Part shown: positions 1 to 64,000 of the stretch, in pieces
Position numbering within the stretch: position 1 is the first letter of the stretch
How the letters are laid out: each line of letters starts with the position of its first letter
Translations under genes and position numbers: made by a program
Assembly (NCBI GenBank): GCA_030704615.1
Contig: CM060734.1
Span: 60,264,001 to 60,328,000 of the forward strand
DNA length: 64,000 bases
Direction: 5' to 3'
DNA from: Takakia lepidozioides
Taxonomy: Eukaryota > Plantae > Bryophyta
Notes under the pieces: model-generated
The model's input: the letters and a program-made list of their open reading frames with translations, nothing else
Told to the model about the DNA's origin: nothing
The model's database searches: none

Positions 1-631
1 CCTTGATATAAACAATTAGTTCAGGTTTCAAGATTTCCTCCAGAAAGCCCTTCCCACAAGCATCAATGCACTGTGTGTGAGCTGCCCAGCAATTAGACTC
101 CAACAGGAACAGGGCTTTAGGCTCAGCCTTGAGATTTTGAAAGACAGCAAACAGAGGTGCAGGGACTATGTTCGTGATGGTCCTGAAGAAGGTCGCTCTC
201 TGATGAGAATAACCCAGACATCGTATCAGAAAATAGATATTGTCTTCAGGCCGCCCGCACCTCGGGCATTGACAATCTCCATTTTCTCTCTGCATCTGTT
301 TATTGTTCAAATGTCCCTGCCCTAAGCTTAAATTTCAGTCTAGTGCCGAGGTTAGTGGCCCCCCAAAGAGTGACAGTGAGAAAAGGAATAAAAAAGCTTG
401 TGATGTCCACCTGGAGCCTGGAGGGCCCATGGGACAAACTAGAACACCAATAATAACATGAATACAGCACAAGTATCGCCCAAAGACATACAGAAAGAGA
501 AACCGCGAGAAATCAGAATATCTAATGCGTAAAGGGTCCAAGGAGAAGGACGACAGAAACTTTGTGACCATTGTGATAAGCTCAAAGAATAAAAAGCAAG
601 ACAGGAAACAGCTATGGTGGAAGGGCTATAC

Positions 632-2995
632 CCAATTTACTGTAAGCGTTCAGTACCACAATGTAGGTGGCTTTATCAGGCATGCAGCCACGCTGATACA
701 TTTCCTCAAAGATTTGAACAGCTTCTTTGTGGCGGCTCTTACGACTGTAGACGAGTATCAAGGTGGTGTAAGTGACTCTGTCAGGGTTGACGTCATCCCG
801 CCTCATCTGTTCCAGCAGCGCTGCTGCTATCTCCCAACCTATGAACCAAATCATAAACAAAATATTGTCAAGCCATGAGATCCTGAGAGAGACAACAGTT
901 GCTATCACACAAATGCCGTATTTGCATTAGCCCTGCAAAAATAACCATTCCATTTGTGCTTCAAATGGAATCCAAAACCTCTCATTGCCATCTGCCTATC
1001 ATGATTTGCAAGGGTGACCTTCCTTAGTTGCTCTCAAACATGAAGGTGGAGAGCATACCAACTGATTGGGCGCAAGAGAAAGGTCTTAGTGGGATAGGCA
1101 ATATGTAAAAATGCTGGTGTTAGCTTAGGTCTTAGCTTGACACACCACTGCCGTAGGGTTTTCCATTGACAGCTCAACCTCATATTTTCTTTGCAAACCA
1201 GACAGAAAAGGTTTCTCATAGGCAATTTTGTGTTCAATTTGGCTATGGCAAATCCTAGAGAGCATACTGCCTGCGAAAATTCCAAAACTCCAGAGATGAT
1301 CTTGATCCCACTAGGCTACAGCTGGTGATACGTCAGTGAGAGGGGATCTTTGGGAAATTTAAGACCTGCAGTTGAGGGCAAAATGGTTTCTCCTGCATGG
1401 CCACAGAGCTTATTAACAAAGATGTTCATGAATCGGGGTATCGAAGAGTACAAGGATAGTAGAGCATGAGACAGAGACTAACCTTTTGAAGCCTTGGTAC
1501 AGCCATCAATGAGAACATTATAAGCAGTGACAGATGGACGAACCCCTACTTCTCTCATTCGCTCTAGCATTGCGATCCCCCTATGCAAGTTGCCGCTCCT
1601 GATATACGCAGAAACCATGGCTGCGTACTCGTACTGTCCCGGATACATACCCTCTTTCATCATACCTTCAAAAAGGGCTTCTGCAACATCCATCCTTCGA
1701 GCATTTCCAAGAAGAATAATCATGGTGTGGTAGATGGGCTCGTCTGGCTTTAAGCCTGTTACTCCATGCATCCAATCAAATACCTAATTGCCCCCATCAC
1801 ACAGCAATATATTACTCTCAATCTGTCTCTCTCACCATCTGTGTCTCTGCTATTAAACCCCTCCCAAGGAGTTAATGTCCACAAGGCTACAGCAAGCACT
1901 CTTGAAAACACAGTCTTTCTTTGAAAGACAGTTGCAGATTCCATGCACATGAGCAGCTGATATGGAGGTACAATTTAGAAAGATTCTATTACCAACATTC
2001 AGCCGTCAAAAAGCATTTGAGGTGTTTCCAGAGGGAGGAAGCATGAGACACACAGCAAGAGAGACAGCTAGACAAAATGGGCTACAAAGAACCCGATCTA
2101 GGGGAGCGCTGTTAAGAGGAGCAGGGGAAAAAATGAAATCACATCTGCAGGGAACAGAAAGACAGAAAGAAAGATAGTGTATAACATCCAGACAGGTAGA
2201 GAGAGAGTATGGACTTCAATCTGTAACAAAAACAGACATCAGCTTGACATCATATTCTTCGAAATCAGGAATACTTGAAAGCTCACAAACCTGCAAGGCA
2301 GTCAGCCACTCCTTCTGTAACCCAAGCTCTGTCAGCACTTGCTTTAAGTCTGCCATTGTCACTTTCCCCACAAACTCGGCCATGGTTCTTGCCACGCCTG
2401 TGCTGCTGCGCATGCTAGAGAGTGCTACTAGGACCTGTTGCACAATGTCAGGTTTCTTGGCAGTAGCTTGGTGGCTACGCAAGTTTGCTACGCCTAAGTC
2501 CCTTTGCCAGGGACTCCCATATGCCAAGAGTCGTTGGAGCGGGACTTCCCGAGCAAGGCTTCCTCCCCATTCTAGGTAAGATCCCCCCCTCTCTGCGATT
2601 GTTCCTCTGCTTTTCTCTACCCTCCCACCCTGTGTAGCCACCTTTGCAAGGGCTCCCTGCAAAGTTTTCTCCCTCTGATCATCAACAACCCCCAGACTCT
2701 TTGAGGCCTTGTCTTTAGCCTCTGATTGCTCAGTCACTCGCTGTGCAAGCGCCTCCAGGACTCTTTTTATTGTTAGCTTCATATCCTTTGAGTCTACTTG
2801 TGGTGTGGGAGAGGAGACCATTTCTTCCGCTTGGAACGGGTCAACTCCTGCATGCACATGCCCACGGACACAGTCCCCATTCAAGAAAATTGCAATCAGT
2901 GGTAGTGATTGATTGCCTCTGTCTCTCTCCTCCCATCTCAATATTTTATGGTTTCCAATGTATTGCCGGTTCTCTGTGAAGCTGTGCCCATGCAA
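632..2995 (-). CDS. Pentatricopeptide-repeat (P-type PPR) protein gene, partial; continues beyond the window start
   Basis: GT-AG exons at ~2995/2821-2291, 1783-1483 and 838-632 splice in frame: ...KEWLTALQ|VFDWMHGVTGLKPDEPIYHTMIILLG...VRPSVTAYNVLIDGCTKASKG|WEIAAALLEQMRRDDVNPDRVTYTTLI... These are consecutive 35-aa PPR motifs. The true start codon is uncertain. Confidence 0.9.
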
Positions 2996-4153
2996 GCCTC
3001 TTTTGGAGCTTGTGCTCTACGCAGATGCAGCAAAAAGGGGAAGAGAACGAGAGAAGACAAGAGTAGAAGGCGAAACCCAGCCATAAAAGAGGTGTCGAGA
3101 GTCAACTGGTTCTTAATGTGTGGTTATCTAGCGACTTTAGAGTCCTTTGCGGGGGAGTTTTGATGCAACCACGTTGCCGTGGTTAGGGCCCTTAGAAGGT
3201 GTCCGCCTTCCAAACGGAAGGCAGTAGCCCTTTGGGGTGAAGTGCCACCATAAGTTATGCCTGCTTTGGCAGCAGTCTTCCTCCTCTCTAGAAGGCGAAA
3301 TCAAGAGAACCCGTTAAGATAGAGGAAGGTTATCTGAGGAAAAAAAGAGAAATTCTTGGTTCAGATTCAAGGAAAGCAGTAATGCAGGAGAAAAGACCAT
3401 TTGCAGTTGTATTAGCCAAGATAGTGGCTTGTGCATGTCCAGGCATCGAATCTGCTGGAGCTTGCCTCAATCGATCACCTCCTCCTTGAGCACCTCTCTT
3501 TGTGAAAGCTGGAGATCGCCGCCGCAATGGTTTGACAGCATTGGACAAGCATGTTGCATCACTGGGGGACTCCAAGGCAAGTTGTGATTCCTCCACACCT
3601 AGGTCTGTCACATTCACTTTGTTCCATAAGACATCTAACAGCATCCAATCAGCTATAGGAGGGAGCTGACACCCCTCAAACCAAATTAACAAATGAAAAT
3701 AAACTGATTACCATGATGCTTCTCCCATATTTCTCCCCTATTTTGGGGAAGTACTCATTTGTTCTCTTGCTTTCCCAACAGCATGTTCTGCTCTGTAGTA
3801 TTGTGGACCACGAGAGAGAAACAAACAACAAACTTTACAACGTGGGTGAGGTAGAAAAACAAGTGCTTGAATTTAAGATTTGCTAGCAATGATGCTTTAG
3901 CAGCCTGTACATCTCAAATTTCTGTAACGGGATTGTCAATAATTTTGGGTTGAGTCTCGGGGTAGCTGGACCCTCACCAGCTCTGGTCGGGTGAGTATCC
4001 ACAGGACTATACCCATTCAGAATATGTTACAAGGAGTTTGCAGTCAAAGAGAAGCCAGTGGCTGTTGTTTGGGGAAGACTTCCTACTCTTGGCAAAACTT
4101 TCTGCCCTCTCTCTCTCTTTCGTTTGATGCAGTACAGCTCCCAATTTGGCGCA

Positions 4154-4215
4154 GATGCGACACTGCAAGTCATACACACACACACACACACACACAGAGA
4201 GTGTGTGTGTGTGTG
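4154..4215. repeat. (CA)n tract followed almost directly by (GT)n, a self-complementary microsatellite
   Basis: acacacac...cacagagagtgtgtgtgtgtgtgt. Confidence 0.85.
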
Positions 4216-4218
4216 TTA

Positions 4219-5004
4219 CCGTAGATAAGAGAGGCGTGGTAAAAGGTTCAAACCAGCATTTGTAGGATTTGTTGCGATACAATCTGGAGCAGTGCGAATG
4301 GTTGCAAGAAGCGTCCCTTTCTCTGCCCTTGGTCCGAACCCAGAGCTTTTCGCCAGGCCAAGCATTCCGCGGTTTACTGATTTTATCTTCAGCCTCAGAT
4401 TGCTTGCACACTTGAGCCTCACTCCAGCCCTGATAAGTTCAATACCATAACCCCCTCGATTTCCCAACCCCTTCTCTTCAATCACCCATGCTCCAGTCTG
4501 CCTTCTATCCGCTGGGACATGCTCTTTTAGAGAAGTGCGGGCTCTGTCCAAAGGCCCACTCTCAGCTATACCTCGGGCACCAAGCGCGAGAGAAGCACTA
4601 GAGACTTCCATCAGGCGCCTTGGGTCTGTCTCTCCTACGTCAACTCTTCATCTTTCTTGATAGACGTTTTGAGTGTCTGCCCATATCTTTGATCTCTCTG
4701 CACTCAAGATCATCCCTGCTAGATGAATCTCGAAATGGCAAAACCGGTTTGATGCTTCATCTTCCACTAAACAGCTGTGACCCGGAAGTACATAGGCAGC
4801 GCCTTTCTTCACATATTGTGATGAACTTTCACTCAATACCTGGGCTGACACGCTTTCCTTCAAGCCATCCACTGACAATTTCGCCCTCAATATTTCTCTT
4901 TGGCTTTCTCTGTCCAAGCTAACATATAGTTTACCTGCCTGAGCTTCACTACCAGTCTCCAGAGCAGCACCCACCTGGGAAGATGACCCATCGAATGTCC
5001 TCAA
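4219..5004 (-). pseudogene. Long reading frame broken by one in-frame TGA (4648-4650); possible upstream exon of the PPR gene or a decayed exon
   Basis: ORFs 4648..5004 and 4216..4611 share a frame, separated by one stop (YQER*RVDVGETDPRRLMEVSS). The frame ends at a candidate GT donor (ctacg|gtaac). No recognisable domain. Confidence 0.3.
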
Positions 5005-8000
5005 AACAGCCCAATTTCAAGAACTCCGTATTAATTTCACGCTTCAAACCGACCTCCCTCCCTCCCTCACATTCTCTCCCGCTCCGCTGCAAAGATTTTC
5101 ACGAGACGTTCTGTGTCTCGTTCTTCATCACCCGGGGCTACATTAGCAGGGTTTACCACTGGGTTTAATGTCCAATTCAATGTGTCTGTAAGTTTAGAGG
5201 CCGCCCTCTAACCTGGGCCGAGTTACTGATTAGATAGTCGATAACTGCAAAATATCTTGCGTCCATATGGAAATCTCCTCTTTCTACCCGAACATCTCAC
5301 AGATGTGAAGAAAGGCGAAAGAGAGATGGGGATAGTGAGAGGGGACACGCCCAACTTTCTGTACGTTGCATTACGCACAATCAGATCTGCCAACCCCTTC
5401 TGCTCTCCACATATCACAGCACTCCGCAACCACCCAACAGAATCTGTGAAGATCAAACACAGTATTCTTTGAGCTTTCCACCTCCATTACGCTCTCCAAC
5501 CACCCACACTAGCGTTCTGGATAGGCATTTGCTACGTGGCTTCATATAATTGGCTAATTCAGTTCGCGGCAGGTCTGTTAACTCTTTTCTTTCTTTCTTT
5601 CTTTTACTCTTAGAAGGGGTTGGACTCCATAGCTTGCACTCCAAGTTCTCTCTGAATCTTCATTTGTCTTCTGCCCTTGCGTTACATGAGAGAACCAAAA
5701 TATGTAAAGTGACTAGTGTTAAAGTAGATGCGGCATTGTGGTCTTTGGACTTTTGAGATTTGCAGTTGCGGCTAACATCAGGCAGAAAGCACTTTATCCA
5801 ATCCACTATTGTTGCTGTAGCTCGCAGTTTCAGAAATCGATTAAATATGAGTTAGTGGTGGGTCGTGTCTCTTCACGTATGTGATCTTTTCTTGCCTTGC
5901 CATTTTTAATTTGGCTTGCTCTCGTTCAGCTTTTCTCCAGTTCAGTTTACAGGAGCTGGTTTGCTCAGAACTGACCCTTTTTAGAACTAAGTCAACTTGG
6001 GTATCGTGCTGCTGAAATCTTGGGCATCCACCTTGACAACCGCCGGGCCCGACATTTTTGCAAGGCCTTTCATGAGTTTCGAGGGAGTTGAAGTAAGGCT
6101 TACATGTTGTCTGTAACCTGTGGGTGTCGGAACTGCACATGGTTCTTGTGTTCCTCAACCACTCTGTTTTAACCAACGCTCCTGTTTGCCTTCTATTAGT
6201 TCTTGGAGTATCTCCTCAAGTATGTGAAGCTTCCGGTACATTTCTGTCCTTTCCATTCATTGCATGAGGAGAGAGAGGCAGGTGCTCAATTGGATGGCTT
6301 GTTGGGAGTCATGGCTCCTGTGAAATTTTATTTGAGAAATATCCACCAGATATTCCACTGGCGTAGAATGGTGGAACGGCTTGCATATCCTTTTCCTTGC
6401 TGTTAAACTGCCAGTCTTGCAAAACCAAGTTTCCGGAAGCCGCAAGCTCTACCCATTTCGCGTTTGCATTCATTTGCTCCTTCACATACGCTTCCTGCTG
6501 CTATGATTGAACATTCGCAGATAGATACCCATTGTGACAACCAACAATCTAGACTTGAATGAAACTCATGCCCTGCATTATCATTTACAAGTTTTCGATT
6601 CACGTTGCCCGGCGTGGAAACCCTTATTGCACAAAATGGCAAAACTCGTGTAGTTCAAACAGCCAGTCCTCATGAAGCCCACGCCCAGCTTGAAGCATAG
6701 GTAAAGGTCGAGTGAAGTCTTTTGGAACAGAGGCCATGTTTCTGTACTTCCAGTGTGTATGTACTTCGGTTGGCTTGGCATCCAGGTGCAAGCCTCCTCC
6801 TCTCTTCTGGCTGTTCTGGGAAAGACCATGCAATTACTTTGTTCCAAGTTTTAGTTTTCTGTTCTTACGAGTTCCTACACAGGGATCATAAAGTTCCCCG
6901 TCCTTGATGAGGGTAGGCACGTAGACACATACGACAATTGCTGCTTCTTCAATGTGATGCCAGGAGGGTGCTCTCCTTTCATATTCACTGAGCAGAAGTT
7001 GAACACCATATGGTTATCAACAACGACACTCTGAATACTTGGGACCAATTCTGCAAGGACGGTCTTGGAGTCACCTACACAGCCTGCATGTAGTTTTCAT
7101 TCCCGCTTTACAGCCATGGCTAGCCTGCAAGGCTTGTCTGTAGCTGCCTTCTCGAGCATTCTCACTGCTTAGTGGTCACTTCCTTTTTAACCGCCAAGGC
7201 ACAAGTTTGGAGTTGAGGTATGGTAATAGCTGGTTGTCTATGGCATGTGAGTTTAGACACATTAGAAGGCAACAATCCATCTTGTTTTCCACTCCCTCCC
7301 CCACTGTTCAACTCCTTTCTATCATATCGAACACCCTGTGTGTGTGTCTGTCAATTACCTTCTTGTTGTTGCTGCAAAATAATTAACTCCATGCCATAGG
7401 TCTGATCCATATGTTGGTGAATCAGGATACTGCACAGCCACCAACATCACACTTTGGAGCTGGGCAGAGAATATGTAGAGATATAGGAGAAGTTTCATCT
7501 GCAAGGACCCAACTTGGAACCGCTAAGAACAAGCAAACATATGCACACCCTGCATCCACCTTCCAGCTTCCATTAACTCTGCACTGTGGTGATTAGACAG
7601 AGACACCTTTTTACTTAAGTAAATATATATGGAAGCAGGCAAGAAAATGTATGGCAAAAAACGCATACTGCTGCTATATACACAGGATCCATCCATGTCA
7701 TTCCATAATGCCATACAAGATGAAAAAAACTGAACCATCATATGCATAAATTTCCTCTTATTCTCGCGTCTAGGAAGTTTCCTGAGAAGTTCAGGATTAT
7801 ATCTGACAAACAATCCTCTGCAGGGGCCCATGAAAACACTCACAGCTACTCATTTCCAATCCCAGGTCGACATTTCCAAAATGTAGAAAGGATGTGGAGG
7901 CACGAACACACTTCTACAGGGCAGGCACTACAACTGGGGCAAGACTATATTAGCCCTTGGTATATATCCACCAAGAGCATAATATCATGTTCTCCCCCTC

Positions 8001-8160
8001 AGCAATACTTACAAAATTAAACACAAATATTGTACCTGGCAACTGTAAAAATGAGTACAAAATTAGCAATCCCAACAAGTCTGAGAGAACATCTGGGAGA
8101 ACAAGAAAATGTCACAGCGCTTGTCATCTTGAACCAGCTCCATTTCAACCCCAATGCTCA

Positions 8161-11100
8161 TCAAGTTTCACAGATGAAGACAGACTCCACATTTGAGTTG
8201 CTGCAATACAAGCAGGGGTGCTGCTTGAAGCCTTGCTTGGCTAGCACTTTGCGCACTTCCAGGATTAAGTCACGGTTACTGATGGTGGACGGAGTTTGGG
8301 CCAACACAGTTTGAATTGCATTACTGAATGCCCCATAGGACTCAGCTGTGTTGTTCGATGGGTTAGCGTCCGCAGATGTCTCATCCGACTGACACCCACT
8401 AAGCAGAATACCAACATCAGGGTCCACACGAGTGGGGCGAGGTGGACCTGCCTGTTCCGCAGGTGCCACGTAGCTGGCAGCTTCATCCTCACTTTGGCCA
8501 CTTAGTTTTGCCTTGAGGAACTGAGTAGCTAAACTGGAAACAGTTCCCATCCATCCACCACCTTGCCCTCCTCCACTCTGCAGAAATAACCAGTCTCGTG
8601 AGCACAGCTTGGAGTACAACCCCCCTTTCTTAAGACTAGCATGATCGCCCCTTTCCCTGTCCTGTCTACAGTGTGGAGGGCATACATAGCTACAGGCCAC
8701 AGCCTCTCTCTCTCTCTCACTCTCTCTCTCACTCTAGGCTCTCTGGCTAGGCAAACGTCTTATGAGTACATTTTCTCTCTCTAGGCCACAAGGCTACGGA
8801 AAACGTCTTATGAGTATGTTTTCTCTCACAAGGGGCCTACGGCCACAAGGCTCCGGTAAACATCATCCTATTGAGTACATTCTCATACCCAATTCCCAGC
8901 CATCGAAATATACTGAATACACTTTCACCATACAGTGGTGGGTGTTCAGTCCACAGATGCATTACGTTTTCTCTCACAAGGGGTCTATGGCCACAAGGCT
9001 CCGGTAAACATCATCCTATGAGTACATTCTCATACCCAATTCCCAGCCATCGAAATATACTGAATACACTTTTACCATACAGTGGTGGGTTTACAGTCCA
9101 CAGACGCATCTCAATCAGCAATGAGGCTTTTAAAGGTGCTTCCACACTTGACACTCACTGAAGTTGAAAAGGAAGTTTCTATCCAGATCTTACCTGCACC
9201 TGTGTGAGGAGAACATTCATAAACATCTTCACAGTAGGACTGGCCTGGTCCCCAAACATGTCAAATAGGGTTGTCCGGATGTTTCCGACAGAAACATTCT
9301 GTCCTGACCGCTGACTCAAAATCTCTGTCAAAGATTCAATTGGAATATTTCGAGACTTCTGCCTTGGTGCAGCTGCCCCGTAACCGACTTCTCCATATCT
9401 ACCACCATCATGGATTGGCCGACTACCCTCATAACCACCTGCCTCCTGGTGACCATGACCATAGCTTGCCTGACTACTCTTGTAACCTCCTGCTTCATAA
9501 CCACCATAGCCTCCTTCCTCTGCTCTCTTCTGCTGTAGCATTTCAAAAGCGTAACTGGTTTATTCCAATTCACTGAACTAAGAGCCAGCTCAAGCAGTAA
9601 GCTGCAACTAACTCCAGGACCTGAAACTGCCCGTGAGCTCTGACACAGATCCAGAGGCAGAAATAACAATAGGAAACCAGCTGACAGCCCACTACCTTGT
9701 CGTCATCACAACCTTGTCTAGACGGCATGAGTTTGATCCAGCCAACTCACACCACAAATACATATTGCAAAAATCGACAACCCAAGAATTGCAATTAGCT
9801 GCAAAAATGAACCTTTAACAATCACAATCGAAGTACTCATCGTAAAGACACGAACAAAGGCCCACAACATTAGGTGGAACTCGCAGGCAGCAATTCCCTG
9901 CTTGTATGCAACCAAAGCAAGCTCCCATTCATCCCATCCTCACAACCAGCAAGAATAACGTGGCAGAGCATCTCAACTTGAATGGTGCAACCATAGTTTC
10001 AAATTGCAAGTGTAACCTCTTACCTGATTGCCATATCCTTCCGCATACGCTCCTTCAGTGCGGCTCAGCCATTCTCCTCTATAGCCTTCCTCACCGTGGG
10101 ATCGTCCTTCACCTCTGTAACCCTCATCTCCATAAACTCTTCCCTCTCCTCCTCCATAGCCATCTTCACCATGCCGCCTTCCCCCCTTACCTCTGTCCTC
10201 CTCTCCATATCCTCTACCCCCCTCTCCTTCATAGACCTCCTCTCTCCGGAGTCTACCCTCTTCTCCATAGCCATCTTCTCCATGGCGTCTCTCTCCTCTG
10301 TAGCCCTCCTCTCCAGTGCGAACCCCCTCTCCTCCATAGCCCTCCCCTCCATAACGCCTCTCTCCTCTGTAGCCCTCCTCTCCAGTGCGTCTTCCTCCTT
10401 CATAGGCCTCCTCCTTGTGGTGCCTCACGCCTTCCCCACCATAACCTCTTTCTACAGCCTGTCTACCCTCTTCCTCATCCCTATCTGACCTTTCATACTG
10501 TCTCCCTCCCTGACTTGGAATTTCAAAGTCCCTTGTTTGAACCCCCTTGTTGCCTACCCCCTTGTCGCCTACCCCCTTGTCGCCTACGGCTGACAGCCCC
10601 TGGGAAACCATCCCCATCAAGCCTGACCGTGGTGCTCCATCACCTTGGCCCCCTGCATATGCCTGCAGACCCTGAGAGAGTAATCCCATGAACCCTGCTC
10701 CTCCGCCATTTCCACCTCCAGTTCCAGCTCCAGCTCCACCCCCAGTTCCACCTCCGGTGTGTCCACCTCCAGCACCTCCACTTGCAGAGTGACTAGCCCC
10801 AATCTGTTCCGTTTCATTGTCAATTAGACCCCCACTATGGCAGGAATCGGAAATCATATAGAAGGTAACACCTGCCGGAATTTGGTTCACCAGGTCTCTA
10901 AAATCATCGTCTGTAGACACGCAAAGTGTTCACATATTAGTCGAAATGCAAAACTGGTAAATGAGCTGGTAGAGCTGTGAAAGGTTTCATCTGCTTAGAA
11001 AATGGAACTCGGACACAAAGACAGATTATCAAAGTCAAAATCACAGAAAGAGAGAAACCTGTGAGAAGATTCATATCAGTCGGCACAATCGCTTCCTCGG

Positions 11101-12261
11101 ATCCAGTGGCATCAGTCGCTCCAGACTCTTGGGGCACCTATTGAAATGTGACCAAGTTTTACACGCCGAAACACAGTCTAAGGAACAGAAAGAGACTCCA
11201 ACACCTACTTGATTCCAAGAGTACGTCGATCAGTTGGTTTCTATGCCAAGGATGGGCAAATTTACACTGGGTGGGCGAACCCATAATTATGGTAAGAAGG
11301 TAATGACGAAAAGGAGATAGCTATATTAGACCCCCGGTTATTCGACAACGTCTGTTGGGTTCGAATGTCGTCGTGGAACTCTGGAAGACGAGTCCTCTGA
11401 AGCAAATATGGTCTGCATCTTCCAGCTAGAAGCAATGCCTTCTTACACATATGTGCAGTTCATTTCATGAGCTGGCATTAGATTGGATACTGGAACAAAA
11501 GTACAACAGCCACTAAGAAGACAGTGTTACAGAAGCGACTTTTCCACTACAGAGCTACTTCATGAAGCTCAGTTTCCGTAGGACATCGGAATGCAATCGT
11601 ACTAAGATATGCACATATCATCCTCCAATGACAAACACAATTAGCCCCCATCACTTACGAAGAGCATTTGGAACAGTAGCTTCTCTGGTTGAGTAGCTTA
11701 CTGTAGCTTTTGTTTTGTTCTCTAGCTCAGTAGCTTACTATAGCTTTTGTTTTCTTCTCTTGTTTTTTGTTCCTCCCCCCCCCCCCACTTTTTTTGGGAA
11801 CTTCTCATCCTATGTACGTTCACCCATTGTACATGTTGTAAATAAAGTCTTACGGGGTTTCATCATCATAGAACAGAGCGACAGAAAACGCTTCACCCAC
11901 TGTGAATGTGGGCAGCTCGGATGCCTATGTCAGTAGCAGGTGCGATCTAAACCTGCGAAGAATGCACTTTCAGCCACATCACACTCTCTCTTACCTGTGT
12001 GCCATGGCCACTGTAATGAAACACCAGCACGTCCCCAGATTCAGACCCTTTGATGAGCTTCCCCAACGACGATCGGATGTTAGCCCCAGTAGGCTGAGGA
12101 CCGCTCTTCTCAGTGTCAAGAAGCACCAGAATGTCTCTCTGGTCAAAACCAAAGCGCTCTATCAGAGTTTTCTGCATACGCTTCACATCATTGGAACATC
12201 CATGAAGCTCAACCTTTGTACCCGGGTAGTTGCACCCCACTAGCAGCGCCCTCTTCGACAT
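8161..12261 (-). CDS. Type II metacaspase, 5 exons, ~662 aa, with an expanded Gly/Glu/Arg/Tyr-rich linker
   Basis: Exons 12261-11995, 11137-11059, 10910-10024, 9532-9194 and 8577-8161 join in frame at GT-AG sites. N-terminus [14 protein letters not shown]. Catalytic His in HYSGHGTQ, catalytic Cys in [12 protein letters not shown]. p10 domain [16 protein letters not shown]...YGAFSNAIQ...QHPCLYCS. Confidence 0.95.
8690..9110 (+). repeat. Intronic cluster of LINE 3'-tail motifs beside a (CT)n tract, including a ~149-bp tandem duplication (about 8822-8970 and 8970-9110)
   Basis: Repeated ggccacaaggct(a/c)cgg(c/t)aaac..tatgagtaca matches the 3' end of the LINE at ~25505-25545. Two near-identical units follow. 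Confidence 0.8.
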
Positions 12262-13822
12262 GATTTTTCTCAGTCAATGCAGCCCACCCACAACACAATC
12301 AATCAATCAATCTCTCTCTCACTCTCTCTCACTCTCACGCTTCTCCTACACAAACACGATCGCTGCGCCCTCTCCTTGTATGATCGAACACAACCCAACT
12401 TCTACTCCGCCACTGAATATGCTTGAGACTTAGTGCTGAGGCTAGCCCCGTCTGATTTATCCCACGCGTCCAGGTACGCGTTGAACACCGACAGAATCTT
12501 GCGGCACAGCTGGACACTTCACCGACCACACAATCCCATACCATCCAATGCTCTTCCGATACGTCGCAGGGTCTCATCATGCGAGTCGACTGCCTGGCAG
12601 CTGTCGTGGAGACATTCACGAGAGAGATCAACTGGCATCTTCTCCCCGAGGGCCCACTTCACAAACATTCAAGTGTTGTTGAAAAACGACTGGATTGAAA
12701 ACAGCAAATGTCATGTGGACACTTTACAGTGTGTCACGTCGATGAGATGGCGCTGCCTCCATGGAATGTTAACCTACATGGCCAATTTGTCGTCACACTT
12801 CTCAAGTAAAAGTTTGCATCCTTCCCTCCACCGAGTCCACTCTCTCTCTCTTATCAAAGCTTTCCAACGTCCTCTCCGGGTATGAGCTTACCAAATGGTT
12901 GTCAATAAAACTAGCAAGCCTCTCATACATCTAAACTATGGAAGCAGCATGAGGTCCTCCAATGATCTGCAAAATGTGGTGAATGGCTGCCACCATGTCA
13001 AAGTGGACTTGAAAGGCCCTTGCTTGAGCTGAAATCGTGCTATAAATTCCGATATAATATGCTGTCAAGCTCATGCTCAAAGCAACAAGTACATTTTGCC
13101 ATAGTTGGACCATGCGAAGAAATTGGGAAGCAAATTTTGAAGGAGCCGAGAGGAGAGGAGAAGAGAGGAGAGGAGGAGATGAGACAGAAGAAAAATATGG
13201 CAGCAAGCCAAGAGCTCCACCAAATGCATCACTTGGACACTTTATACTGGGGTTCAACAAAAATACCATTTGTAGCAAATTAGGTGACAGATTCACAGAC
13301 ATCCTCAGTGTGTTCATGAGGCGCATGGCAAACCCCATCTGTTTTCATGTCTTGTGCTCAATGAAAGGTTGATGCACGCAGAGGTATTATTTCAGGAAAA
13401 AACTCAGGCAAACATTACATGCATTGTTTGCATCAATGCTTTTCTGTCTCCTAAAGTTTATGTTCTTCAAGCAAGCTAGTGGAACTTGTCATAGGCAGAG
13501 AACCAAGCCTCTTCACCACTCGTGAGAACTGGCAGGCTCCCCCTGCAGGGTATTTGTGCAAACTCTGGAAAATGCTGCGCATGAAAGGATTTTCCATATT
13601 TTCCATATTCACGTACAGTAATCAACCCTCACTTAGAGGGAGCCTTTGGCAAACTGCTATATTACAAGTGGTATGTTAGTGGGAGAATTCGCCAGAATCT
13701 ACTAGACTCTCTCAGAAGTAACAACCACTACATGTGAGAATCAGACTACCAATCCTACAGTGTTAAATGTGAGGGGGTTGCCATCATACAATTCAGCAGG
13801 AAGCAGCAGCTAAAATTACACA

Positions 13823-16800
13823 TCAGCCTTCTGAACCCTTCAACTTTCGCGCTCTCTTGTGATAAGGTGGAGATGATGGTGCCTCTGAGAACCGTGCTGG
13901 TGCCTAGACAGCCAGAGCAGCAAAAAGAAAGTAAAAGTTAGTGAGACCCTTGATAGAAATCCCTCCCAATTCAACCCCTCACTTCAGAATCTTACATGTA
14001 CTCTTTAGCAGGCTACATATTACTTTTCCACATAGTTAACTCCCACTTGTCCCAATGAATGGACGGAACCTTAAGCCTCAGGCAATAAAAGATGAAAAAT
14101 AAAGCTTGAGCAGTAACAAGCTGGAGGATTGCTATCAATTGGATATCCTTTGTACAATTTACAATTAGGAGGATGGGAAAAATCCATGCCTGACAGATGG
14201 CAGATTCTGCAGTACCCTTTGCAATCTCTACTGAGAGATGATATTCCAGTAATACGACACTAAATCTCACATTCCTTTGGATACCAAAACATTACTTATT
14301 GATTAAATCAACGGCTTGGTTCACTGAGAAGGCGCTGCATTTGCATAAGGAAATGAAGATAGACGTTGGGGAACCCACCTTACGCTTATGTTCCCGCTTG
14401 CCTACACGTTCACCTGCCATCCAGAGAGAGCTTCGTGAGACAGGGATGAGAGAAATCTAGAAGCTGGGGTTTCTTGTTTTCATAGGGCAGGGCAGTTTTG
14501 GTATTTGGCCTCTCCCTTGGTGGCGTTCATATTCCATAAAAAAGTTTTCTGATAGGGTTTGAATTAGGCTCTTGCGTGTTGACCCCTTTTTCAAAAAGAA
14601 TGAAGACAAGAGAACACACTTTTGGGCCGGATAAATTGCATGCCACAATCTAGTGTGTTAATGCATCAATTGATCCCTCAGCTTGAACAGGGCAAAGAAA
14701 TCTCTTCGAACCCTCCAAGAAGATGATGAAATCTGTGTGGATATTGCGTTTAGAACAGACCAATAATGCATATCCAAATGAATGCAAGAAAAGACTCCCA
14801 CCTGAAAATGGGTCCGCATCAATGCCAATAGCAGTGGCCCGCGTGGAAACACGCTCATGATCACCACCACGATGGGATCGCTGCATTTTAGCCCACACAT
14901 GCAGAGCTTAAATTGTTTCCTACTGCTAAGTCCTAAGAAAACATTCATAAATGACATCAAGTCCGTGTGATCCCGACTAGCATGTTGTTTGCGTTGATTA
15001 ATCCACGAGCTGCCCATAATACTGAAAGGGGCATGCCATACAGTGACATCACGCAAAAATGAGTGGACAACCCAACTATGTGCATGGCAGCCAATCAAGA
15101 AGATACTCGGACCATTTCTCTCAAAATGTCCCCTGTGGCCCCTATCATGAGAACACAAAGAGACTCTACACCATACTGACCTTAGGGGTGTTCGGAGTGG
15201 CAGGAATGTCTGCATAAGGATTTTCACGCAGTGTTGCCACCTCACTCTCCTTCCACTGCACCTGTTCATGTCCAACCAAACCCAAGTTGACATGTTAAAA
15301 GAAACTAGCCTAAAACTGATAACAAGGGGGTAGAAAACTCATAAGATGTTCGCCATAGCCTTGTGGCCATAGACACAAAGGACAGTAGCCAGTACAAAAT
15401 TAAGGCAAAGCAATTTTATACAGAGTACAATCTAGCCAACTTAATAATAAAAAAGCAAGAGGGCTCATGAGAGAAGAGAGCATGATTCAATTTAAAACTT
15501 CAACCCAGTCAGTATGTGAGGTACCTGTTTTTGAAGTTGAAGAAGCCCAAGGACTTCTTTGCGAAGCTCCAAATGCTCAGAACAAACTCCCGGTGTGGGC
15601 ACCTTGGGCTTCGCACGGATCTGCTCTTTTCCCCCACACTTCTCTTTCTTAATTCTCTTGCAATTATTCCAAACAAACCGCCCAACAACTGGAGACTGTT
15701 TTAAGCTGGAAATGCTACATTAGATTGTACTCATAAGACGTTGTTTGCCGTAGCCTTGTGGCCATTGACCCCGCGCCCAGTTTGAGCGGGAACAAAAGGG
15801 ACAGAACCTACCTCTGTCAGGGGCTGACGTTGGTAGTAAGACTTACCTCCATATAAAGAATTAATCCGGGTTTTCCAGATATCCTCTAGAAATCCCTTCA
15901 CACAAGCATCTATCTGCTGTGTGTGATTTGCCCAAAAACTAGGCCTCAGGAGGGCCTGGGCTTTTGGCTCAGCCTCGAGACTTTCAAAGTTGGTAAACAG
16001 GGGTACAGGCACAATTCCCTTAATAGATTTGAAGAGAGCGTCTCTTTGGTGAGAGAACCCCGGACAGTGTATCAGAAAATGAATACTGTCTTCAGATTGC
16101 CCACACAACGGGCAATTGCACTCTCCCTTTCCTCTCTGCTTCTGTTTGCTGTTCAAAGGTAGGCTTCCTGCCCTGAGTTTAAATTTCAGTCTAGTGCCGA
16201 GAGTGGGTAGACCCTTGAGGTCATCCAAGATGTCCTCCCTTTCTGCCTAACTTCATTTTCATCAGACAATCTCATGGCAACAGACATGGCTGAGGACACT
16301 ACAGCCTCTAAGTCAGATTTATCCAGCAGGGTCAAGACTTGCGGATCCAGGTCCAGGTCCTTGAGGATCTCTTCTACTCTCTTCTGCCAGGACTTAGCCT
16401 GTTTGACAGGGCGGTCCTGTTTCCAAGATATAGAGTCGATTAATTTAGGATATCTGGTGTTGGGCATATGTTGCAGCTGACCCCACCATCTGACCTTGAA
16501 TTCATCTCATCGAGAGCTTAAGGACGGAATGCCAAACTCAACCCGAACAGCCACATTGGCTGTTTTGGAGCATGCTGACATACACTCCTTAAGCACCCCC
16601 ACTTGAATGGATTCTAGAGACTTAGCCTGGTTGGAGTTATCAACCCATATAACAGATCCGTACTCCAAGGCAGGTCTAATAACGCGACAAAGCATGGTTT
16701 TAGAAACCTCCCCACTGAATATCTTTGCCCCACCGAGAATATCTCTGACTTAGAACGAGATTCACAAGAGTTACAAAAGTAAACGTTACCATAAGTTATC

Positions 16801-19800
16801 ACAACATTACTACCACATGTGCGGAGTAAACCTACAAACTAAAAATAGTCTATAATGCAAACAAGGAGAGAGAGAGAATGAACAACCCCAAGCTCATCAA
16901 GCATCTGGTCGACACGCTTGGCAGTCCTCACACCAGCCACAGAGACAGTGGCATGCACTTGCTGTGCCAGCAGAGCAGCCCTCAGATACACACGTGGCTG
17001 CCCCCAACCACCCACACTGTCAGCTTTCTACTAGTATACATGTTCCAACTTTCAGCCATGCAAGTCAGTGATTTGTATCAGTGAAGATACCACAAATCAA
17101 TACACAAGTAATGTGAGCCGGTAATACCAGGCGTGGTCCAGAGGGGGCAGGAGCAGGAACAGGAGCAGGAACAGGAACAGGAGCAGCTGCAGGGACAGAG
17201 GGCGTAGCGGTAACCCCCATAGGAACTGGAGCAGGAACAGGTGCATCCACTGTTGATATCGGCTGAGGAGATGTGGCGCGCATTGGTGATGCATCTAGTG
17301 TGGTCGCTGTTGCAGGATCTGGCATTGGCAACTCTGATTCTTCTACAACCTGTAGTATATAGACACGGGAGCTTCAGTTCCATAAAATATGCTCCTCTTC
17401 TTATCTCTAAGGCCTACCTACCCTTGGCACTAGAATAAAACTTGAACTTGGGGCCTGGAGTCTCCCTTTGAACAAGAAACATATGCAGAGAGGAAAAGGA
17501 GACTGTCAATGCCCAATGTGCGAGGAAGACAATGTCCATGTCCAGGGTATTCTTAGAAAATGAGACTTTTCAGGACCATCAAGAACATCGTCCCGACTTT
17601 CAAAGGCTCTGTTGGGGTCTCATTGCTGGGCAGCTTACACACAGCAGATTGATGCTTGTGTGAAGGGCTTTCTAGAAGAAATCTGGAAAGCCCAAACCAA
17701 TTCTTTAGACCAACTTAAGTCCCACTACTGGAGGAAAAGGAGACTGTCAATGCCCAATGTGCGAGGAAGACAATGTCCATGTCCAGGGTATTCTTAGAAA
17801 ATGAGACTTTTCAGGACCATCAAGAACATCGTCCCGACTTTCAAAGGCTCTGTTGGGGTCTCATTGCTGGGCAGCTTACAGACAGCAGATTGATGCTTGT
17901 GTGAAGGGCTTTCTAGAAGAAATCTGGAAAGCCCAAACCAATTCTTTAGACCAACTTAAGTCCCACTACTGGAGTGAGCCCCTCATATTAGTACATTGTC
18001 TCAAGACTGTCTGACAGTTCTCTTGTAGTTGGTGTCTCATGGGCTGTCCAGCCTGATGTGGACATAACAAATTTCCTCCATCTTTCTTGCTCTACTGCAG
18101 TGTGGACTGCTTTGGGTTCTGTCTGATCCTCTGCTCACCATATCTCTACATCTATGGAAAGCTTTCAGATTACCAGTTTGGATCTGTTCCCATTCTTCTG
18201 CTTGATAAAGAGGGAGTTACTAGCCAAGCACAATGATGCAGATACATGTTAAGGAAATGTATGCCCAAAATGCTGAATGATCCGATCAACACCTTTGCAA
18301 TCAGGCGAGCCTGTGTTATGCGCTTTGCTTGCGCCAGTACCTGCAAAACACTACCATAGACAATATCAGCCGGGCATTGCATGGGCTGCCTTAATAAGCC
18401 ACTAACATGAGGAAGGTTAAGCAAAAACATGCAGAAAGTTTGCAAGCACATGTTCACTGCCCCAGTTTCAGAAGATGGTGGTAGACCTCAGCATCCTCCC
18501 GTTCTTGCTGGCGGGTTTGTGAGAGCAAGATGCCCAATGCTCGCTTACGTTCCACCTCATAAGCCATATTATAAGAATCCTGCATCAGCTATGTCTTGAG
18601 TAAGTAGTCTCTGTACTTTCATCCAAAACACCTGCCGTTCTGTGATGAATTTTTGGAATGCTACACCCAGAACTGCAATGACAAATGTGAATCCTCTAAA
18701 TTGCTGGATCCAGACAACGTAAGTAGCCAGGAAGTAGAAGCTGGCATTCCTGCAGACCCATCTGAAGCAAAGATTATCCCACACAACTGTGAAAAAAGGA
18801 CAGAATTAAATCCATTAAGACTATTTACCTTGATGAGAGTATGATCAGTTACGTCATCAGCCATTGCTGTCCTGGCTACAACAATAGCTTTTGCAGCTGC
18901 ATTCCACACACTGAAACCATAAACATGCAGTTCATACCAAATACTTCACCAACATCAGGCATTCCAAGGTAAACTTGCATATTTCCACTACAGATTTAGA
19001 CAGAAGGGATAGGATTCAAAACTGAAAAAGAGCCTCTCCAGGGAAGTACCCAGCAACTACTGTTAGAATAGTACAAAGGTCAAGGAAAAACCTAAAAAAA
19101 ACTCAGTCAGCAAAGACATGATACCTGAATAGTAACGACCCTTGAGCTCCTCCACTGTGCGAGGAGGAGTGAAACGATCAGCAATGATGATGAACCGCAG
19201 ATCAAACTGCTCACACAAGTCAAAGAGCTGGTCCGTCTCCTGTCTGCTCCATCCCTTCTTCCCAAAACCATAACAACACTGATATGTTGTGAAGGGCCTC
19301 CACAGTGACATAGTGTTCCCTCTGTCCCTTCCCTCTTCCAGGGGTGTAAGCAGCTGTGTACACTACAGACCTAACTGTTGATGTCGGAATCAGGATCATT
19401 GCTGGCTCTCTCTGCATAAAGGCAAAGACATCAAACTTTCACAAAGCCCACAATGACTTTCAGAATTGCTCCTGGAACCCATGAGTACGGTATTCTGACC
19501 ATCTCTCATTCTCTCTCGCTCTAACTCTCTCAAACTTAAATACACAGCCTTCCATGATGATACTCCGGTCATTTCTTTGGAGCGACTGAGATGTACTGTT
19601 TGCTGCAAATGAATTTCATTTATTTCATGACCAGTCGGTCCCCCAGCCCCCATCCTCTCCGTCTTATGCTTTCTCTAATCCAGTGCAGGTCTATGGCCAC
19701 AAGGCTATGAACACAAAGTCTAACTCACACAAAAACAGAGGGTCTCTCAACAATACTCATGCAGTGACAGCAAGCAGTGTAATAAGTAGATCCTTTTCTC

Positions 19801-22800
19801 ATTCTGGATAGAACATACAGGATCAAACAGGTACTTGTTGTATTCTTCATCAGTGTAGCGCACCCCGTTAATAGCCTACATGAACAACACAAATAGCACT
19901 AGTGAATCCCACATAAATCCATCCAGCACTCATGGAAAAAATGTTAGCTTATGACAAGGGATTTGCGTGGTACCTGCTACCAAGTAGGATTTGACAACTG
20001 TGATACAGGATGCACAGAGATATGAATATTTGATAGGTACAACAAAAAGCAGCAGTGACGTTATGGAGTCAAGGAAAGCAAAGCTAATTAGAGCCACAGG
20101 GTAATCATACACCCAAGCTGGACTCTGAGCCTGAAGGTAGTGGTACCTTGTTATATTTCGCAAATGCATAGTCTCCTGAGGGTGGCAACCCATCCACAAT
20201 CCGGACCTGTTCAAGCAACTAAAAAGGTCAGACTTTGCCAACTCATGACTAGATAATGTTTCCTTGAGGCCAATTACAAAACACTGAAGTATTGTTGCCT
20301 AAAGATGTAGTCAAAGGATGAATACGGAATTGCACAGACGGAAGAGAGAGAGCTTACATTTGTCAACCCTCCAGACAACTGTTTTTTATATTGACATATC
20401 AATCCAATGCACACTTTTCCATTGTTGTTCTTCTGTCATAGGCAACACTGCTATAACTATCTATTATAGCCTTAGTCATTCCTACAAACAAACACCAAGT
20501 TCATCCACTCTAACACCAGCTGATGCTTGACACGGAGAAGAACAAACCCAGTGATAAAGCTGCAAGTTATCAGACCGCGCCGATGTTGCAAAAGGAAGCC
20601 ATTGCCATGATATCTGTCCACCCACACATCCAAAGTACTCTGAGAACTTAAAACCCCTCTCTCTCTCCCTCTCTCTCTCCCTCTCCCTCTTCCTCCCTGT
20701 CCTCTAGGAAGCCTATTACTTGATACGGGAGTACATTAATGTCTCTGTGACTAAATGCCGGCCTTGTGACCTCGTGTCCTTGTTTGTTTCGACCTGAAGC
20801 GCTTTGCTCCAGGTAAGGTAGTGCATTGGATTTAGTTGGAAAGCTTGGGGCCTTTCCCTCTTTAGAATATGCCTACACGGGCCATTCCCTGCAACTCCCT
20901 GGAGTGTGATCTCTGAATGGTAACAAGCGGACCCCTACTGCTTGGGGGCAGCCCCTCCGCCCAAATTGGGCAGTCGTATGCTCTGTATAGCATACTCGGC
21001 ACTTGGGCTCGGGTTGGTTCCTGTGCTTAAACTTATAGCCTGCGAGATCAATCAAAACTTTAGCTCCTATTAACATCAACACTCCCCAGGGTGATTCCTG
21101 GGAATTGGTTACTTATGCCAAATCTAGGGCTTCATGTGTAGTTTTTGGGGTGAATCCCAGGATGGACGATGTGTCCCTTAAAACTACATGCTCTAGCTTA
21201 GGCTTGGATTTCATGGCTAATGGTTCCATCTCGAGACTTGATAACAGGGGTACGTTGAAGGTTGCAATGACCAAAAGTGCTTCTAATAGAGTCCCACATC
21301 AATTCAATCTCAAAGAAGTTCGTCCCTTGACTGGCTGGAGAGCGGTCTTAGACATTGGTGATTCAATGGGGCGCTCTAGGAAGACAACCAAGGGCAAGGA
21401 CTTCAACTTGAGAGTTTCTAATCGGTTTGATGCTCTGGATGAGGTTGAATCCAAACAGCCAGAAGACCAAGATGCCCCTAAGTGTACAGAACCTGACCGT
21501 CCTGAATCTGAAGGATTTGGTACTCTGAATGGTTTACCAATCCTCAAGGTTTACACAAGACGAACAAATTCTATACACGGGGTAATTGCCCCCAAGCCGT
21601 CAGACGGACAATCTGTCCCTAAGTGTGCAGAGCCTGAACGTCGTGTAACTGAAGGACTTGGTACTCTAAATGGTTTACCAATCCTCAAAGTCTACACAAG
21701 ACGAGCAAAATCTATACACGGGGTAATTGTCCCCAAGCAGTCTGACGGACAATATGCCCCTAAGTGTGTGGAGCCTGTGCGTCGTGTAACTGAGGGATTT
21801 GGTACCCTGAATGGTTTACCAATTCTCCAAGTTTACACAAGACGAGCAAAATCTACACATGGGGTAACTGTCCCCCCTTTGCAGAACGGTTGGCCGTCCA
21901 GGAGCAATCACAAGCTACCTAGACGACAAACAATTCACATGCAAAGGGCTGGCTTGCGGCTGGCCACTTTCAACTTCTCAGGGCTTACTAACCACAGGAA
22001 ACAACTCGAAGTGGGACAAGTCCTTCGGACTAATGATATTCATATCTGTGCTGGGCAAGAAACATGGGAAACGACGGATAAACTGGTTGGAGATGTCAAT
22101 GGTTATAAATGGGCAGGTAGGATGTGTACTCTCAAGGCAGCCTCTGCCAAACGCAGTCAAAAAGGGGTTGGATTCTTTGTCCGTGATTTCTTGTGTGATA
22201 ATTGTGAAATTATCAACAAGGGTTTGAGGTACGAGCATAGTATCTGGCTGAAACTGAATCTGAAGGGCGGCATGAGTACAAAGGACCTCTTTGTGGGTTG
22301 GGTTTACATGCCCACAGAGGGGACCCTTAGTGCTGACGCAGACAAAGCCTTCAAAGATGTAAAGCTGGACTGTGCTTCGTTCCTTGCCAAAGGTCAGGTA
22401 GTGCTATTGGGTGACTTCAATGCCCGGGTGGGCAAAGGGCTCCATCAGGACGATATCATTGGGCCTTTTGGTGAGGACAAGCTGAATTCTAATGGCAGAC
22501 GGTTAATTAACTGTCTGGAAGAGCTTCAGCTTTTGACCTTGAATAACAGGACAAGAGGTGACCAAGTGCAGTGGACTCGTGAGAAATCCCAAACTGGGGA
22601 ACGTTCCATTGTGGACTATATCATAATGGACAAAAATTTGTTTCCCCAGTGTGCCAATGTGTTGATCGACAGAACTGATATTGGTACCTCTGACCACTTC
22701 CTGGTTTGGACTAAGATCAAACGGTGTTTTCCCAACACCAAGAGATCTGTGAAACGTTCGATTCGGAAGTGGCGCATAGAAAAATTCCGTAATGAGGAGG

Positions 22801-25584
22801 TCAAGGCTGAGTACGTCCAGGCCTTGCAAAAGGCTCTCCCTCATTTTGTCCAATCGCTCCAAGAACTTCAGTCTCGCTCTGACAACGCAAGAAATGAAGT
22901 CGAAAGAGCAGTGGACTCTTGGGAGAGTTCCGTTTCCTCCGTGGCTGACAAGATCATTGGGAGAAAACTAATTGTCTGCGGTAGAGCTGTTAATTGGTGG
23001 ACCAATGAGATCAAACTCAAGATAGCTGAGGGACGAGCCCTTTATAAAGAGTGCTGCAATTTGAAAACCAACAGAGAATTGTGGGCGAGGTACTACCAGC
23101 TCCGTAAAGATATCAATCAGCTTGTTAGGTCTCAGAAGAAATTATACTGGGACAAGCTATACAGTGAAATAAACTCAAACCACCATGGTGATAATGACAA
23201 GAAATTCTGGTTGGCCCTTCAACGTTTGTACAAGCCTAAAAACAGCCAGCAAGTACAAGCGCTGAAGACTACTAAAGGTGCAGTGGTGACTTCATCGGTT
23301 GACATTGTCAAAACCTTTGAAAATCACTACAGTATCCTTGGCAGAACTTCTAGGTCTAACAGTGAGGGGTCTTCTGCTGAATGGAGGGACACAGTTGGAA
23401 AAACTGTTACTATGATTCAAAACAGCCCTGATGAACTGGAGTATATTTCAATGGCTTATAACGCTCCCATTAGTTCTTCTGAGATTGTGGAAGAAATTGA
23501 ACATTTAAATGGATATAAAGCTGGTGGACCTGATGGTATTGTCAACGAGCTTATCAAGCACGGTGGCGATCCCATGATAGAGGCCCTAGTTCTCTTCTTT
23601 AACCTTATCTGGAAGACTGAAATGATCCCCTTTCACTGGCGACAGGGGGTTATTGTCAATCTATACAAGAAGGGTGACAGAGAAGAACCGGGGAACTACC
23701 GTGGCATCACGCTCCTCAATGCTGTTGGCAAGACATTCTGCAGAGTTATAAGTACTCGTCTCGAGGTTGATCTGGAGTCTAGAGGTTGTTTCCACGAAGG
23801 CCAAGCTGGCTTTCGGCGAAACAGGGGCTGTGTGGATCATATCTTCACTCTAAGCCAGATTATCCAGGGAACGAAAAAAGAAGGAAAACCCACTTACGTT
23901 TTTTTCCTGGATGTCAAAAAGGCTTATGACACAGTGTGGAGAGATGGCCTATGGTTCCGCCTCTGGTCTTGTGGGATCAAGGAAAAGATGTGGAGAGTTG
24001 TCCACAACTTGTAAGCTCACACCAAAAGCAGTGTCACTGTTAACGGACAGAAGTCCAACTTCTTTGACATAGACCAAGGTGTAGCTCAAGGATGTACTCT
24101 CTCCCCTCTGCTCTTCAATGTTTTTATCAATCAACTCCTCGAGGATGTGGAAAGTGAGGGATTTGGGTTAAGGGTGGGTGATACCACCATACCAGCCCTT
24201 ATGTTTGCGGATGACTTCGCAGGCATAGGGGAGACTCCAACCAATCTCCAGGAGTTGATTGATTGCGCGAAGAGATACTTTGATCTTTGGGGGCTAGAGG
24301 CTAATGTCAGCAAATGTGCAGTGGTAGCATTCAACGACAGAGGAGAGGGAGGAAGTGATCTTAAGTGGCAGTGGGATAAGCAAGAGATCCCGGTCCTCCC
24401 TTCCTACACTTACCTGGGCGTTGAGTTTTCCTCCAATTGTAATTGGGATGCACATATCCGGAAAGTTGTTCAAACTGGCAAGGGCAAAGCTCTGGGGCTC
24501 ACTAAATTTTTCCACTGCAGAGGGGTCAACTCTGAGGTTAAGAAAACCATGCTTTGTTATTAGACCTGCCTTGGAGTACGGATCTGCTATATGGGTTGAT
24601 AACTCCAACCAGGCTAAGTCTCTAGAATCCATTCAAGTGGGGGTGTTTAAGGAGTGTATGTCAGCATGCTCCAAAACAGCCAATGTGGCTGTTCGGGTGA
24701 GTTTGGCATTCCGTCCTTAAGCTCCCGACGAGATGAATTCAAGGTCAGATGGTGGGGTCAGCTGCAACATATGCCCAACACCAGATATCCTAAGTTAATC
24801 GACTCTATATCTTGGAAACAGGACCGCCCTGTCAAACAGGCTAAGTCCTGGCAGAAGAGAGTAGAAGAGATTCTCAAGGACCTGGACCTGGATCCGCAAG
24901 TCTTGACCCTGCTGGATAAATCTGACTTAGAGGCTGTAGTGTCCGAAGCCATGTCTGTTGCCATGAGATTGTCTGATGAAAATGAAGTTCGGCAGAAAAC
25001 TTCCCTGAACTTGTTTCCAGTCAGTGACATGGGGGAGGACATCTTGGATGACCTCAAGGGTCTACCCACTCTCGGCACTAGACTGAAATTTAAACTCAGG
25101 GCAGAAAGCCTACCTTTGAACAGCAAACAGAAGCTGAGAGGAAAGGGAGAGTGCAATTGCCCGTTGTGTGGGCAATCTGAAGACAGTATTCATTTTCTGA
25201 TACACTGTCCGGGGTTCTCTCACCAAAGAGACGCTCTCTTCAATTCTATCAAGGGAATTGTGCCTGTACCCCTGTTTACCAACTTTGAAAGTCTCGAGGC
25301 TGAGCCAAAAGCCCAGGCCCTCCTGAGGCCTAGTTTTTGGGCAAATAACACACAGCAGATTGATGTTTGTGTGAAGGGATTTCTAGAGGATATCTGGAAA
25401 ACCCGGATTAATTCTTTATATGAAGGTAAGGCTTACTACCAACGTCAGCCCCTGACAGAGGTAGGTTCTGTCCCTTTTGTTCCCGCTCAAACTGGGTGCG
25501 GGGTCAAGCCACAAGGCTACGGCAAACAACGTCTTATGAGTACAATCTCTCTCTCCCTCTCTCTCCCTCTCTCCCTCTCTCTCC

Positions 25585-25644
<60 letters not shown>

Positions 25645-27057
25645 AACGTCTTATAAGTACATTCTCTCACACAGGGGAAAGAGGGGTTGCAATTGCCAGT
25701 TGTGTGGGCAACCTGAAGACAATATTCAGTTTCTGATTCATTGTCCTGGGTAGTCTCGAGAAGGACGCCCTCTTCAAATCCATCAAGGGAATTGTGCCTG
25801 AACCTCTGTTTACCAACTTTGAAAGTCTCTTTTGGTCTGAGCCAAAAGCCCAGGCACTTTTGGGGCCTAGTTATTGGGCAAACCACACACAGCAGATTGA
25901 TGCTAGTGTGTCAGGATTTCTAGAGGATATCTGACTAATTGTCTGTTCCAAGGTAAGTCATAATACTGGCGTCAGCCCCTGACCAAGGTAGTTTCTGTCC
26001 CTTTGTGTTCTGCTCAAACTGAGGACGGCGTCAATGGCCACAAGGCTACAGCAAACAACGTCGTATGAGTACATTCTCTCTCCCTCTCTCATGCGCAGTG
26101 GTGGCATTCAACGACCGTGGGGAGGGAGGAGGCGACTCAAGTGGCAGTGGGAAAGCCAAGAGATTCATGTCCTCCCTTCCTACACATACCTTGGTGTTGA
26201 GTTCTCCTCCAACTGTAATTAGGAAGCAGATACACAAAAAGTTGTTCAATCTGGCAAGCGCAAACGTATGGGTCTCACTAAATTTTTTTACTGCAGAGGG
26301 ATCAACTCTGAAGTCAAAAAGAAGCGTTTTGCCACATTATTAGGCCTACCTTGGAGTACACATCTGCTGTGTGGGTTGATGACTTCAACCAGGCTAAGTC
26401 TCTAGAATTCATCCAAGTGGGGGTGCTCAAGGAGTGCATGTCAGCATGCTCCATAACAGCTTATGTGGCTGTTCGGGGTATTCTCACCAGAGAGTGACCC
26501 TCTTCACACACACATACCTGGAACACCCCTAAAGAGTGCGTACTCACAAAACCCTATACATGAATGAGAGAAGGAAGCAGTGGTGTACCTTTTTATTATT
26601 GGGCGCCTGCTGCCGTCTCAAATTCGAAGGGTCCAAGGTTGGCATAACTGGGGGTAGGCCACCTGTGAGGGCATAAACCTGTACAAAGTGCTCTCAACAG
26701 ACTGCTGGCAACCAGTTTCACTTATCATGGATTTCCTCCTCACATCGAAATTATCAGAGCAAGCATCTACGAAATCCCAGTACATTAAGCGCCCTCCATC
26801 CTAAATTGAAGAAGGTCCGAGTCAAAATACATACAAACACAATCAAGTACTTCATTTCAGACAAAGCACCTTATCTACCTTCGTCATCTCCCGCACTCAC
26901 ATGCAAGTATGTACACAAAGCTGCAACTTTACAGTACCTCTCGGGAAACTCCATCTGGCTTCTTGAAAGCATCTTTGGGCGCTCGCCCGCGTTTCTCAGA
27001 ATTTCCCCCGAGTGCAGCTCCTTTAGGAAGTCCCAATATATCCTTAGCATCCCCCAT
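13823..27057 (-). CDS. SWC4: SWR1/NuA4 complex subunit SWC4 (DMAP1/EAF2 homologue), ~15 exons
   Basis: Exons read in frame: 27057-26938 ([12 protein letters not shown]...KKPDGVSRE), 26678-26589 (VYALTGG), 20613-20548 ([22 protein letters not shown]), 20206-20147 ([10 protein letters not shown]), 19875-19819 ([10 protein letters not shown]), 19254-19125 (SANT-like [27 protein letters not shown]), 18896-18829, 18579-18487, 18340-18293, 17349-17128, 16997-16887, 15620-15525 (KPKVPT...HLELRKE), ~15260-15181, ~14881-14803, ~14413-14380. The last exon ends [21 protein letters not shown] at 13823. Confidence 0.92.
15727..16705 (-). mobile_element. 5'-truncated LINE copy (3' ~1 kb) in a SWC4 intron
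   Basis: Near-identical to 24545-25545 on the opposite strand ([26 protein letters not shown], 3' tail ...GTCTTATGAGTACAATC). It has a small internal deletion near 16240. Confidence 0.92.
17490..17972 (+). repeat. ~240-bp near-perfect tandem duplication of a decayed LINE C-terminal fragment
   Basis: Two units start aggaaaaggagactgtcaatgcccaatgtgcg and encode [16 protein letters not shown], like the LINE C-terminus. Confidence 0.85.
21105..25545 (+). pseudogene. LINE polyprotein reading frame, disrupted by a TAA at 24012-24014 and frameshifts near 24555 and 24700
   Basis: ORFs 21105..24014, 24147..24563, 24355..24720 and 24654..25736 tile one APE-RT-ZnF protein. The 15727-16705 copy shows the uninterrupted frame at both frameshift sites. 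Confidence 0.88.
21473..21877 (+). repeat. Three 141-bp (47-aa) in-frame tandem repeats in the LINE N-terminal region
   Basis: PKCxEPxR..[25 protein letters not shown] occurs three times. The 'taagtg' anchors lie at 21479, 21620 and 21761. Confidence 0.92.
25675..26480 (+). mobile_element. Older diverged LINE fragments of the same family (3' end first, then an RT-region piece)
   Basis: 25675-26075 resembles 25140-25545. 26093-26480 resembles 24317-24700 ([29 protein letters not shown]). Confidence 0.85.
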
Positions 27058-27682
27058 CTCTCTCCCCTTGATTCCCTGCCTTTCTCCTCCAGACAAACGT
27101 TCTTCTCCTCAGCTACCTTTTCCTGTGTTTCATTCTTCCCCTTCCCGTCCCCTGTCCAAACATAGCCCTCCATTGCAGCCCATGTTTGTACCTCTTCTCC
27201 ACCACGCACCAAATCTAAGCCAAAGGCATTGCAGCCCAACACAAGAAGCTCCGGCAGTGATCGATGTGCAGGTTTGCTAGGGTACAACGTGTAACTGAGG
27301 CTACCTGCTTATACTTGCCTCGCTATCAACTATAAACCCTGCCTGCCGTTACATAACACTCCGTTACATAACACTTTGTTGCAAAAGAATTTTGAGTACA
27401 TGTCAAGTGTTGACAAATCAATTCTGTGCACTATCCTGGAGGAGTGGGCCTGGGCAGCCCAATGACATTTTGTGTGCCCAGATGCTAGTTTTTTTTCTTT
27501 TTTCTTTTTTCTTTTTGGCTAGGTTTTTTAAGAAATAAAAGGCGTTGGCCAATTGATCAATTTGAGGGGAAAAAATAAACCCCAGTGATGCCATGAGGCA
27601 TGATACACATCCATGGGAGCCCCAGATAAACCAAGAGAGACTGCCGAACTGGCCATGGCAAGGACCAAAAATGGTCCGATGA

Positions 27683-27862
27683 TTACCTACCAAGACGAAA
27701 GCCAAACATGCCTCCCGTAGGTGGACGTATCAAACCAAAATAATTTATAAAATTTACATATTGATACAACAGTTTTACGTAGTAATAATCACTAAACCGA
27801 CTTGAATCTGAACGACGATTCAGATTTAGTCTGACTGAAATAGGATTTACTTTTTGCGCCAT
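27683..27862 (-). pseudogene. rps3: Mitochondrial rps3 5' fragment (NUMT)
   Basis: Translates [59 protein letters not shown], the plant mitochondrial S3 N-terminus. It lies directly downstream of rps19. Confidence 0.88.
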
Positions 27863-27865
27863 AGT

Positions 27866-28080
27866 TTACTGTCGTACTTTATTTTTTGGTTTGATTTTGG
27901 TTTTCGAGGGCGAGCCTCTCTTCCTAGAGGAAGAGGGTTTCGTGTACAAGCAAACTCTCCAAATTTATGACCAACCATTTCTTCATAATCTTTGAACCAA
28001 CAAAACCTTTTCTGTTGCAAATCAGTGCATAACAACCAACAAGTTGAGGGAGGACGGGCGACCATAGTTGGCCATACCCC
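27866..28080 (-). pseudogene. rps19: Mitochondrial rps19 fragment (NUMT), frameshifted
   Basis: PQLVGCYALICNRKGFVGSK / EEMVGHKFGEFACTR. The stop is 3 nt before the rps3 ATG, matching the mitochondrial rps19-rps3 order. Confidence 0.82.
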
Positions 28081-28656
28081 CATGAAGCTCAATGATGGTT
28101 GGGTTTGATTTTGATTTTTCTTTTCTTTTGGTTTTTTAAGAAAAGGGGATGGAAGCCCTTTAACTTTTCCTTTGAGTACTATGGATGGAGGTCCAGTAGG
28201 TCATATTAAAGAGGGCATGGAAAAAATAACCAAGCGAGGAAATGGGCAAGCCAACATTTGGACTGTCAAAATTACGTCGGACAAGTCTATCATCCAATAA
28301 ATAAGCACGGTGGTCCATGTCATCCTTGCATGCAAAAAAAAATTGAACCCATGGGATAAATTTTAAAACATATTCAGTGATTATCGTATTCTGTGTATGA
28401 ATTCATCCATGCAAACAGTGCTTCCGCCACTGCTATAACAGCAGGCAGTTGAAATAACTCATTGACGAACCTTCCAGTGTGAGATAACATGCAAATCTAG
28501 CCAAATATGTGAATATACTAGAAAATCACATTCTGCCCCAAGGATCCCACTAGAAGATGCAGGAAGAAGTCTCCTCAGCCAAAGGTTGTTGGGCCACCTA
28601 GTTCAGAGTAAATGTGACAAGGGGATGGAAAAGATGGAAGCTGCAGCTTAATTGAC

Positions 28657-29830
28657 ATGGTGATTGTCAAGATGATCTACTCAACTTTGCTAGAAATTCA
28701 CACCTTCAGCTTACAAGACATTCAGAATCAAGATCAAGACGATTGGCAATGGCCAATCAAATACTATCTGAACACAGGGAAATTTCCTGAAGACTACACC
28801 AAAGATGACAGGAGAAAGTTTTCAATGAAAAGCAAGCCATACTCAGTAATCAAGGGAATTCTGTACAAAAGAGGAATTGACTCCATAATGAGAAGATGTG
28901 TGAACAAAGAACAAGCCAAAACAATGATGCAAGAGCTAAACGAAGTAATTGCAGGAGGATACTTCAATTCGGACCTAACAGCAAAGAAGATATTATTAGC
29001 AAGTTACTGGTGGCCTACTGTATGGAGACACTCATGAACACTGTCAACAGTGTGATGTTTGCCAGAGGATGGGACCAGTAAAAACGCACTGGGTAGGGTA
29101 CTATACACCCAATACTACCAACAGAACCATCTCAAGCTGGGGCTAGACTTCGTGGGGCGCATTAAACCTCCAGCAGGTACACACAAAACCAATACCTCCT
29201 CACAGCCACTGACTACACTACAAATGGGTAGAGGCCAAGGCACAAAGAACAACCTGCCAGATCGACAACCAAATCTTATATGCAAACATCATCACACGAT
29301 TTGGTTGCCCCTAGAATTCGTAGTGATCAAGGATCCCATTTTATAAATGATGCCATAAAAAGCTTGACAGAGGAGTTCATGATCGTACATCACAAGAGTA
29401 CTGCTTACTATCCCCAAGGAAATGGCCAAGCCGAATCTACCAACAAAATATTATGCACTATCTTAACCAAGATAGTAAATGCCAATCATACAGATTGGGA
29501 CACACAATGAACACAACACTATGGGCATTCAAGACATTATACAAGGTGACCACGAAACATACACCATTTCAACTGGTGTATGGAGCAGAGGCACTATTAC
29601 CCATTGAATGTCATGATACCTACACTACACTACGAACCGGAACTCATGAACTGGGGTTTAGAGGAATCTTTACGAGTCAGGGAATATGAATTTTCCATCT
29701 AGAAGAAGTTTGGGCAGACGCCGCAGATACATGGCACAATTCAAGAACAAACGAAGAAATGAATATCCAAAGGGAAAGAAAAATCTTTCCATGACGGGGA
29801 CATTGTTTATTTTACAAAAATCAACATTGA
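28657..29830 (+). mobile_element. Decayed Ty3/gypsy integrase fragment (non-chromovirus-like)
   Basis: YWWPT, LGLDFVG, IRSDQGSHF, STAYYPQGNGQAESTNKIL and TPFQLVYG are spread over several frames. Confidence 0.88.
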
Positions 29831-29849
29831 AGGCTGAGGGGTGAGGAGT

Positions 29850-31594
29850 GGGCGGGCCCGGCACCAGCCTGCATTGATACTGACTGCGTCCCTATGGCAG
29901 ATCGGGTCCGGCTGCAACCATGTCTGATTGCACAAACTTGTGTCGCTCCTGCTCCTCTGCTCCAGTACACAGGCAACCACGAGCGGGGGTTCATTAGCCA
30001 TTACAAGTTTGTTCTGCTTCAAGGAGATGCAGTCATTCGCAATGAGACAAACCCCAACCGTCTCAAGCTTTCGAGTGAGAGAACTATCAGACCTACCTTG
30101 TTTTCTTTAGTGTTCAGTGAGCGGGAGATAGGGAGTATTGCTTTGTTTCGACCTGGTAGAAAGAGGAGGACCGGGCACGAGGTGCAGGCCAAAGACGCGG
30201 AGGTCAGGGTGTTGACCAAGGCATGGCCAACCTTTTTCAGCAGCTAGAGCAGAGGCTCGTTGCCATGGCTTACAGCTCAGGCGTGTACCCAGACTCCCAG
30301 GCGGGATGGGTCACCTCCTGCTCTCTGAGGGAGGAGATTGGGGAGGCATGGATTCATGTGCGGGAGCAGCGCTACCACTAGAGCAGGTGGAGTTTGCTGC
30401 AGCCCGTGACCCGAGGCGCAATCACGAGTTCCTGAGCCACGAGGTGCAGAGGTGGAATTGGATCCACAGTGTGGGGAGGCAAGCCGTCAGGCGAGGCTTC
30501 CTCAGTCATTCACATTGCGGAGACTGTGTCGACGCCATCCCAATGGCAACCTAGTTCTCTCGCCGACTGTTACCCGAGGTGGAGGTTACTATGTATTGGG
30601 GAGACTACATCAAACACTGCACCCTGACACCCCTGCTACTAATGCTAGTGCATCTGGTGTGTTATTGGGGGCAGCCACCTTTGTGTGTCAAGCCCACTGT
30701 TCTTGGCAACCATGATTGTGAAACCCCGGGGTAAGACCAGCTGCAGTGTTCAGACAGTAGCAACACTTCACGAGAGTGGGGAGGTCACTTCATCTCTTCT
30801 GCGGGAGTTAGTGGAAGGTGTAGTGGCAGAAAGATCCTCGGATTTGGGTCAAAGACTGCCACGGCGACGGCTTGCGCCCTGGCAAGCTGAGCTGCCAGAT
30901 TGACGGCGCTGCACTATGCCAAGCCTTTGAGCGCGCCATGGTGACACCATGGAGTGTGTCTGTTAGACAACCAGGGAGGCATTTTTTCATTGATTGGACC
31001 GGCAGGCAAGAGGTAACCGGGCTCCTTCGGGTCTTGTTTGGACCTCGGGAGCTCAGCATTGATGTTGGGCGAGCTGCTATCACAGGTTTGGGGGCCTCAT
31101 GAAGGCGGATATAGGAGCTTGTCCTTTCCAGATACGACATCTTTGGGATGATCAGAGCAGTCTCGGGGCATTACGACTGCGTTTGTTTGGCCATCAGACT
31201 GGCAGCCGGATCATCCTAGAGATGGCGAAGAGTGAGCGAGCCAGGTCATTGTGACAAGACGCGGTCCTCTTATACGATGTCCTCGTTGGTGGGGCATGTT
31301 ATACCCATGGGCTTCACCCTGGGACTTTGGGAGGAGTCCATTCTATCAAAGGCCTGGATGCAGTCAGGGAATGGTCATCGTGCACAGCCCCTGTTAACAT
31401 TCATTGGGGGTATTGCGGCGACCCAGCGGGGCAGAATGCCAACACTAGCCTTTTACAGCTGGTCAGTTAGTTGCCTGAGTTGCTGGAATGCATGCCCATC
31501 AGAGGATGTGCCCACCTCCGCAAGCAGGATGACAATGCAATGTTCCGGTGGAGTTGTCCTGCCATGGTTGTGCTCACACGCGATTGTGGGGTAA
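29850..31594 (+). mobile_element. Heavily decayed gag-protease portion of the DNMT-carrying Ty3/gypsy family, cut at 31594 by a younger copy
   Basis: GGMDSCAGAALPLEQVEFAA, ELDPQCGEASRQARLPQSFTL, FERAMVTP and PMGFTLGLWEES match 37100-38700. It stops just before the methyltransferase domain. Confidence 0.88.
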
Positions 31595-32300
31595 TGTCGT
31601 GCGCATACATATCGCTACACAACTACATCGCTGTCCAAAACCACAACACACATGTGCACACCACACACTAGTATATACCACTAGTCTACCACTAGTCCAG
31701 CCACTAGTCCAACCACTAGGCTACAACTAGTCAGTCACTAGGCTGCCACTACGCTGCCCACTATGGCAGTCACTAGTCCACACAATGATAAAGAAGAAGA
31801 ATACAAGCACAAGCTCATGCGAGCTCACAAAGCTGAAGCATAAACTCATGCATATATAACTCATCACTCAAATACAAGTCAAGCCAAGTGCACCCCACGC
31901 CATGGGGAATCCACACTACGGCGCCATAGCTAGGCGCGGTGAGGCTCAACTCGAGAAAGATGAGCCTCCCGCTTTGCCGTGAAGATAACCACTCCAGGGC
32001 CTAAATCTGCCTTGACCCCTGGATTGACACTTGGGCCAATCCCAAATGTCAATATGTAAAAGCTAGCTATTTCCTAGCTAGTTTCACACTAGTGGTAAAA
32101 TAACTTGACAGCTGTCGTGCGCATACATATCGCTACACAACTACATCGCTGTCCAAAACCACACAACACATGTGCACACCACACACTAGTATACCACTAG
32201 TCTACCACTAGTCCAGCCACTAGTCCAACCACTAGGCTACAACTAGTCAGTCACTAGGCTGCCACTACGCTGCCCACTATGGCAGTCACTAGTCCACACA
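31595..32300 (-). repeat. 3' LTR region with A-B-A layout (A = 31595-31786 and 32113-32302)
   Basis: Two near-identical ~190-bp A segments containing ccactagt micro-repeats flank a ~325-bp hairpin-rich B segment. On the minus strand it starts TGTGTGG after PPT+AT and ends CGACA. Confidence 0.85.
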
Positions 32301-32560
32301 ATCGCCCCCCTAGCTGGTGCTTAGGTCCCTCTAAGTCCAGGTAGCCACAAGATGTGATAGTGACCATAGCCTCACTAAGTCCTCCACCACTATCCCTACT
32401 ACACTCAAACTCGATAGATCAAGAGGCCGGGTGCAAGAGTTGCCCCATCGTTAGTCGCCGTCTTGCAACCTGTGAACTTGAGCTTGGGATCTCATGTATT
32501 GACTCCTATGAGCTTGGCCTCCCATGTCTTGTTAGCTGCCTCCAGTCATGTCCACTGCCA

Positions 32561-32705
32561 CTATCCCAAGCAGTGTGGACACAACCAATCTCCGTCAGGA
32601 ACCTTCTCAAGAGGTGGTGTCAAGCATCCCATATGCCAACCCCTTGAGCATCGATCACACACCAGCATGGTGGCTGCCCCTTTGGCAGACCCACAGAGCA
32701 TGCAC
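32561..32705 (-). CDS. PHD finger at the integrase C-terminus
   Basis: CMLCGSAKGAATMLVCDRCSRGWHMGCLTPPLEKVPDGDWLCPHC fits Cys4-His-Cys3. The second copy (60282..60752) has it in frame with the integrase tail. Confidence 0.93.
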
Positions 32706-32749
32706 CTCAAACCTGCAGGTACCACTGCCAAGTTTGGGTCAACTCTCTG

Positions 32750-33830
32750 CCATCGACATTGGGAAGGTGACATGGCGCACAATTACGCACATGGTCCTTC
32801 CAAGTCATGCCATCCCGACCCTCCAAGATCAGGACCCCTGAGGGCAACACCTCTCGAACCCTCAGAATAACACGCCCTGCAGTAACATCCAGAGTCGTAG
32901 GAGCAGTCTGCTGCAAATAAACATAGTCACCAGGGCTAAACCTCCGAACCCCAGGACGATATCCTCCACCACGTATAGTGGCATACCTCAACGTATCACG
33001 GTGCTGTGCAATGGCAAGGTTCTCAAAAGCCATGGGCATGACTTTCTTGAACAACTCTGCACGCTGATCACATGCACGTACCCACACGTCCGGATCGTCA
33101 AGGTTAAGGACTTGAGCAGTGTCCCTACGAATGGCTGCAGGCAAATCCGGCTCTCGGCCAAAGAGAAGGAAATATGGTGAGAAGGAGGCAAGTGATGCTT
33201 GTTTGCTGAACCTGTAGCCCATGGCTAACCAAGGAACCTGAAGATCCCAATCTCCTAGGTGTCCCTTCTGCAAGCCATACTTGCGCAAACCCCTCTTCAC
33301 CGTCTGAACAACTCTCTCTGCTAAGCCATCGGCCTCAGGATGATCCCGAGAAGTGGTGCGGTGGTCTATCAAGGCTTTATCACACAAAAGCCTGAAACTC
33401 CCCCAAGAACTCTCTCCCTTGGTCCGTGAGTACCTCAGCTGGAGCACCAAATCGGCTAAGCACACGATCCAAGAATGCATACGCAGCCCCCTCACTAGCC
33501 TTGTCAGGCAATGGAACCAACTCAATCCACTTGGAGAAGTGCTCCACCATCACCAACACATATCTGTGGTGGCGCATAGTCAGTGGCAACGGTCCTGCGA
33601 AGTCAAGACTCCACCTGTAGCCCAATCCCATGATTGGTAAAGGATGCAACTGTGGTGTAGGGGCGTTGAATGAAGCACGCACCCTGTCACACACCATGCA
33701 CCTAGCCACAAACTGTTGCACCTCTGTATGCATACCACGCCACCAATACTGCCCCTGCAGTAAACTGTGAGTGCGTCGCACTCCAAAATGCCCCAACTCC
33801 TCATGGGCATGCCGCACTAACCGTGCACGC
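32750..33830 (-). CDS. DDE integrase (frameshifted)
   Basis: HAHEELGHFG...CMVC zinc finger; WSLDFAGP, LTDQGREF and DGLAERVVQTVK form the D,D,E triad. Confidence 0.93.
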
Positions 33831-34199
33831 TGTGTGGGTGAGGCACAATCCTCACCCGACCATCCTCCCACACTCGAAGTAGGTGTATCCCCTCCCACTT
33901 GAACCTCTTGGCTCGTTGCAGGATCCGATCCGATCCCTCTCCCTGGCAGTCACAATGGCTGCCGTGTCTCCCGTGCGGAGGTAGTCCAACACAGCCGAAT
34001 CCTCATGTATATCTCTGGCACCACCTAGCTCATCACTAGCCTCAGGGTCCTCAGACACTCCGTCTACAGTCATCCCTGTTGTAGGTCCAATCTGACCTCC
34101 CCCATGCCAAGATACACAAAAATGCAGATGCGTGCCATCCCGGCACCATCTCCTCGTCCGTCTCACCATGCCACCGAGCTCCAGTGTCATCCTGCTGGC

Positions 34200-35490
34200 T
34201 CATGCATGGATTGCGACTCAATCCATCCGCATCCCGATTGACCAAACCCGGTCGATGCACAACCTGAAAGTCATACTCCTGGAGTATAAGTGCCCACCGT
34301 GCAAGCTTCCCCGTAAGCTTGTCTGACTCCATCAACCACTTGAGTGGCTGGTGATCCGTGACAAGGGTGAAAAGATTGCCGTATAGATAGCACCTGAAGT
34401 GTGCCACGGCCCACACTGCAGCTAAGCACTCTCCCTCATATGAGCTGTACTTAGCCTCTGCAGCGTTGTTCGAGCGGCTAGCGTAAGCCACTACGAACTC
34501 TCTTCCCTCATCATCCACCTGTGTGAGCACCGCTCCAAGCCCCAGCATGCTCCAATCCGTATGCAGCTGAAAGGGACGCCCCCTGATAGGTCGTCTCAGA
34601 TAGGCGCCGAGGTCAACCTCGCCTTGAGCTCTTGAAAAGCTCGTTCCTGCTCATCTTCCCACTGCCACTCCTGGTCCACCTTGGTCAGCTTGGTTAGAGC
34701 CTTTGCAATGGTACTAAATCCCTTGACAAACCGTCTATAATAGTTTGCCAACCCCATGAAAGCTCGAACTCGGCTCACATCCGTGGGGCGTGGAATTTGT
34801 GCAATGGCCTCTACCTTAGTCTGCTGTACCCCCATCCTCCAGGATATATCATGTGACCCAGATACTCAATCTGGTTGTGGAAAAACTCACTTCCCCGGAT
34901 GCAACTTCAATCCGTGCGCTCTCAAGCGCTCCAATACCACCTGAAGGTGTCTCTCATGCTCCTCCATCGTAACACTAAAGATGATGATGTCATCTATGTA
35001 GCACCGAGCAAAGTCCACCCCTGCTAGAATCCTATCCATGACTCTCTGAAACTCTGCAGGAGCATTCTTAAGCCCAAATGGTAAGAACCGCCACTGATAT
35101 AGGCAATCCTTGCCGTGCTCATTGATCCCCCAGAATGCGTCTTCTGCTTGTCCGCCTCCTTGATTGGCAACTGGTGATATCCGGATCGTAAATCCAAAGT
35201 GCTAAAGGCCTTAGCATGCCCGATGGCATCAAAGATCTCCTCTGGTGTTGGCATGGCATACTTATCGGACTTGGTCTGACGATTTACAGGCCGGTAATCA
35301 CCGCACATACGTCTCTCCGTCCAATTGCCATAGACATCCTTCTTGGCTGGCATCACTGTGGCTGAAGCATACTCTCCACCAGAGAGCTCCACCAAACCTG
35401 CCTCCCAGAGATCTTGAGTCCTCATCTGAATCAAAGACCTCTCCATGTCACTGTATCTATAGGGTCTCCGAAAGATTGGCGTGTCAGTGG
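34200..35490 (-). CDS. Reverse transcriptase and RNase H (frameshifted)
   Basis: RT: RMCGDYRPVN, FSTLDLRSGYHQ, CYIDDIII (~34980-35003), RAFMGLANYYRRFV. RNase H: LHTDWS..GLGAVL, YEGECLAAVWAV, LVTDHQPL, NRDADGLSR. Confidence 0.94.
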
Positions 35491-36004
35491 CCAACTCATA
35501 TACGGATCTCTTGACCCTTCAGTGCTCCCAAGTCCTTCAAACTGAAGGCAAAGCAATTCCTGTAAGCCCTCAGGAACCGCCGTATACGTCGTCTCTCTCC
35601 TCCGGTGACAATGGGTCCAATGTCAGGCTCCCAATTGTCCTCCGTAACTACAACCTTAAGTCCAGTGGGCTTAGAGGTAGAGGAGCGTCGTCCGTGGTTG
35701 CTATGCGCAACCTCTTGAGCAGTACTCCCTGCCTGCTCAGTCAATGACAAGGCCTCATCCTGCCCCATCATCTCATCCTTGAGGACCTCCTCAACCCGAG
35801 AAGAATCCCCAACCTCATCCATCACAGCCGCCTGCTGGCTGCAACTCCCTCTGAACCTCGAGCACCTCCCACGTGTGCCATGGATGCATGCACCCCGTGG
35901 TCCTCACATGCTCGCCCCCACTCACTGCCTGTACCGTCTCGGTAGGCAGAGAGACCATTGAGGGAAGTGTATTCCGCACTCTGCGTTGCTCAGCCAGAGC
36001 CAAG

Positions 36005-36950
36005 CTGATAATCCAGGTCAAGCAATTGAGATCCATTGCTTGCCCCAACACTTGACGACGTGATGCCTCAGAAAGAGACGACACCGCCGTGGTACCAGTG
36101 GTAAAACCCATTGCCCGCTCACGCTCGTCAGCATTAGGCTCCACTAACTGCTGCAACTGAGCATCCCACAGGAGGCCAGGTCCACTATCCCGGAAAGCAT
36201 GCGATCCTGGGAAGCTGAGCAGTGTAGGTAATGCTGCTCGTGGTTGACCCACCTTGTTGACCACTGCCAAAGGCGAACGGTCATCGTGTCTCACACGTTG
36301 AGACTGCCTCCCTGTGTCCAGAATGTTATCCACTGTGAGATGTGCTGGCCGCTGCACCCCATCAAATGCACGCTTGAGCAGTGCGGGTGGCATCATGTTA
36401 GTCCACCATAGCCGTGGACGATGAGCCCGTGACCCCACTGTAGCTGCATCTAGCAACACTGCTGACCCAAGCCACGACCGGACTTGATGCACACTGGCCA
36501 TCACCCTGGCCCGAGAATCGCCCATCAGTGCACATTCTCCAAGATGTATGCTGGAGATACAGCTTGATGAAGCTGCAAGTGGCGCAAAACCCGCACCATC
36601 TCCCAAAACAGACCCGACCTCGAGTCTCGCAATCCATTGCCATGCCCGGCTGATGAATGCCCTTGGCAGGGCCAACCTGCCACTACCAGATCAATGGAGC
36701 CAACCCGCTCCAAATCCTGCGCCCCCAGCAACGAAATGTCTGCTGGCAAGGCCTGCTGATATCCACGAATTGCAGACACCGACAACAACTCAGGGTACCG
36801 CTGCACCAACTGAGCAACATGGCGAAGTGAAACGCGTCGTGCAGTCTCATCCCTCTCCACATACAGGTAACGCCGAACTCGTACACCTGCCTGTAACACA
36901 GCAGCCAATCCGGTGCTGATCCCGCCAAACAAGTCCAGAAGACAAATGCC
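36005..36950 (-). CDS. DNMT3-like DNA (cytosine-5) methyltransferase domain inside pol
   Basis: Motif I LLDLFGGISTG, II YVERD, IV IDLVVAGWPCQG (catalytic PC), VI YILENV, VIII DAATVGSRAHRPRLWWTN, IX ERERAMGF, X RRQVLGQAMD. One 1-nt deletion follows ENV (~36529). Confidence 0.92.
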
Positions 36951-37399
36951 TTCATCCGGAGACTGCCACACAATAGGTGTGGTGTCCAATGGAGACAATT
37001 GAGGTGGTCCTGGTGCAATCCCCACACTCTCCTCCTCTCCTGACGGTACAAAAGCCTCCACCCAGGCTTGTTGCACCCGTCGATCAGCATCCCGCTGCAA
37101 ATCCTTGCTCGTGCCCCACAATGGAGTCTGAGCAACCATGGTAGGCAACTCCGCCATACCATACATGTCATCCTGCTCTCCCCGAGGTGGTACATCCTCT
37201 GAATGAGCATTGCCCTCAAGCAACTCTCTAGGCCAACTCACTGCCGCGGTGAATGCTGCTAGTGTCGGCATCTTGCCTCGCTGGGCAACCGCAACTCCTC
37301 CTATGAACGTCACAGGGAGCTGCACACGCCGGCCCTCCCCTGACTGCCATGCAGGCCTATAGGAAGCTGACTCCTCCCAAAAATCCAGGGTGAAGCCCA

Positions 37400-38997
37400 T
37401 GGGGTACAACACTGCCCCCCAACCAGGACATCGTATGAGACTGCGTCTGTCACAATGGCCTTGGCTCGCATCACTGAGCCATCTGTAGGGTGATCCGGCC
37501 GTAGTCTGATAGCCAACTCACGCCGCCGTGTCATGCCCCGAGCCTGCTCCGATCCTCCCAGAGACGTCTGTATCTGGAAAGGACAAGGCTCCATATCCGC
37601 CTCCGTGAGGCCCAAGCCTGCAATAGCAGCTCTGCCCAGCATCAATGGCTGAGCTCCCGAGTCCAACAAGACCCGCAGTGGCCGGTACCTCTTCTTGCCT
37701 GCCGGTCCACTCAAACAGAAAATGCCATCCTGGTTGTCTAACATGACAACTCCAGGTGTCACCATGGCGCGCTCAATGGCTGGCCTAGCTGGCAGCTCCA
37801 TCAACCTGGCAGCTGCAGCTTGCCATGGCGCCGCCGTGGCAGTCTTGACCCTCAAATCCGAGGATCCCTCCGGCACTACACCTCCCACTATCTCCGCAGA
37901 AGATGAAGTAACCTCCCCACTCTCACAGAGTGTAGCTGCCAGCCTGAACACCTCAGCTGGTCTTACCCCCGGCGTCGCAATCATGGTAGCCGAGAACAAT
38001 GGAGCCTGGCACACAGATGTGGCCGCTCCTAGCAGCACACTAGCTGCCGTAGCCTTGGCAACACTAGGTAGTGGTGCTACCCGTGTAGCTCTCCCCAATG
38101 GCATAGTAACCTCCGCCTCGGTAACAGTCGGCGAGAACTAGGTGCCATGGATGGCGTCGACACTGTCTCCGCCAATGTGAATGACTGAGGAAGCCTAGCC
38201 TGACGGCTTGCCTCCCCACGCTGTGGATCCAACTCCACCTCTGCACCTCGTGGCTCAGGAACTCGTGCTGCTCCTCGAGTCACGGCTGCAGCAGACTCCA
38301 CCTGCACTAGTGGTAGTGCTGCTCCACACATGAATCCCATGCCTCCCATATCTCCTCCCTCAGGAGCAGGAGGTGGACCATCCGGCCTTAGAGCCGGTAC
38401 CACCTGAGCTGTAGCCATGGCAGCGAGCCTCTGCTCTAGCTGCTGAAGCCGGTTGGCCATGCCTTGGTCAACACCCTGACCTCCGCGTCCTTGGCCACGT
38501 TGAGCTTGCCCTTGGCCTCACCTCGTGGCTGGCCACCTCGTCCTCTCTGGGCTGCTCCACCTCGCCCCGGCCACCATTGTTCCCTTGGAACTGGCCTGGG
38601 CGCAACTCAGGATGCAAACCATAACACGGGCCTCTCCATGCCCGTTCTTGCCACAATGCCCACCTGCAACTGTGCAGGCTGTGCATGTGCCGGCCCTTTG
38701 CCTCCCTCTGGCAATCCTTCTTGACATGGGGTCCTCCACATGTCCAGCACACCACATCCGCCCGTTGTTGGCCAGCAAATGAAGGGAGAGACCCCTGCAT
38801 CTGAGGTCCTCTCTGCCCTTCCCTGAGCTTCACCTGAGCCCCCTTGTTGCCTTGAGCACGTTGAGGTAGTGGTTGGCTAGGAGCACCACTACCCCGTGGT
38901 GTCTCCTTAGCAAATCCCACCATGACCACTCGTTCCTCCACCATGTTGAGCTCTATCCGCTCTGCCAGCAAAAACACATTTGCTAAGGTGGGTTGGG
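37400..38997 (-). CDS. Gag C-terminus with two zinc knuckles, followed by aspartic protease (frameshifted)
   Basis: CWTCGGPHVKKDC, and a second knuckle clearest in the other copy (CGHCDKYGHGDAQC). Protease RVLLDSGAQPLML...YDVLVG. Confidence 0.88.
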
Positions 38998-39497
38998 NNN
39001 NNNNNNNNNNNNNNNNNNNNNNNNNNNNNNNNNNNNNNNNNNNNNNNNNNNNNNNNNNNNNNNNNNNNNNNNNNNNNNNNNNNNNNNNNNNNNNNNNNNN
39101 NNNNNNNNNNNNNNNNNNNNNNNNNNNNNNNNNNNNNNNNNNNNNNNNNNNNNNNNNNNNNNNNNNNNNNNNNNNNNNNNNNNNNNNNNNNNNNNNNNNN
39201 NNNNNNNNNNNNNNNNNNNNNNNNNNNNNNNNNNNNNNNNNNNNNNNNNNNNNNNNNNNNNNNNNNNNNNNNNNNNNNNNNNNNNNNNNNNNNNNNNNNN
39301 NNNNNNNNNNNNNNNNNNNNNNNNNNNNNNNNNNNNNNNNNNNNNNNNNNNNNNNNNNNNNNNNNNNNNNNNNNNNNNNNNNNNNNNNNNNNNNNNNNNN
39401 NNNNNNNNNNNNNNNNNNNNNNNNNNNNNNNNNNNNNNNNNNNNNNNNNNNNNNNNNNNNNNNNNNNNNNNNNNNNNNNNNNNNNNNNNNNNNNNNN
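38998..39497. other. Assembly gap (500 N)
   Basis: Run of N. Adjacency across it is not verified. Confidence 1.
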
Positions 39498-42400
39498 AGG
39501 GTTCGACACACAGCAGAGAATGAAGTGCAAGGACATGTGTCAAAAGAAGAGGACTGGAAACGGCCGTCAAAGGGATGAAAGGCGGCACCCATTTATGAGA
39601 CGGAAAAAGTGGAAACAGAACAACGGCAAGTACAGAAAAACTGAATTCATGTCGCATGTGTGATCCTAGTGGACTATCCAACAGGGAAAGTCCACTAAAG
39701 AAGATAAAAGTTAAAATCCAGTCACACTGATACAGCCAATAGAAAACCAGAGAAAGATCAAGAAAAGGGGGAATTAAGGCGCAAGAGACGGCGTCGTTCT
39801 GAGTAACTGGGCTGTCTCGACAGGACAGGCCATAATGCATAACTTGGAAACTATTGAAGGAGCTAACAGACTATACGCTCGCAATATTACTTACGGCAAT
39901 GGCGGAGACCGAAACGAAAGAGCAAGCAGCGTTTCTCCTTGAAACAATGCTTGCAAGCCCCGCAGGCTTCACAAGAGTCCCATACCTTTCTACCTTTCTG
40001 CGGCAACCATACTTTTCCTGCTTGGTGCACTACAGGCATTCCTGTAGTTGTTACCAGCCAAAGCAGTTCTGTGAGTCTAAGATAAGAGAGTGAGAGAATG
40101 GAGGAAATCAGGGTGAAGAGCAACACCATTCTGCAAAAACACCGATGGCTACCACCCCACAGGCGATAAAGATAGTGAAGGAGCTGAGATTGGAAGGATT
40201 GCAAAGCATGGATTGGACACACACCATAGACAGTACATGTTACAATTTTTGCAGAACTTTTGAGCCAAAGACAGGAACAACAACAGTTGAAGGAGTTTAA
40301 TTAATGATTAACTCCCCTATACCTCCAGCAATTGTTTTTCATTGCCAGAAGGTCATGTGTCTGTGGAGGAACACAGAGAAAGACTGCAAAATAGGGGATT
40401 TATTCCAAGAAGGGAGTTTCTTTAAAACTCAGGTTATGATGCTTGTACCAAAGCTGTGTACCCGGGTTAAAAGACATAGCCAAGTATTGAACGTTCTGAT
40501 GCCCTGAAACAGAAACCAACAATTTTGAGCAGATCCTTCACAGAGGAAATCCTCAAGGGCTTGAGGGACAAGAGGTACCATGGGCGGACATAATGTACAA
40601 CGCACTGGTAGAGGAGATGAAAGATTACAAGGTACTACCGCAAAATCTCCTATCATAGTGTCTGGCCCAATCATTGCTCAAATAATCCTTAGTTCTGGCA
40701 TACTTAATGCACACGAAAGGAAGGAAATGGGAGTGTTTGACCAGAAACAACTGCAATGGAAGAGCAGGCTCTTCACACAGTGAGGTGGACTAGCAGCACA
40801 ACCCGAGACTAAGAGGCGAGAAGGGAAAGACTGTAGTGGCGATCCACTGGCTTCACGGATTCCGCATTGATAATGTTTTTCCCAAGCTCAATGACCCGGG
40901 GGGCACAACAGCACAAAAGAATGTTATTACTGGAAGCAGGACCTTCAGATAGATGAGGAAGAAGTTACTTCTGCATCACAACCAACCAGCCACTTGAACG
41001 ACTTGTCACAAGGTCACAAGTTATCCATGCAGCTCAACCCGAATAATAGATTTGGAAAGTGAAGGGTAGATTTCCAACTACAGAACAGATAGTGGCGGAA
41101 ATAGAGCAAGGGGACCTTCTCTATGAATATCTGGTCTGGTCAAGCAGACAGAAATCCCAGAGGTGCAACAGTTACCCAAGAAAAATCCTGAGGTACATAT
41201 AATGCACACACCTGTGTCGGAGATACCACAGGCGGAAGGCCATGACACTGTAGCACCGGTCATAAATGAAGTAGTTCAGGAAGAAAATCCGGGGGACAAT
41301 GGTCCTGAATGGTTTGAGACATCATACTGTTGAAGATCGGGAGGAACAGCAGCAACCTCACCATGATGACCCTCAACAGGCAATGCTGATGAATTCCATA
41401 GGAAGACACTTAATTGTTGGGGACTTATGTCAAACCCATGTTCCAATTACCCCAATTGACAGCCTTGAAAGAAGAACTCAGGAAGGAGTTTGAGGGCTCG
41501 ACTTGCCACTGAGTGTTCAAACAAGGTCGATGAAGAGGTCACTCTTCAAGATGAAGCAGGACTTGGCCAATACATAAATGGCTTTGCAATTGGCCAAGCA
41601 ACAATTGATTGAGGCAGGCCTTGCGCAAGACCAGTTGCACGAAGCACATAAGCAACAGCTATACCAAATGCAGGTGCAGCATGAAACATTTACAACTATG
41701 CTTGACAAACAACAAAAGAAATAAACAGTTTTTTTCAAGCGGAAAACAAAAAAAAATGTTACGAAGGCAGAAGAAGAGAATGTGGAGCACATGAAGCTCA
41801 TTGTCGATATGAAGAATACAATCTGTCGCAATGAAGATACTTTCAAGCAATACAGGCAGATGGAAGCTGAGAATGAGAAATACATCGTGGAGTTGCAACA
41901 AACCATCGTGGGCCAATAGAAATGAATCGCGGTCAGTAACAAGGCTTCGAAAGAAGCCAATAATTTACTTGCTGCCTATGCGCAATTGGTTGAGCCACAG
42001 GCGAAGCGCATGAAGGCTTTACAACAGCAGTGGAATTGTATAAGCTAAGAGAGAGCAAACTCTCAGGGGAACCACAAGCAGCTTGGTGGATAACTAGCCT
42101 TATGCAGGTCTGGTTAGCACAATGGCCAGTAGAGGGCAAAAGCCCACGGAGCTCACCCAAAGCGAGATGAATGAGCTCAGACTGCAGGTGCAGAAACATT
42201 GCCACAACTACTATAGACAATGTCTATAGTAGGATCGCAGAGTTACAAGAGGATGTAGACGACTCCAGACTCAAGTAGAAGACCTCACTTCAAACATCGA
42301 CCAAAGAGTCTATATCCCTCAGGAACAGCTAATGGCTTCTTATTTGCAGAGCCAGAACTCTGGCTTTTCAGTCTTCACAGGAGGTGCAGGAGATGCCAAT

Positions 42401-44749
42401 GGTACAGGAACCAGTGTAAAACCACCACCAACAACAGTCAGGTCCAGTAGCTGAACCTGTGGTTTACAACCAACCACACCACCACAGCCGGAGGTGGTAT
42501 GGGGCAATGCAGCTTTTAACCCACCTAAAACTCCAAGCTGCCAGGAGTACAGTAGGGCTATGATTATGCCCTTCAACCAAATTCCATCATGTTGGATTTG
42601 GCTTTGGAAAGAATTTAGTCCTCCGCAGTCATTCGCACATTACTACCAAATCATGCGTATCTGGCTGCCAGTGGCAAACCAGGACTAAAGTTCTTCCAAA
42701 CAATCGACATATTGAAGATCATCACTTTGCACAATACTGGCACGAGGCAGGTACCATGTTGAGGAATTGGTTGCTTTCCAGGTTGTACATGGACTCATTT
42801 ATACCAAGACCAAGAGAGATAGCAAGTATTGTCATGGGGTGCGGGCTATACTACGCTGCTTGTTTCCTGATACGTTACCACATAGAGCAACAAAAGATGC
42901 AAGCACGATTTCAAAGTTACTCCAGTGGAGACATTGGGTATTAACCTTCGGTGCCACCTCATATGTACCTATATGACCCAAAACTTATGATACAAAAGGA
43001 TTCTCAAATTCGTTCATGGTTTCAAGCAGCCTGCAACAATTTGTCAACACACAGAAAAATTCGGACTTGATGACATTTTCTAAAGGGACATATCGCATGA
43101 AATAATTGCACGCCGGCACCAGTTAATTGGTACCCCACTCATCTGGACAGACAAGGAGCTCAGTGTCTACACCAATTTTGCTGTTCAACGGTTACACCAA
43201 GTTGTAAAATGCAAAACTTCCAGACAGGTTAGGACAGCATTGTATGCCCCAGATGATTCCACAAAAAGTTCGAAAATTAAAAACACTGAGAGGCGATGAG
43301 GATTCTGATACAAACTGTTTCTTCACAAAATTCCTTTTGACATGGGAGAAGACTATGCATTTCAGATGGAAGAAAAGAAACAAAGGGGATCTCCTATGCC
43401 GGAAAGATTACCTCGATATCAACCTCCAGAAGGCCTCACTTATCCAGGTAGTGATCAACCATCTCCATCAACCAGAGACATACCTCGGGCTCGTACACAC
43501 AGCCCACCACGAACTCTCAACGTCAACAAGGTGCTCACTCACAAAGGGTTGCTACTCGGAAACAGTAAACCGTGAGGACACGCTTTTTGAGGGGGGGGGA
43601 AGGGGGTAATGTTAGAGGACTGTAGGGGACTTAGACACTTATAACGGGATCTGTAGGGTACCCTAATTTTTGCACAGACTGAGACAAACAGGAACCTTAG
43701 GGGTGACAGCACGCGCACTGTAGAGGGGGTTACATAGCCCACACAGCCGACACAGCAGCACAGCCCACACAGCCAACACAGCCCGTCACAGTCGTCACAA
43801 CCCACACAGCCCAACAGCCCGTCACAGTCGTCACAGCCCACACAGCCGTCACAGTCGTCACAACCCACACAGCCAACACAGCCCGTCACAGTCGTCACAG
43901 CCCCCCACACAGCACGACACAGCCGTCACAGCCCACACAGCCACACAGCCCGTCAACAGTCGTCACAGCCCACACAGCCGTCACAGTTCGTCCAGCCACA
44001 CAGCCCACACAGCCCGTCACAGTCGTCACAGCAGACACAGCCCACACAGCCAGTCACAGCCCGGCACAGCCACACAGCCAGTCACAGCCCGACACAGCCA
44101 AACACAGCCAGTCACCGCTTGACACAGCTGTTCACGATAATAGGGAACGAAGAGTAGGACAGGGAAACGACTGTGGGGAACAACACCAGTGAAGGGAACA
44201 TGTTAGTTCACATACGACGGTTAGAGAGGGAAACGGTTAGAACCGCGGATAGGAGGATAAAGGGAAGAACGGGGAGTAGGAAAGGGATCATTATTCGGGG
44301 AGGACTTTGGAGACAGGCGGGAGCGGAGATCGGAGAGCACGATGAAGGAGAAAAGAGGATTAGTAGATGCTTGTCATATGCAAAGCTAGAGTGATATTGT
44401 AGAGCAGATTAGAGACATAATGGATTCGGCCTGATACCTGATAAATCATAATCTGATACTTATACGATACAATCACACTGTGTAGAGAGATCTGAGTGAA
44501 GCTGTGGATTGAATGGAGGAGTTAAGGAAACCGATAAATTGATGAAGCAAACTGATACTTAATTATCAATGGTAAGGTAGCTAAGATGAATGCGGAAAAG
44601 GAAACAATAGGAACACCCCCATGATACACTAGCTGTAGGTCATGACTGATTGTTCTGCGCGGGCTGAGTACTTAGAGATTTCCAACTCTTCTATCTTGGA
44701 GTTTCCGCCTCGGATAGCGAAGGGATGGGTGAGTAAAAGCCGCGCGACA
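39498..44749 (+). mobile_element. Second LTR family: indel-riddled accessory ORF, PPT (43589-43609) and 3' LTR (43610-44749)
   Basis: Inverted homologue of 46393-51590. PPT gaggggggggaagggggtaa. LTR TGTTAGAGGAC...CCGCGCGACA with an internal cacagcc/gtcacag array. Confidence 0.88.
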
Positions 44750-44750
44750 T

Positions 44751-45278
44751 TCATCTCTGCCCGATCCCCTCTCCTCCATGACCAAGAAGTCCTCCTCCGA
44801 ATGATATCCCTCAATTCCCCGTTTCTCCCTTTATCTTCCTATCCGTGGTTCTAACCGTTTCCCTCACTAATCGTCGTCTGTGAACTAACATGTTCCCTTC
44901 GCAGGTGTTGTTCCCCACAGTCGTTCCCTGTCCTACTCTTCGTTCCCTATGATCGTGACAACTGTGTCAAGCTGTGACTGGCTGTGCGAAACTGTGACGG
45001 GCTGTGACTGGCTGTGCGACTGTGTTTGGCTGTGTCGGGCTGTGACTGGCTGTGTGGCTATGCCGGGCTGTGTCGGCTGTGACGACTGTGTCTGCTGTGA
45101 CGACTGTGACGGGCTGTGTCGGCTGTGACGACTGTGACGACTGTGACGGGCTGTGTAACCCCCCTCTACAGTGCGCTGCTGTCACCCCTAAGGCTCCTGT
45201 TGGTCTCAGTCTGTGCAAAAATTAAGGGTACCCTACAGATCCCGTATAAGTGTCTAAGTCCCCGACAGTCCTCTAACA
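44751..45278 (-). repeat. Partial inverted LTR (5' part) of the second family
   Basis: Matches 46812-47426 and ends ...CCTCTAACA at 45278. Confidence 0.88.
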
Positions 45279-46100
45279 ATACCATAAGGGAAATGCAGAA
45301 GAGTACTGATATTCCTGTGGCAGATTCCTCTGATTCTGATGGAGAAGAAGAAGTGAGTGAGGATGAAAGGAAGAAAGAAGATGTAGGCATACAAAGTAAT
45401 GAAGGGACTTTGGCTGAAGTAATATGCCAGACCAAAGCAGAGATTACCATTGGACAGCTATTGGCTGTGGCACCTTATTGTAGGCACAGGCTGTATCAAG
45501 CAATCAATCGAATTGCCCAGGAGACAGGAAACACAGACCTGAACAGCAAGGTGACCAGTTATAATGTGAAGCCGGAAGGGCGAGAAACAGTCATGGACTT
45601 TGATGATTCTATGCCAATAATCCAATTGAGAATTGGAAGCACAGAACTAACTGATGTACTGATAGATGGAGGTTCTGGAGTAAATATCATGACAGACCAA
45701 TTAAGAAAGAAGCTTGCTCTAAGTAACATGAAACCAGCCCCATTTACAGTAACAATGGCAGATCAAAGAAGTGTACAGCCATTGGGATTAATAAGAGGAG
45801 TTAAGATACAGATACAGAAGATGATCTTTATGATCACAGTAATTGTGTTGAAGATGGATGAAGTCATGGAGGCTTACTCCTTATTATTGGGACGTCCGTG
45901 GCTGAAACAGGCCAGGGTATTCCATGACTGGAATTCTCAGTTACTAACCGTGCATAATGGGATACACGAGATACAAATTACCACAAAGAAATCTAGTAGA
46001 TTACCTGCTACGAAAAGACCTCGAGGAGTCAGAGAGTATGACTGGAGAGGAGGACTGGATGAGGAGCAGGAAGCTACCCTATTTGCTGCACACCCAAAGT
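45279..46100 (+). mobile_element. Ty3/gypsy gag-end and aspartic protease fragment
   Basis: ITIGQLLAVAP, VLIDGGSGVNIM and YSLLLGRPWL in ORF 45116..46108. Confidence 0.88.
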
Positions 46101-46392
46101 GGTTGTGATAGGCTGTGTTGCGCCGTGCTGGGCTGTGATAGGCTGTGTTTTGCCTTGATGGGCTATGATAGGCTGTGTCACGTCGTGATGGGCTGTGATA
46201 GGCTGTGTCAAGCTTGTTCTGCCCGCCCTGGTCATATATACTCGGCCTAGCGACAAGTGCTCCATACTCCGTTCGTAACACTGGCGCAGCCCGTGACTGC
46301 TCTTGCGTTTCAACATGCAAATCATGCTGCAATGATTTGTCATGGATACCACTGTATCCCTTCAACTTATTAGCATTGACTCTTCCCAGCAT
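46101..46392 (-). mobile_element. Probable integrase C-terminal tail followed by the 30-bp tandem array
   Basis: GRVNANKLKGY resembles the gypsy INT terminal motif. It is followed by the same array unit as at 51700-52005. Confidence 0.6.
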
Positions 46393-47465
46393 TGTCGCGC
46401 GGCTTTTACTCACCCATCCCTTCGCTATTCGAGGCGGAAACTCCAAGATAGAAGAGTTGGAAATCTCTAAGTACTCAGCCCGCGCAGAACAATCAGTCAT
46501 GACCTACAGCTAGTGTATCATGGGGGTGTTTCCTATTTGTTTTCCTTTTGGTATTCATGTTAGCTATCTTACCATTGATAATTAAGTATCAGTTTGCTTT
46601 ATCAATCTATTGGATTCCATCAGCTCATCCATTCATTTCACAGCTTCACTCATATCTCTCTACACAGTGTGATTGTATCGTAAAAGTATCCGATTATGAT
46701 TTATCAGGTATCAGGCCGAAGCCATTGTGTCTCTAATCTGCTCTACAATATCATTACATCCTTGCCTATATCAAGCATCTACTCATCATCTCTCTATCTT
46801 CACTTCCGTTCCTCATCTCTACCCGATCCCCTCTCCTCTATCACCAAGAAGTCCTCCTCCGAAAATCCCCCCTTCAATTCCCCGTTTCTCCCTTTATCTT
46901 CCTATCCGCGGTTCTAACCGTTTCCCTCACTAACCGTCGTCTGTGAACTAACATGTTCCCTTCGCAGGTGTTGTTCCCCACAGTCGTTCCCTGTCCTATT
47001 CTTCGTTCCGTATGATCGTGACAGCTGTGTCAAGCTGTGACTGGCTGTGTGAAACTGTGACGGGCTGTGACTGGCTGTGCGACTGTGTTTGGCTGTGTCG
47101 GGCTGTGACTGGCTGTGTGGCTGTGCCGGGCTGTGTCGGCTGTGTTGGCTGTGTTCTGCTGTGACGACTGTGACGGGCTGTGTTGGCTGTGTCGGCTGTG
47201 ACGGGCTGTGTTGGCTGTGACGACTGTGACGGGCTCTGTTGGCTGTGTCGGCTGTGACGGGCTGTGTTGGCTGTGTTGGCTGTGACGACTGTGTTGGGCT
47301 GTGTAACCCCCCTCTACAGTGCGCTGCTGTCACCCCTAAGGTTCCTATTGGTTTCAGTCTGTGCAAAAATTAAGGGTACCCTACAGATCCCGTATAAGTG
47401 TCTAAGTCCCCGACAGTCCTCTAACATTTACCTCTTCCCCCCTCAAAAAGCCGTGTCCTCACGGT

Positions 47466-50400
47466 TTACTGTTTTCGACTAGCAAACCTTTGTGAGTGAG
47501 CACCTTCTTGACGTTGAGAGTTTTGTGGCGGACTGTGTGTACGAGCCCGAGGTCTGTCTCTGGTTGACGGAGATGGTTGATCACTACCTGGATAAGTGAG
47601 GCCCTCTGGAGGCTGACATAGAGGTAACCTTTCCGGCATAGGAGACCCCCTTCGCTTCTTCTCTGCCATCTGAACTGCATAGTCTTCTCCCATGTCAAAA
47701 GAATTCGGTGAAGAAACAGTTGTATCAGAATCCTCATCGCCTCTCAGGTGTTTTAATTTTCGAACTTTTTGTGGATCATCTGGGGCATACAATGCTGTCC
47801 TACCATGTCTGGAAGTTTGTATTTTACAACTTGGTGTAACCGCTGAACAGCAAAATTGGTGTAGACACTGAGCTCCTTGTCTGTCCAGGTGAGTGGGGTA
47901 CCAATTACTGGTGCAGCGTGCAAGTACTTCCATGCCACATGTCCCTTATAGAAAATGTCATCAATGCCGAATTTCTGTGTTGACAAATGGTTCGGTCGCT
48001 TGAAACCATGAACGAATTGAGAATCCTTTTGCATCATAACTTTTGGGTCATATAGGTACATATGAGGTGGCACCGAAGGTAATACCCAATGATCTCCACT
48101 GGAATAACTCAGAAAGCATGTTTGCATCTTTTGTTGCTCAATGTGGTAACGTACCAGAAAACAAGCAGCGTAGTATAACCCGCACCCCATGACAATACTT
48201 GCTATCTCCTTGGTCTTGGTATAAATGAATCCATGTACAACCTGGAAAGCAATCAATTCCCTCAACATGGTACCTGCCTTGTGCCAGTATTGTGCAAAGT
48301 GATGATCTTCAATATGTCGATTGTTCGGAAGAACTTTAGTCCTAGTTGCCACTGGCAGCCAAATACGCATAATTTGGTAGTAATGTGCGAATGACTGCGG
48401 AGGACTAAATTCGTTCCAAGCCAAATCCAACATGATGGGAATTTAGTTGAAGGGCATAATCATAGCCCTACTGTACTCCCTTGCAGCTGGAGTTTTAGGT
48501 GGGTTAAAAGCGGCATTGCCCCATACCTCCGGCTGTGGTGGCTGTGGTGTGGTTGTAGTAACCACAGGTTCAACTACTGGTACAGTGACTTGTTGTGGTG
48601 GTGGTGGTACTGGCTCTTGTATCATTGGCATCTCCTGCACCTCCTGTGAAGACTGAAAAGCCAAAGTTCTGGCTTGTAAATAAGAAGCCATTAGCTGTTC
48701 CTGAGGGATATAGACTCTTTGGTCGATGTTTGAAGTGAGTTCTTCCACTTGAGTCTGCAGTCCGTCTACATCCTCTTGTAACTCTGCTATCCTACTATAG
48801 ACATTGTCTATAGTAGTTGTGGCAATGTTCTGCACCTGCAGCCTGAGCTCATTCATCTCGCTTTGGGTGAGCTTCCGTGGTGCTTTGCCCTCTACTGGCC
48901 CTTGTGCTAACCAGACCTGCATAAGGCTGTTATCCACCAAGTTGCTTGTGGTTCCCCTGAGAGTTTGCTCCTCTCCTAGCTTGTACAATTCCAACTGGTG
49001 TTGTAAAGCCTCCATGCGCTTCGCCTGAGGTTCAACCAATTGCGCATAAGCAGCAAGTAGATTATTGGCTTCCTTCCAAGCCTTGTTATTGACCGCGATT
49101 TCATTTCTATTGGCCATGATGGTTTGTTGCAACTCCACGATGTGCTTCTCTTGATCAGCTTCAATCTGCCTGTATTGCTTGAAAGTATCTTCATTGCGAC
49201 AGATTGTATTCTTCATATCGACAATGAGCTTCATTTGCTCAACATTCTCTTCTTCTGCCTTCGTACATTTTTCCGCTTGACTGTTTATTTCTTTTGTAGA
49301 TTGGTCAAGCATAGTTGTGAATGTAGCACATTGTATCGCCATCCTGTCATGCACTGTCTGCAACTCCGTATGTAGTGCATTCACTTCTTGCAACTTGCTT
49401 TCATGCTGCACCTGCATTTGGTATAGCTGTTGCTTATGTGCTTCGTGCAACTGGTCTTGCGCGAGGCCTGCCTCAATCAATTGTTCCTTGGCCAATTGCA
49501 AGCCACTTCTGTATTTCCCAAGTCCTGCTGCATCTTGAGAGTGACCTCTTCATCGACCTTGTTTGCACACTCAGTGGCTAGTCGAGCCTCAAACTCCTTC
49601 CTGAGTTCCTCTCTCAAGGCTGTCAATTGGGTAATTGGAACATGGGATTTGACATAAGTCCCCAACAAATTAAGTGTCTTGCCTATGGAACTCATCAGCA
49701 TTGCTTGTTGAGGGTCATCATGGTGAGGTTGCTGCTGTTCCTCCTGATCTTCAACAGTGTGATGTCTCACGAACCATTCAGGCCATTGTCCCACCGGATT
49801 TTCTTCCTGAACTACTTCATCTATCACCGGTGCTACAGTGTCATGACCTTCCGCCTGTGGTACCTCCGACACAGGTGTGTGTATTATATGCACCTCAGGA
49901 TTTCCCTTGGGCAACTGTTGCACCTCTGGGATCTCTGTCTCCTTGACCAGACCAGAATATTCATAGAGAAGGTCCCCCTTCTCCATTTCTGCCACTATCT
50001 GTTCTGTAGTTGGAATATCTAACCCTTCTCTTTCCAAATCAAATAATCTGGTTGAGCTGCATGGATAACTTGTGACCTTGTGACAAGTCGATCAGCTGGC
50101 TGTGATGGTTGTGATACAGAAGTAACTTCCTCCTCCCTCTCTGAAGGTCCTGCTTCCAGTAATAGCATTTCTCTGTGCTGCTGTGCCCCTTCCTGGCCAT
50201 GAGCTTGGGAAACATTATCATGCGGAATCCGTGAAGCCAGTGGATCCGCCACTACAATCTTTCCCCGTCTCTGCCTCTTAGTCTCGGGTTGCCCTGCTAC
50301 TCCACCCTCACTGTGTGAAGAGCCTTGCTCTTCCGTTGCAGTTGTTGCTGGCTCAAACACTCCCATTTCCTTTCTTTCTCGCGCATTAAGTATGCCAGAA

Positions 50401-51674
50401 TCAAGGATTATTTGAGCAATGATTGGGCCAGACACTATTATAGGAGACTTTGCGGTAGTACCTTGTAATCTTTTCATCTCCTCTACCAGTGCGTTGTACA
50501 TTATGTCCGCCCATTGTACCTCTCGTCCCTTCAGGCCTTTGAGTATTTCCTCCGTGAAGGATCTGCTCAAATACTGTTGGTTCTGTTTCATGGCAATCAG
50601 AACGTTCAATACCTGGCCTACCTCTTTTAACCCTGGGTACACAGCCTTGGTACAAGCATAACCTTGAATTTTAAAGAAACTCCCTTCTTGGAATAAGTCC
50701 TCTATTTGCAGTCTTGCCCTGTGTTGCTCCACATGCACCTGACCTGTTGGCAATCGAAACAATTGCTGGAGGTATAGGGGAGTAATCATTAATTCAACTC
50801 CCTTCACCGTTGTTGTTCCTGTCCTTGGCTCAAAGTTCTGCAAAAATTGTAACATGTATTGTCTATGGTGTAGTGTCCAATCTAGGCTTTGCAATCCTTG
50901 CAATCTCAGCTCCTCCAGTATCTGTATCGCCTGTGGGGTAGCAATCGTTTGTTTATGCAGAATTGTGGTGCTCTTCACCCTGATTTCCTCCATTCCTCTC
51001 ACTCTCTTCATTTTAGACTCACAGAACTGTTTTGGCTGTAACAACTGCAGGAATGCCTGTAGTGCACAAAGCATAAACGTATGGTTGCCGCAGAAAGCTA
51101 TGGGTAATTTCTTGTAAGCCTGCGGGGCTTGCAAGCATCGCTCAAGAGAAAAGCTTCGCTCTGTCCTTTCGTGTCTATGCCACTGCGTAAGTAATATTGC
51201 GAGCGTATAGTCTGTTAGTTCCTCCATAGTTTCCAAGGTATAGCATTGATGGTTTGTCCTGTCGAGACGCCCGTTACTCAGAACGACGCCGCCTCTTGCG
51301 CTCAATTTCCCTCCATTTTCTTGATCCTTTCTCTGGTTTTCTATTGGCTGTATCCGCTGTGACTGGATTTTAGATTTTATCTTCTTTAGTGGACTTTCCC
51401 TGTTGGATAGTCCACTAGGATCACACATGTGACAAGAATTCCGCTTTTCTGTACTTGCCGTTCGTTCCGTTTCCCTTTTTCCGTACTCATTAATGGACCC
51501 GCCTTTCATCCCTTTTGACGGCCGTTCTTGTCCTCTTTCTTTTTGACACCTGTTCTTGCACTTCCTTCTTGGCTGTGTGTCGCGCCCCGACCTCCACGTG
51601 TCCATTTTTAAAGTAATTTCCGTTTCCTCTTCCGTCAGCCATTTTCTTGAAGTTATTATGTGTCCACTTGTCAC
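47466..51674 (-). CDS. Long frameshifted accessory ORF: plant-transposon-protein-like domain, coiled coil and an unknown C-terminal domain
   Basis: MLQFLQNFEPRTGTTTVKGVELMITPLYLQQLFRLP...GREVQWADIMYNAL resembles Athila/'putative plant transposon protein' domains. Heptad-rich Q/E/K region at 48700-49600. No RT or INT motifs. Confidence 0.65.
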
Positions 51675-51699
51675 TGATTCTATGGATCGTGTAACTTTA

Positions 51700-52005
51700 G
51701 TAGGCTGTGTTGAGCTGTGACAGGCTGTGTCATACTGTGTTACGCTGTGATAGGTTGTGATGCACTGTGGTAAGCTGTGATAGGCTGTGACACGCTGTGG
51801 TAGGTTGTGATAGGCTGTGTTGCGCCGTGCTGGGCTGTGATAGGCTGTGTTGCGCCTTGCTGGGCTGTGATAGGCTGTGTCACGTCGTGATGGGCTGTGA
51901 TAGGCTGTGTTGCACCGTGCTGGGCTGTGATAGGCTGTGTCACGTCATGATGGGCTGTGATAGGCTGTGTTGCGCCTTGCTGGGCTGTGATAGGCTGTGT
52001 CACGT
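51700..52005. repeat. 30-bp tandem array (gataggctgtgttgcgccgtgctgggctgt and variants)
   Basis: Periodicity is directly visible; translates as repeated TQPITAQHGA / TQPITAHHDV. Confidence 0.92.
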
Positions 52006-52970
52006 CACAGCCCACCACGAAACTCTCAACGTCAACAAGGTGCTCACTCACAAAGGGTTGTTACTCGGAAACAGTAAACCGTGAGGACACGGCTTTTTGA
52101 GGGGGGAAGGGGTAATGTTAGAGGACTGTAGGGGACTTAGACACTTATACGGGATCTGTAGGGTACCCTTAAATTTTGCACAGACTGAGACAAACAGGAA
52201 CCTTAGGGGTGACAGCAGCGCACTGTAGAAGGGGGTTACATAGCCCACACAGCCCACACAGCCCGTCACAGTCGTCACAGCAGACACAGCCCACACAGCC
52301 AGTCACAGCCCGACACAGCCAAACACAGCCAGTCACCGCTTGACACAGCTGTCACGATAATAGGGAACGAAGAGTAGGACAGGGAACGACTGTGGGGAAC
52401 AACACCAGTGAAGGGAACATGTTAGTTCACATACAAACGGTTAGAGAGGGAAACGGTTAGAACCGCGGATAGGAGGATAAAGGGAAGAACGGGGAATAGG
52501 AAGAGATCATTATTCGGGGAGGACTTCGGAGACAGGCGGGAGCGGAGATCGGAGAGCACGATGAAGGAGAAAAGAGGATTAGTAGAAGCTTGTCATATGC
52601 AAAGCTAGAGTGATATTGTAGAGTAGATTAGAGACATAATGGATTCGGCCTGATACCTGATAAATCATAATCTGATACTTATACGATACAATCACACTGT
52701 GTAGAGAGATCTGAGTGAAGCTGTGGATTGAATGGAGGAGTTAAGGAAACCGATAAATTGATGAAGCAAACTGATACTTAATTATCAATGGTAAGGTAGC
52801 AAAGATGAATGCGGAAAAGGAAACAAATAGGAAACACCCCCATGATACACTAGCTGTAGGTCATGACTGATTGTTCTGCGCGGGCTGAGTACTTAGAGAT
52901 TTCCAACTCTTCTATCTTGGAGTTTCCGCCTCGGATAGCGAAGGGATGGGTGAGTAAAAGCCGCGCGACA
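52006..52970 (+). mobile_element. Second-family 3' stub: PPT and LTR (52116-52970)
   Basis: Near-identical to 43497-44749 except for a shorter internal array. Confidence 0.9.
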
Positions 52971-53462
52971 CTCTCCAACCCCTTGATAGAACTCACATGC
53001 ACCATTCCTTCAAATACCTTGTAAGCACAAGAGCTCTCCTAGCTCTCTACCTCCTTACATACAAGTGCAATACTAACCCTTACACTTTGCACTCACAAGC
53101 ATAAGGTCATCTTCTTATAGTGATAATAGAAGTGAGCACAATGGAATCCTTCCACTCATGAATCCACTCAATCACATAAACTAAGTCAAGCCAAGGGCAC
53201 CCTTGCTAAGGGAATCCACCCTCACCACACTCCCTCTCAATACCTAGAGCTATGGAGGTGAGAGAGGCTCATGGAGGCTCAACTACAAGAAGATGAGCCC
53301 TCCTCATCCCTCACTGGAGGCAAACCCATCCCCATGTCCCAAGTGAGACTTGACACCTCACTTGGCTATGAAATGAAGTCCCAACACAAAATACAAATAT
53401 AAATTTTCCTAATGAACTAGACGTAGGTAATTCTAGTTAACCATGACTAAAACCATGACAGC
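52971..53462 (-). repeat. Diverged relic of the hairpin-rich B segment, related to the LTR of the DNMT-carrying family
   Basis: Shares gtcaagccaagggcaccc...ggaatccac, ggctcaact...gatgagcc, the cttgac loop and the terminal tgacagc with 31875-32112 and 59655-59936. Confidence 0.7.
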
Positions 53463-56400
53463 GTTGTCCACCTCGCACCTATAAAAATCTATCTTCACGT
53501 TTTTACAATGCAATGATGTATATCTCAGAAATGATCCAAAAGAGTCACCATGCGGAGAAAAATCATTTTCATTGACATTACACATCTCTTGCCATGCACA
53601 ATAAGGAAATGACGGGTACAAAGATATATCATCTTGTTATTGTAGCCTTGAGGAGTCTAAAGCGAATGATGCTCCGATTCAATCATTTTCTTCTACTCAT
53701 CATGCATCAATGTATCGTTCTTTCACAATTATACATTCAACTCCAGATCTTGTAGATTGAAACACAACTTGTAGGAAGATTGACCTTCTGAAATTTGGGA
53801 CCAGTCAAAATATTGAAGCACACAACTGTTGCAACATTTGTTTGAACAATTTGAAGTTCTTGTCTATCACAAATGATTCAATTAGAGCAGAGCAAGTAGA
53901 ACAATTTCACAGTCTCCCATTTTTTTTTAGTTTATTACATAATACCTTTGTAATGCTCAACGATGAAATCCAACACTTCGCGTGCTAGAGCCAAATGGTT
54001 TGTAGAGGCTACACTTAAATAACCATCTACAAAGTCACTCCAAAACTTCATTCCCGGTCGAGAAAAATAAGGATGATTTTTCCACAAAAGCATTGGAGAT
54101 TGACTTAAACATTCCCACAGTGAGAAGTCATCTTGTCGAGTCCAAAACAAAATATTGTAGTTCATCTTCATGATTATCACCACAAGGTCTTGCACCAACT
54201 ACATACAAGATCAATGTCCCTCCAATCTAATATAACGAGGCAAAAAATAACTCCCATATTGTAAGCCAATTGCTTCAATGGGAGTTCCAATGCCCACTAA
54301 TCTATCCAAACTTAATGGAAAATTATTGGGATTGAAAAATAATGACTTTGATCCTAGTGGAGATGAATGACGGCCCATATACATTCTAGCAACATGGCTG
54401 CTGGGGCAGATTTGTTCACAAATGGGTAAACCAAATAGACCCTACTTCCAAAACTATGGTACTCAGGACTTAAAATTGCTTCAACTTCTGCTCTTGCACC
54501 TCCCTCTTCTTTGATGGTTGGACTAAGCCTGTAGCAAGCAAAGCAGGAACAAGGACAAATATGGCATTGGGCAGAGAGAGAAGCCTCGAGCAATTACCTC
54601 ACCTAAAACTCGAATGCCCTCTGCACTGCCTGAAAACTGTGTAGTGACACTCTGCCTCCGGAACCTAGATTGTAACGCTGGGTATTGTAGTAGCTAATCA
54701 ATACAATGTCCCACAGCTATCTCCAACCTAGTAATGTGCTCCTGAATAAGCCCCCCTTCCATTGCTGTCATCCATTCATTTATCTGCCATTCGACTGAAT
54801 TTAGAAGGGCTCATCTTGAGCATGTGACATGTTATAAGTTTCAGATTCTTACTCTTCCTCAACTATAATTTGAAACATGAATGAAGACGACTTGTTCTTG
54901 TTGGGTTGCTTCCCGGCACAAAATTGATACACCTCCCCAGCCGTGATAATCAAGTCCCACCCCAGATATCGGCATCCGAGGCAACTATGTCCGTCCACTC
55001 TTCTTATTTCATCATTGTTATACTTAGGAGGGAAAAAAAGAGTTTAATTGAATAACTCAAAACCCTTGGAATTGGCAAATACCTCTCTAGAATATAACAA
55101 GGACAATATGTGTTTGCTATTACATTACCAAAACCCATTTTATTATGCTCCTTTGATGGTGACATAATAACAATATGGTCTTGGTACCTTGAACAAAATA
55201 CTAGTAGGCCAATCATTAAAGACTTGATATATACATCCATGGACCTTAAATTCTTTTTGGAATTTAAGGTACCGACTTGGGTCAGCTAGTTGTCCCCCTC
55301 CAAATATGCTTCTAAAGTCCCTAACACCCAAGTTTTGGATCTCATGGTTTGGGGACCTTGGTTGAGCCATATTTAACATACATCAAATGAATGAATAATA
55401 GCAGATTGAATTAAATACTCTCGGTTGCCTCTTTCCTTTATATATTCAACTTGCAGTTGATGAGTGACGAGCTCTCAACGGAATTGGTAGCATGGTACCA
55501 ACTGAGCTGTGATGCGGGGCCTCCGGAGTGACAGCGAGGATTGTGCCTCCGCATTCGACCTGGGGATGAACTTGGTATATATGATGCACACTTGGATACC
55601 CTTCCAACCAATATTCTCAGTTCATCCAACCTTGTGAAGAGGCTTTGCGACGCTTATCCTAGAAACAATGTGTGGAAACAGTTCTCGTGGGATGGCACTA
55701 ATTAGGGCACTTGTGGCAAGCACTTTGAGATAGCTGCAATGTATTAGGAGGGTCTCTCCTTGAAGTCTTTTGAACCAAATAATGGATTGTAACAGAATGC
55801 AGCATGGTTGCAGATGTAGGCTTGGTAAACTTGTCTAAGTGCCACATTCCTTTTATATTCTAGCCCTCGAGTCCCCTTGTCTTTTTGCACATACCAACAC
55901 TCCAAAGTTTGGAACTTTTCCAGAACATTATGTGATTGTTTTATGTGAAAGTTTAATGTAGCTGACTATTACTCCATTGTCACTAAACTCCATCCTTGTA
56001 AATCAAAGACAAGTACCTCAACTTAGAGAACTGTAATGGCTACAATATTTGGCACCCTATAGTCAAATTTATTCATTAAATTGTACAACAATAATGATAA
56101 TATGTTACCAAAGCAATCTAACATAAACTTTACAAATGATGAACAAGGGCTAATGAAGAGTGAGAGGAACTTGCTTGCATCATAGGTAAATCCTACAAGC
56201 TTGGCCAGCAGTTCAAAGAAGATCCTGGACCAATGAATTCACTACAAACTGAACATCAACACTCACAATAAATCCAAAAATCTACAAACTAACAAGTTTT
56301 CCACTCAACAACGATGCTCATGAGCAACTAACTTGTACCAACTTCAAATCATCTTGCGACTACAATAATCGACCAAGAAGTAGATGCATGATAGTCTTTG

Positions 56401-59400
56401 ACATGACAAAACTTTGTTGTTAGTTTCAAGAGGAGATGCATGACAATCTTGCAGAAATGGTGTTCATAGCCCCTAGTAGCTGTTTTTGAGGAGACACTTG
56501 CTTTTGTTGTATAGTCTTTTTGAAGAACACACAGACAGTGCCCAACCACTTGCAAGACGCAATGACATCCATAAATCAGTTACTAAGAATATAACAAGAA
56601 GAAAAAATAACATTTGCATGCATATACAAACAAGTGCTCTTAATGAGGCCACTTTGTGACAATGACCTAACAATATGGTCATAGCAAATAGCTTGCTTGA
56701 CACAATAGTATGTAAACAAATTAGTGAACATTGCCAAACTAGGCGGTCAACTATGGGCACGGGACCAAATCGTCATGCAAGACCTACTTTTAAATTTGCT
56801 TACAGTGATCTTGTTTAATCCCAGTTTCACCACAAATCGTCGACAATTAAGATACTGCAGCCAAAAACTTATCATGAGGACTCAGGAGAGGGAATGTCAA
56901 ACTTACATCTACAACATACCATCTCAGCAAAAAGATGCACGTGGGAACCTCCTTGGCCAAAGCGCTCCCAAGGTGGAACCCTTTAATTCCTTCACATTAT
57001 CTACCTTCTACATTGTACTTACATGCTCAAGATACTCTTATCAAGTTGTCAAGAAGATATTTGTACAAAATATGTGAGGAAGGAAGAAGAAGAAAAAACC
57101 AGTTGGGCGGGTATGACAATTGGGCATATTGAAGGGTCCGGGTAAGGCATCTTTGCTTAAAGCGGTATGGAGGCGGTTTATATATAATGTAGGGGTTTGG
57201 AATTGTGGCGGTTACAGGTTATCAATAGAAGGGTCCCCAAAAAAAAACTTTGGGGACATGGTTGTCGATAACAACCATGGGCTCAGTAAGTGGCGATATG
57301 GCCCTCGTCGGTTCCAACTCAAGTCGAGTCCACCCAAAATTTGGGTGGCGGGTCTCAATAGTATGATACCCCGATTATTACCCGGCCGGGTATATATATC
57401 AACATATATACCTGCCCAACACTGGAAAAAACCATAGAACCTCAACTGCAAGTACTAGGCCATAGTTTTGAACAACTACGATACCTAGTCTCGTAATTCA
57501 ATATCAAAATCATTTGTTGCTGTTTTTTTTTAAATCTCAAAACATTGAAGGAGGATGAATATAATTATTCCTCAGATAGTATACGAAAGGCTGGAAATCC
57601 AGAATGCAGCACAACAAAAATGCTCTAATTGTCAGGTTTGAGTTTAAGGTTATTTTCCAATTGCAACATTTATGTTTGAAACCACACTCCCCAGACTTGA
57701 TCTTGTATCCCTAGTCCCCATTGATTATAAATATTGATAACTATTCATGTCTAATATGTATTATTTGGAATAACTTTTAGCTAGGTAAGCTACATTTTCT
57801 TTAAGTTGTAGTTTTTGCTTCGTGCCATTGTGATGTGCTTTCAACATCATATTAGAAGAGATTGTCGATTTTATGTCTTAGTCGGTCAAGGTTTCATGAC
57901 TATTATGGCATTTTTGCATCATTTTTAGTTTCTCATTTCTTTTTGCAAATGCCTATTGAGGTTCTCAAGGCCTCTTGCTCAATTGTAGTTGATCTTCATA
58001 TTTAAATCCCTGCACTAGAGAGCAAGTGCACTTTGACGGTTTTCAGACTCACGCTATTTTTCTTCAGTCAGAGTTGCATCCCCCCTTAAGTTTCCGGCAG
58101 GGGTGTGCCTCATGAAGATCATATTGTTCTAGTGCAGCTGCACATCATAAAATGCAGTTTTTCCATATATAGCCTAAACTTGCTTGTTGATCTCTCATTT
58201 CGTGTATCTCTTCAACAATACATACGCTTTTACAGCCAGACAACAGTCAATTTACAAACCCATTCTAATTAGTTTGAATATCTACAACTTGTATTTTTCT
58301 ATTTTTCTTAAATTTGCAGGGACAAAAAATACTTGATATTCAATAACTCCCAGACCGCATGTCCAAAAATTATGAAACTGCATCCATGCATCCAAACTCA
58401 TCAAGGCTCTCCAAGAGTATCAAGAGCCCGGGTACGAGCCTTCCGGGTTGGGAGATTTCAATGATGCAACAAACAATATTATTGAGTGCCACTCGGATGA
58501 TTCTGGGGTCAAATCCTGCTACTTGACGGGTGTGGTACGCTCTTCTCCCCCTTCATTGGAGGTGTCCCATTGGAAAGCCTTCACGGCGAGGTTATTTTCT
58601 CCTCTCACTATCAAGGGCCCTGATTTGTGAGCTGTCGCTCCCAGGTGTTTCCATTTTCCTTTTAAAAAAAAATGTCAATATTCCAGAAAAACCCAATTTA
58701 TATTTATGACCATGTGTACAAAAAGACAACTGAAAGGCCAATCATTATTCCAAAGAAACCCAATTTGCTATTTTTCATGAATTCCTAGTACTGATAAAAA
58801 AACACTTGCAATTCCATATCACCATGGGTCCAAAATTTATGAAATTGCCTCGAAGCACCCCCACTCGTCGAGGGCTTTCCAACGTTAAACACTTCTAGAA
58901 TGTGGTACAATGTACCGATGACTCACGTACACTTTCGATTGTTGATACTCTATGTATTAATATGCCAGACATCCCGTTGTAGAAGAGTCATGACCTGAGT
59001 AACAGAGAATAGGCTGGTGGTGAGTAAGAAAATATGTCTTGGGACTACAATATCATATTTAGAAAGATGTAATATAAATGCTTACATGGCACATACTTGC
59101 ATCTCTTGCCAACACTTCTGGATAGCATTCTCATGAAATCAGGACAACTACAAAGATGAATGTTTCCCACAATGATCGATGTCATATGACCTATCTAGCA
59201 TAGCAAAACCTCAGGCGATGATGGTGTATACTGTGGGATTGCTAGTTTTGTACATAGAATGTGAGCAATTGGAGATGAGAAAACTGTGGCTGAGTGTTAG
59301 CATATTTTTCTTGTCATTATCGTAACAACGATAAAAATCCCTTATGCAATAGGTAACTCTACTATAGTTGCAGCAGCTGGCCGTTGTTGTCCATTGGACT

Positions 59401-59498
59401 TCATAATCGTGGTAAACTTGAATGTGACGTTATTCAATCTCACAAATAGGTCTTCGCAGTTTTTGTTGTCATTATTCCAAAATTATAGGGGATAACCC

Positions 59499-62400
59499 TG
59501 TCGTGCGCATACGTATCACTACACAACTACATCGCTGTCTAAACTACACCACACATATATGCACAATAAAGTAGTCTGCCACAATGATTGAAAACTAAAA
59601 TCACACTGTTGACACAGAAACACTCAATACAACACAATCACTCATTAAAATAGTAGTCGAGCCAAGGGCACCCCAAGCTATGGGGACTCCACCCCACAAC
59701 ATCCTATTCTCCCTTCATAAGTACACTCAGATTCTAAGCAGTGAAGGAGCTCGGTCGTGCAGGCTCAACTCGAGAGAGATGAGCCGCACGACTGACACGC
59801 TCGTGAAGATAAGATGGTTCAGGTATCAAACTAAACTTGACACCTGACTTAACACTTGAACTAAATCCAAGTGTTAAATACAAATAACTAGATTTATTCT
59901 AGTTAGTTTCACACTGTGTTTATTTAACTTGACAGCTGTCGTGCTCATACGTATCGCTACACAACTACATCGCTGTCCAAACTACACCACACATATATAC
60001 ACAATATAGTAGTTTGCCACAATCGCCCCCCTAGCTGGTGGATAGGTCCCTCTAACTCCAGATAGCTACAAGATGTAATACCACAGCCGTACTAAGTCCT
60101 CTATCACTGTCCTTATTGTACTCAAACTCTATAGACCAAGAGGCCGGGTACAAGTAGTAGCCCCATCGTTAGTCACCGTCTTGCAATCTGTGAACTTGAG
60201 CCAGGATCTCGTGTGTTCAAGGTCTCATAATAGCTTGGCCTTGCATTTCTTGTTAGCCTTCCATGGTTGTATCCACTCCCACTATCCAATGCAATGCGGA
60301 CATAACCAATCCCCATCAGGAACCATCTCAAGAGGTGGAGTCAAGCATCCCATATGCCAACCTCTAGAGCATCGATCACACACCAGCATGGTGGCTGCCC
60401 CTCTAGCAGACCCACACAACATGCACCTCAAACTTGCAGGTACCACTGCCAGGGTTGGGTCAATCCTGCCATCGACATTCGGAAGGTGACATGGCGCACA
60501 ATTACGCACATGGTCCTTCCAAGTTATGTCATCCCGACCCTCCAAGATCAAGACGCCTGAGAGCAATACCTCTCGAATCCTCAAAATACCACGTCCTGCA
60601 ATCACATCCAAGGTTGTAGGAGCAGTCTGCTGCAGATAGACATAGTCACCTGGGTTGAATCTCCGAACCACATGACGATAGCCCCCACCACGTATGGTAG
60701 CATACCTCAACGTATCACGATGCTGTGCAATGGCAAGGTTCTCGAAAGCCATGGCATGACTTTCTTGAACAACTTTGTATGCTGATCACATGCACGTGCC
60801 CACACGTCCGGATCGTCAAGGTTAAGAACTGTAGCAGCTTCTCTACGAATGGATGTAGGCAAATCCGGCTCTCGGCCAAAGAGAAGAAAGTATGGTGAAA
60901 AGGAGGCAAATGATGCTTGCTTGCTGAACCTGTAGCCCATGGCTAACCAGGGTAATTAAAGGTCCCAATCTCCTAGGTGTCCCTTCTGCAAGCTATACTT
61001 GCGCAAACCCCTCTTTGCTGTCTGAACAACCCTCTCTGCCAAGCCATCGGCCTTAGGATGATCCCGAGAAGTGGTGCGGTGGTCTACCAGGCCTTGTCAC
61101 ACAAAGCCTGAAACTCCCCTAAGAACTCTCTCCCTTGGTCCGTGAGTACCTCAGCTGGAGCACCGAATCGGCTAAGTACACAATCCAAGAATGCATACGC
61201 AGCTCCCTCACTAGCCTTATCAGACAATGGAACCAACTCGATCCACTTGGAGAAGTGCTCCACCATCACCAACACATACTTGTTGTGGCGCATGGTCAGT
61301 GGCAATGGCCCTGCGAAGTCAAGACTCCACCTGTAGCCCAATCCCATGATCGGAAGAGGGTACAATTGTGGAATAGGGGCGTTGAATGAAGCACGCACCT
61401 TGTCACACACCATGCACCTAGCCACAAATTGTTGCACCTCTGTGTGCATACCACGCCACCAATACTGCCCCTGCAGTAGACTATGAATGCGCCACACCTC
61501 AAAATGCCCCAACTCCTCGTGGGCATGCCACACTAACTGTGCTCGCTGTGTTGGGTGAGGCACAATGCTCACTCGACCATCCTCCCACACTCGGAGCAGG
61601 TGTGTCCCTTCCTATTTGAACCTCTTGGCTCGTTATAGGATCCGATCCCTCTCCTTGGCAGTCACAGTGGCTGCCGTGTCTCCAGTGCGGAGATAGTCCA
61701 ACACAGCTGAATCCTCAAAGAGATGTCTGCTGGCAATGCTTGTTGGTATCCACAAACTGTAGACACTGGAAACAAATCAGGGTACTGCTGCAGCAACTGT
61801 GCAACATGGCGCAGTGAGACGCGTCGTGCAGTCTCATCCCTCTCCACATACAGGTAACGTCGAACTCGTACACCTGCCTGCAGCACTGCAGCCAATCCAG
61901 TGCTGATCCTACCAAACAAGTCCAGAAGGCATATGCCTGCATGTGGGCACTGCCACACAAGTGGTGTGGTGTCCAATGGCGACAACTAAGGTGGTCCTAG
62001 TGCAATCACCGCATTCTCCTCCTCTCCTGACGGTACAAAGGCCTCTACCCAGGCTTGTTGCACTCGTCTATCAACAGCCCGCTGCAAATCCTTGCTCGTA
62101 CCCCACAATGGAGTGTGAGCAACCATGGCAGGCAACTCCGCCGTACCATGCATGTCATCCTGCTCTGTTGGAGGTGGCACATCCTCTGCATGGGCATTGC
62201 CCTCCAGCAACTCTCCAGGCCAATTAACTGCAGCTGTGAAGGCGGCTAGTGTTGGCATCTTGCCCCGCTGGGCAGCAGCAACACCCCCAATGAATGTCAC
62301 AGGGAGCTGTACATGACGACTATCCCCTGACTGCCATCCAGGCCTGTAGGATGCTGACTCCTCCCAAAAATCCAGGGTGAAGCCCATGGGATATAACACT

Positions 62401-63808
62401 GCCCCACCAACGAGGACATCGTAAGAGACCGCATCTGTCACGATGGCCTTGGCTCGCATCACTGAGCCATCTATATGATGATCTGGCTGTAGTCTAATGG
62501 CCAACTCACGCCGTGTCATGCCCTGAGCCTACTCTGATCCTCCCAGAGATGTCTGTATGTGGAAAGGACAAGGCTCCATATCCGCCTCCATGAGGCCCAA
62601 ACCTGCAATAGCAGCTCTGCCCAACATCAGTGGCTGAGCTCCCGAGTCCAACAAGACCCGCAGTGGCCGGTACCTCTTGCTTGCCGGTCCACTCAAAGAG
62701 AAAATGCTATCCTGGATGTCTAACAAGACAACTCCAGGTGTCACCATGGCGCGCTCAAAGGCTGGCCTAGCTGGCAGCTCCGTCAACCTGGCAGCTGCAA
62801 CTTGCCATGGCGCAGCCGTGGCAGTCTTGACCCTCAAATCCGAGAATTCCTCTGCCACTACACCTTCCACCAACTCCGCAGAAGATGAAGTGACCTCCCC
62901 ACTCTCGTAGAGTGTTGCTGCTAGTTTGAACACTACAGCTGGTCTTACCCCCGGCGTCGCGATCATGGTTGCCGAGAACAGTGGGGCTTGACACACAGAG
63001 GTGGCTGCCCCCAACAACATACTGGCTGCACTAGCCTTGGCAGCAGGTGTCAGTGCTGCACGTGTAGCTCTCCCCAATGGCACAATAACGGCCTCTGTAT
63101 CTGTCGGGCGAGAACTAGGTGCCATGGATGTCGTCGACACTGTCTCCCCTAAGATAAATGATTGAGGCAACCTAGCCTGACGGCTTGCCTCCCCACGTTG
63201 TGAATCTAACTCCACCTCTGCACCTCGTGGCTCAGGAACTCGTGCTGCTCCTCGAGTGACGGCTGCAGCAGACTCCACCTGCACTAGTGGTAGTGCTGCC
63301 CCACACATAAATCCCATGCCTCCCATGTCTCCTCCGTCAAGATGACGCTGCTGAGGAGGAACAGGAGGTGGACCCTTAGGTCTTGGAGCTGGTACCACCT
63401 GAGCTGTGGCCATGGTAGCAAGCCTTTGCTCTAGTTGCTGAAGCCAGTTGGCCATGCCTTGGTCAACGCCCTGACCTCCATGTCCTTGGTCATACTGTGC
63501 TTGCCCTCATCCTACACCTAGTGCCTGACCACCTCGTCCTCTCTGAGGTGCTCCAGCTCGCCCTCGGCCACCATTGTTCCCTTGGAACTGACCTTGCCGC
63601 AACTCAGGGTGCAAGTCATAACATTGGGCATCTCCATGCCCATACTTGTCACAATGCCCACACTGCAACTGTGCAGGCTGTGCTTGTGCCGGCCTTTTGC
63701 CACTCTCTAGGCAATCTTTCTTGATATGGGGTCCTCCACATGTCCAACATATCATCCTTGGTTGTTGTTGGCTTGCAAAAGATGCTACTGGCCTCTGCAC
63801 CTGAGGTC
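59499..63808 (-). mobile_element. Internally deleted copy of the DNMT-carrying Ty3/gypsy (gag-PR-partial MTase / INT-PHD-LTR)
   Basis: A-B-A LTR at 59499-60021 and PPT at 60024-60034. PHD and INT at 60282-61590. MTase motifs I-III only (61717-61940). PR and gag at 61986-63800. RT and RNase H are absent. Confidence 0.92.
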
Positions 63809-63822
63809 GAGGTTTACTATTT

Positions 63823-63870
63823 CATGAGCGCATGAGCGCATGAGCCCATGAGCCTATGAGCTCATGAGCG
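63823..63870. repeat. 8-bp tandem repeat (catgagcg/catgagcc) at the start of unrelated sequence interrupting gag
   Basis: catgagcgcatgagcgcatgagcccatgagcctatgagctcatgagcg. Confidence 0.75.
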
Positions 63871-64000
63871 GACATCCGCGGAATTGGAATTTTCCTGCCT
63901 TTATTGACGGTGTTATGTCCTCTTACCTCGGTAATAGGGTCTGTTTCTCCTGGTCCTGGATGCGGAATGAGGTATTTCGGCGCCGTTATTCCCAAGAGCA

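Follow-up and report, generated by a model that had tools for sequence, protein, structure and literature searches.

A Ty3/gypsy retrotransposon encoding a DNMT3-like cytosine methyltransferase was described in 2018 from the charophyte Klebsormidium nitens (KnitGypsy-Dnmt3, PMC5890265), and this is the charophyte precedent to which the first-pass annotation of the present locus referred. In yeast the algal domain produced no methylation, a result regarded as inconclusive by its authors, and de novo CG methylation was demonstrated for the related algal retrotransposon enzyme SymbioDIRS-Dnmt3 (PMC5890265). The available portions of PMC5890265 give no mechanism for the priming or integration of KnitGypsy-Dnmt3, and a PHD finger goes unmentioned in the main text. 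Since 2018 it has been a puzzle why a transposon would retain an enzyme that silences transposons, the algal gypsy domain having been inactive in yeast.

In this report we describe a related family in the window, which is the whole 64-kb stretch of DNA that was analyzed. We think it reasonably probable that this is a green-lineage Ty3/gypsy family in which a DNMT3-like enzyme, encoded before a leaky stop, is packaged in many copies and methylates the element's own cDNA prior to insertion.

Element 1 and its methyltransferase domain

Element 1 encodes Gag, protease, C5 methyltransferase, reverse transcriptase (RT), RNase H, integrase, and a PHD finger on the minus strand. The features of this copy, and of two further family copies in the window, are as follows.

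31595..38997, minus strand: element 1, Ty3/gypsy copy; 5' end missing, N gap at 38998-39497
38080..38997, minus strand: C-terminal part of Gag with zinc knuckles (CWTCGGPH, 38749-38726); several frame breaks
37310..37720, minus strand: aspartic protease (LLDSGA, 37669-37652); PF13650 E 0.014, below the cut-off
35986..36950, minus strand: DNMT3-like C5 cytosine methyltransferase domain, linear motifs I-X; frame break near 36530
35695..35703, minus strand: TAG CAA CCA, amber stop between methyltransferase and RT in a readthrough context of the TMV type
34784..35639, minus strand: reverse transcriptase with leader (YIDD, 35000-34989); frame-broken
34200..34600, minus strand: RNase H; PF17917 E 7.5e-37
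32749..33838, minus strand: integrase, HHCC finger and D, D, E motifs; identified by motifs and Pfam
32570..32743, minus strand: C-terminal PHD finger; its counterpart in element 2 matches PF00628 at E 2.8e-11
32302..32311, minus strand: polypurine tract adjoining repeat B1, upstream of it
32113..32301, minus strand: repeat B1; 1.1% substitutions versus B2
32107..32116, no strand: palindrome GACA-GC-TGTC at the B1/A joint, two att-like ends back to back
31786..32110, minus strand: repeat A, 3' copy; layout taken from related loci
31595..31785, minus strand: repeat B2; element end ...GACA, flank TTAC
59499..64000, minus strand: element 2, same family, ~87-89% identical, with a B-A-B end; 2.7-kb deletion at 61716/61717
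30187..31591, plus strand: third and older copy of the family, comprising the Gag-protease part at 81% identity; target of the element 1 insertion

The Pfam families for RT, RNase H, and integrase match downstream of the methyltransferase in element 1, and the domains follow the Ty3/gypsy order Gag-PR-RT-RH-IN with a DDE integrase; the original Ty3/gypsy identification is borne out by both. The Pfam match to the protease is stronger in the related locus L027. The aligned coding parts of element 1 contain at least 17 frameshifts and one in-frame stop. Many of these frameshifts are probably assembly errors, and because of them, with motifs I-VI and VIII-X lying in different frames, no intact enzyme can be read from the element 1 assembly.

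All of the methyltransferase motifs quoted in the first-pass annotation were located on the minus strand in the order given there: LDLFGGISTG (36938-36909), YVERD (36863-36849), AGWPCQG (36680-36660), ILENV (36545-36531), AHRPRLWWTN (36426-36397), ERERAMGF (36126-36103), and RRQVLGQA (36060-36037). The proposed check against PF00145 passed the cut-off for the N-terminal half of the domain (E 8.9e-12 and 3.4e-11), and the C-terminal half searched alone matched no Pfam family. Sequence searches with a homologue gave DNMT3A as the best match (E 8e-11) followed by DNMT3B/C, with DRM at 4e-7 to 2e-4 and bacterial enzymes at 4e-4 and weaker. The matches listed by Foldseek for the homologue were all DNMT3 (target TM ~0.8, isolated domains), and DNMT2 was far lower than DNMT3 in the homologue searches. 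Phage enzymes equal DNMT3 in score when language-model features are used; structure and sequence similarity put DNMT3 first. The assignment to DRM was rejected since the motifs run from I to X with no circular permutation. The domain is thus DNMT3-like and non-permuted, as first proposed. A search of viral contigs with the domain returned only six phage methyltransferases, all of them weak matches (E from 1e-8 to 4e-6).

Among the best 150 representatives, the catalytic residues are conserved: Cys in 145/145, Glu in 148/150, and the two Arg in 146/148 and 146/147. The dN/dS ratios of the domain were 0.13, 0.13, 0.08, and 0.17, versus 0.34-0.57 for the flanking linkers, with dS near saturation in the window-versus-L002 pairs. 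At 0.08-0.17 the ratios are not near 1, in agreement with the claim that the domain is a family trait, and they indicate purifying selection. The CpG observed/expected ratio is 0.53 in the element and 0.37-0.47 in its neighbors, and therefore shows no extra depletion; CpG and CHG depletion in the element revealed no special footprint.

Element 2 had been cited as further evidence that the domain belongs to the family. It does contain motifs I-III, but only these, because a deletion of ~2.7 kb has removed motif IV through RNase H; motifs IV-X and RT are absent, and motif I reads FGR instead of FGG. Since the catalytic half is missing, element 2 offers weak support for a family-wide domain. Element 1 inserted into the third copy shortly upstream of the expected methyltransferase start of that copy.

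Close relatives are found in the liverworts Marchantia and Calypogeia and in the peat moss Sphagnum, and these relatives are the basis for the suggestion of a land-plant family. Within the sample, the family reaches a very high abundance, as judged from summed contig depth, which does not amount to a copy number. Gene models of Marchantia polymorpha (Mp_Vg00370, Mp_5g06330, and Mp_4g09160 among them) contain unbroken Gag-protease-methyltransferase frames of ~1,280 amino acids, and the question of why the enzyme is retained is therefore testable in a genetic model. In a quick tree of RT sequences, which excludes P0038 as too short, two K. nitens RTs (P0143 and P0165) fall in the same 48-row clade with a support of 99; both lack the methyltransferase domain, and the identity of either with KnitGypsy-Dnmt3 is unconfirmed. 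A search with the P0034 domain returned four unnamed proteins and no Klebsormidium record.

Split repeats and a possible route of integration

In related loci the elements end in the arrangement A-internal-B-A-B with 4-bp target duplications. An alternative layout, A-internal-B, was also found, and the two complete colinear LTRs typical of Ty3/gypsy are absent. The relatives have TG...CA ends and a duplication within the usual 4-6 bp; element 1 shows the 3' end only. Eight elements have both ends, and the 4-bp duplication is perfect in six, carries a mismatch in one, and is lacking in one. Troyka elements, which are known only from animals and have CG...CG ends with 3-bp duplications, were rejected on account of the TG...CA ends and 4-bp duplications found here. 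DIRS, PAT, and Ngaro elements were rejected because a DDE integrase is present and neither of the two complete frames of L027 has a Pfam match to a tyrosine recombinase.

The primer sites lie at the A|B joint, at the end of A and the start of B, and the integrase-type ends lie at the internal palindrome; this combination suggests the integration of a circle. Self-complementarity at offset ~163-166 of A was found in 13 of 22 loci and exceeds all controls, and the self-complementary sequences differ between two families. The RNA would accordingly start ~165 nt inside repeat A and prime itself just behind A, a step suggested by the complementarity in relatives. Priming of the plus strand at the purine tract would give a cDNA carrying B+A at each end. 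Joining of these ends would create the A|B joint, and the integrase would then open the internal palindrome GACA-NN-TGTC, which would yield the observed A-internal-B-A-B layout and the 4-bp duplication.

A possible, though less favored, explanation is that the split repeats arise from a linear intermediate through template jumping, together with trimming at internal att sites, with no closed circle. Because a circle is symmetric, the mirror layout A-B-A-internal-B would also be expected, and it was found at none of the 24 distinct upstream A copies. This missing product and the nearly constant A|B joint favor a linear intermediate, but the location of the primer sites at the end of A and the start of B speaks against it. 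The short A-internal-B forms with a duplication (L016) fit a circle with one repeat, and recombination yields the same form. The B copies within one element share private variants, and B1 and B2 showed no inheritance by position (0-1 columns). In old copies the distances between B repeats are just modestly smaller within elements than between them.

Elements with permuted repeats are a natural case of an integrase acting on internal ends, and programs that require two full LTRs are likely to miss or misread them.

The readthrough-type stop and the proposed action of the enzyme

The methyltransferase domain closes a Gag-protease-methyltransferase frame, and a conserved in-frame stop precedes RT in the element 1 family. 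A stop that is followed by YAR-YYN and lies in the frame of the RT leader was found in 30 of 31 related loci, or 25 of 26 without duplicate assemblies, against a background of 263 in 33,761 stop-like triplets. These 31 loci belong mostly to one family and represent about five distinct junction lineages, and are therefore not independent; the main family has CAA-CCC, which falls short of the full CAR-YYA. The CAR codon at the stop is conserved while the neighboring linker diverges, and the two frames are in phase. In the window, positions 35695..35703 are the sole minus-strand occurrence of TAG-CAR-YYA, and in element 1 this stop is bordered by frame breaks. The two-frame layout with a single stop is found in L027 and L036. 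The region downstream of the stop had no shared fold in four loci, in a comparison made without a shuffle control.

The first-pass annotation had placed the domain inside Pol. This is correct for the sister family L045-L080, where the domain is fused to RT within the Pol frame; in the element 1 family it instead ends the Gag-protease frame before the stop. Neither this stop nor the splitting of the repeats had been noticed in the first-pass annotation. No stop position is conserved in the Gag-protease part of the sister family (10 of 32 at the most), and in other relatives among the best 150 representatives the domain follows RT in 35 and precedes it in nine. Since the sister family lacks a conserved stop and other relatives carry the domain after RT, a capsid-level supply of the enzyme is not universal.

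Judging from its sequence context, the stop at the methyltransferase/RT junction is likely to be leaky. From its position, the enzyme is predicted to be made at the level of capsid, with many copies per particle, which would favor action on cDNA. In the element 1 family, the Gag-protease-methyltransferase frame is followed by the in-frame stop with CAR-YYN and then by RT-RNase H-integrase-PHD. By analogy with the TMV signal, readthrough of a few per cent would supply RT and integrase, and the methyltransferase, made at Gag level, would probably be released by the protease. A putative 5mC marking of the cDNA could make the new copy resemble resident methylated chromatin, and the PHD finger may steer integration. 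A more sweeping version is rather doubtful: that a large clade active in land plants loads the methyltransferase into particles via readthrough, and that opening of a methylated circle at the att palindrome by the DDE integrase is its normal route, yielding pre-methylated copies.

It is unlikely that the active domain instead serves as a brake or acts on the host, limiting transposition by methylating, inside the nucleus, either resident copies or the site of insertion. This option was raised by de Mendoza et al. in the portions of PMC5890265 available; purifying selection leaves the substrate unspecified, and the PHD finger points to chromatin. Against it, the methyltransferase shares a frame with Gag and protease ahead of the stop and would go with the particle, in which cDNA is the DNA within reach, and the family is very abundant. 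Still less probable is a domain whose role is to bind or chaperone nucleic acids, or to methylate RNA, with no methylation of DNA. The inactivity of the Klebsormidium domain in yeast (PMC5890265, as far as available), a Gag-level supply suited to a structural role, and the lack of extra CpG loss would fit such a function, but the almost invariant catalytic Cys, Glu, and Arg and the nearest folds, which are DNA enzymes with DNMT2 scoring far lower, argue for methylation of DNA. Similarly improbable is that splicing around the stop, or a separate RNA, replaces readthrough as the source of RT and integrase: five gene models from Marchantia and Sphagnum (P0004, P0005, P0012, P0019, and P0022) connect both frames via introns, but they differ in their join points, and the single stop, the in-phase frames, and the CAR codon conserved amid a diverging linker all stand against it.

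Comparison with known systems

As described in the available portions of PMC5890265, KnitGypsy-Dnmt3 shares with the present family the Gypsy domain set, an intronless and non-permuted DNMT3-type domain with catalytic residues, purifying selection on that domain, and DIRS-like split direct repeats. It differs in that its domain was described in the Pol frame, whereas the domain in the element 1 family ends the Gag-protease frame at a readthrough-type stop. It was also described as an acquisition of the K. nitens lineage, whereas the present family is abundant and has liverwort and moss relatives. SymbioDIRS-Dnmt3 and the EpiLTRs are also methyltransferase-bearing retrotransposons (PMC5890265; bioRxiv 10.64898/2026.05.21.726589). 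SymbioDIRS has the same A-B-A-B layout but uses a tyrosine recombinase, as a DIRS element, and resides in another host (PMC5890265). The EpiLTRs, as presented in the accessible part of the preprint, combine DAM, a chromodomain, and a DNMT4-related enzyme in other hosts (bioRxiv 10.64898/2026.05.21.726589).

An in-frame stop between frames is also found in MuLV, SIRE1, Tca2, and TMV, and the CAR-YYA context is that of TMV; in the readthrough retroelements covered by the available text of PMC2194720 the stop lies at gag/pol or pol/env, whereas here it follows protease and an added enzyme. Tf1, Sushi, and Tcn1 likewise have no tRNA primer site, and the sequence after their 5' repeat is the complement of the stretch where the RNA presumably starts; they carry a chromodomain, in contrast to the PHD finger and permuted repeats found here (PMC6317226, available portions). 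The closest parallel to the palindrome is the 2-LTR circle junction of foamy virus, which is also palindromic and cut by integrase (PMC1180852, in the part available). In foamy virus the LTR-LTR joint itself forms the palindrome and its use is a side path, whereas in the present family it lies inside a primer-defined repeat and marks the ends of the element.

Element 1 and the identity of its methyltransferase

The two minus-strand copies of the family are as follows:
31595–38997, minus strand: element 1, with Gag, protease, C5 methyltransferase, RT, RNase H, integrase, and a PHD finger
59499–64000, minus strand: element 2, in which a 2.7-kb deletion removed motif IV through RNase H

Element 1 adjoins an N gap and is inserted within a third family copy of opposite orientation. 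Every motif quoted in the first-pass annotation was found on its minus strand, in linear order. The N-terminal half of the methyltransferase matched PF00145 (E 8.9e-12 and 3.4e-11), as had been anticipated. The C-terminal half alone gave no Pfam match and is up to 71% identical to its relatives. The reading frame in the aligned parts is disrupted by 17 frameshifts and 1 stop (2 frameshifts and 6 stops for element 2 in the same comparison). Since the two copies of repeat B are only 1.1% divergent and the N gap is adjacent, many of these breaks are fairly likely to be assembly errors. Within 35450–37050, sister contigs from the same sample show small indel differences at the frame breaks.

Because this frame is broken, the identity tests were run on a Calypogeia homologue, P0001 (67% identical in the C-half). 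The sequence of P0001 ranked DNMT3A first (E 8e-11), followed by DNMT3B/C, DRM, and bacterial enzymes. Its predicted model (mean pLDDT 59.9; domain mostly 80–90) retrieved solely DNMT3 chains among the matches listed. An Atlas search agreed with DNMT3 by structure; by features, phage enzymes scored equally high. The DNMT3-like character first proposed is upheld, as a matter of similarity, through this homologue. The catalytic residues are almost invariant among the best 150 representatives. The dN/dS of the domain, for which a value near 1 had been named as contrary evidence, was determined to be 0.13 for the related loci L027/L029 and L027/L036, 0.08 for the window and L002 (dS near saturation), and 0.17 for elements 1 and 2 (72 codons), compared with 0.05–0.06 on the RT side and 0.34–0.57 in linkers. 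The assignment of the element and its methyltransferase domain is nearly certain.

Positions 39500–52970 of the window hold two long inverted copies (~90% identical) of another LTR-type element, with GC-rich 9–10 nt tandem arrays, a protease-like frame (45110–46105), and a coiled-coil frame (48446–49549). The 3' part of a LINE (endonuclease and RT; 21039–25736 / 15765–16683) is repeated inverted at 97–99% identity. A decayed integrase from an unrelated gypsy element (28600–29800, plus strand) lies directly ahead of the third family copy.

The stop codon between methyltransferase and RT

The best 80 of 313 related metagenome stretches were examined. L027 has a Gag-protease-methyltransferase frame of 1,369 codons, then a single TAG, then an in-phase RT-RNase H-integrase-PHD frame of 1,047 codons; the L036 junction is the same. 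A stop plus YAR-YYN in frame with the RT leader was found at 30 of the 31 loci where the leader was located (22 TAG, 8 TAA), a count dominated by one Sphagnum-like family, and at 25 of 26 after duplicate removal; the background rate is 0.8%. The distinct contexts are CAA-CCC, CAG-TTA, and CAA-TCA, with CAA-CCA in the window at 35703, the sole TAG-CAR-YYA site on that (minus) strand. CAR-YYA directs readthrough in TMV (PMC2194720), and by analogy this stop is probably read through. All 18 aligned proteins, picked out of 100 as being without RT, stop soon past motif X.

In a sister family (L045–L080), the methyltransferase is fused to RT and motif IV reads GWEC. No conserved stop was found at its 17 in-frame junctions, 10 of which are stop-free. 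The earlier placement of the domain inside Pol thus holds for the sister family and fails for L027 and L036, where the domain ends the Gag-protease frame before the stop. Judged from sequence, both designs would have the enzyme made at the Gag level. Other relatives carry the methyltransferase after RT. In four proteins (P0026, P0032, P0038, and P0170; one Monoraphidium) the same domain is located behind RNase H, and hence it has moved within the clade.

Repeat ends, priming, and integration

Both window copies terminate in purine tract-B-A-B, A and B being the split terminal repeats; their B|A joint carries the palindrome GACAGCTGTC. The layout A-internal-B-A-B was found in L035, L038, L047, L050, L056, and L069, and A-internal-B in L016. 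The ends of related loci start with TGTC and finish with GACA, and 4-bp target duplications are perfect in 6 of 8 related elements. Both B copies of element 1 (31595–31785, 32113–32301) contain ~100 nt of ACTAGT-rich tandem units that are absent from element 2. The sister family has primer-defined repeat ends without TG/CA and retains the internal B|A palindrome.

No tRNA-type primer site was found behind A. A stretch there is complementary to approximately position 165 of A, above all 20 controls, in 13 of 22 loci; self-complementary stretches occur in two families with differing sequences and resemble those of self-priming elements (PMC6317226). Priming through this complementarity would define the repeat as B+A. 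Inserted copies start and end within such a repeat, as would be expected if a circle with two repeats had been opened at B|A. Integrase cutting of junction palindromes has precedent in foamy virus (PMC1180852). The 24 distinct upstream A copies count against a symmetric circle: none is preceded by B. Use of att sites internal to the repeat is very probable; that it proceeds via a true circle is slightly better than an even prospect.

Family range, role, and relation to KnitGypsy-Dnmt3

A C-half search matched 39 of 7,992 scored proteins (15 Marchantia polymorpha, 1 Calypogeia fissa, 1 Sphagnum fallax, 1 Monoraphidium, others unnamed). Contig pieces lying on the 1.6-kb domain region numbered 16,931, 21,069, 8,036, and 266 in four runs (at most two samples), with 30/30 bins covered in each. 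The domain is therefore a family trait, as originally claimed, and the family is abundant. A profile from 4 unbroken domains gave 432 clusters (50% identity, E up to 1e-30). In a quick-method RT-RNase H tree (61 rows), the window belongs to a group of 7 rows (support 97) that also comprises Calypogeia, Marchantia, and loci of moss type; this group is nested in a clade of 48 rows (support 99) that takes in Klebsormidium, Closterium, and Haematococcus. The host is likely to be a non-seed land plant. P0050 (Mp_Vg00370) and P0051 (Mp_Vg00540) have unbroken-looking Gag-protease-methyltransferase frames and, judging by gene names, are located on the male (V) chromosome of Marchantia. Four RT relatives adjoining the clade (P0194, P0197, P0201, and P0212) carry an adenine methyltransferase (PF05869) in place of the cytosine one, and three of the four also have a PHD finger.

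The main role of the enzyme is somewhat likely to be the predicted methylation of the element's own cDNA. Counting against this are the lack of activity seen for the Klebsormidium domain in yeast (PMC5890265) and the absence of extra CpG loss in the element.

KnitGypsy-Dnmt3, with DIRS-like repeats, was described as a Klebsormidium nitens acquisition by de Mendoza et al. 2018, whose main text makes no mention of Marchantia (PMC5890265). It is cited as "streptophyte" in two later papers, the supplementary trees of which may include land-plant copies. The first-pass annotation knew of no described land-plant family, and no description of one, of the readthrough stop, or of the priming map was found in literature outside subscription journals and Repbase. 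Within the literature covered, these three features are apparently new relative to KnitGypsy-Dnmt3; split DIRS-like repeats are common to both.

Follow-up and report, generated by a model that had tools for sequence, protein, structure and literature searches.

The Ty3/gypsy element KnitGypsy-Dnmt3 of Klebsormidium nitens carries the same gypsy domain set as the elements described here, with a C5 DNA methyltransferase in the polyprotein (PMC5890265), and its repeats are arranged as in DIRS elements according to a figure legend (de Mendoza et al., PMC5890265). The accessible part of that account contains no primer-binding site (PBS), mode of priming, RNA structure, junction palindrome or replication model, and the accessible main text no PHD finger (PMC5890265). 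As described, Tf1, Tj1 and Tcn1 have a PBS that adjoins the 5' repeat and is complementary to about 11 or more internal bases, with no tRNA involved (PMC7175516, PMC4600332, PMC6317226); in Tf1, it is the initial 11 bases that anneal to the PBS, with the RNase H cut following them (PMC7175516; PMC4600332). PAT, Ngaro and VIPER elements are described with split direct repeats in the order A1-ORFs-B1-A2-B2 (PMC4157794, PMC7192593), foamy virus integrase as cutting a palindromic end-to-end LTR-LTR junction (PMC1180852), and the gypsy element Gypsy-7a_cRei of Chlamydomonas as possessing LTR 'subparts' and a PHD finger, although with a left and a right LTR (10.1101/2022.06.16.496473). Troyka (PMC12440569), as far as its accessible description goes, is not relevant, as its ends differ.

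We analysed a 64,000-nucleotide stretch of the Takakia lepidozioides genome (the window; GCA_030704615.1, contig CM060734.1, positions 60,264,001 to 60,328,000), in which a first-pass annotation had described a multi-hairpin structure in three diverged copies. The structured segment is repeat A, the terminal repeat of a plant Ty3/gypsy retrotransposon with split direct repeats. On its sense strand the element reads A1–ORFs–PPT–B1–GC–A2–B2 (PPT, polypurine tract), with TG…CA ends and 4-bp target duplications, and its domain set is gag–protease–C5 methyltransferase–RT–RNase H–integrase–PHD. The three copies are not all of one kind: copies 1 and 2 are internal 3' repeats, located at the 3' end of minus-strand elements, whereas copy 3 is a 5' repeat followed by a PBS. 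The features, in window coordinates, are:

31595-31786, minus strand: B2, terminal short repeat and right end (…CGACA) of element 1, 98% identical to 32113-32302 and joined to the flank
31787-32110, minus strand: A2 of element 1 (copy 1), starting TGTCA
31878-31885, minus strand: X2, the nearly invariant motif GGCUUGAC, in copy 1
31888-31916, minus strand: bulged hairpin of copy 1, which holds stem 1
31943-31949, minus strand: Y, which forms the 3' arm of stem 2 and adjoins the predicted primer on its 3' side
31950-31963, minus strand: predicted self-primer in the stem-2 loop of copy 1, placed by position homology with copy 3 and related loci; its PBS lies outside the window
31994-32082, minus strand: stems 3-5, inverted repeats in the predicted U3/promoter part of A
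32106-32117, no strand: palindromic B1-GC-A2 junction of element 1, the predicted integrase site
32113-32302, minus strand: B1, internal short-repeat copy of element 1
32303-32311, minus strand: PPT directly before B1 of element 1, at the same position as in related loci
32320-38997, minus strand: degenerate internal region of element 1 with Pfam matches for integrase, RNase H, RT and C5 DNA methyltransferase
38998-39497, no strand: run of N, the assembly gap that takes the 5' end of element 1
53107-53120, minus strand: PBS after copy 3, complementary to 53283-53296 over 14 pairs, one of them G·U
53121-53460, minus strand: A1, the 5' repeat of the third element (copy 3), starting TGTCA at the genomic flank
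53283-53296, 53195-53221 and 53185-53192, minus strand: primer, bulged hairpin and X2 within copy 3
59499-59585, minus strand: B2 of element 2, a short variant 93% identical to B1
59586-59934, minus strand: A2 of element 2 (copy 2)
59769-59782, 59666-59694 and 59656-59663, minus strand: predicted primer, bulged hairpin and X2 within copy 2
59930-59941, no strand: palindromic B1-GC-A2 junction of element 2
59937-60023, minus strand: B1 of element 2
60024-60032, minus strand: PPT of element 2
60040-63808, minus strand: internal region of element 2 with PHD finger, integrase, internal deletion and protease-region homology, running past the window

Differences in flanks and primer rule out copy 3 as the 5' repeat of element 1, and it is no TRIM or solo LTR, being followed by a PBS rather than by B. 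Elsewhere in the window, a plus-strand fragment of the same family (30187-31594) abuts element 1, which suggests nested insertion, and the leader after copy 3 is interrupted by a nested, partly inverted block of another repeat family (39504-52973) that holds ACACAGCC-type arrays and a gag-protease-like ORF. Two further features are a LINE-type endonuclease-RT ORF at 21039-24563 and, at 8161-8733, a fragment with a metacaspase-like caspase domain.

The Pfam models rve, Integrase_H2C2, RT_RNaseH, RVT_1 and DNA_methylase match element 1, and the protease-RT-RNase H-integrase order of Ty3/gypsy is present. Instead of the identical LTR at each end that defines Ty3/gypsy elements, the arrangement is A1…B1-A2-B2; the PPT, which precedes B1, lies before the 3' LTR if the LTR is read as B-GC-A. 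With a C5 methyltransferase in a gypsy polyprotein and DIRS-like repeats, the element is likened by description to KnitGypsy-Dnmt3. Its PBS adjoins the 5' repeat and is complementary to about 11 nt inside, as in Tf1. However, Tf1, Tj1 and Tcn1 as described are chromoviruses with plain LTRs at both ends, whereas the Takakia elements have a permuted LTR, a primer within a hairpin closed by upstream bases, and an integrase whose C terminus is a PHD finger with no chromodomain match, unlike the domain content of the Tf1/Sushi/Tcn1 clade. PAT, Ngaro and VIPER, in the accessible descriptions, have a tyrosine recombinase and lack integrase and target duplication, whereas Takakia-type elements have an rve integrase, TG…CA ends and 4-bp duplications; two uninterrupted relatives encode the rve integrase and no tyrosine recombinase among the 6 ORFs scanned. 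The element is Tf1-like in priming layout without being of the Tf1 clade by domain content, and PAT/Ngaro-like in its repeats without being PAT/Ngaro by enzyme.

Related loci (L numbers) came from an integrase search of metagenome contigs, of which the best 80 of 308 loci were used, mostly from one family (family M). Integrase DNA identity is 60-74% between families, and the distant loci L083 and L084 have an integrase identity of 46-52%; proteins of Marchantia polymorpha are among the close integrase relatives, and an Astrephomene protein is a more distant one. Four full-length relatives (L020, L035, L041, L052) carry A at the 5' end too, in the order A1-ORFs-PPT-B1-GC-A2-B2. Target duplications were scored on relatives with both ends, the other ends of the window elements being missing, and were exact in 8 of 11 cases, had one mismatch in 2 and were absent in 1. 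Public DNA contigs of the source organism show loose, low-agreement ends at the B end and at the start of A, as expected at element termini. Among viral contigs, the stem-2 motif had 0 matches and integrase searches gave no confirmed match.

Several features of these loci stand beside the repeats. Seven contigs from prokaryotic bins (L081-L087) encode this eukaryotic retroelement and are likely misbinned; in the distant relative L085 (5833-6264), the methyltransferase match is placed not before RT but between RNase H and integrase. In L059 (5083-5091), L082 (3489-3497) and L057 (near 4660), a single in-frame TAG stands between the gag-protease-methyltransferase ORF and the RT-RNase H-integrase-PHD ORF, and in L059 and L082 this stop is followed by CAR-YYA, a leaky-stop context. 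The usual gypsy integrase motif is HPQxNG; before the catalytic Glu, the integrases here read HPEADGLAER (window 33440-33480; L059) or, in the distant group (L083, L084), HPQADGLAER, a deviation that might be related to junction recognition. A hairpin just 5' of the PPT has a folding energy of -20 to -23 kcal/mol in L059, L071 and L081 and is weaker in the window (32312-32345, 60033-60066), at -11 to -13 kcal/mol.

Turning to repeat A itself, all 16 stem arms quoted in the first-pass annotation are found in the three copies where it had placed them and pair by Watson-Crick rules, except that 1 of the 11 pairs of stem 4 in copy 1 is G·U on the minus strand. Relative to dinucleotide shuffles, folding is strong for copy 1 (z of -7.26 on the minus and -6.69 on the plus strand) and copy 2 (-6.71 and -5.74), and weak over the equivalent span of copy 3 (-0.38 and -2.67). 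The compensatory changes that had been claimed across the stems hold for some of them when copies 1 and 2 are compared: 2 of 6 pairs of stem 3 are changed on both sides, and the 11 pairs of stem 4 show one two-sided change, two one-sided changes and 0 broken pairs. Stem 2 is invariant (0/6 pairs changed), and stem 5 is kept solely in a shifted register, with 3 of 7 mapped pairs broken, and in its quoted form has a pairing probability of 0.00 in copy 1. In its quoted form, stem 1 has low pairing probabilities in copies 2 and 3 (0.06-0.43), but it proves to be the upper half of a conserved bulged hairpin. Variant positions in public contigs do not avoid the stem arms (7/25 among the variants listed, against 35% expected; p 0.32).

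This bulged hairpin consists of a 5-bp lower stem, a GAUU bulge and a 4-bp upper stem, located 3 bases before a nearly invariant GCUUGAC. We aligned it over 11 rows, namely the 3 window copies, 5 family-M copies, L059, L081 and L082; the family-M rows were picked from 30 for an intact pattern, and among those 30, two were without a match and one was mis-registered. When whole repeats were aligned across families with MAFFT, the register was wrong upstream of the core, and this alignment was excluded from the counts. In the hairpin alignment, 97% of 99 cells are paired and 18 cells carry two-sided changes, and the outer three pairs of the lower stem occur in five different Watson-Crick forms, fully compensated. 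The score was 0.638, compared to 0.283 in shuffled alignments (0/500 as high) and at most 0.339 in slid controls, and two pair-type measures were not above shuffles (71/500 and 137/500); RNAalifold, unprompted, returned the same structure. The U·G pair adjoining the bulge is invariant in 11/11 rows, which fixes the strand: contrary to the earlier statement that wobble pairs do not settle it, this pair and the coding strand both identify the minus strand of the window as the working strand. A lower stem, a short conserved bulge and an upper stem near the RNA 5' end are also seen in hepadnaviral epsilon and HIV TAR; the resemblance is in shape only, and the bulged hairpin has no Rfam match.

The most informative pairing, missed in the first-pass annotation, is between the stem-2 loop and the bases directly 3' of A1. 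Among 37 family-M copies of A with an intact 3' end, 19 run into B and 18 rows (16 distinct) into one conserved sequence, which is complementary to the stem-2 loop in the loop's 3' part. Across the 16 distinct A1 copies, at least 10 pairs form in 9, 7-9 in 5, and 5 in the remaining 2, in which the hairpin was not found; random 25-mers reached 10 pairs in 2/1488 cases and never more. Copy 3, which starts at the genomic flank, continues into its own, different 14-base complement of its stem-2 loop, and L059 and L082, representing a third family, have the same primer/PBS layout in a third sequence. With positions fixed by homology, within-element runs measure 14 in copy 3, 11, 11 and 16 in family M, 12 in L082 and 15 in L059, compared to cross-family runs of 2-5 (the 5 one-way, with family-M primers) and 8-9 for L059 against L082. 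The primer sequences are unrelated among the three families, and all end in AG. RNAfold forms the primer/PBS duplex in copy 3, L047 and L082, and its probability was 0.71-0.99 in all 7 A1-type RNAs folded. As complementarity to the PBS extends beyond the predicted start in L020, L059 and copy 3, the primer length is uncertain. The distant group yielded one 12-bp inverted match in L084 and none of at least 10 in L083.

In family M, L059 and L082, a TATA-like box precedes a C|A at the primer start by about 29 nt, counted by eye; no clear TATA box was seen in the three window copies. Copies 1 and 2 share TTATCTTCACG on the minus strand (31974-31985 and 59803-59814), 27-32 nt before the predicted start, the position at which the other families carry the TATA box.

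From these sequence comparisons, we conclude that repeat A carries a real, selected RNA structure, in line with the fold proposed originally, for which 'priming' and 'packaging' were among the options listed, and that this structure is best explained as a domain for self-priming and for the binding of RT/Gag in a gypsy lineage whose LTRs are permuted. Probably, the fold serves self-priming of reverse transcription in the manner of Tf1. The transcript would begin at the stem-2 loop or slightly before it, its initial 12-14 nt would anneal to the PBS, and RNase H would cleave behind the conserved AG, with the bases next to the cut possibly pairing with GCUUGAC; the bulged hairpin would likely be bound by RT or Gag, and the second primer copy, in the 3' repeat, would be concealed by the upstream arm of stem 2.

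A different origin can be envisaged for the stems, as promoter palindromes acting at the DNA level or by-products of RT template switching, with the primer/PBS match a relic and priming achieved in another way. Stems 3-5 fit this description: these near-perfect inverted repeats fold on either strand, precede the predicted transcript start and cannot be aligned across families, and palindrome-rich LTR cis-regions are known from maize Sireviruses, as the accessible account describes (PMC4728375). For stems 3-5 this explanation probably holds, and they are more likely to be promoter-region palindromes than part of the priming fold. As an account of the whole repeat it is improbable, as it leaves unexplained both the three unrelated primer/PBS pairs in one register and the strand-specific U·G pairs and two-sided changes of the bulged hairpin.

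The bases following the primer have a predicted partner of their own in X2. Those 3' of the primer are complementary to GCUUGAC, via G·U in the window and family M and by Watson-Crick pairs in L059, L081 and L082, and the folds predict the Y:X2 helix for copies 1 and 2, for L059 and partly for L022; it was not predicted in copy 3, L008, L047, L072 or L020, and reached only 0.2 in L082. A long-range pairing of the start of A with X2, seen in folds of the window copies, was set aside, as only the 4 bases shared with the end motif recur in other families. The pseudoknot originally proposed, between the stem-3 loop hexamer and the upstream motif, is not supported: the variant in copy 2 produces an A·C mismatch with the loop hexamer on the sense strand while keeping Y:X2 complementarity, and indeed improves pairing with the 3' arm of stem 2; moreover, neither stems 3-5 nor the hexamer can be aligned to other families.

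Another reading would make the segment a self-cleaving ribozyme or IRES with this pseudoknot, a possibility that the high folding z-scores and the presence of the hexamer in the stem-3 loop of 3/3 window copies would favour, as would a transcript start upstream of stem 2, which would demand cleavage to free the primer. Such an identity is nevertheless very improbable: besides the disrupted pseudoknot in copy 2, the hexamer is absent from that place in other families, the Rfam check found no match in the region (E up to 5) or in three relatives, and in Tf1 the corresponding cut is made by RNase H, as described (PMC7175516). A likeness to the hairpin ribozyme on the plus strand was likewise ruled out by the lack of an Rfam match.

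The position of the PBS after A and of the PPT before B implies that the ordinary LTR is B-GC-A and that the cDNA reads B-A-ORFs-B-A. Genomic copies instead begin at A and end at B, that is, at an internal palindrome, GACA-GC-TGTC, at the B-GC-A junction, which is also present in L057, L059 and L081-L084. Within an element, B1 and B2 resemble each other more than they do when different elements are compared (permutation on 13 pairs, 1 and 0 of 20000), and since the two track each other, B2 is made anew in every cycle on the same template. Of 19 rows, 16 have an exact A2/B2 join and 3 carry extra bases there, two of them with PPT-like endings. B upstream of the 5' end was seen in 0/15 visible cases, and we rejected a symmetric two-LTR circle, which predicts some A-B-A-ORFs-B forms (p of about 0.002, calculated by hand, if one form in three is expected). 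After automatic de-duplication, ends with a single B numbered 21, compared to 15 B-A ends; these may be products of one-LTR circles or B1×B2 recombinants, or, less likely, the result of assembly collapse. Two contigs (L059:8560-9040; L082:6950-7430, with a 127-base terminal overlap) read PPT-B-GC-A-PBS, the one-LTR-circle form; they probably represent collapsed assembly of young copies and possibly real circles.

We propose that the PBS and PPT yield a normal cDNA with B-GC-A as its LTR, that the two cDNA ends become joined, which would give the A2/B2 join, and that the integrase likely opens the internal palindrome, so producing the permuted arrangement, its TG…CA ends and the 4-bp duplications. 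The asymmetry might arise, speculatively, if RT jumped template end to end and strand displacement then ran as far as the first junction. Foamy virus offers a parallel, but as described its junction arises only in 2-LTR circles and the provirus is conventional, whereas in the split-LTR gypsy elements the junction is hard-coded in the LTR and sets the element ends. On the sequence features described, integration at the internal junction is reasonably probable. Alternatively, self-priming would occur as proposed, but the ends would be rebuilt in the manner of DIRS/Ngaro, the growing strand jumping template on the internal B1-A2 junction and the integrase using the free ends of linear cDNA with no palindrome cut. 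The A-B-A-B order of repeats in PAT/Ngaro (PMC4157794) and the internal complementary region needed in the DIRS-1 cycle (PMC7192593), both as far as described there, are consistent with this route, as are the precise joins in 16/19 rows, and it requires no circle, in keeping with the 0/15 count for the symmetric-circle form. We consider it unlikely, however, because minus-strand DNA primed at the PBS would start at the end of A, so that B2 at its 5' end would need joining or a homology-free jump, and because extra bases at 3/19 joins, two PPT-like, are as expected of an end-joining product.

Taken as a whole, a split-repeat gypsy element whose A fold acts in Tf1-like self-priming and whose LTR is permuted is, on the comparisons made here, likely to be the best explanation. 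We lean, with less assurance, towards the view that a self-priming gypsy clade of the green lineage no longer has its integrase site at the cDNA ends, having shifted it to a palindrome hard-coded in the LTR, every insertion being a circular permutation derived by cutting a joined-end intermediate. Within the literature covered, with subscription journals and Repbase reports mostly outside its scope, the split repeat layout was found only in a single legend of PMC5890265; Gypsy-DNMT3 is also mentioned in the accessible part of 10.64898/2026.05.21.726589. No description of priming, RNA structure or a permuted-LTR mechanism was found for this gypsy lineage in the sources as accessible, and an earlier description is possible.

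These findings supply a widespread lineage with a specific, testable mechanism of priming and with an RNA structure; LTR-finding tools should miss this lineage because its repeats are permuted. They also point to a natural case in which a retroviral-type integrase would have an internal end-to-end junction as its normal substrate, long debated for 2-LTR circles. The permuted-LTR reading, with a PBS after A1, lends itself to direct checking in PAT/Ngaro elements, and for DIRS-1 the primer is still given as unknown in the accessible account (PMC7192593). If true, the proposed cycle would be an integrase-based counterpart of that of DIRS/Ngaro and would offer a general model for the priming and rebuilding of split direct repeats.

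Follow-up and report, generated by a model that had tools for sequence, protein, structure and literature searches.

Retrotransposons that encode a methyltransferase are a published oddity, and what purpose the enzyme serves in them is a puzzle. LTR/gypsy elements with a DNMT3-like domain were described in Klebsormidium nitens under the name KnitGypsy-Dnmt3 (PMC5890265), some DNMT3s are reported to be embedded in retrotransposons (PMC12344493), and the name 'Gypsy-DNMT3' comes from a preprint (bioRxiv 10.64898/2026.05.21.726589) that also presents EpiLTRs/DAM-LTRs, LTR elements in which DNA methyltransferases are stacked together with a chromatin reader. When the isolated Klebsormidium DNMT was assayed in yeast no methylation was seen, a result that the authors themselves judged inconclusive (PMC5890265). 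The locus studied here lies in a 64,000-nt stretch of Takakia lepidozioides DNA, analysed as a whole and referred to below as the window. It resembles KnitGypsy-Dnmt3 in having an LTR/gypsy polyprotein whose pol contains a DNMT3-like domain free of introns, and in its odd 3′ repeat layout, a feature for which the legend of Fig. 4c of PMC5890265 uses the term DIRS-like. The term 'PHD' is absent from the main text and the three supplement texts of that paper, whose Fig. 4c may show one, and 'chromodomain' is likewise absent from the main text and those three supplement texts. In contrast to the family described below, the passages of PMC5890265 on these elements contain neither two DNMT arrangements nor a family-wide pairing with a PHD finger.

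A histone reader fused to the integrase C-terminus, with a presumed role in integration targeting, is familiar from chromoviruses (bioRxiv 10.64898/2026.05.21.726589), and the window shares this design with a putative reader. The reader of chromoviruses is a chromodomain and its mark methylated H3K9, whereas the window has a PHD finger for which the unmodified H3 N-terminus is the predicted ligand. EpiLTRs, as presented in the same preprint from Cymbomonas and Euglena, carry chromodomains, unlike the clade of the window, which has a PHD finger and no tail beyond it. PHD fingers as such are common as accessory domains in the retrotransposons and DNA transposons of Chlamydomonas (PMC8557442, citing Perez-Alegre 2005 for REM1); the passage concerned differs from the present case in mentioning neither an integrase-terminal position nor pairing with a DNMT. 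A further point of comparison is ATXR5 (PDB 5vab), a reader-plus-writer protein of plant heterochromatin, with which the window finger shares the length of loop 1, the R2-binding Asp and a Pro-x-Gly motif (PMC5499861). ATXR5 is a host enzyme in which the PHD finger is joined to a SET domain, and it has an Asp at position 44, whereas the finger in the window sits on a transposon integrase and has a Ser there. Within the parts of the literature that the search covered, no description was found of an integrase-terminal PHD finger paired with a DNMT. In animals, the ADD domain of DNMT3A/3L is an H3K4me0-reading zinc module associated with a DNMT3-type methyltransferase. The window differs from that system in its simple single PHD finger, which is carried on the integrase, lies far from the DNMT across a probable leaky stop, and is of independent origin.

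Taking together sequence comparison, structure prediction and analogy with known elements, we favour, with a probability of roughly 0.55, a reading in which the finger would bind the H3 tail and tether the integrase away from active promoters, the DNMT being a separate, co-inherited module. The evidence bearing on this comes from two copies of the element in the window, both on the minus strand, and from a large set of relatives.

Copy 1 has the order gag-PR-DNMT3-RT-RNaseH-INT-PHD, as read from a Pfam scan of the window (84 stop-to-stop frames, each at least 110 aa), lists of open reading frames (ORFs) and tblastn searches of the window with two relatives, P0007 and P0123. Its gag, which includes a CCHC knuckle, lies at 38146–38992 (tblastn with P0123 residues 220–488) and is followed by an aspartic protease region with a D-S-G motif at 37400–38062 (ORF 37313–38137; tblastn with P0123 residues 508–725). 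The DNMT3-like C5-cytosine methyltransferase occupies 35863–36980 (PF00145, E 8.9e-12; alignment A2; profile A2 against the PDB; tblastn with P0123). Downstream of it come the reverse transcriptase, spread over several frames at 34754–35660 (PF00078; tblastn with P0007), and RNase H at 34054–34650 (PF17917, E 7.5e-37). The integrase, in two frames at 32710–33949, comprises an H2C2 zinc finger (PF17921, E 4e-17), an rve core (PF00665, E 1e-11) and a C-terminal barrel (ORFs; tblastn with P0007). The order protease, reverse transcriptase, RNase H and integrase, with the H2C2 finger and rve core, is that of Ty3/gypsy elements. The 3′ non-coding end (31595–32302, self-BLAST) contains two 192-nt direct repeats, at 31595–31786 and 32113–32302, which self-BLAST aligned at 98% identity. 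Copy 1 is full of frameshifts and stops, with one frameshift falling at the ENV motif of the methyltransferase, and an assembly gap (a run of N at 38998–39497) swallows the start of its gag, the 5′ end lying outside the window.

Copy 2 extends from 59498 to about 63790 and is ~88% identical to copy 1. It retains the integrase in three frames (60285–61722; Pfam, tblastn with P0007) together with gag, protease and the N-terminal half of the DNMT (61716–63790; repeat-family offsets, self-BLAST, tblastn with P0123). An internal deletion of ~2.7 kb has removed the C-terminal half of the DNMT, the reverse transcriptase and RNase H, and the 5′ end is truncated near 63790. The 3′ non-coding end (59498–60284), with direct repeats at 59498–59585 and 59936–60023 found by self-BLAST, is laid out like that of copy 1. 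Neither self-BLAST nor a relaxed BLAST of the element ends revealed a 5′/3′ LTR pair in either copy, and none is definable because the 5′ ends of both are missing, one to the assembly gap and the other to truncation. Since both copies are broken, nothing in the window is functional.

Directly next to the 3′ end of copy 1 lies, in inverted orientation, an older piece of a related element, corresponding to its gag-protease part (30187–31591, plus strand; self-BLAST, with a weak tblastn match to P0123) and 81.6% identical to copies 1 and 2. Self-BLAST found no other half of this relative beyond the far side of copy 1. The suggestion made from the sequence alone, that one copy is inserted into a relative, is therefore possible and unproven: the inverted fragment is present on one flank and its matching half is missing on the other. 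A LINE lies near the copies at 21039–25733, and other repeated elements are found at 39504–52973. The neighbourhood is thus transposon-rich, as had been proposed, but two decayed copies carry no statistical weight for a site preference; the transposon-rich setting of two old copies fits targeting and equally fits the selective survival of insertions in gene-poor DNA.

In both copies the polyprotein is closed by a PHD finger that ends two residues ahead of the stop codon. The finger of copy 1 lies at 32570–32704 on the minus strand, where six-frame reading gives an intact Cys4-His-Cys3 array (PF00628, E 3.3e-12, 46.7 bits), and its stop codon, two residues past the last Cys, is at 32561–32563. 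The finger of copy 2 is at 60291–60425 (PF00628, E 2.8e-11, 43.7 bits), with the stop codon at 60282–60284. Both scores are well clear of the curated cut-off of 24 bits, and the zinc-ligand spacing in both copies, C-2-C-11-C-2-C-4-H-2-C-14-C-2-C, is that of a canonical PHD finger. The sequence-only reading had placed a Cys4-His-Cys3 PHD at the end of the polyprotein in both copies, which the Pfam matches (E 3e-12 and 3e-11, minus strand) bear out. The intervals it had assigned do contain the finger, but they extend over the stop codon and two residues as well, plus a single surplus base that puts their frame off by one. Its claim that the copy-2 finger is in frame with the integrase holds as well, the finger and the integrase C-terminal domain sharing one open frame of 167 aa (60285–60785). 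In copy 1 the frame of the finger (32564–32782) is separated from that of the integrase (32710–33549) by a frameshift near 32746. Nearly every row of alignment A1 (21 rows) retains all eight zinc ligands, and the alignment also shows a conserved Cys/His motif just ahead of the finger, at positions 96–100 of the copy-2 frame. No chromodomain was matched in any Pfam scan; the integrase C-terminus carries the PHD finger instead, at the end of the polyprotein, and this is, as proposed, the site that the chromodomain occupies in chromoviruses. The PHD finger is therefore genuine in both copies.

PHD fingers differ in the histone states that they read, and several comparisons bear on the class to which this one belongs. 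In a phmmer search of the PDB, the top matches of the finger were CHD4, PHF12, PHD1 of KDM5B/KDM5A, ATXR5, PHF21A, DPF3, KMT2D, BAZ2A/B, UHRF1 and AIRE, and no ING, BPTF or TAF3 chain was among the 60 PDB matches listed. An AlphaFold2 model of the copy-2 frame had a mean pLDDT of 73.5, with values of 87–95 in the blocks of the finger, and the predicted cross-brace fold lies within an rmsd of 0.5–1.3 Å of solved PHD fingers. Foldseek with the finger alone returned the ATXR5 PHD–H3 complex 5vab (rmsd 1.1 Å, 44% identity) and the BAZ2A PHD with an unmodified H3K4 peptide, 4q6f (1.1–1.2 Å), identity to these two structures being 39–44%. It also returned DPF2 and DPF3b at 0.5–0.8 Å, the free UHRF1 PHD 3zvz at 1.3 Å and the H3-tail-bound UHRF1 structures 3t6r and 3zvy at 3.5–3.6 Å. 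The model of the whole copy-2 frame matched Tudor–PHD proteins (PHF1, MTF2, UHRF1) loosely, at an rmsd of 11–15 Å, a value at which the packing of barrel and finger is not established; in this model the match probably reflects the integrase C-terminal barrel standing beside the finger.

The contacts of ATXR5 with the H3 tail allow a closer comparison. In that complex Pro60 and Gly62 bind the A1 amine through their carbonyls, Asp41 and Asp44 contact R2, and loop 1 engages K4 through main-chain carbonyls; binding is favoured when K4 is not trimethylated (PMC5499861). We placed these residues on the window finger through the phmmer alignment to 5vab. Asp41, the Asp after the third Cys, has its counterpart in the window finger and scarcely varies across alignment A1, and the same is true of the Pro-x-Gly of loop 2; loop 1 is as long in the window finger as in ATXR5. 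At the position of Asp44 both window copies have Ser, and relatives have S, N, G, D, Q or T. The liverwort branch has a neutral or basic loop 1 where that of many relatives is acidic, and because of this difference in charge the specificity may differ from that of the solved relatives. The aromatic residues of the finger are two Trp, one directly before the His and one before the last Cys pair, with no Tyr and no Phe, and its N-terminal half is free of aromatic residues. Readers of H3K4me3 need an aromatic cage, the residues of which sit elsewhere than these two Trp. With two Trp only, and none in the N-terminal half, a methyl-lysine cage cannot form here. By sequence and predicted fold, the finger is closest to PHD fingers solved with unmodified H3 tails, namely those of ATXR5, BAZ2A/B, UHRF1, KDM5 (PHD1) and CHD4.

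The finger has also been held under constraint. Across 34 intact fingers of 45 codons, drawn from the loci described below and both window copies, the median dN/dS was 0.34 over 149 pairs (pairs with dS of 0.1–2 being used), and every pair lay below 1. Between the two window copies dN was 0.029 and dS 0.45 in the finger, so that most of their divergence arose under constraint. The finger is thus under purifying selection.

Turning to the methyltransferase, motifs I, IV (PCQ), VI (ENV), VIII, IX and X are present in the window DNMT and its relatives (alignment A2). The single DNMT frame of the window gave no phmmer matches in the PDB, and a profile was required: profile A2 matched DNMT3A/3B/3C with E about 1e-21, M.HhaI at 1e-8 and DRM2 at 1e-6. 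The assertion that the element carries a methylation writer therefore stands at the level of the methyltransferase domain as judged by sequence (PF00145, E 8.9e-12; DNMT3A match, E 1e-21). Given a DNMT3-type domain inside the polyprotein, the element is assigned by sequence to the published streptophyte Gypsy-DNMT3 kind, of which both copies are decayed members.

How the enzyme might be expressed is suggested by L017, the sole intact relative seen. Its gag-PR-DNMT part (1369 aa) and RT-RH-INT-PHD part (1047 aa) lie in one frame, separated by a TAG in the context TAG CAG TTA, which puts the DNMT into the upstream reading frame together with gag-PR and the PHD finger into the downstream one. No terminal repeats were found in L017, the contig of which may be too short to contain them. 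Many gene models running from gag to DNMT (~1250 aa) and from RT to PHD (~1050–1150 aa) fit this layout. The leaky-stop consensus of plant viruses is UAG-CAR-YYA, a pattern with which we take the L017 junction to agree. In copy 1, a TAG CAA CCA at 35695–35703 on the minus strand, in the linker between DNMT and RT and in frame with the DNMT frame 35818–36690, is a candidate remnant of such a stop. It is the single match to TAGCARYYA in the window and falls at the same junction as in L017; with 4.3 matches expected per window by chance, it is suggestive through its position only. On the strength of one intact locus and the general viral consensus, the DNMT in the window's branch is probably made together with gag-PR, upstream of a leaky stop.

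A protein search with the copy-2 frame returned 168 proteins, and PF00628 was present in 116 of the 120 that were listed. Among the matches listed, the closest named relatives come from the liverworts Marchantia polymorpha (80% identity) and Calypogeia fissa (74%), with further ones from Sphagnum, Klebsormidium nitens, Volvox, Pleodorina, Tetrabaena and Chromochloris; Chlamydomonas and Haematococcus proteins are also among the relatives. PHD-tailed gypsy elements, which the sequence-only reading placed in some non-seed plants, are accordingly found in liverworts and Sphagnum, and in Klebsormidium and many green algae besides. A search with the DNMT frame of the window returned 39 proteins, headed by Calypogeia and many Marchantia gene models.

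Precomputed Pfam labels (PF00145) placed a DNMT in only 6 of 120 PHD-tailed relatives. That figure is an under-call, since local phmmer finds the domain in most long relatives when DNMT segments of two members of the family serve as queries. We distinguished elements with the DNMT before RT, as in the window (type A), elements with the DNMT between RNase H and integrase (type B), and complete gag/PR-RT-RH-INT-PHD elements that have no DNMT (type C). Among 79 integrase-spanning proteins, 33 were type B, 3 were type A and 1 (P0093, Pfam-checked) was type C; 21 had no DNMT between RNase H and integrase and an N-terminus too short to judge, and another 21 were too short to judge. Eighty metagenome loci encoding integrase-PHD relatives were classified on DNA. 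They comprised 21 of type A, 8 of type B, 5 with a DNMT and the RT deleted or cut off, 1 of type C (L073), 4 that were 5′-truncated with gag and protease also missing, and 41 too near a contig end to judge. Both PHD and DNMT were accordingly present in 34 of the 35 informative loci, which come from few datasets with several copies per genome and so are not independent. One of the 41 unjudged loci, L031, has the end of a DNMT just upstream of RT. Four loci (L016, L022, L024 and L028) were considered as DNMT-less elements and rejected, gag and protease being missing upstream as well, as expected of 5′ truncation.

The integrase-PHD part of P0093, which has no DNMT, served as query in a third protein search, from which 106 long relatives were examined. 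Type B accounted for 78 of these, N-truncated DNMT-integrase forms for 11 and type A for 2; a further 11 had no DNMT and a short gap between RNase H and integrase, 1 had a long gap with no DNMT match, and 3 were other forms. DNMT and PHD were found together in 91 of the 106, and the PHD finger in all 106. Five of the 11 DNMT-less proteins have at least 380 residues before RT, with a DNMT nowhere in the protein. In the converse direction, 7 of the 39 proteins selected by their DNMT reach the integrase C-terminus; the PHD finger is clear in six and weak in one (P0156, E 0.0023, under the cut-off). Pairing of PHD and DNMT is thus the rule in a large, partly described family, in two arrangements.

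The history of this pairing was followed in integrase trees, one made with FastTree (91 rows) and one in a quick IQ-TREE run (51 rows, LG+G4), which left out the long-branch rows P0153, P0156, P0150, P0151 and P0155 and the empty row P0163. Two integrase clades were recovered, their split having support of 97 and 99 in the two trees. The window belongs to clade I, together with the liverwort and Klebsormidium proteins and all type A elements; in this clade the PHD finger is terminal, with 0–15 residues past the last Cys (45 in one case). The K. nitens integrase-PHD proteins P0034 and P0040, taken here as proteins and not equated with published elements, fall in the clade of the window, P0040 as sister to a locus with an upstream DNMT. 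All type B elements are in clade II, where 54–456 residues lie beyond the PHD finger; this algal sister clade has DNMT, PHD and an amino-methyltransferase-like tail. The DNMT-less keepers of the finger (P0093, P0159, P0164, L073 and others) lie nested within clade II in no fewer than two groups, and one of these is sister to the DNMT-bearing P0166 (SH-aLRT 99). The pairing is therefore old and stable. Since each of the two clades has a single arrangement, it represents few independent events, and because nested lineages dropped the DNMT and retained the PHD, the finger is not dependent on the DNMT. The question of co-occurrence posed by the sequence-only reading is thereby answered in two parts: PHD and DNMT do occur together (34 of 35 loci, 91 of 106 proteins and all seven in the converse search), but largely through shared descent, and DNMT-less lineages keep the finger.

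Under the reading favoured here, the finger would bind nucleosomes in which, as predicted, the H3 tail is not trimethylated at K4, and would tether the integrase or integration complex to chromatin, as the chromodomain does in chromoviruses; insertions would thereby be biased away from active promoters. By this analogy, the finger probably steers where new copies land. The DNMT would be a co-inherited module that acts separately and is not an obligatory partner of the finger. Ranked lower is a coupled reader-writer, in which the PHD would read H3K4me0 and direct or activate the DNMT3-like enzyme that the element encodes, so that methylation of the new copy or of its surroundings would be confined to unmarked chromatin. 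The near-universal pairing in two positions could be functional coupling and not co-inheritance; it was seen in 34 of the 35 informative loci, 91 of the 106 long relatives and 7 of 7 DNMT-selected relatives that reach the integrase C-terminus (one of them weak). The enzyme is of the DNMT3 type, the algal branch has it directly before integrase-PHD, and the negative yeast result for the Klebsormidium DNMT might mean that a partner was missing (PMC5890265). Even so, we regard coupling as unlikely. The pairing tracks two integrase clades and hence few independent events, at least two nested lineages dropped the DNMT and retained the PHD, and in the window's branch RT, RNase H and integrase stand between the two domains, with an in-frame stop in addition in L017; protease processing would be expected to part them.

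Tethering might also proceed through a chromatin feature other than H3K4me0, such as acetylated K14, methylated K9, the status of R2 or T3, another histone or a host chromatin protein. The Ser at the position of Asp44 of ATXR5 and a loop 1 unlike that of the solved relatives would be in keeping with this, as would the presence of the acyl-lysine-reading fingers of DPF3b, MOZ and MORF among the close structural matches. Those acyl-lysine readers, however, use a tandem double PHD where the element has a single finger, and conservation is seen in the features that grip the A1 amine and R2. We hold this alternative to be less probable than coupling. Less probable again, and in our judgement improbable, is that the finger has no reader role and would instead be a structural zinc module through which the integrase multimerises, binds DNA or is stabilised. 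Sequence and fold point specifically to histone-tail-reading PHD fingers, and conservation extends beyond the zinc ligands to the positions of the ATXR5-type H3-contact surface. What speaks for a structural module is that integrases already have one zinc module, the H2C2 finger, and that a conserved Cys/His motif (copy-2 frame positions 96–100) stands ahead of the PHD finger. Ranked above these alternatives is the finger as a chromatin tether with a separately acting DNMT.

A broader and doubtful proposal can be put for the family as a whole. It may be an ancient green-lineage Ty3/gypsy clade with an epigenetic read-write kit, made of an H3K4me0-reading integrase PHD and a DNMT3-type enzyme, with a Tudor-like barrel and an amino-methyltransferase-like tail added in the algal branch, which would pick unmarked chromatin and methylate the new copy. 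If true, transposons would have assembled, independently of animals, a counterpart to the ADD-DNMT3 logic found there.

Taken by itself the window is unremarkable: its two copies are dead, and elements of their kind are known. Across the family, the methyltransferase almost always travels with an integrase-borne putative histone reader, and this reader outlives the loss of the methyltransferase. The pairing with the finger might explain the inactivity of the isolated Klebsormidium domain in yeast. The assignment of the finger to a reader class and its co-occurrence with the methyltransferase strengthen the hypothesis and make it directly testable, and they bear on how these elements may choose their landing sites and mark them.

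In an intact metagenomic relative of the two decayed Gypsy-DNMT3 elements (L017:976-8226), gag-PR-DNMT is followed by RT-RH-INT-PHD in the same frame, with one TAG between the two parts. The leaky-stop consensus is UAG-CAR-YYA, and this TAG, which has CAG TTA directly 3', fits it as a candidate readthrough site at the sequence level. The sole match of this type in the window, where about four would be expected by chance, is TAG CAA CCA at 35695-35703 (minus strand) in copy 1, and its position corresponds to the same junction as the TAG of the intact relative.

Internally deleted forms were seen repeatedly, in copy 2 (61716-61722) and at two metagenome loci (L001:8912-10456 and L004:4185-6348). 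In all three, the DNMT region directly abuts either the integrase or just the C-terminal portion of the integrase, RT and RNase H are gone, and the PHD is retained. Approximately 20 residues N-terminal to the PHD, a Cys-x-x-Cys-His motif is nearly invariant in a 21-row alignment of the copy-2 frame with its relatives (frame positions 96-100; window region 60489-60500, minus strand). The motif sits where the integrase C-terminal domain ends and is possibly an additional zinc-binding element.

Elsewhere in the window, a LINE-type element (21039-25733, plus strand) carries endonuclease/exonuclease/phosphatase and RT domains in a 991-aa open frame and continues in the next frames. Another large repeated element is present as two mutually inverted copies of about 89% identity (39504-44038 and 47018-51582), together with a direct repeat pair (44027-44752 and 52248-52973; 97–99% identity, 8.2 kb spacing) accompanied by simple CACAGCC-rich arrays. 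Neither RT nor integrase was detected across this area (39504-52973). The only non-transposon match seen in the window was a caspase-domain (Peptidase_C14) open frame at 8164-8733 (minus strand; E = 2e-10), possibly a fragment of a metacaspase gene.

In relatives from the algal sister clade (clade II), a barrel, with one weak Tudor match, comes after the PHD and precedes a tail of ~300 aa (for example P0053, residues about 215-540, and L037:10701-11393). The tail is predicted to adopt a class I SAM methyltransferase fold, with matches including M.TaqI; it contains the motifs (D/E)P(F/W)xGxG and SP(P/W)F, and four of seven tails weakly match the Pfam D12 N6-adenine methyltransferase family. Taken together, the fold, motifs and D12 matches suggest that clade II elements may combine two DNA-methyltransferase-like domains and a PHD in one element.
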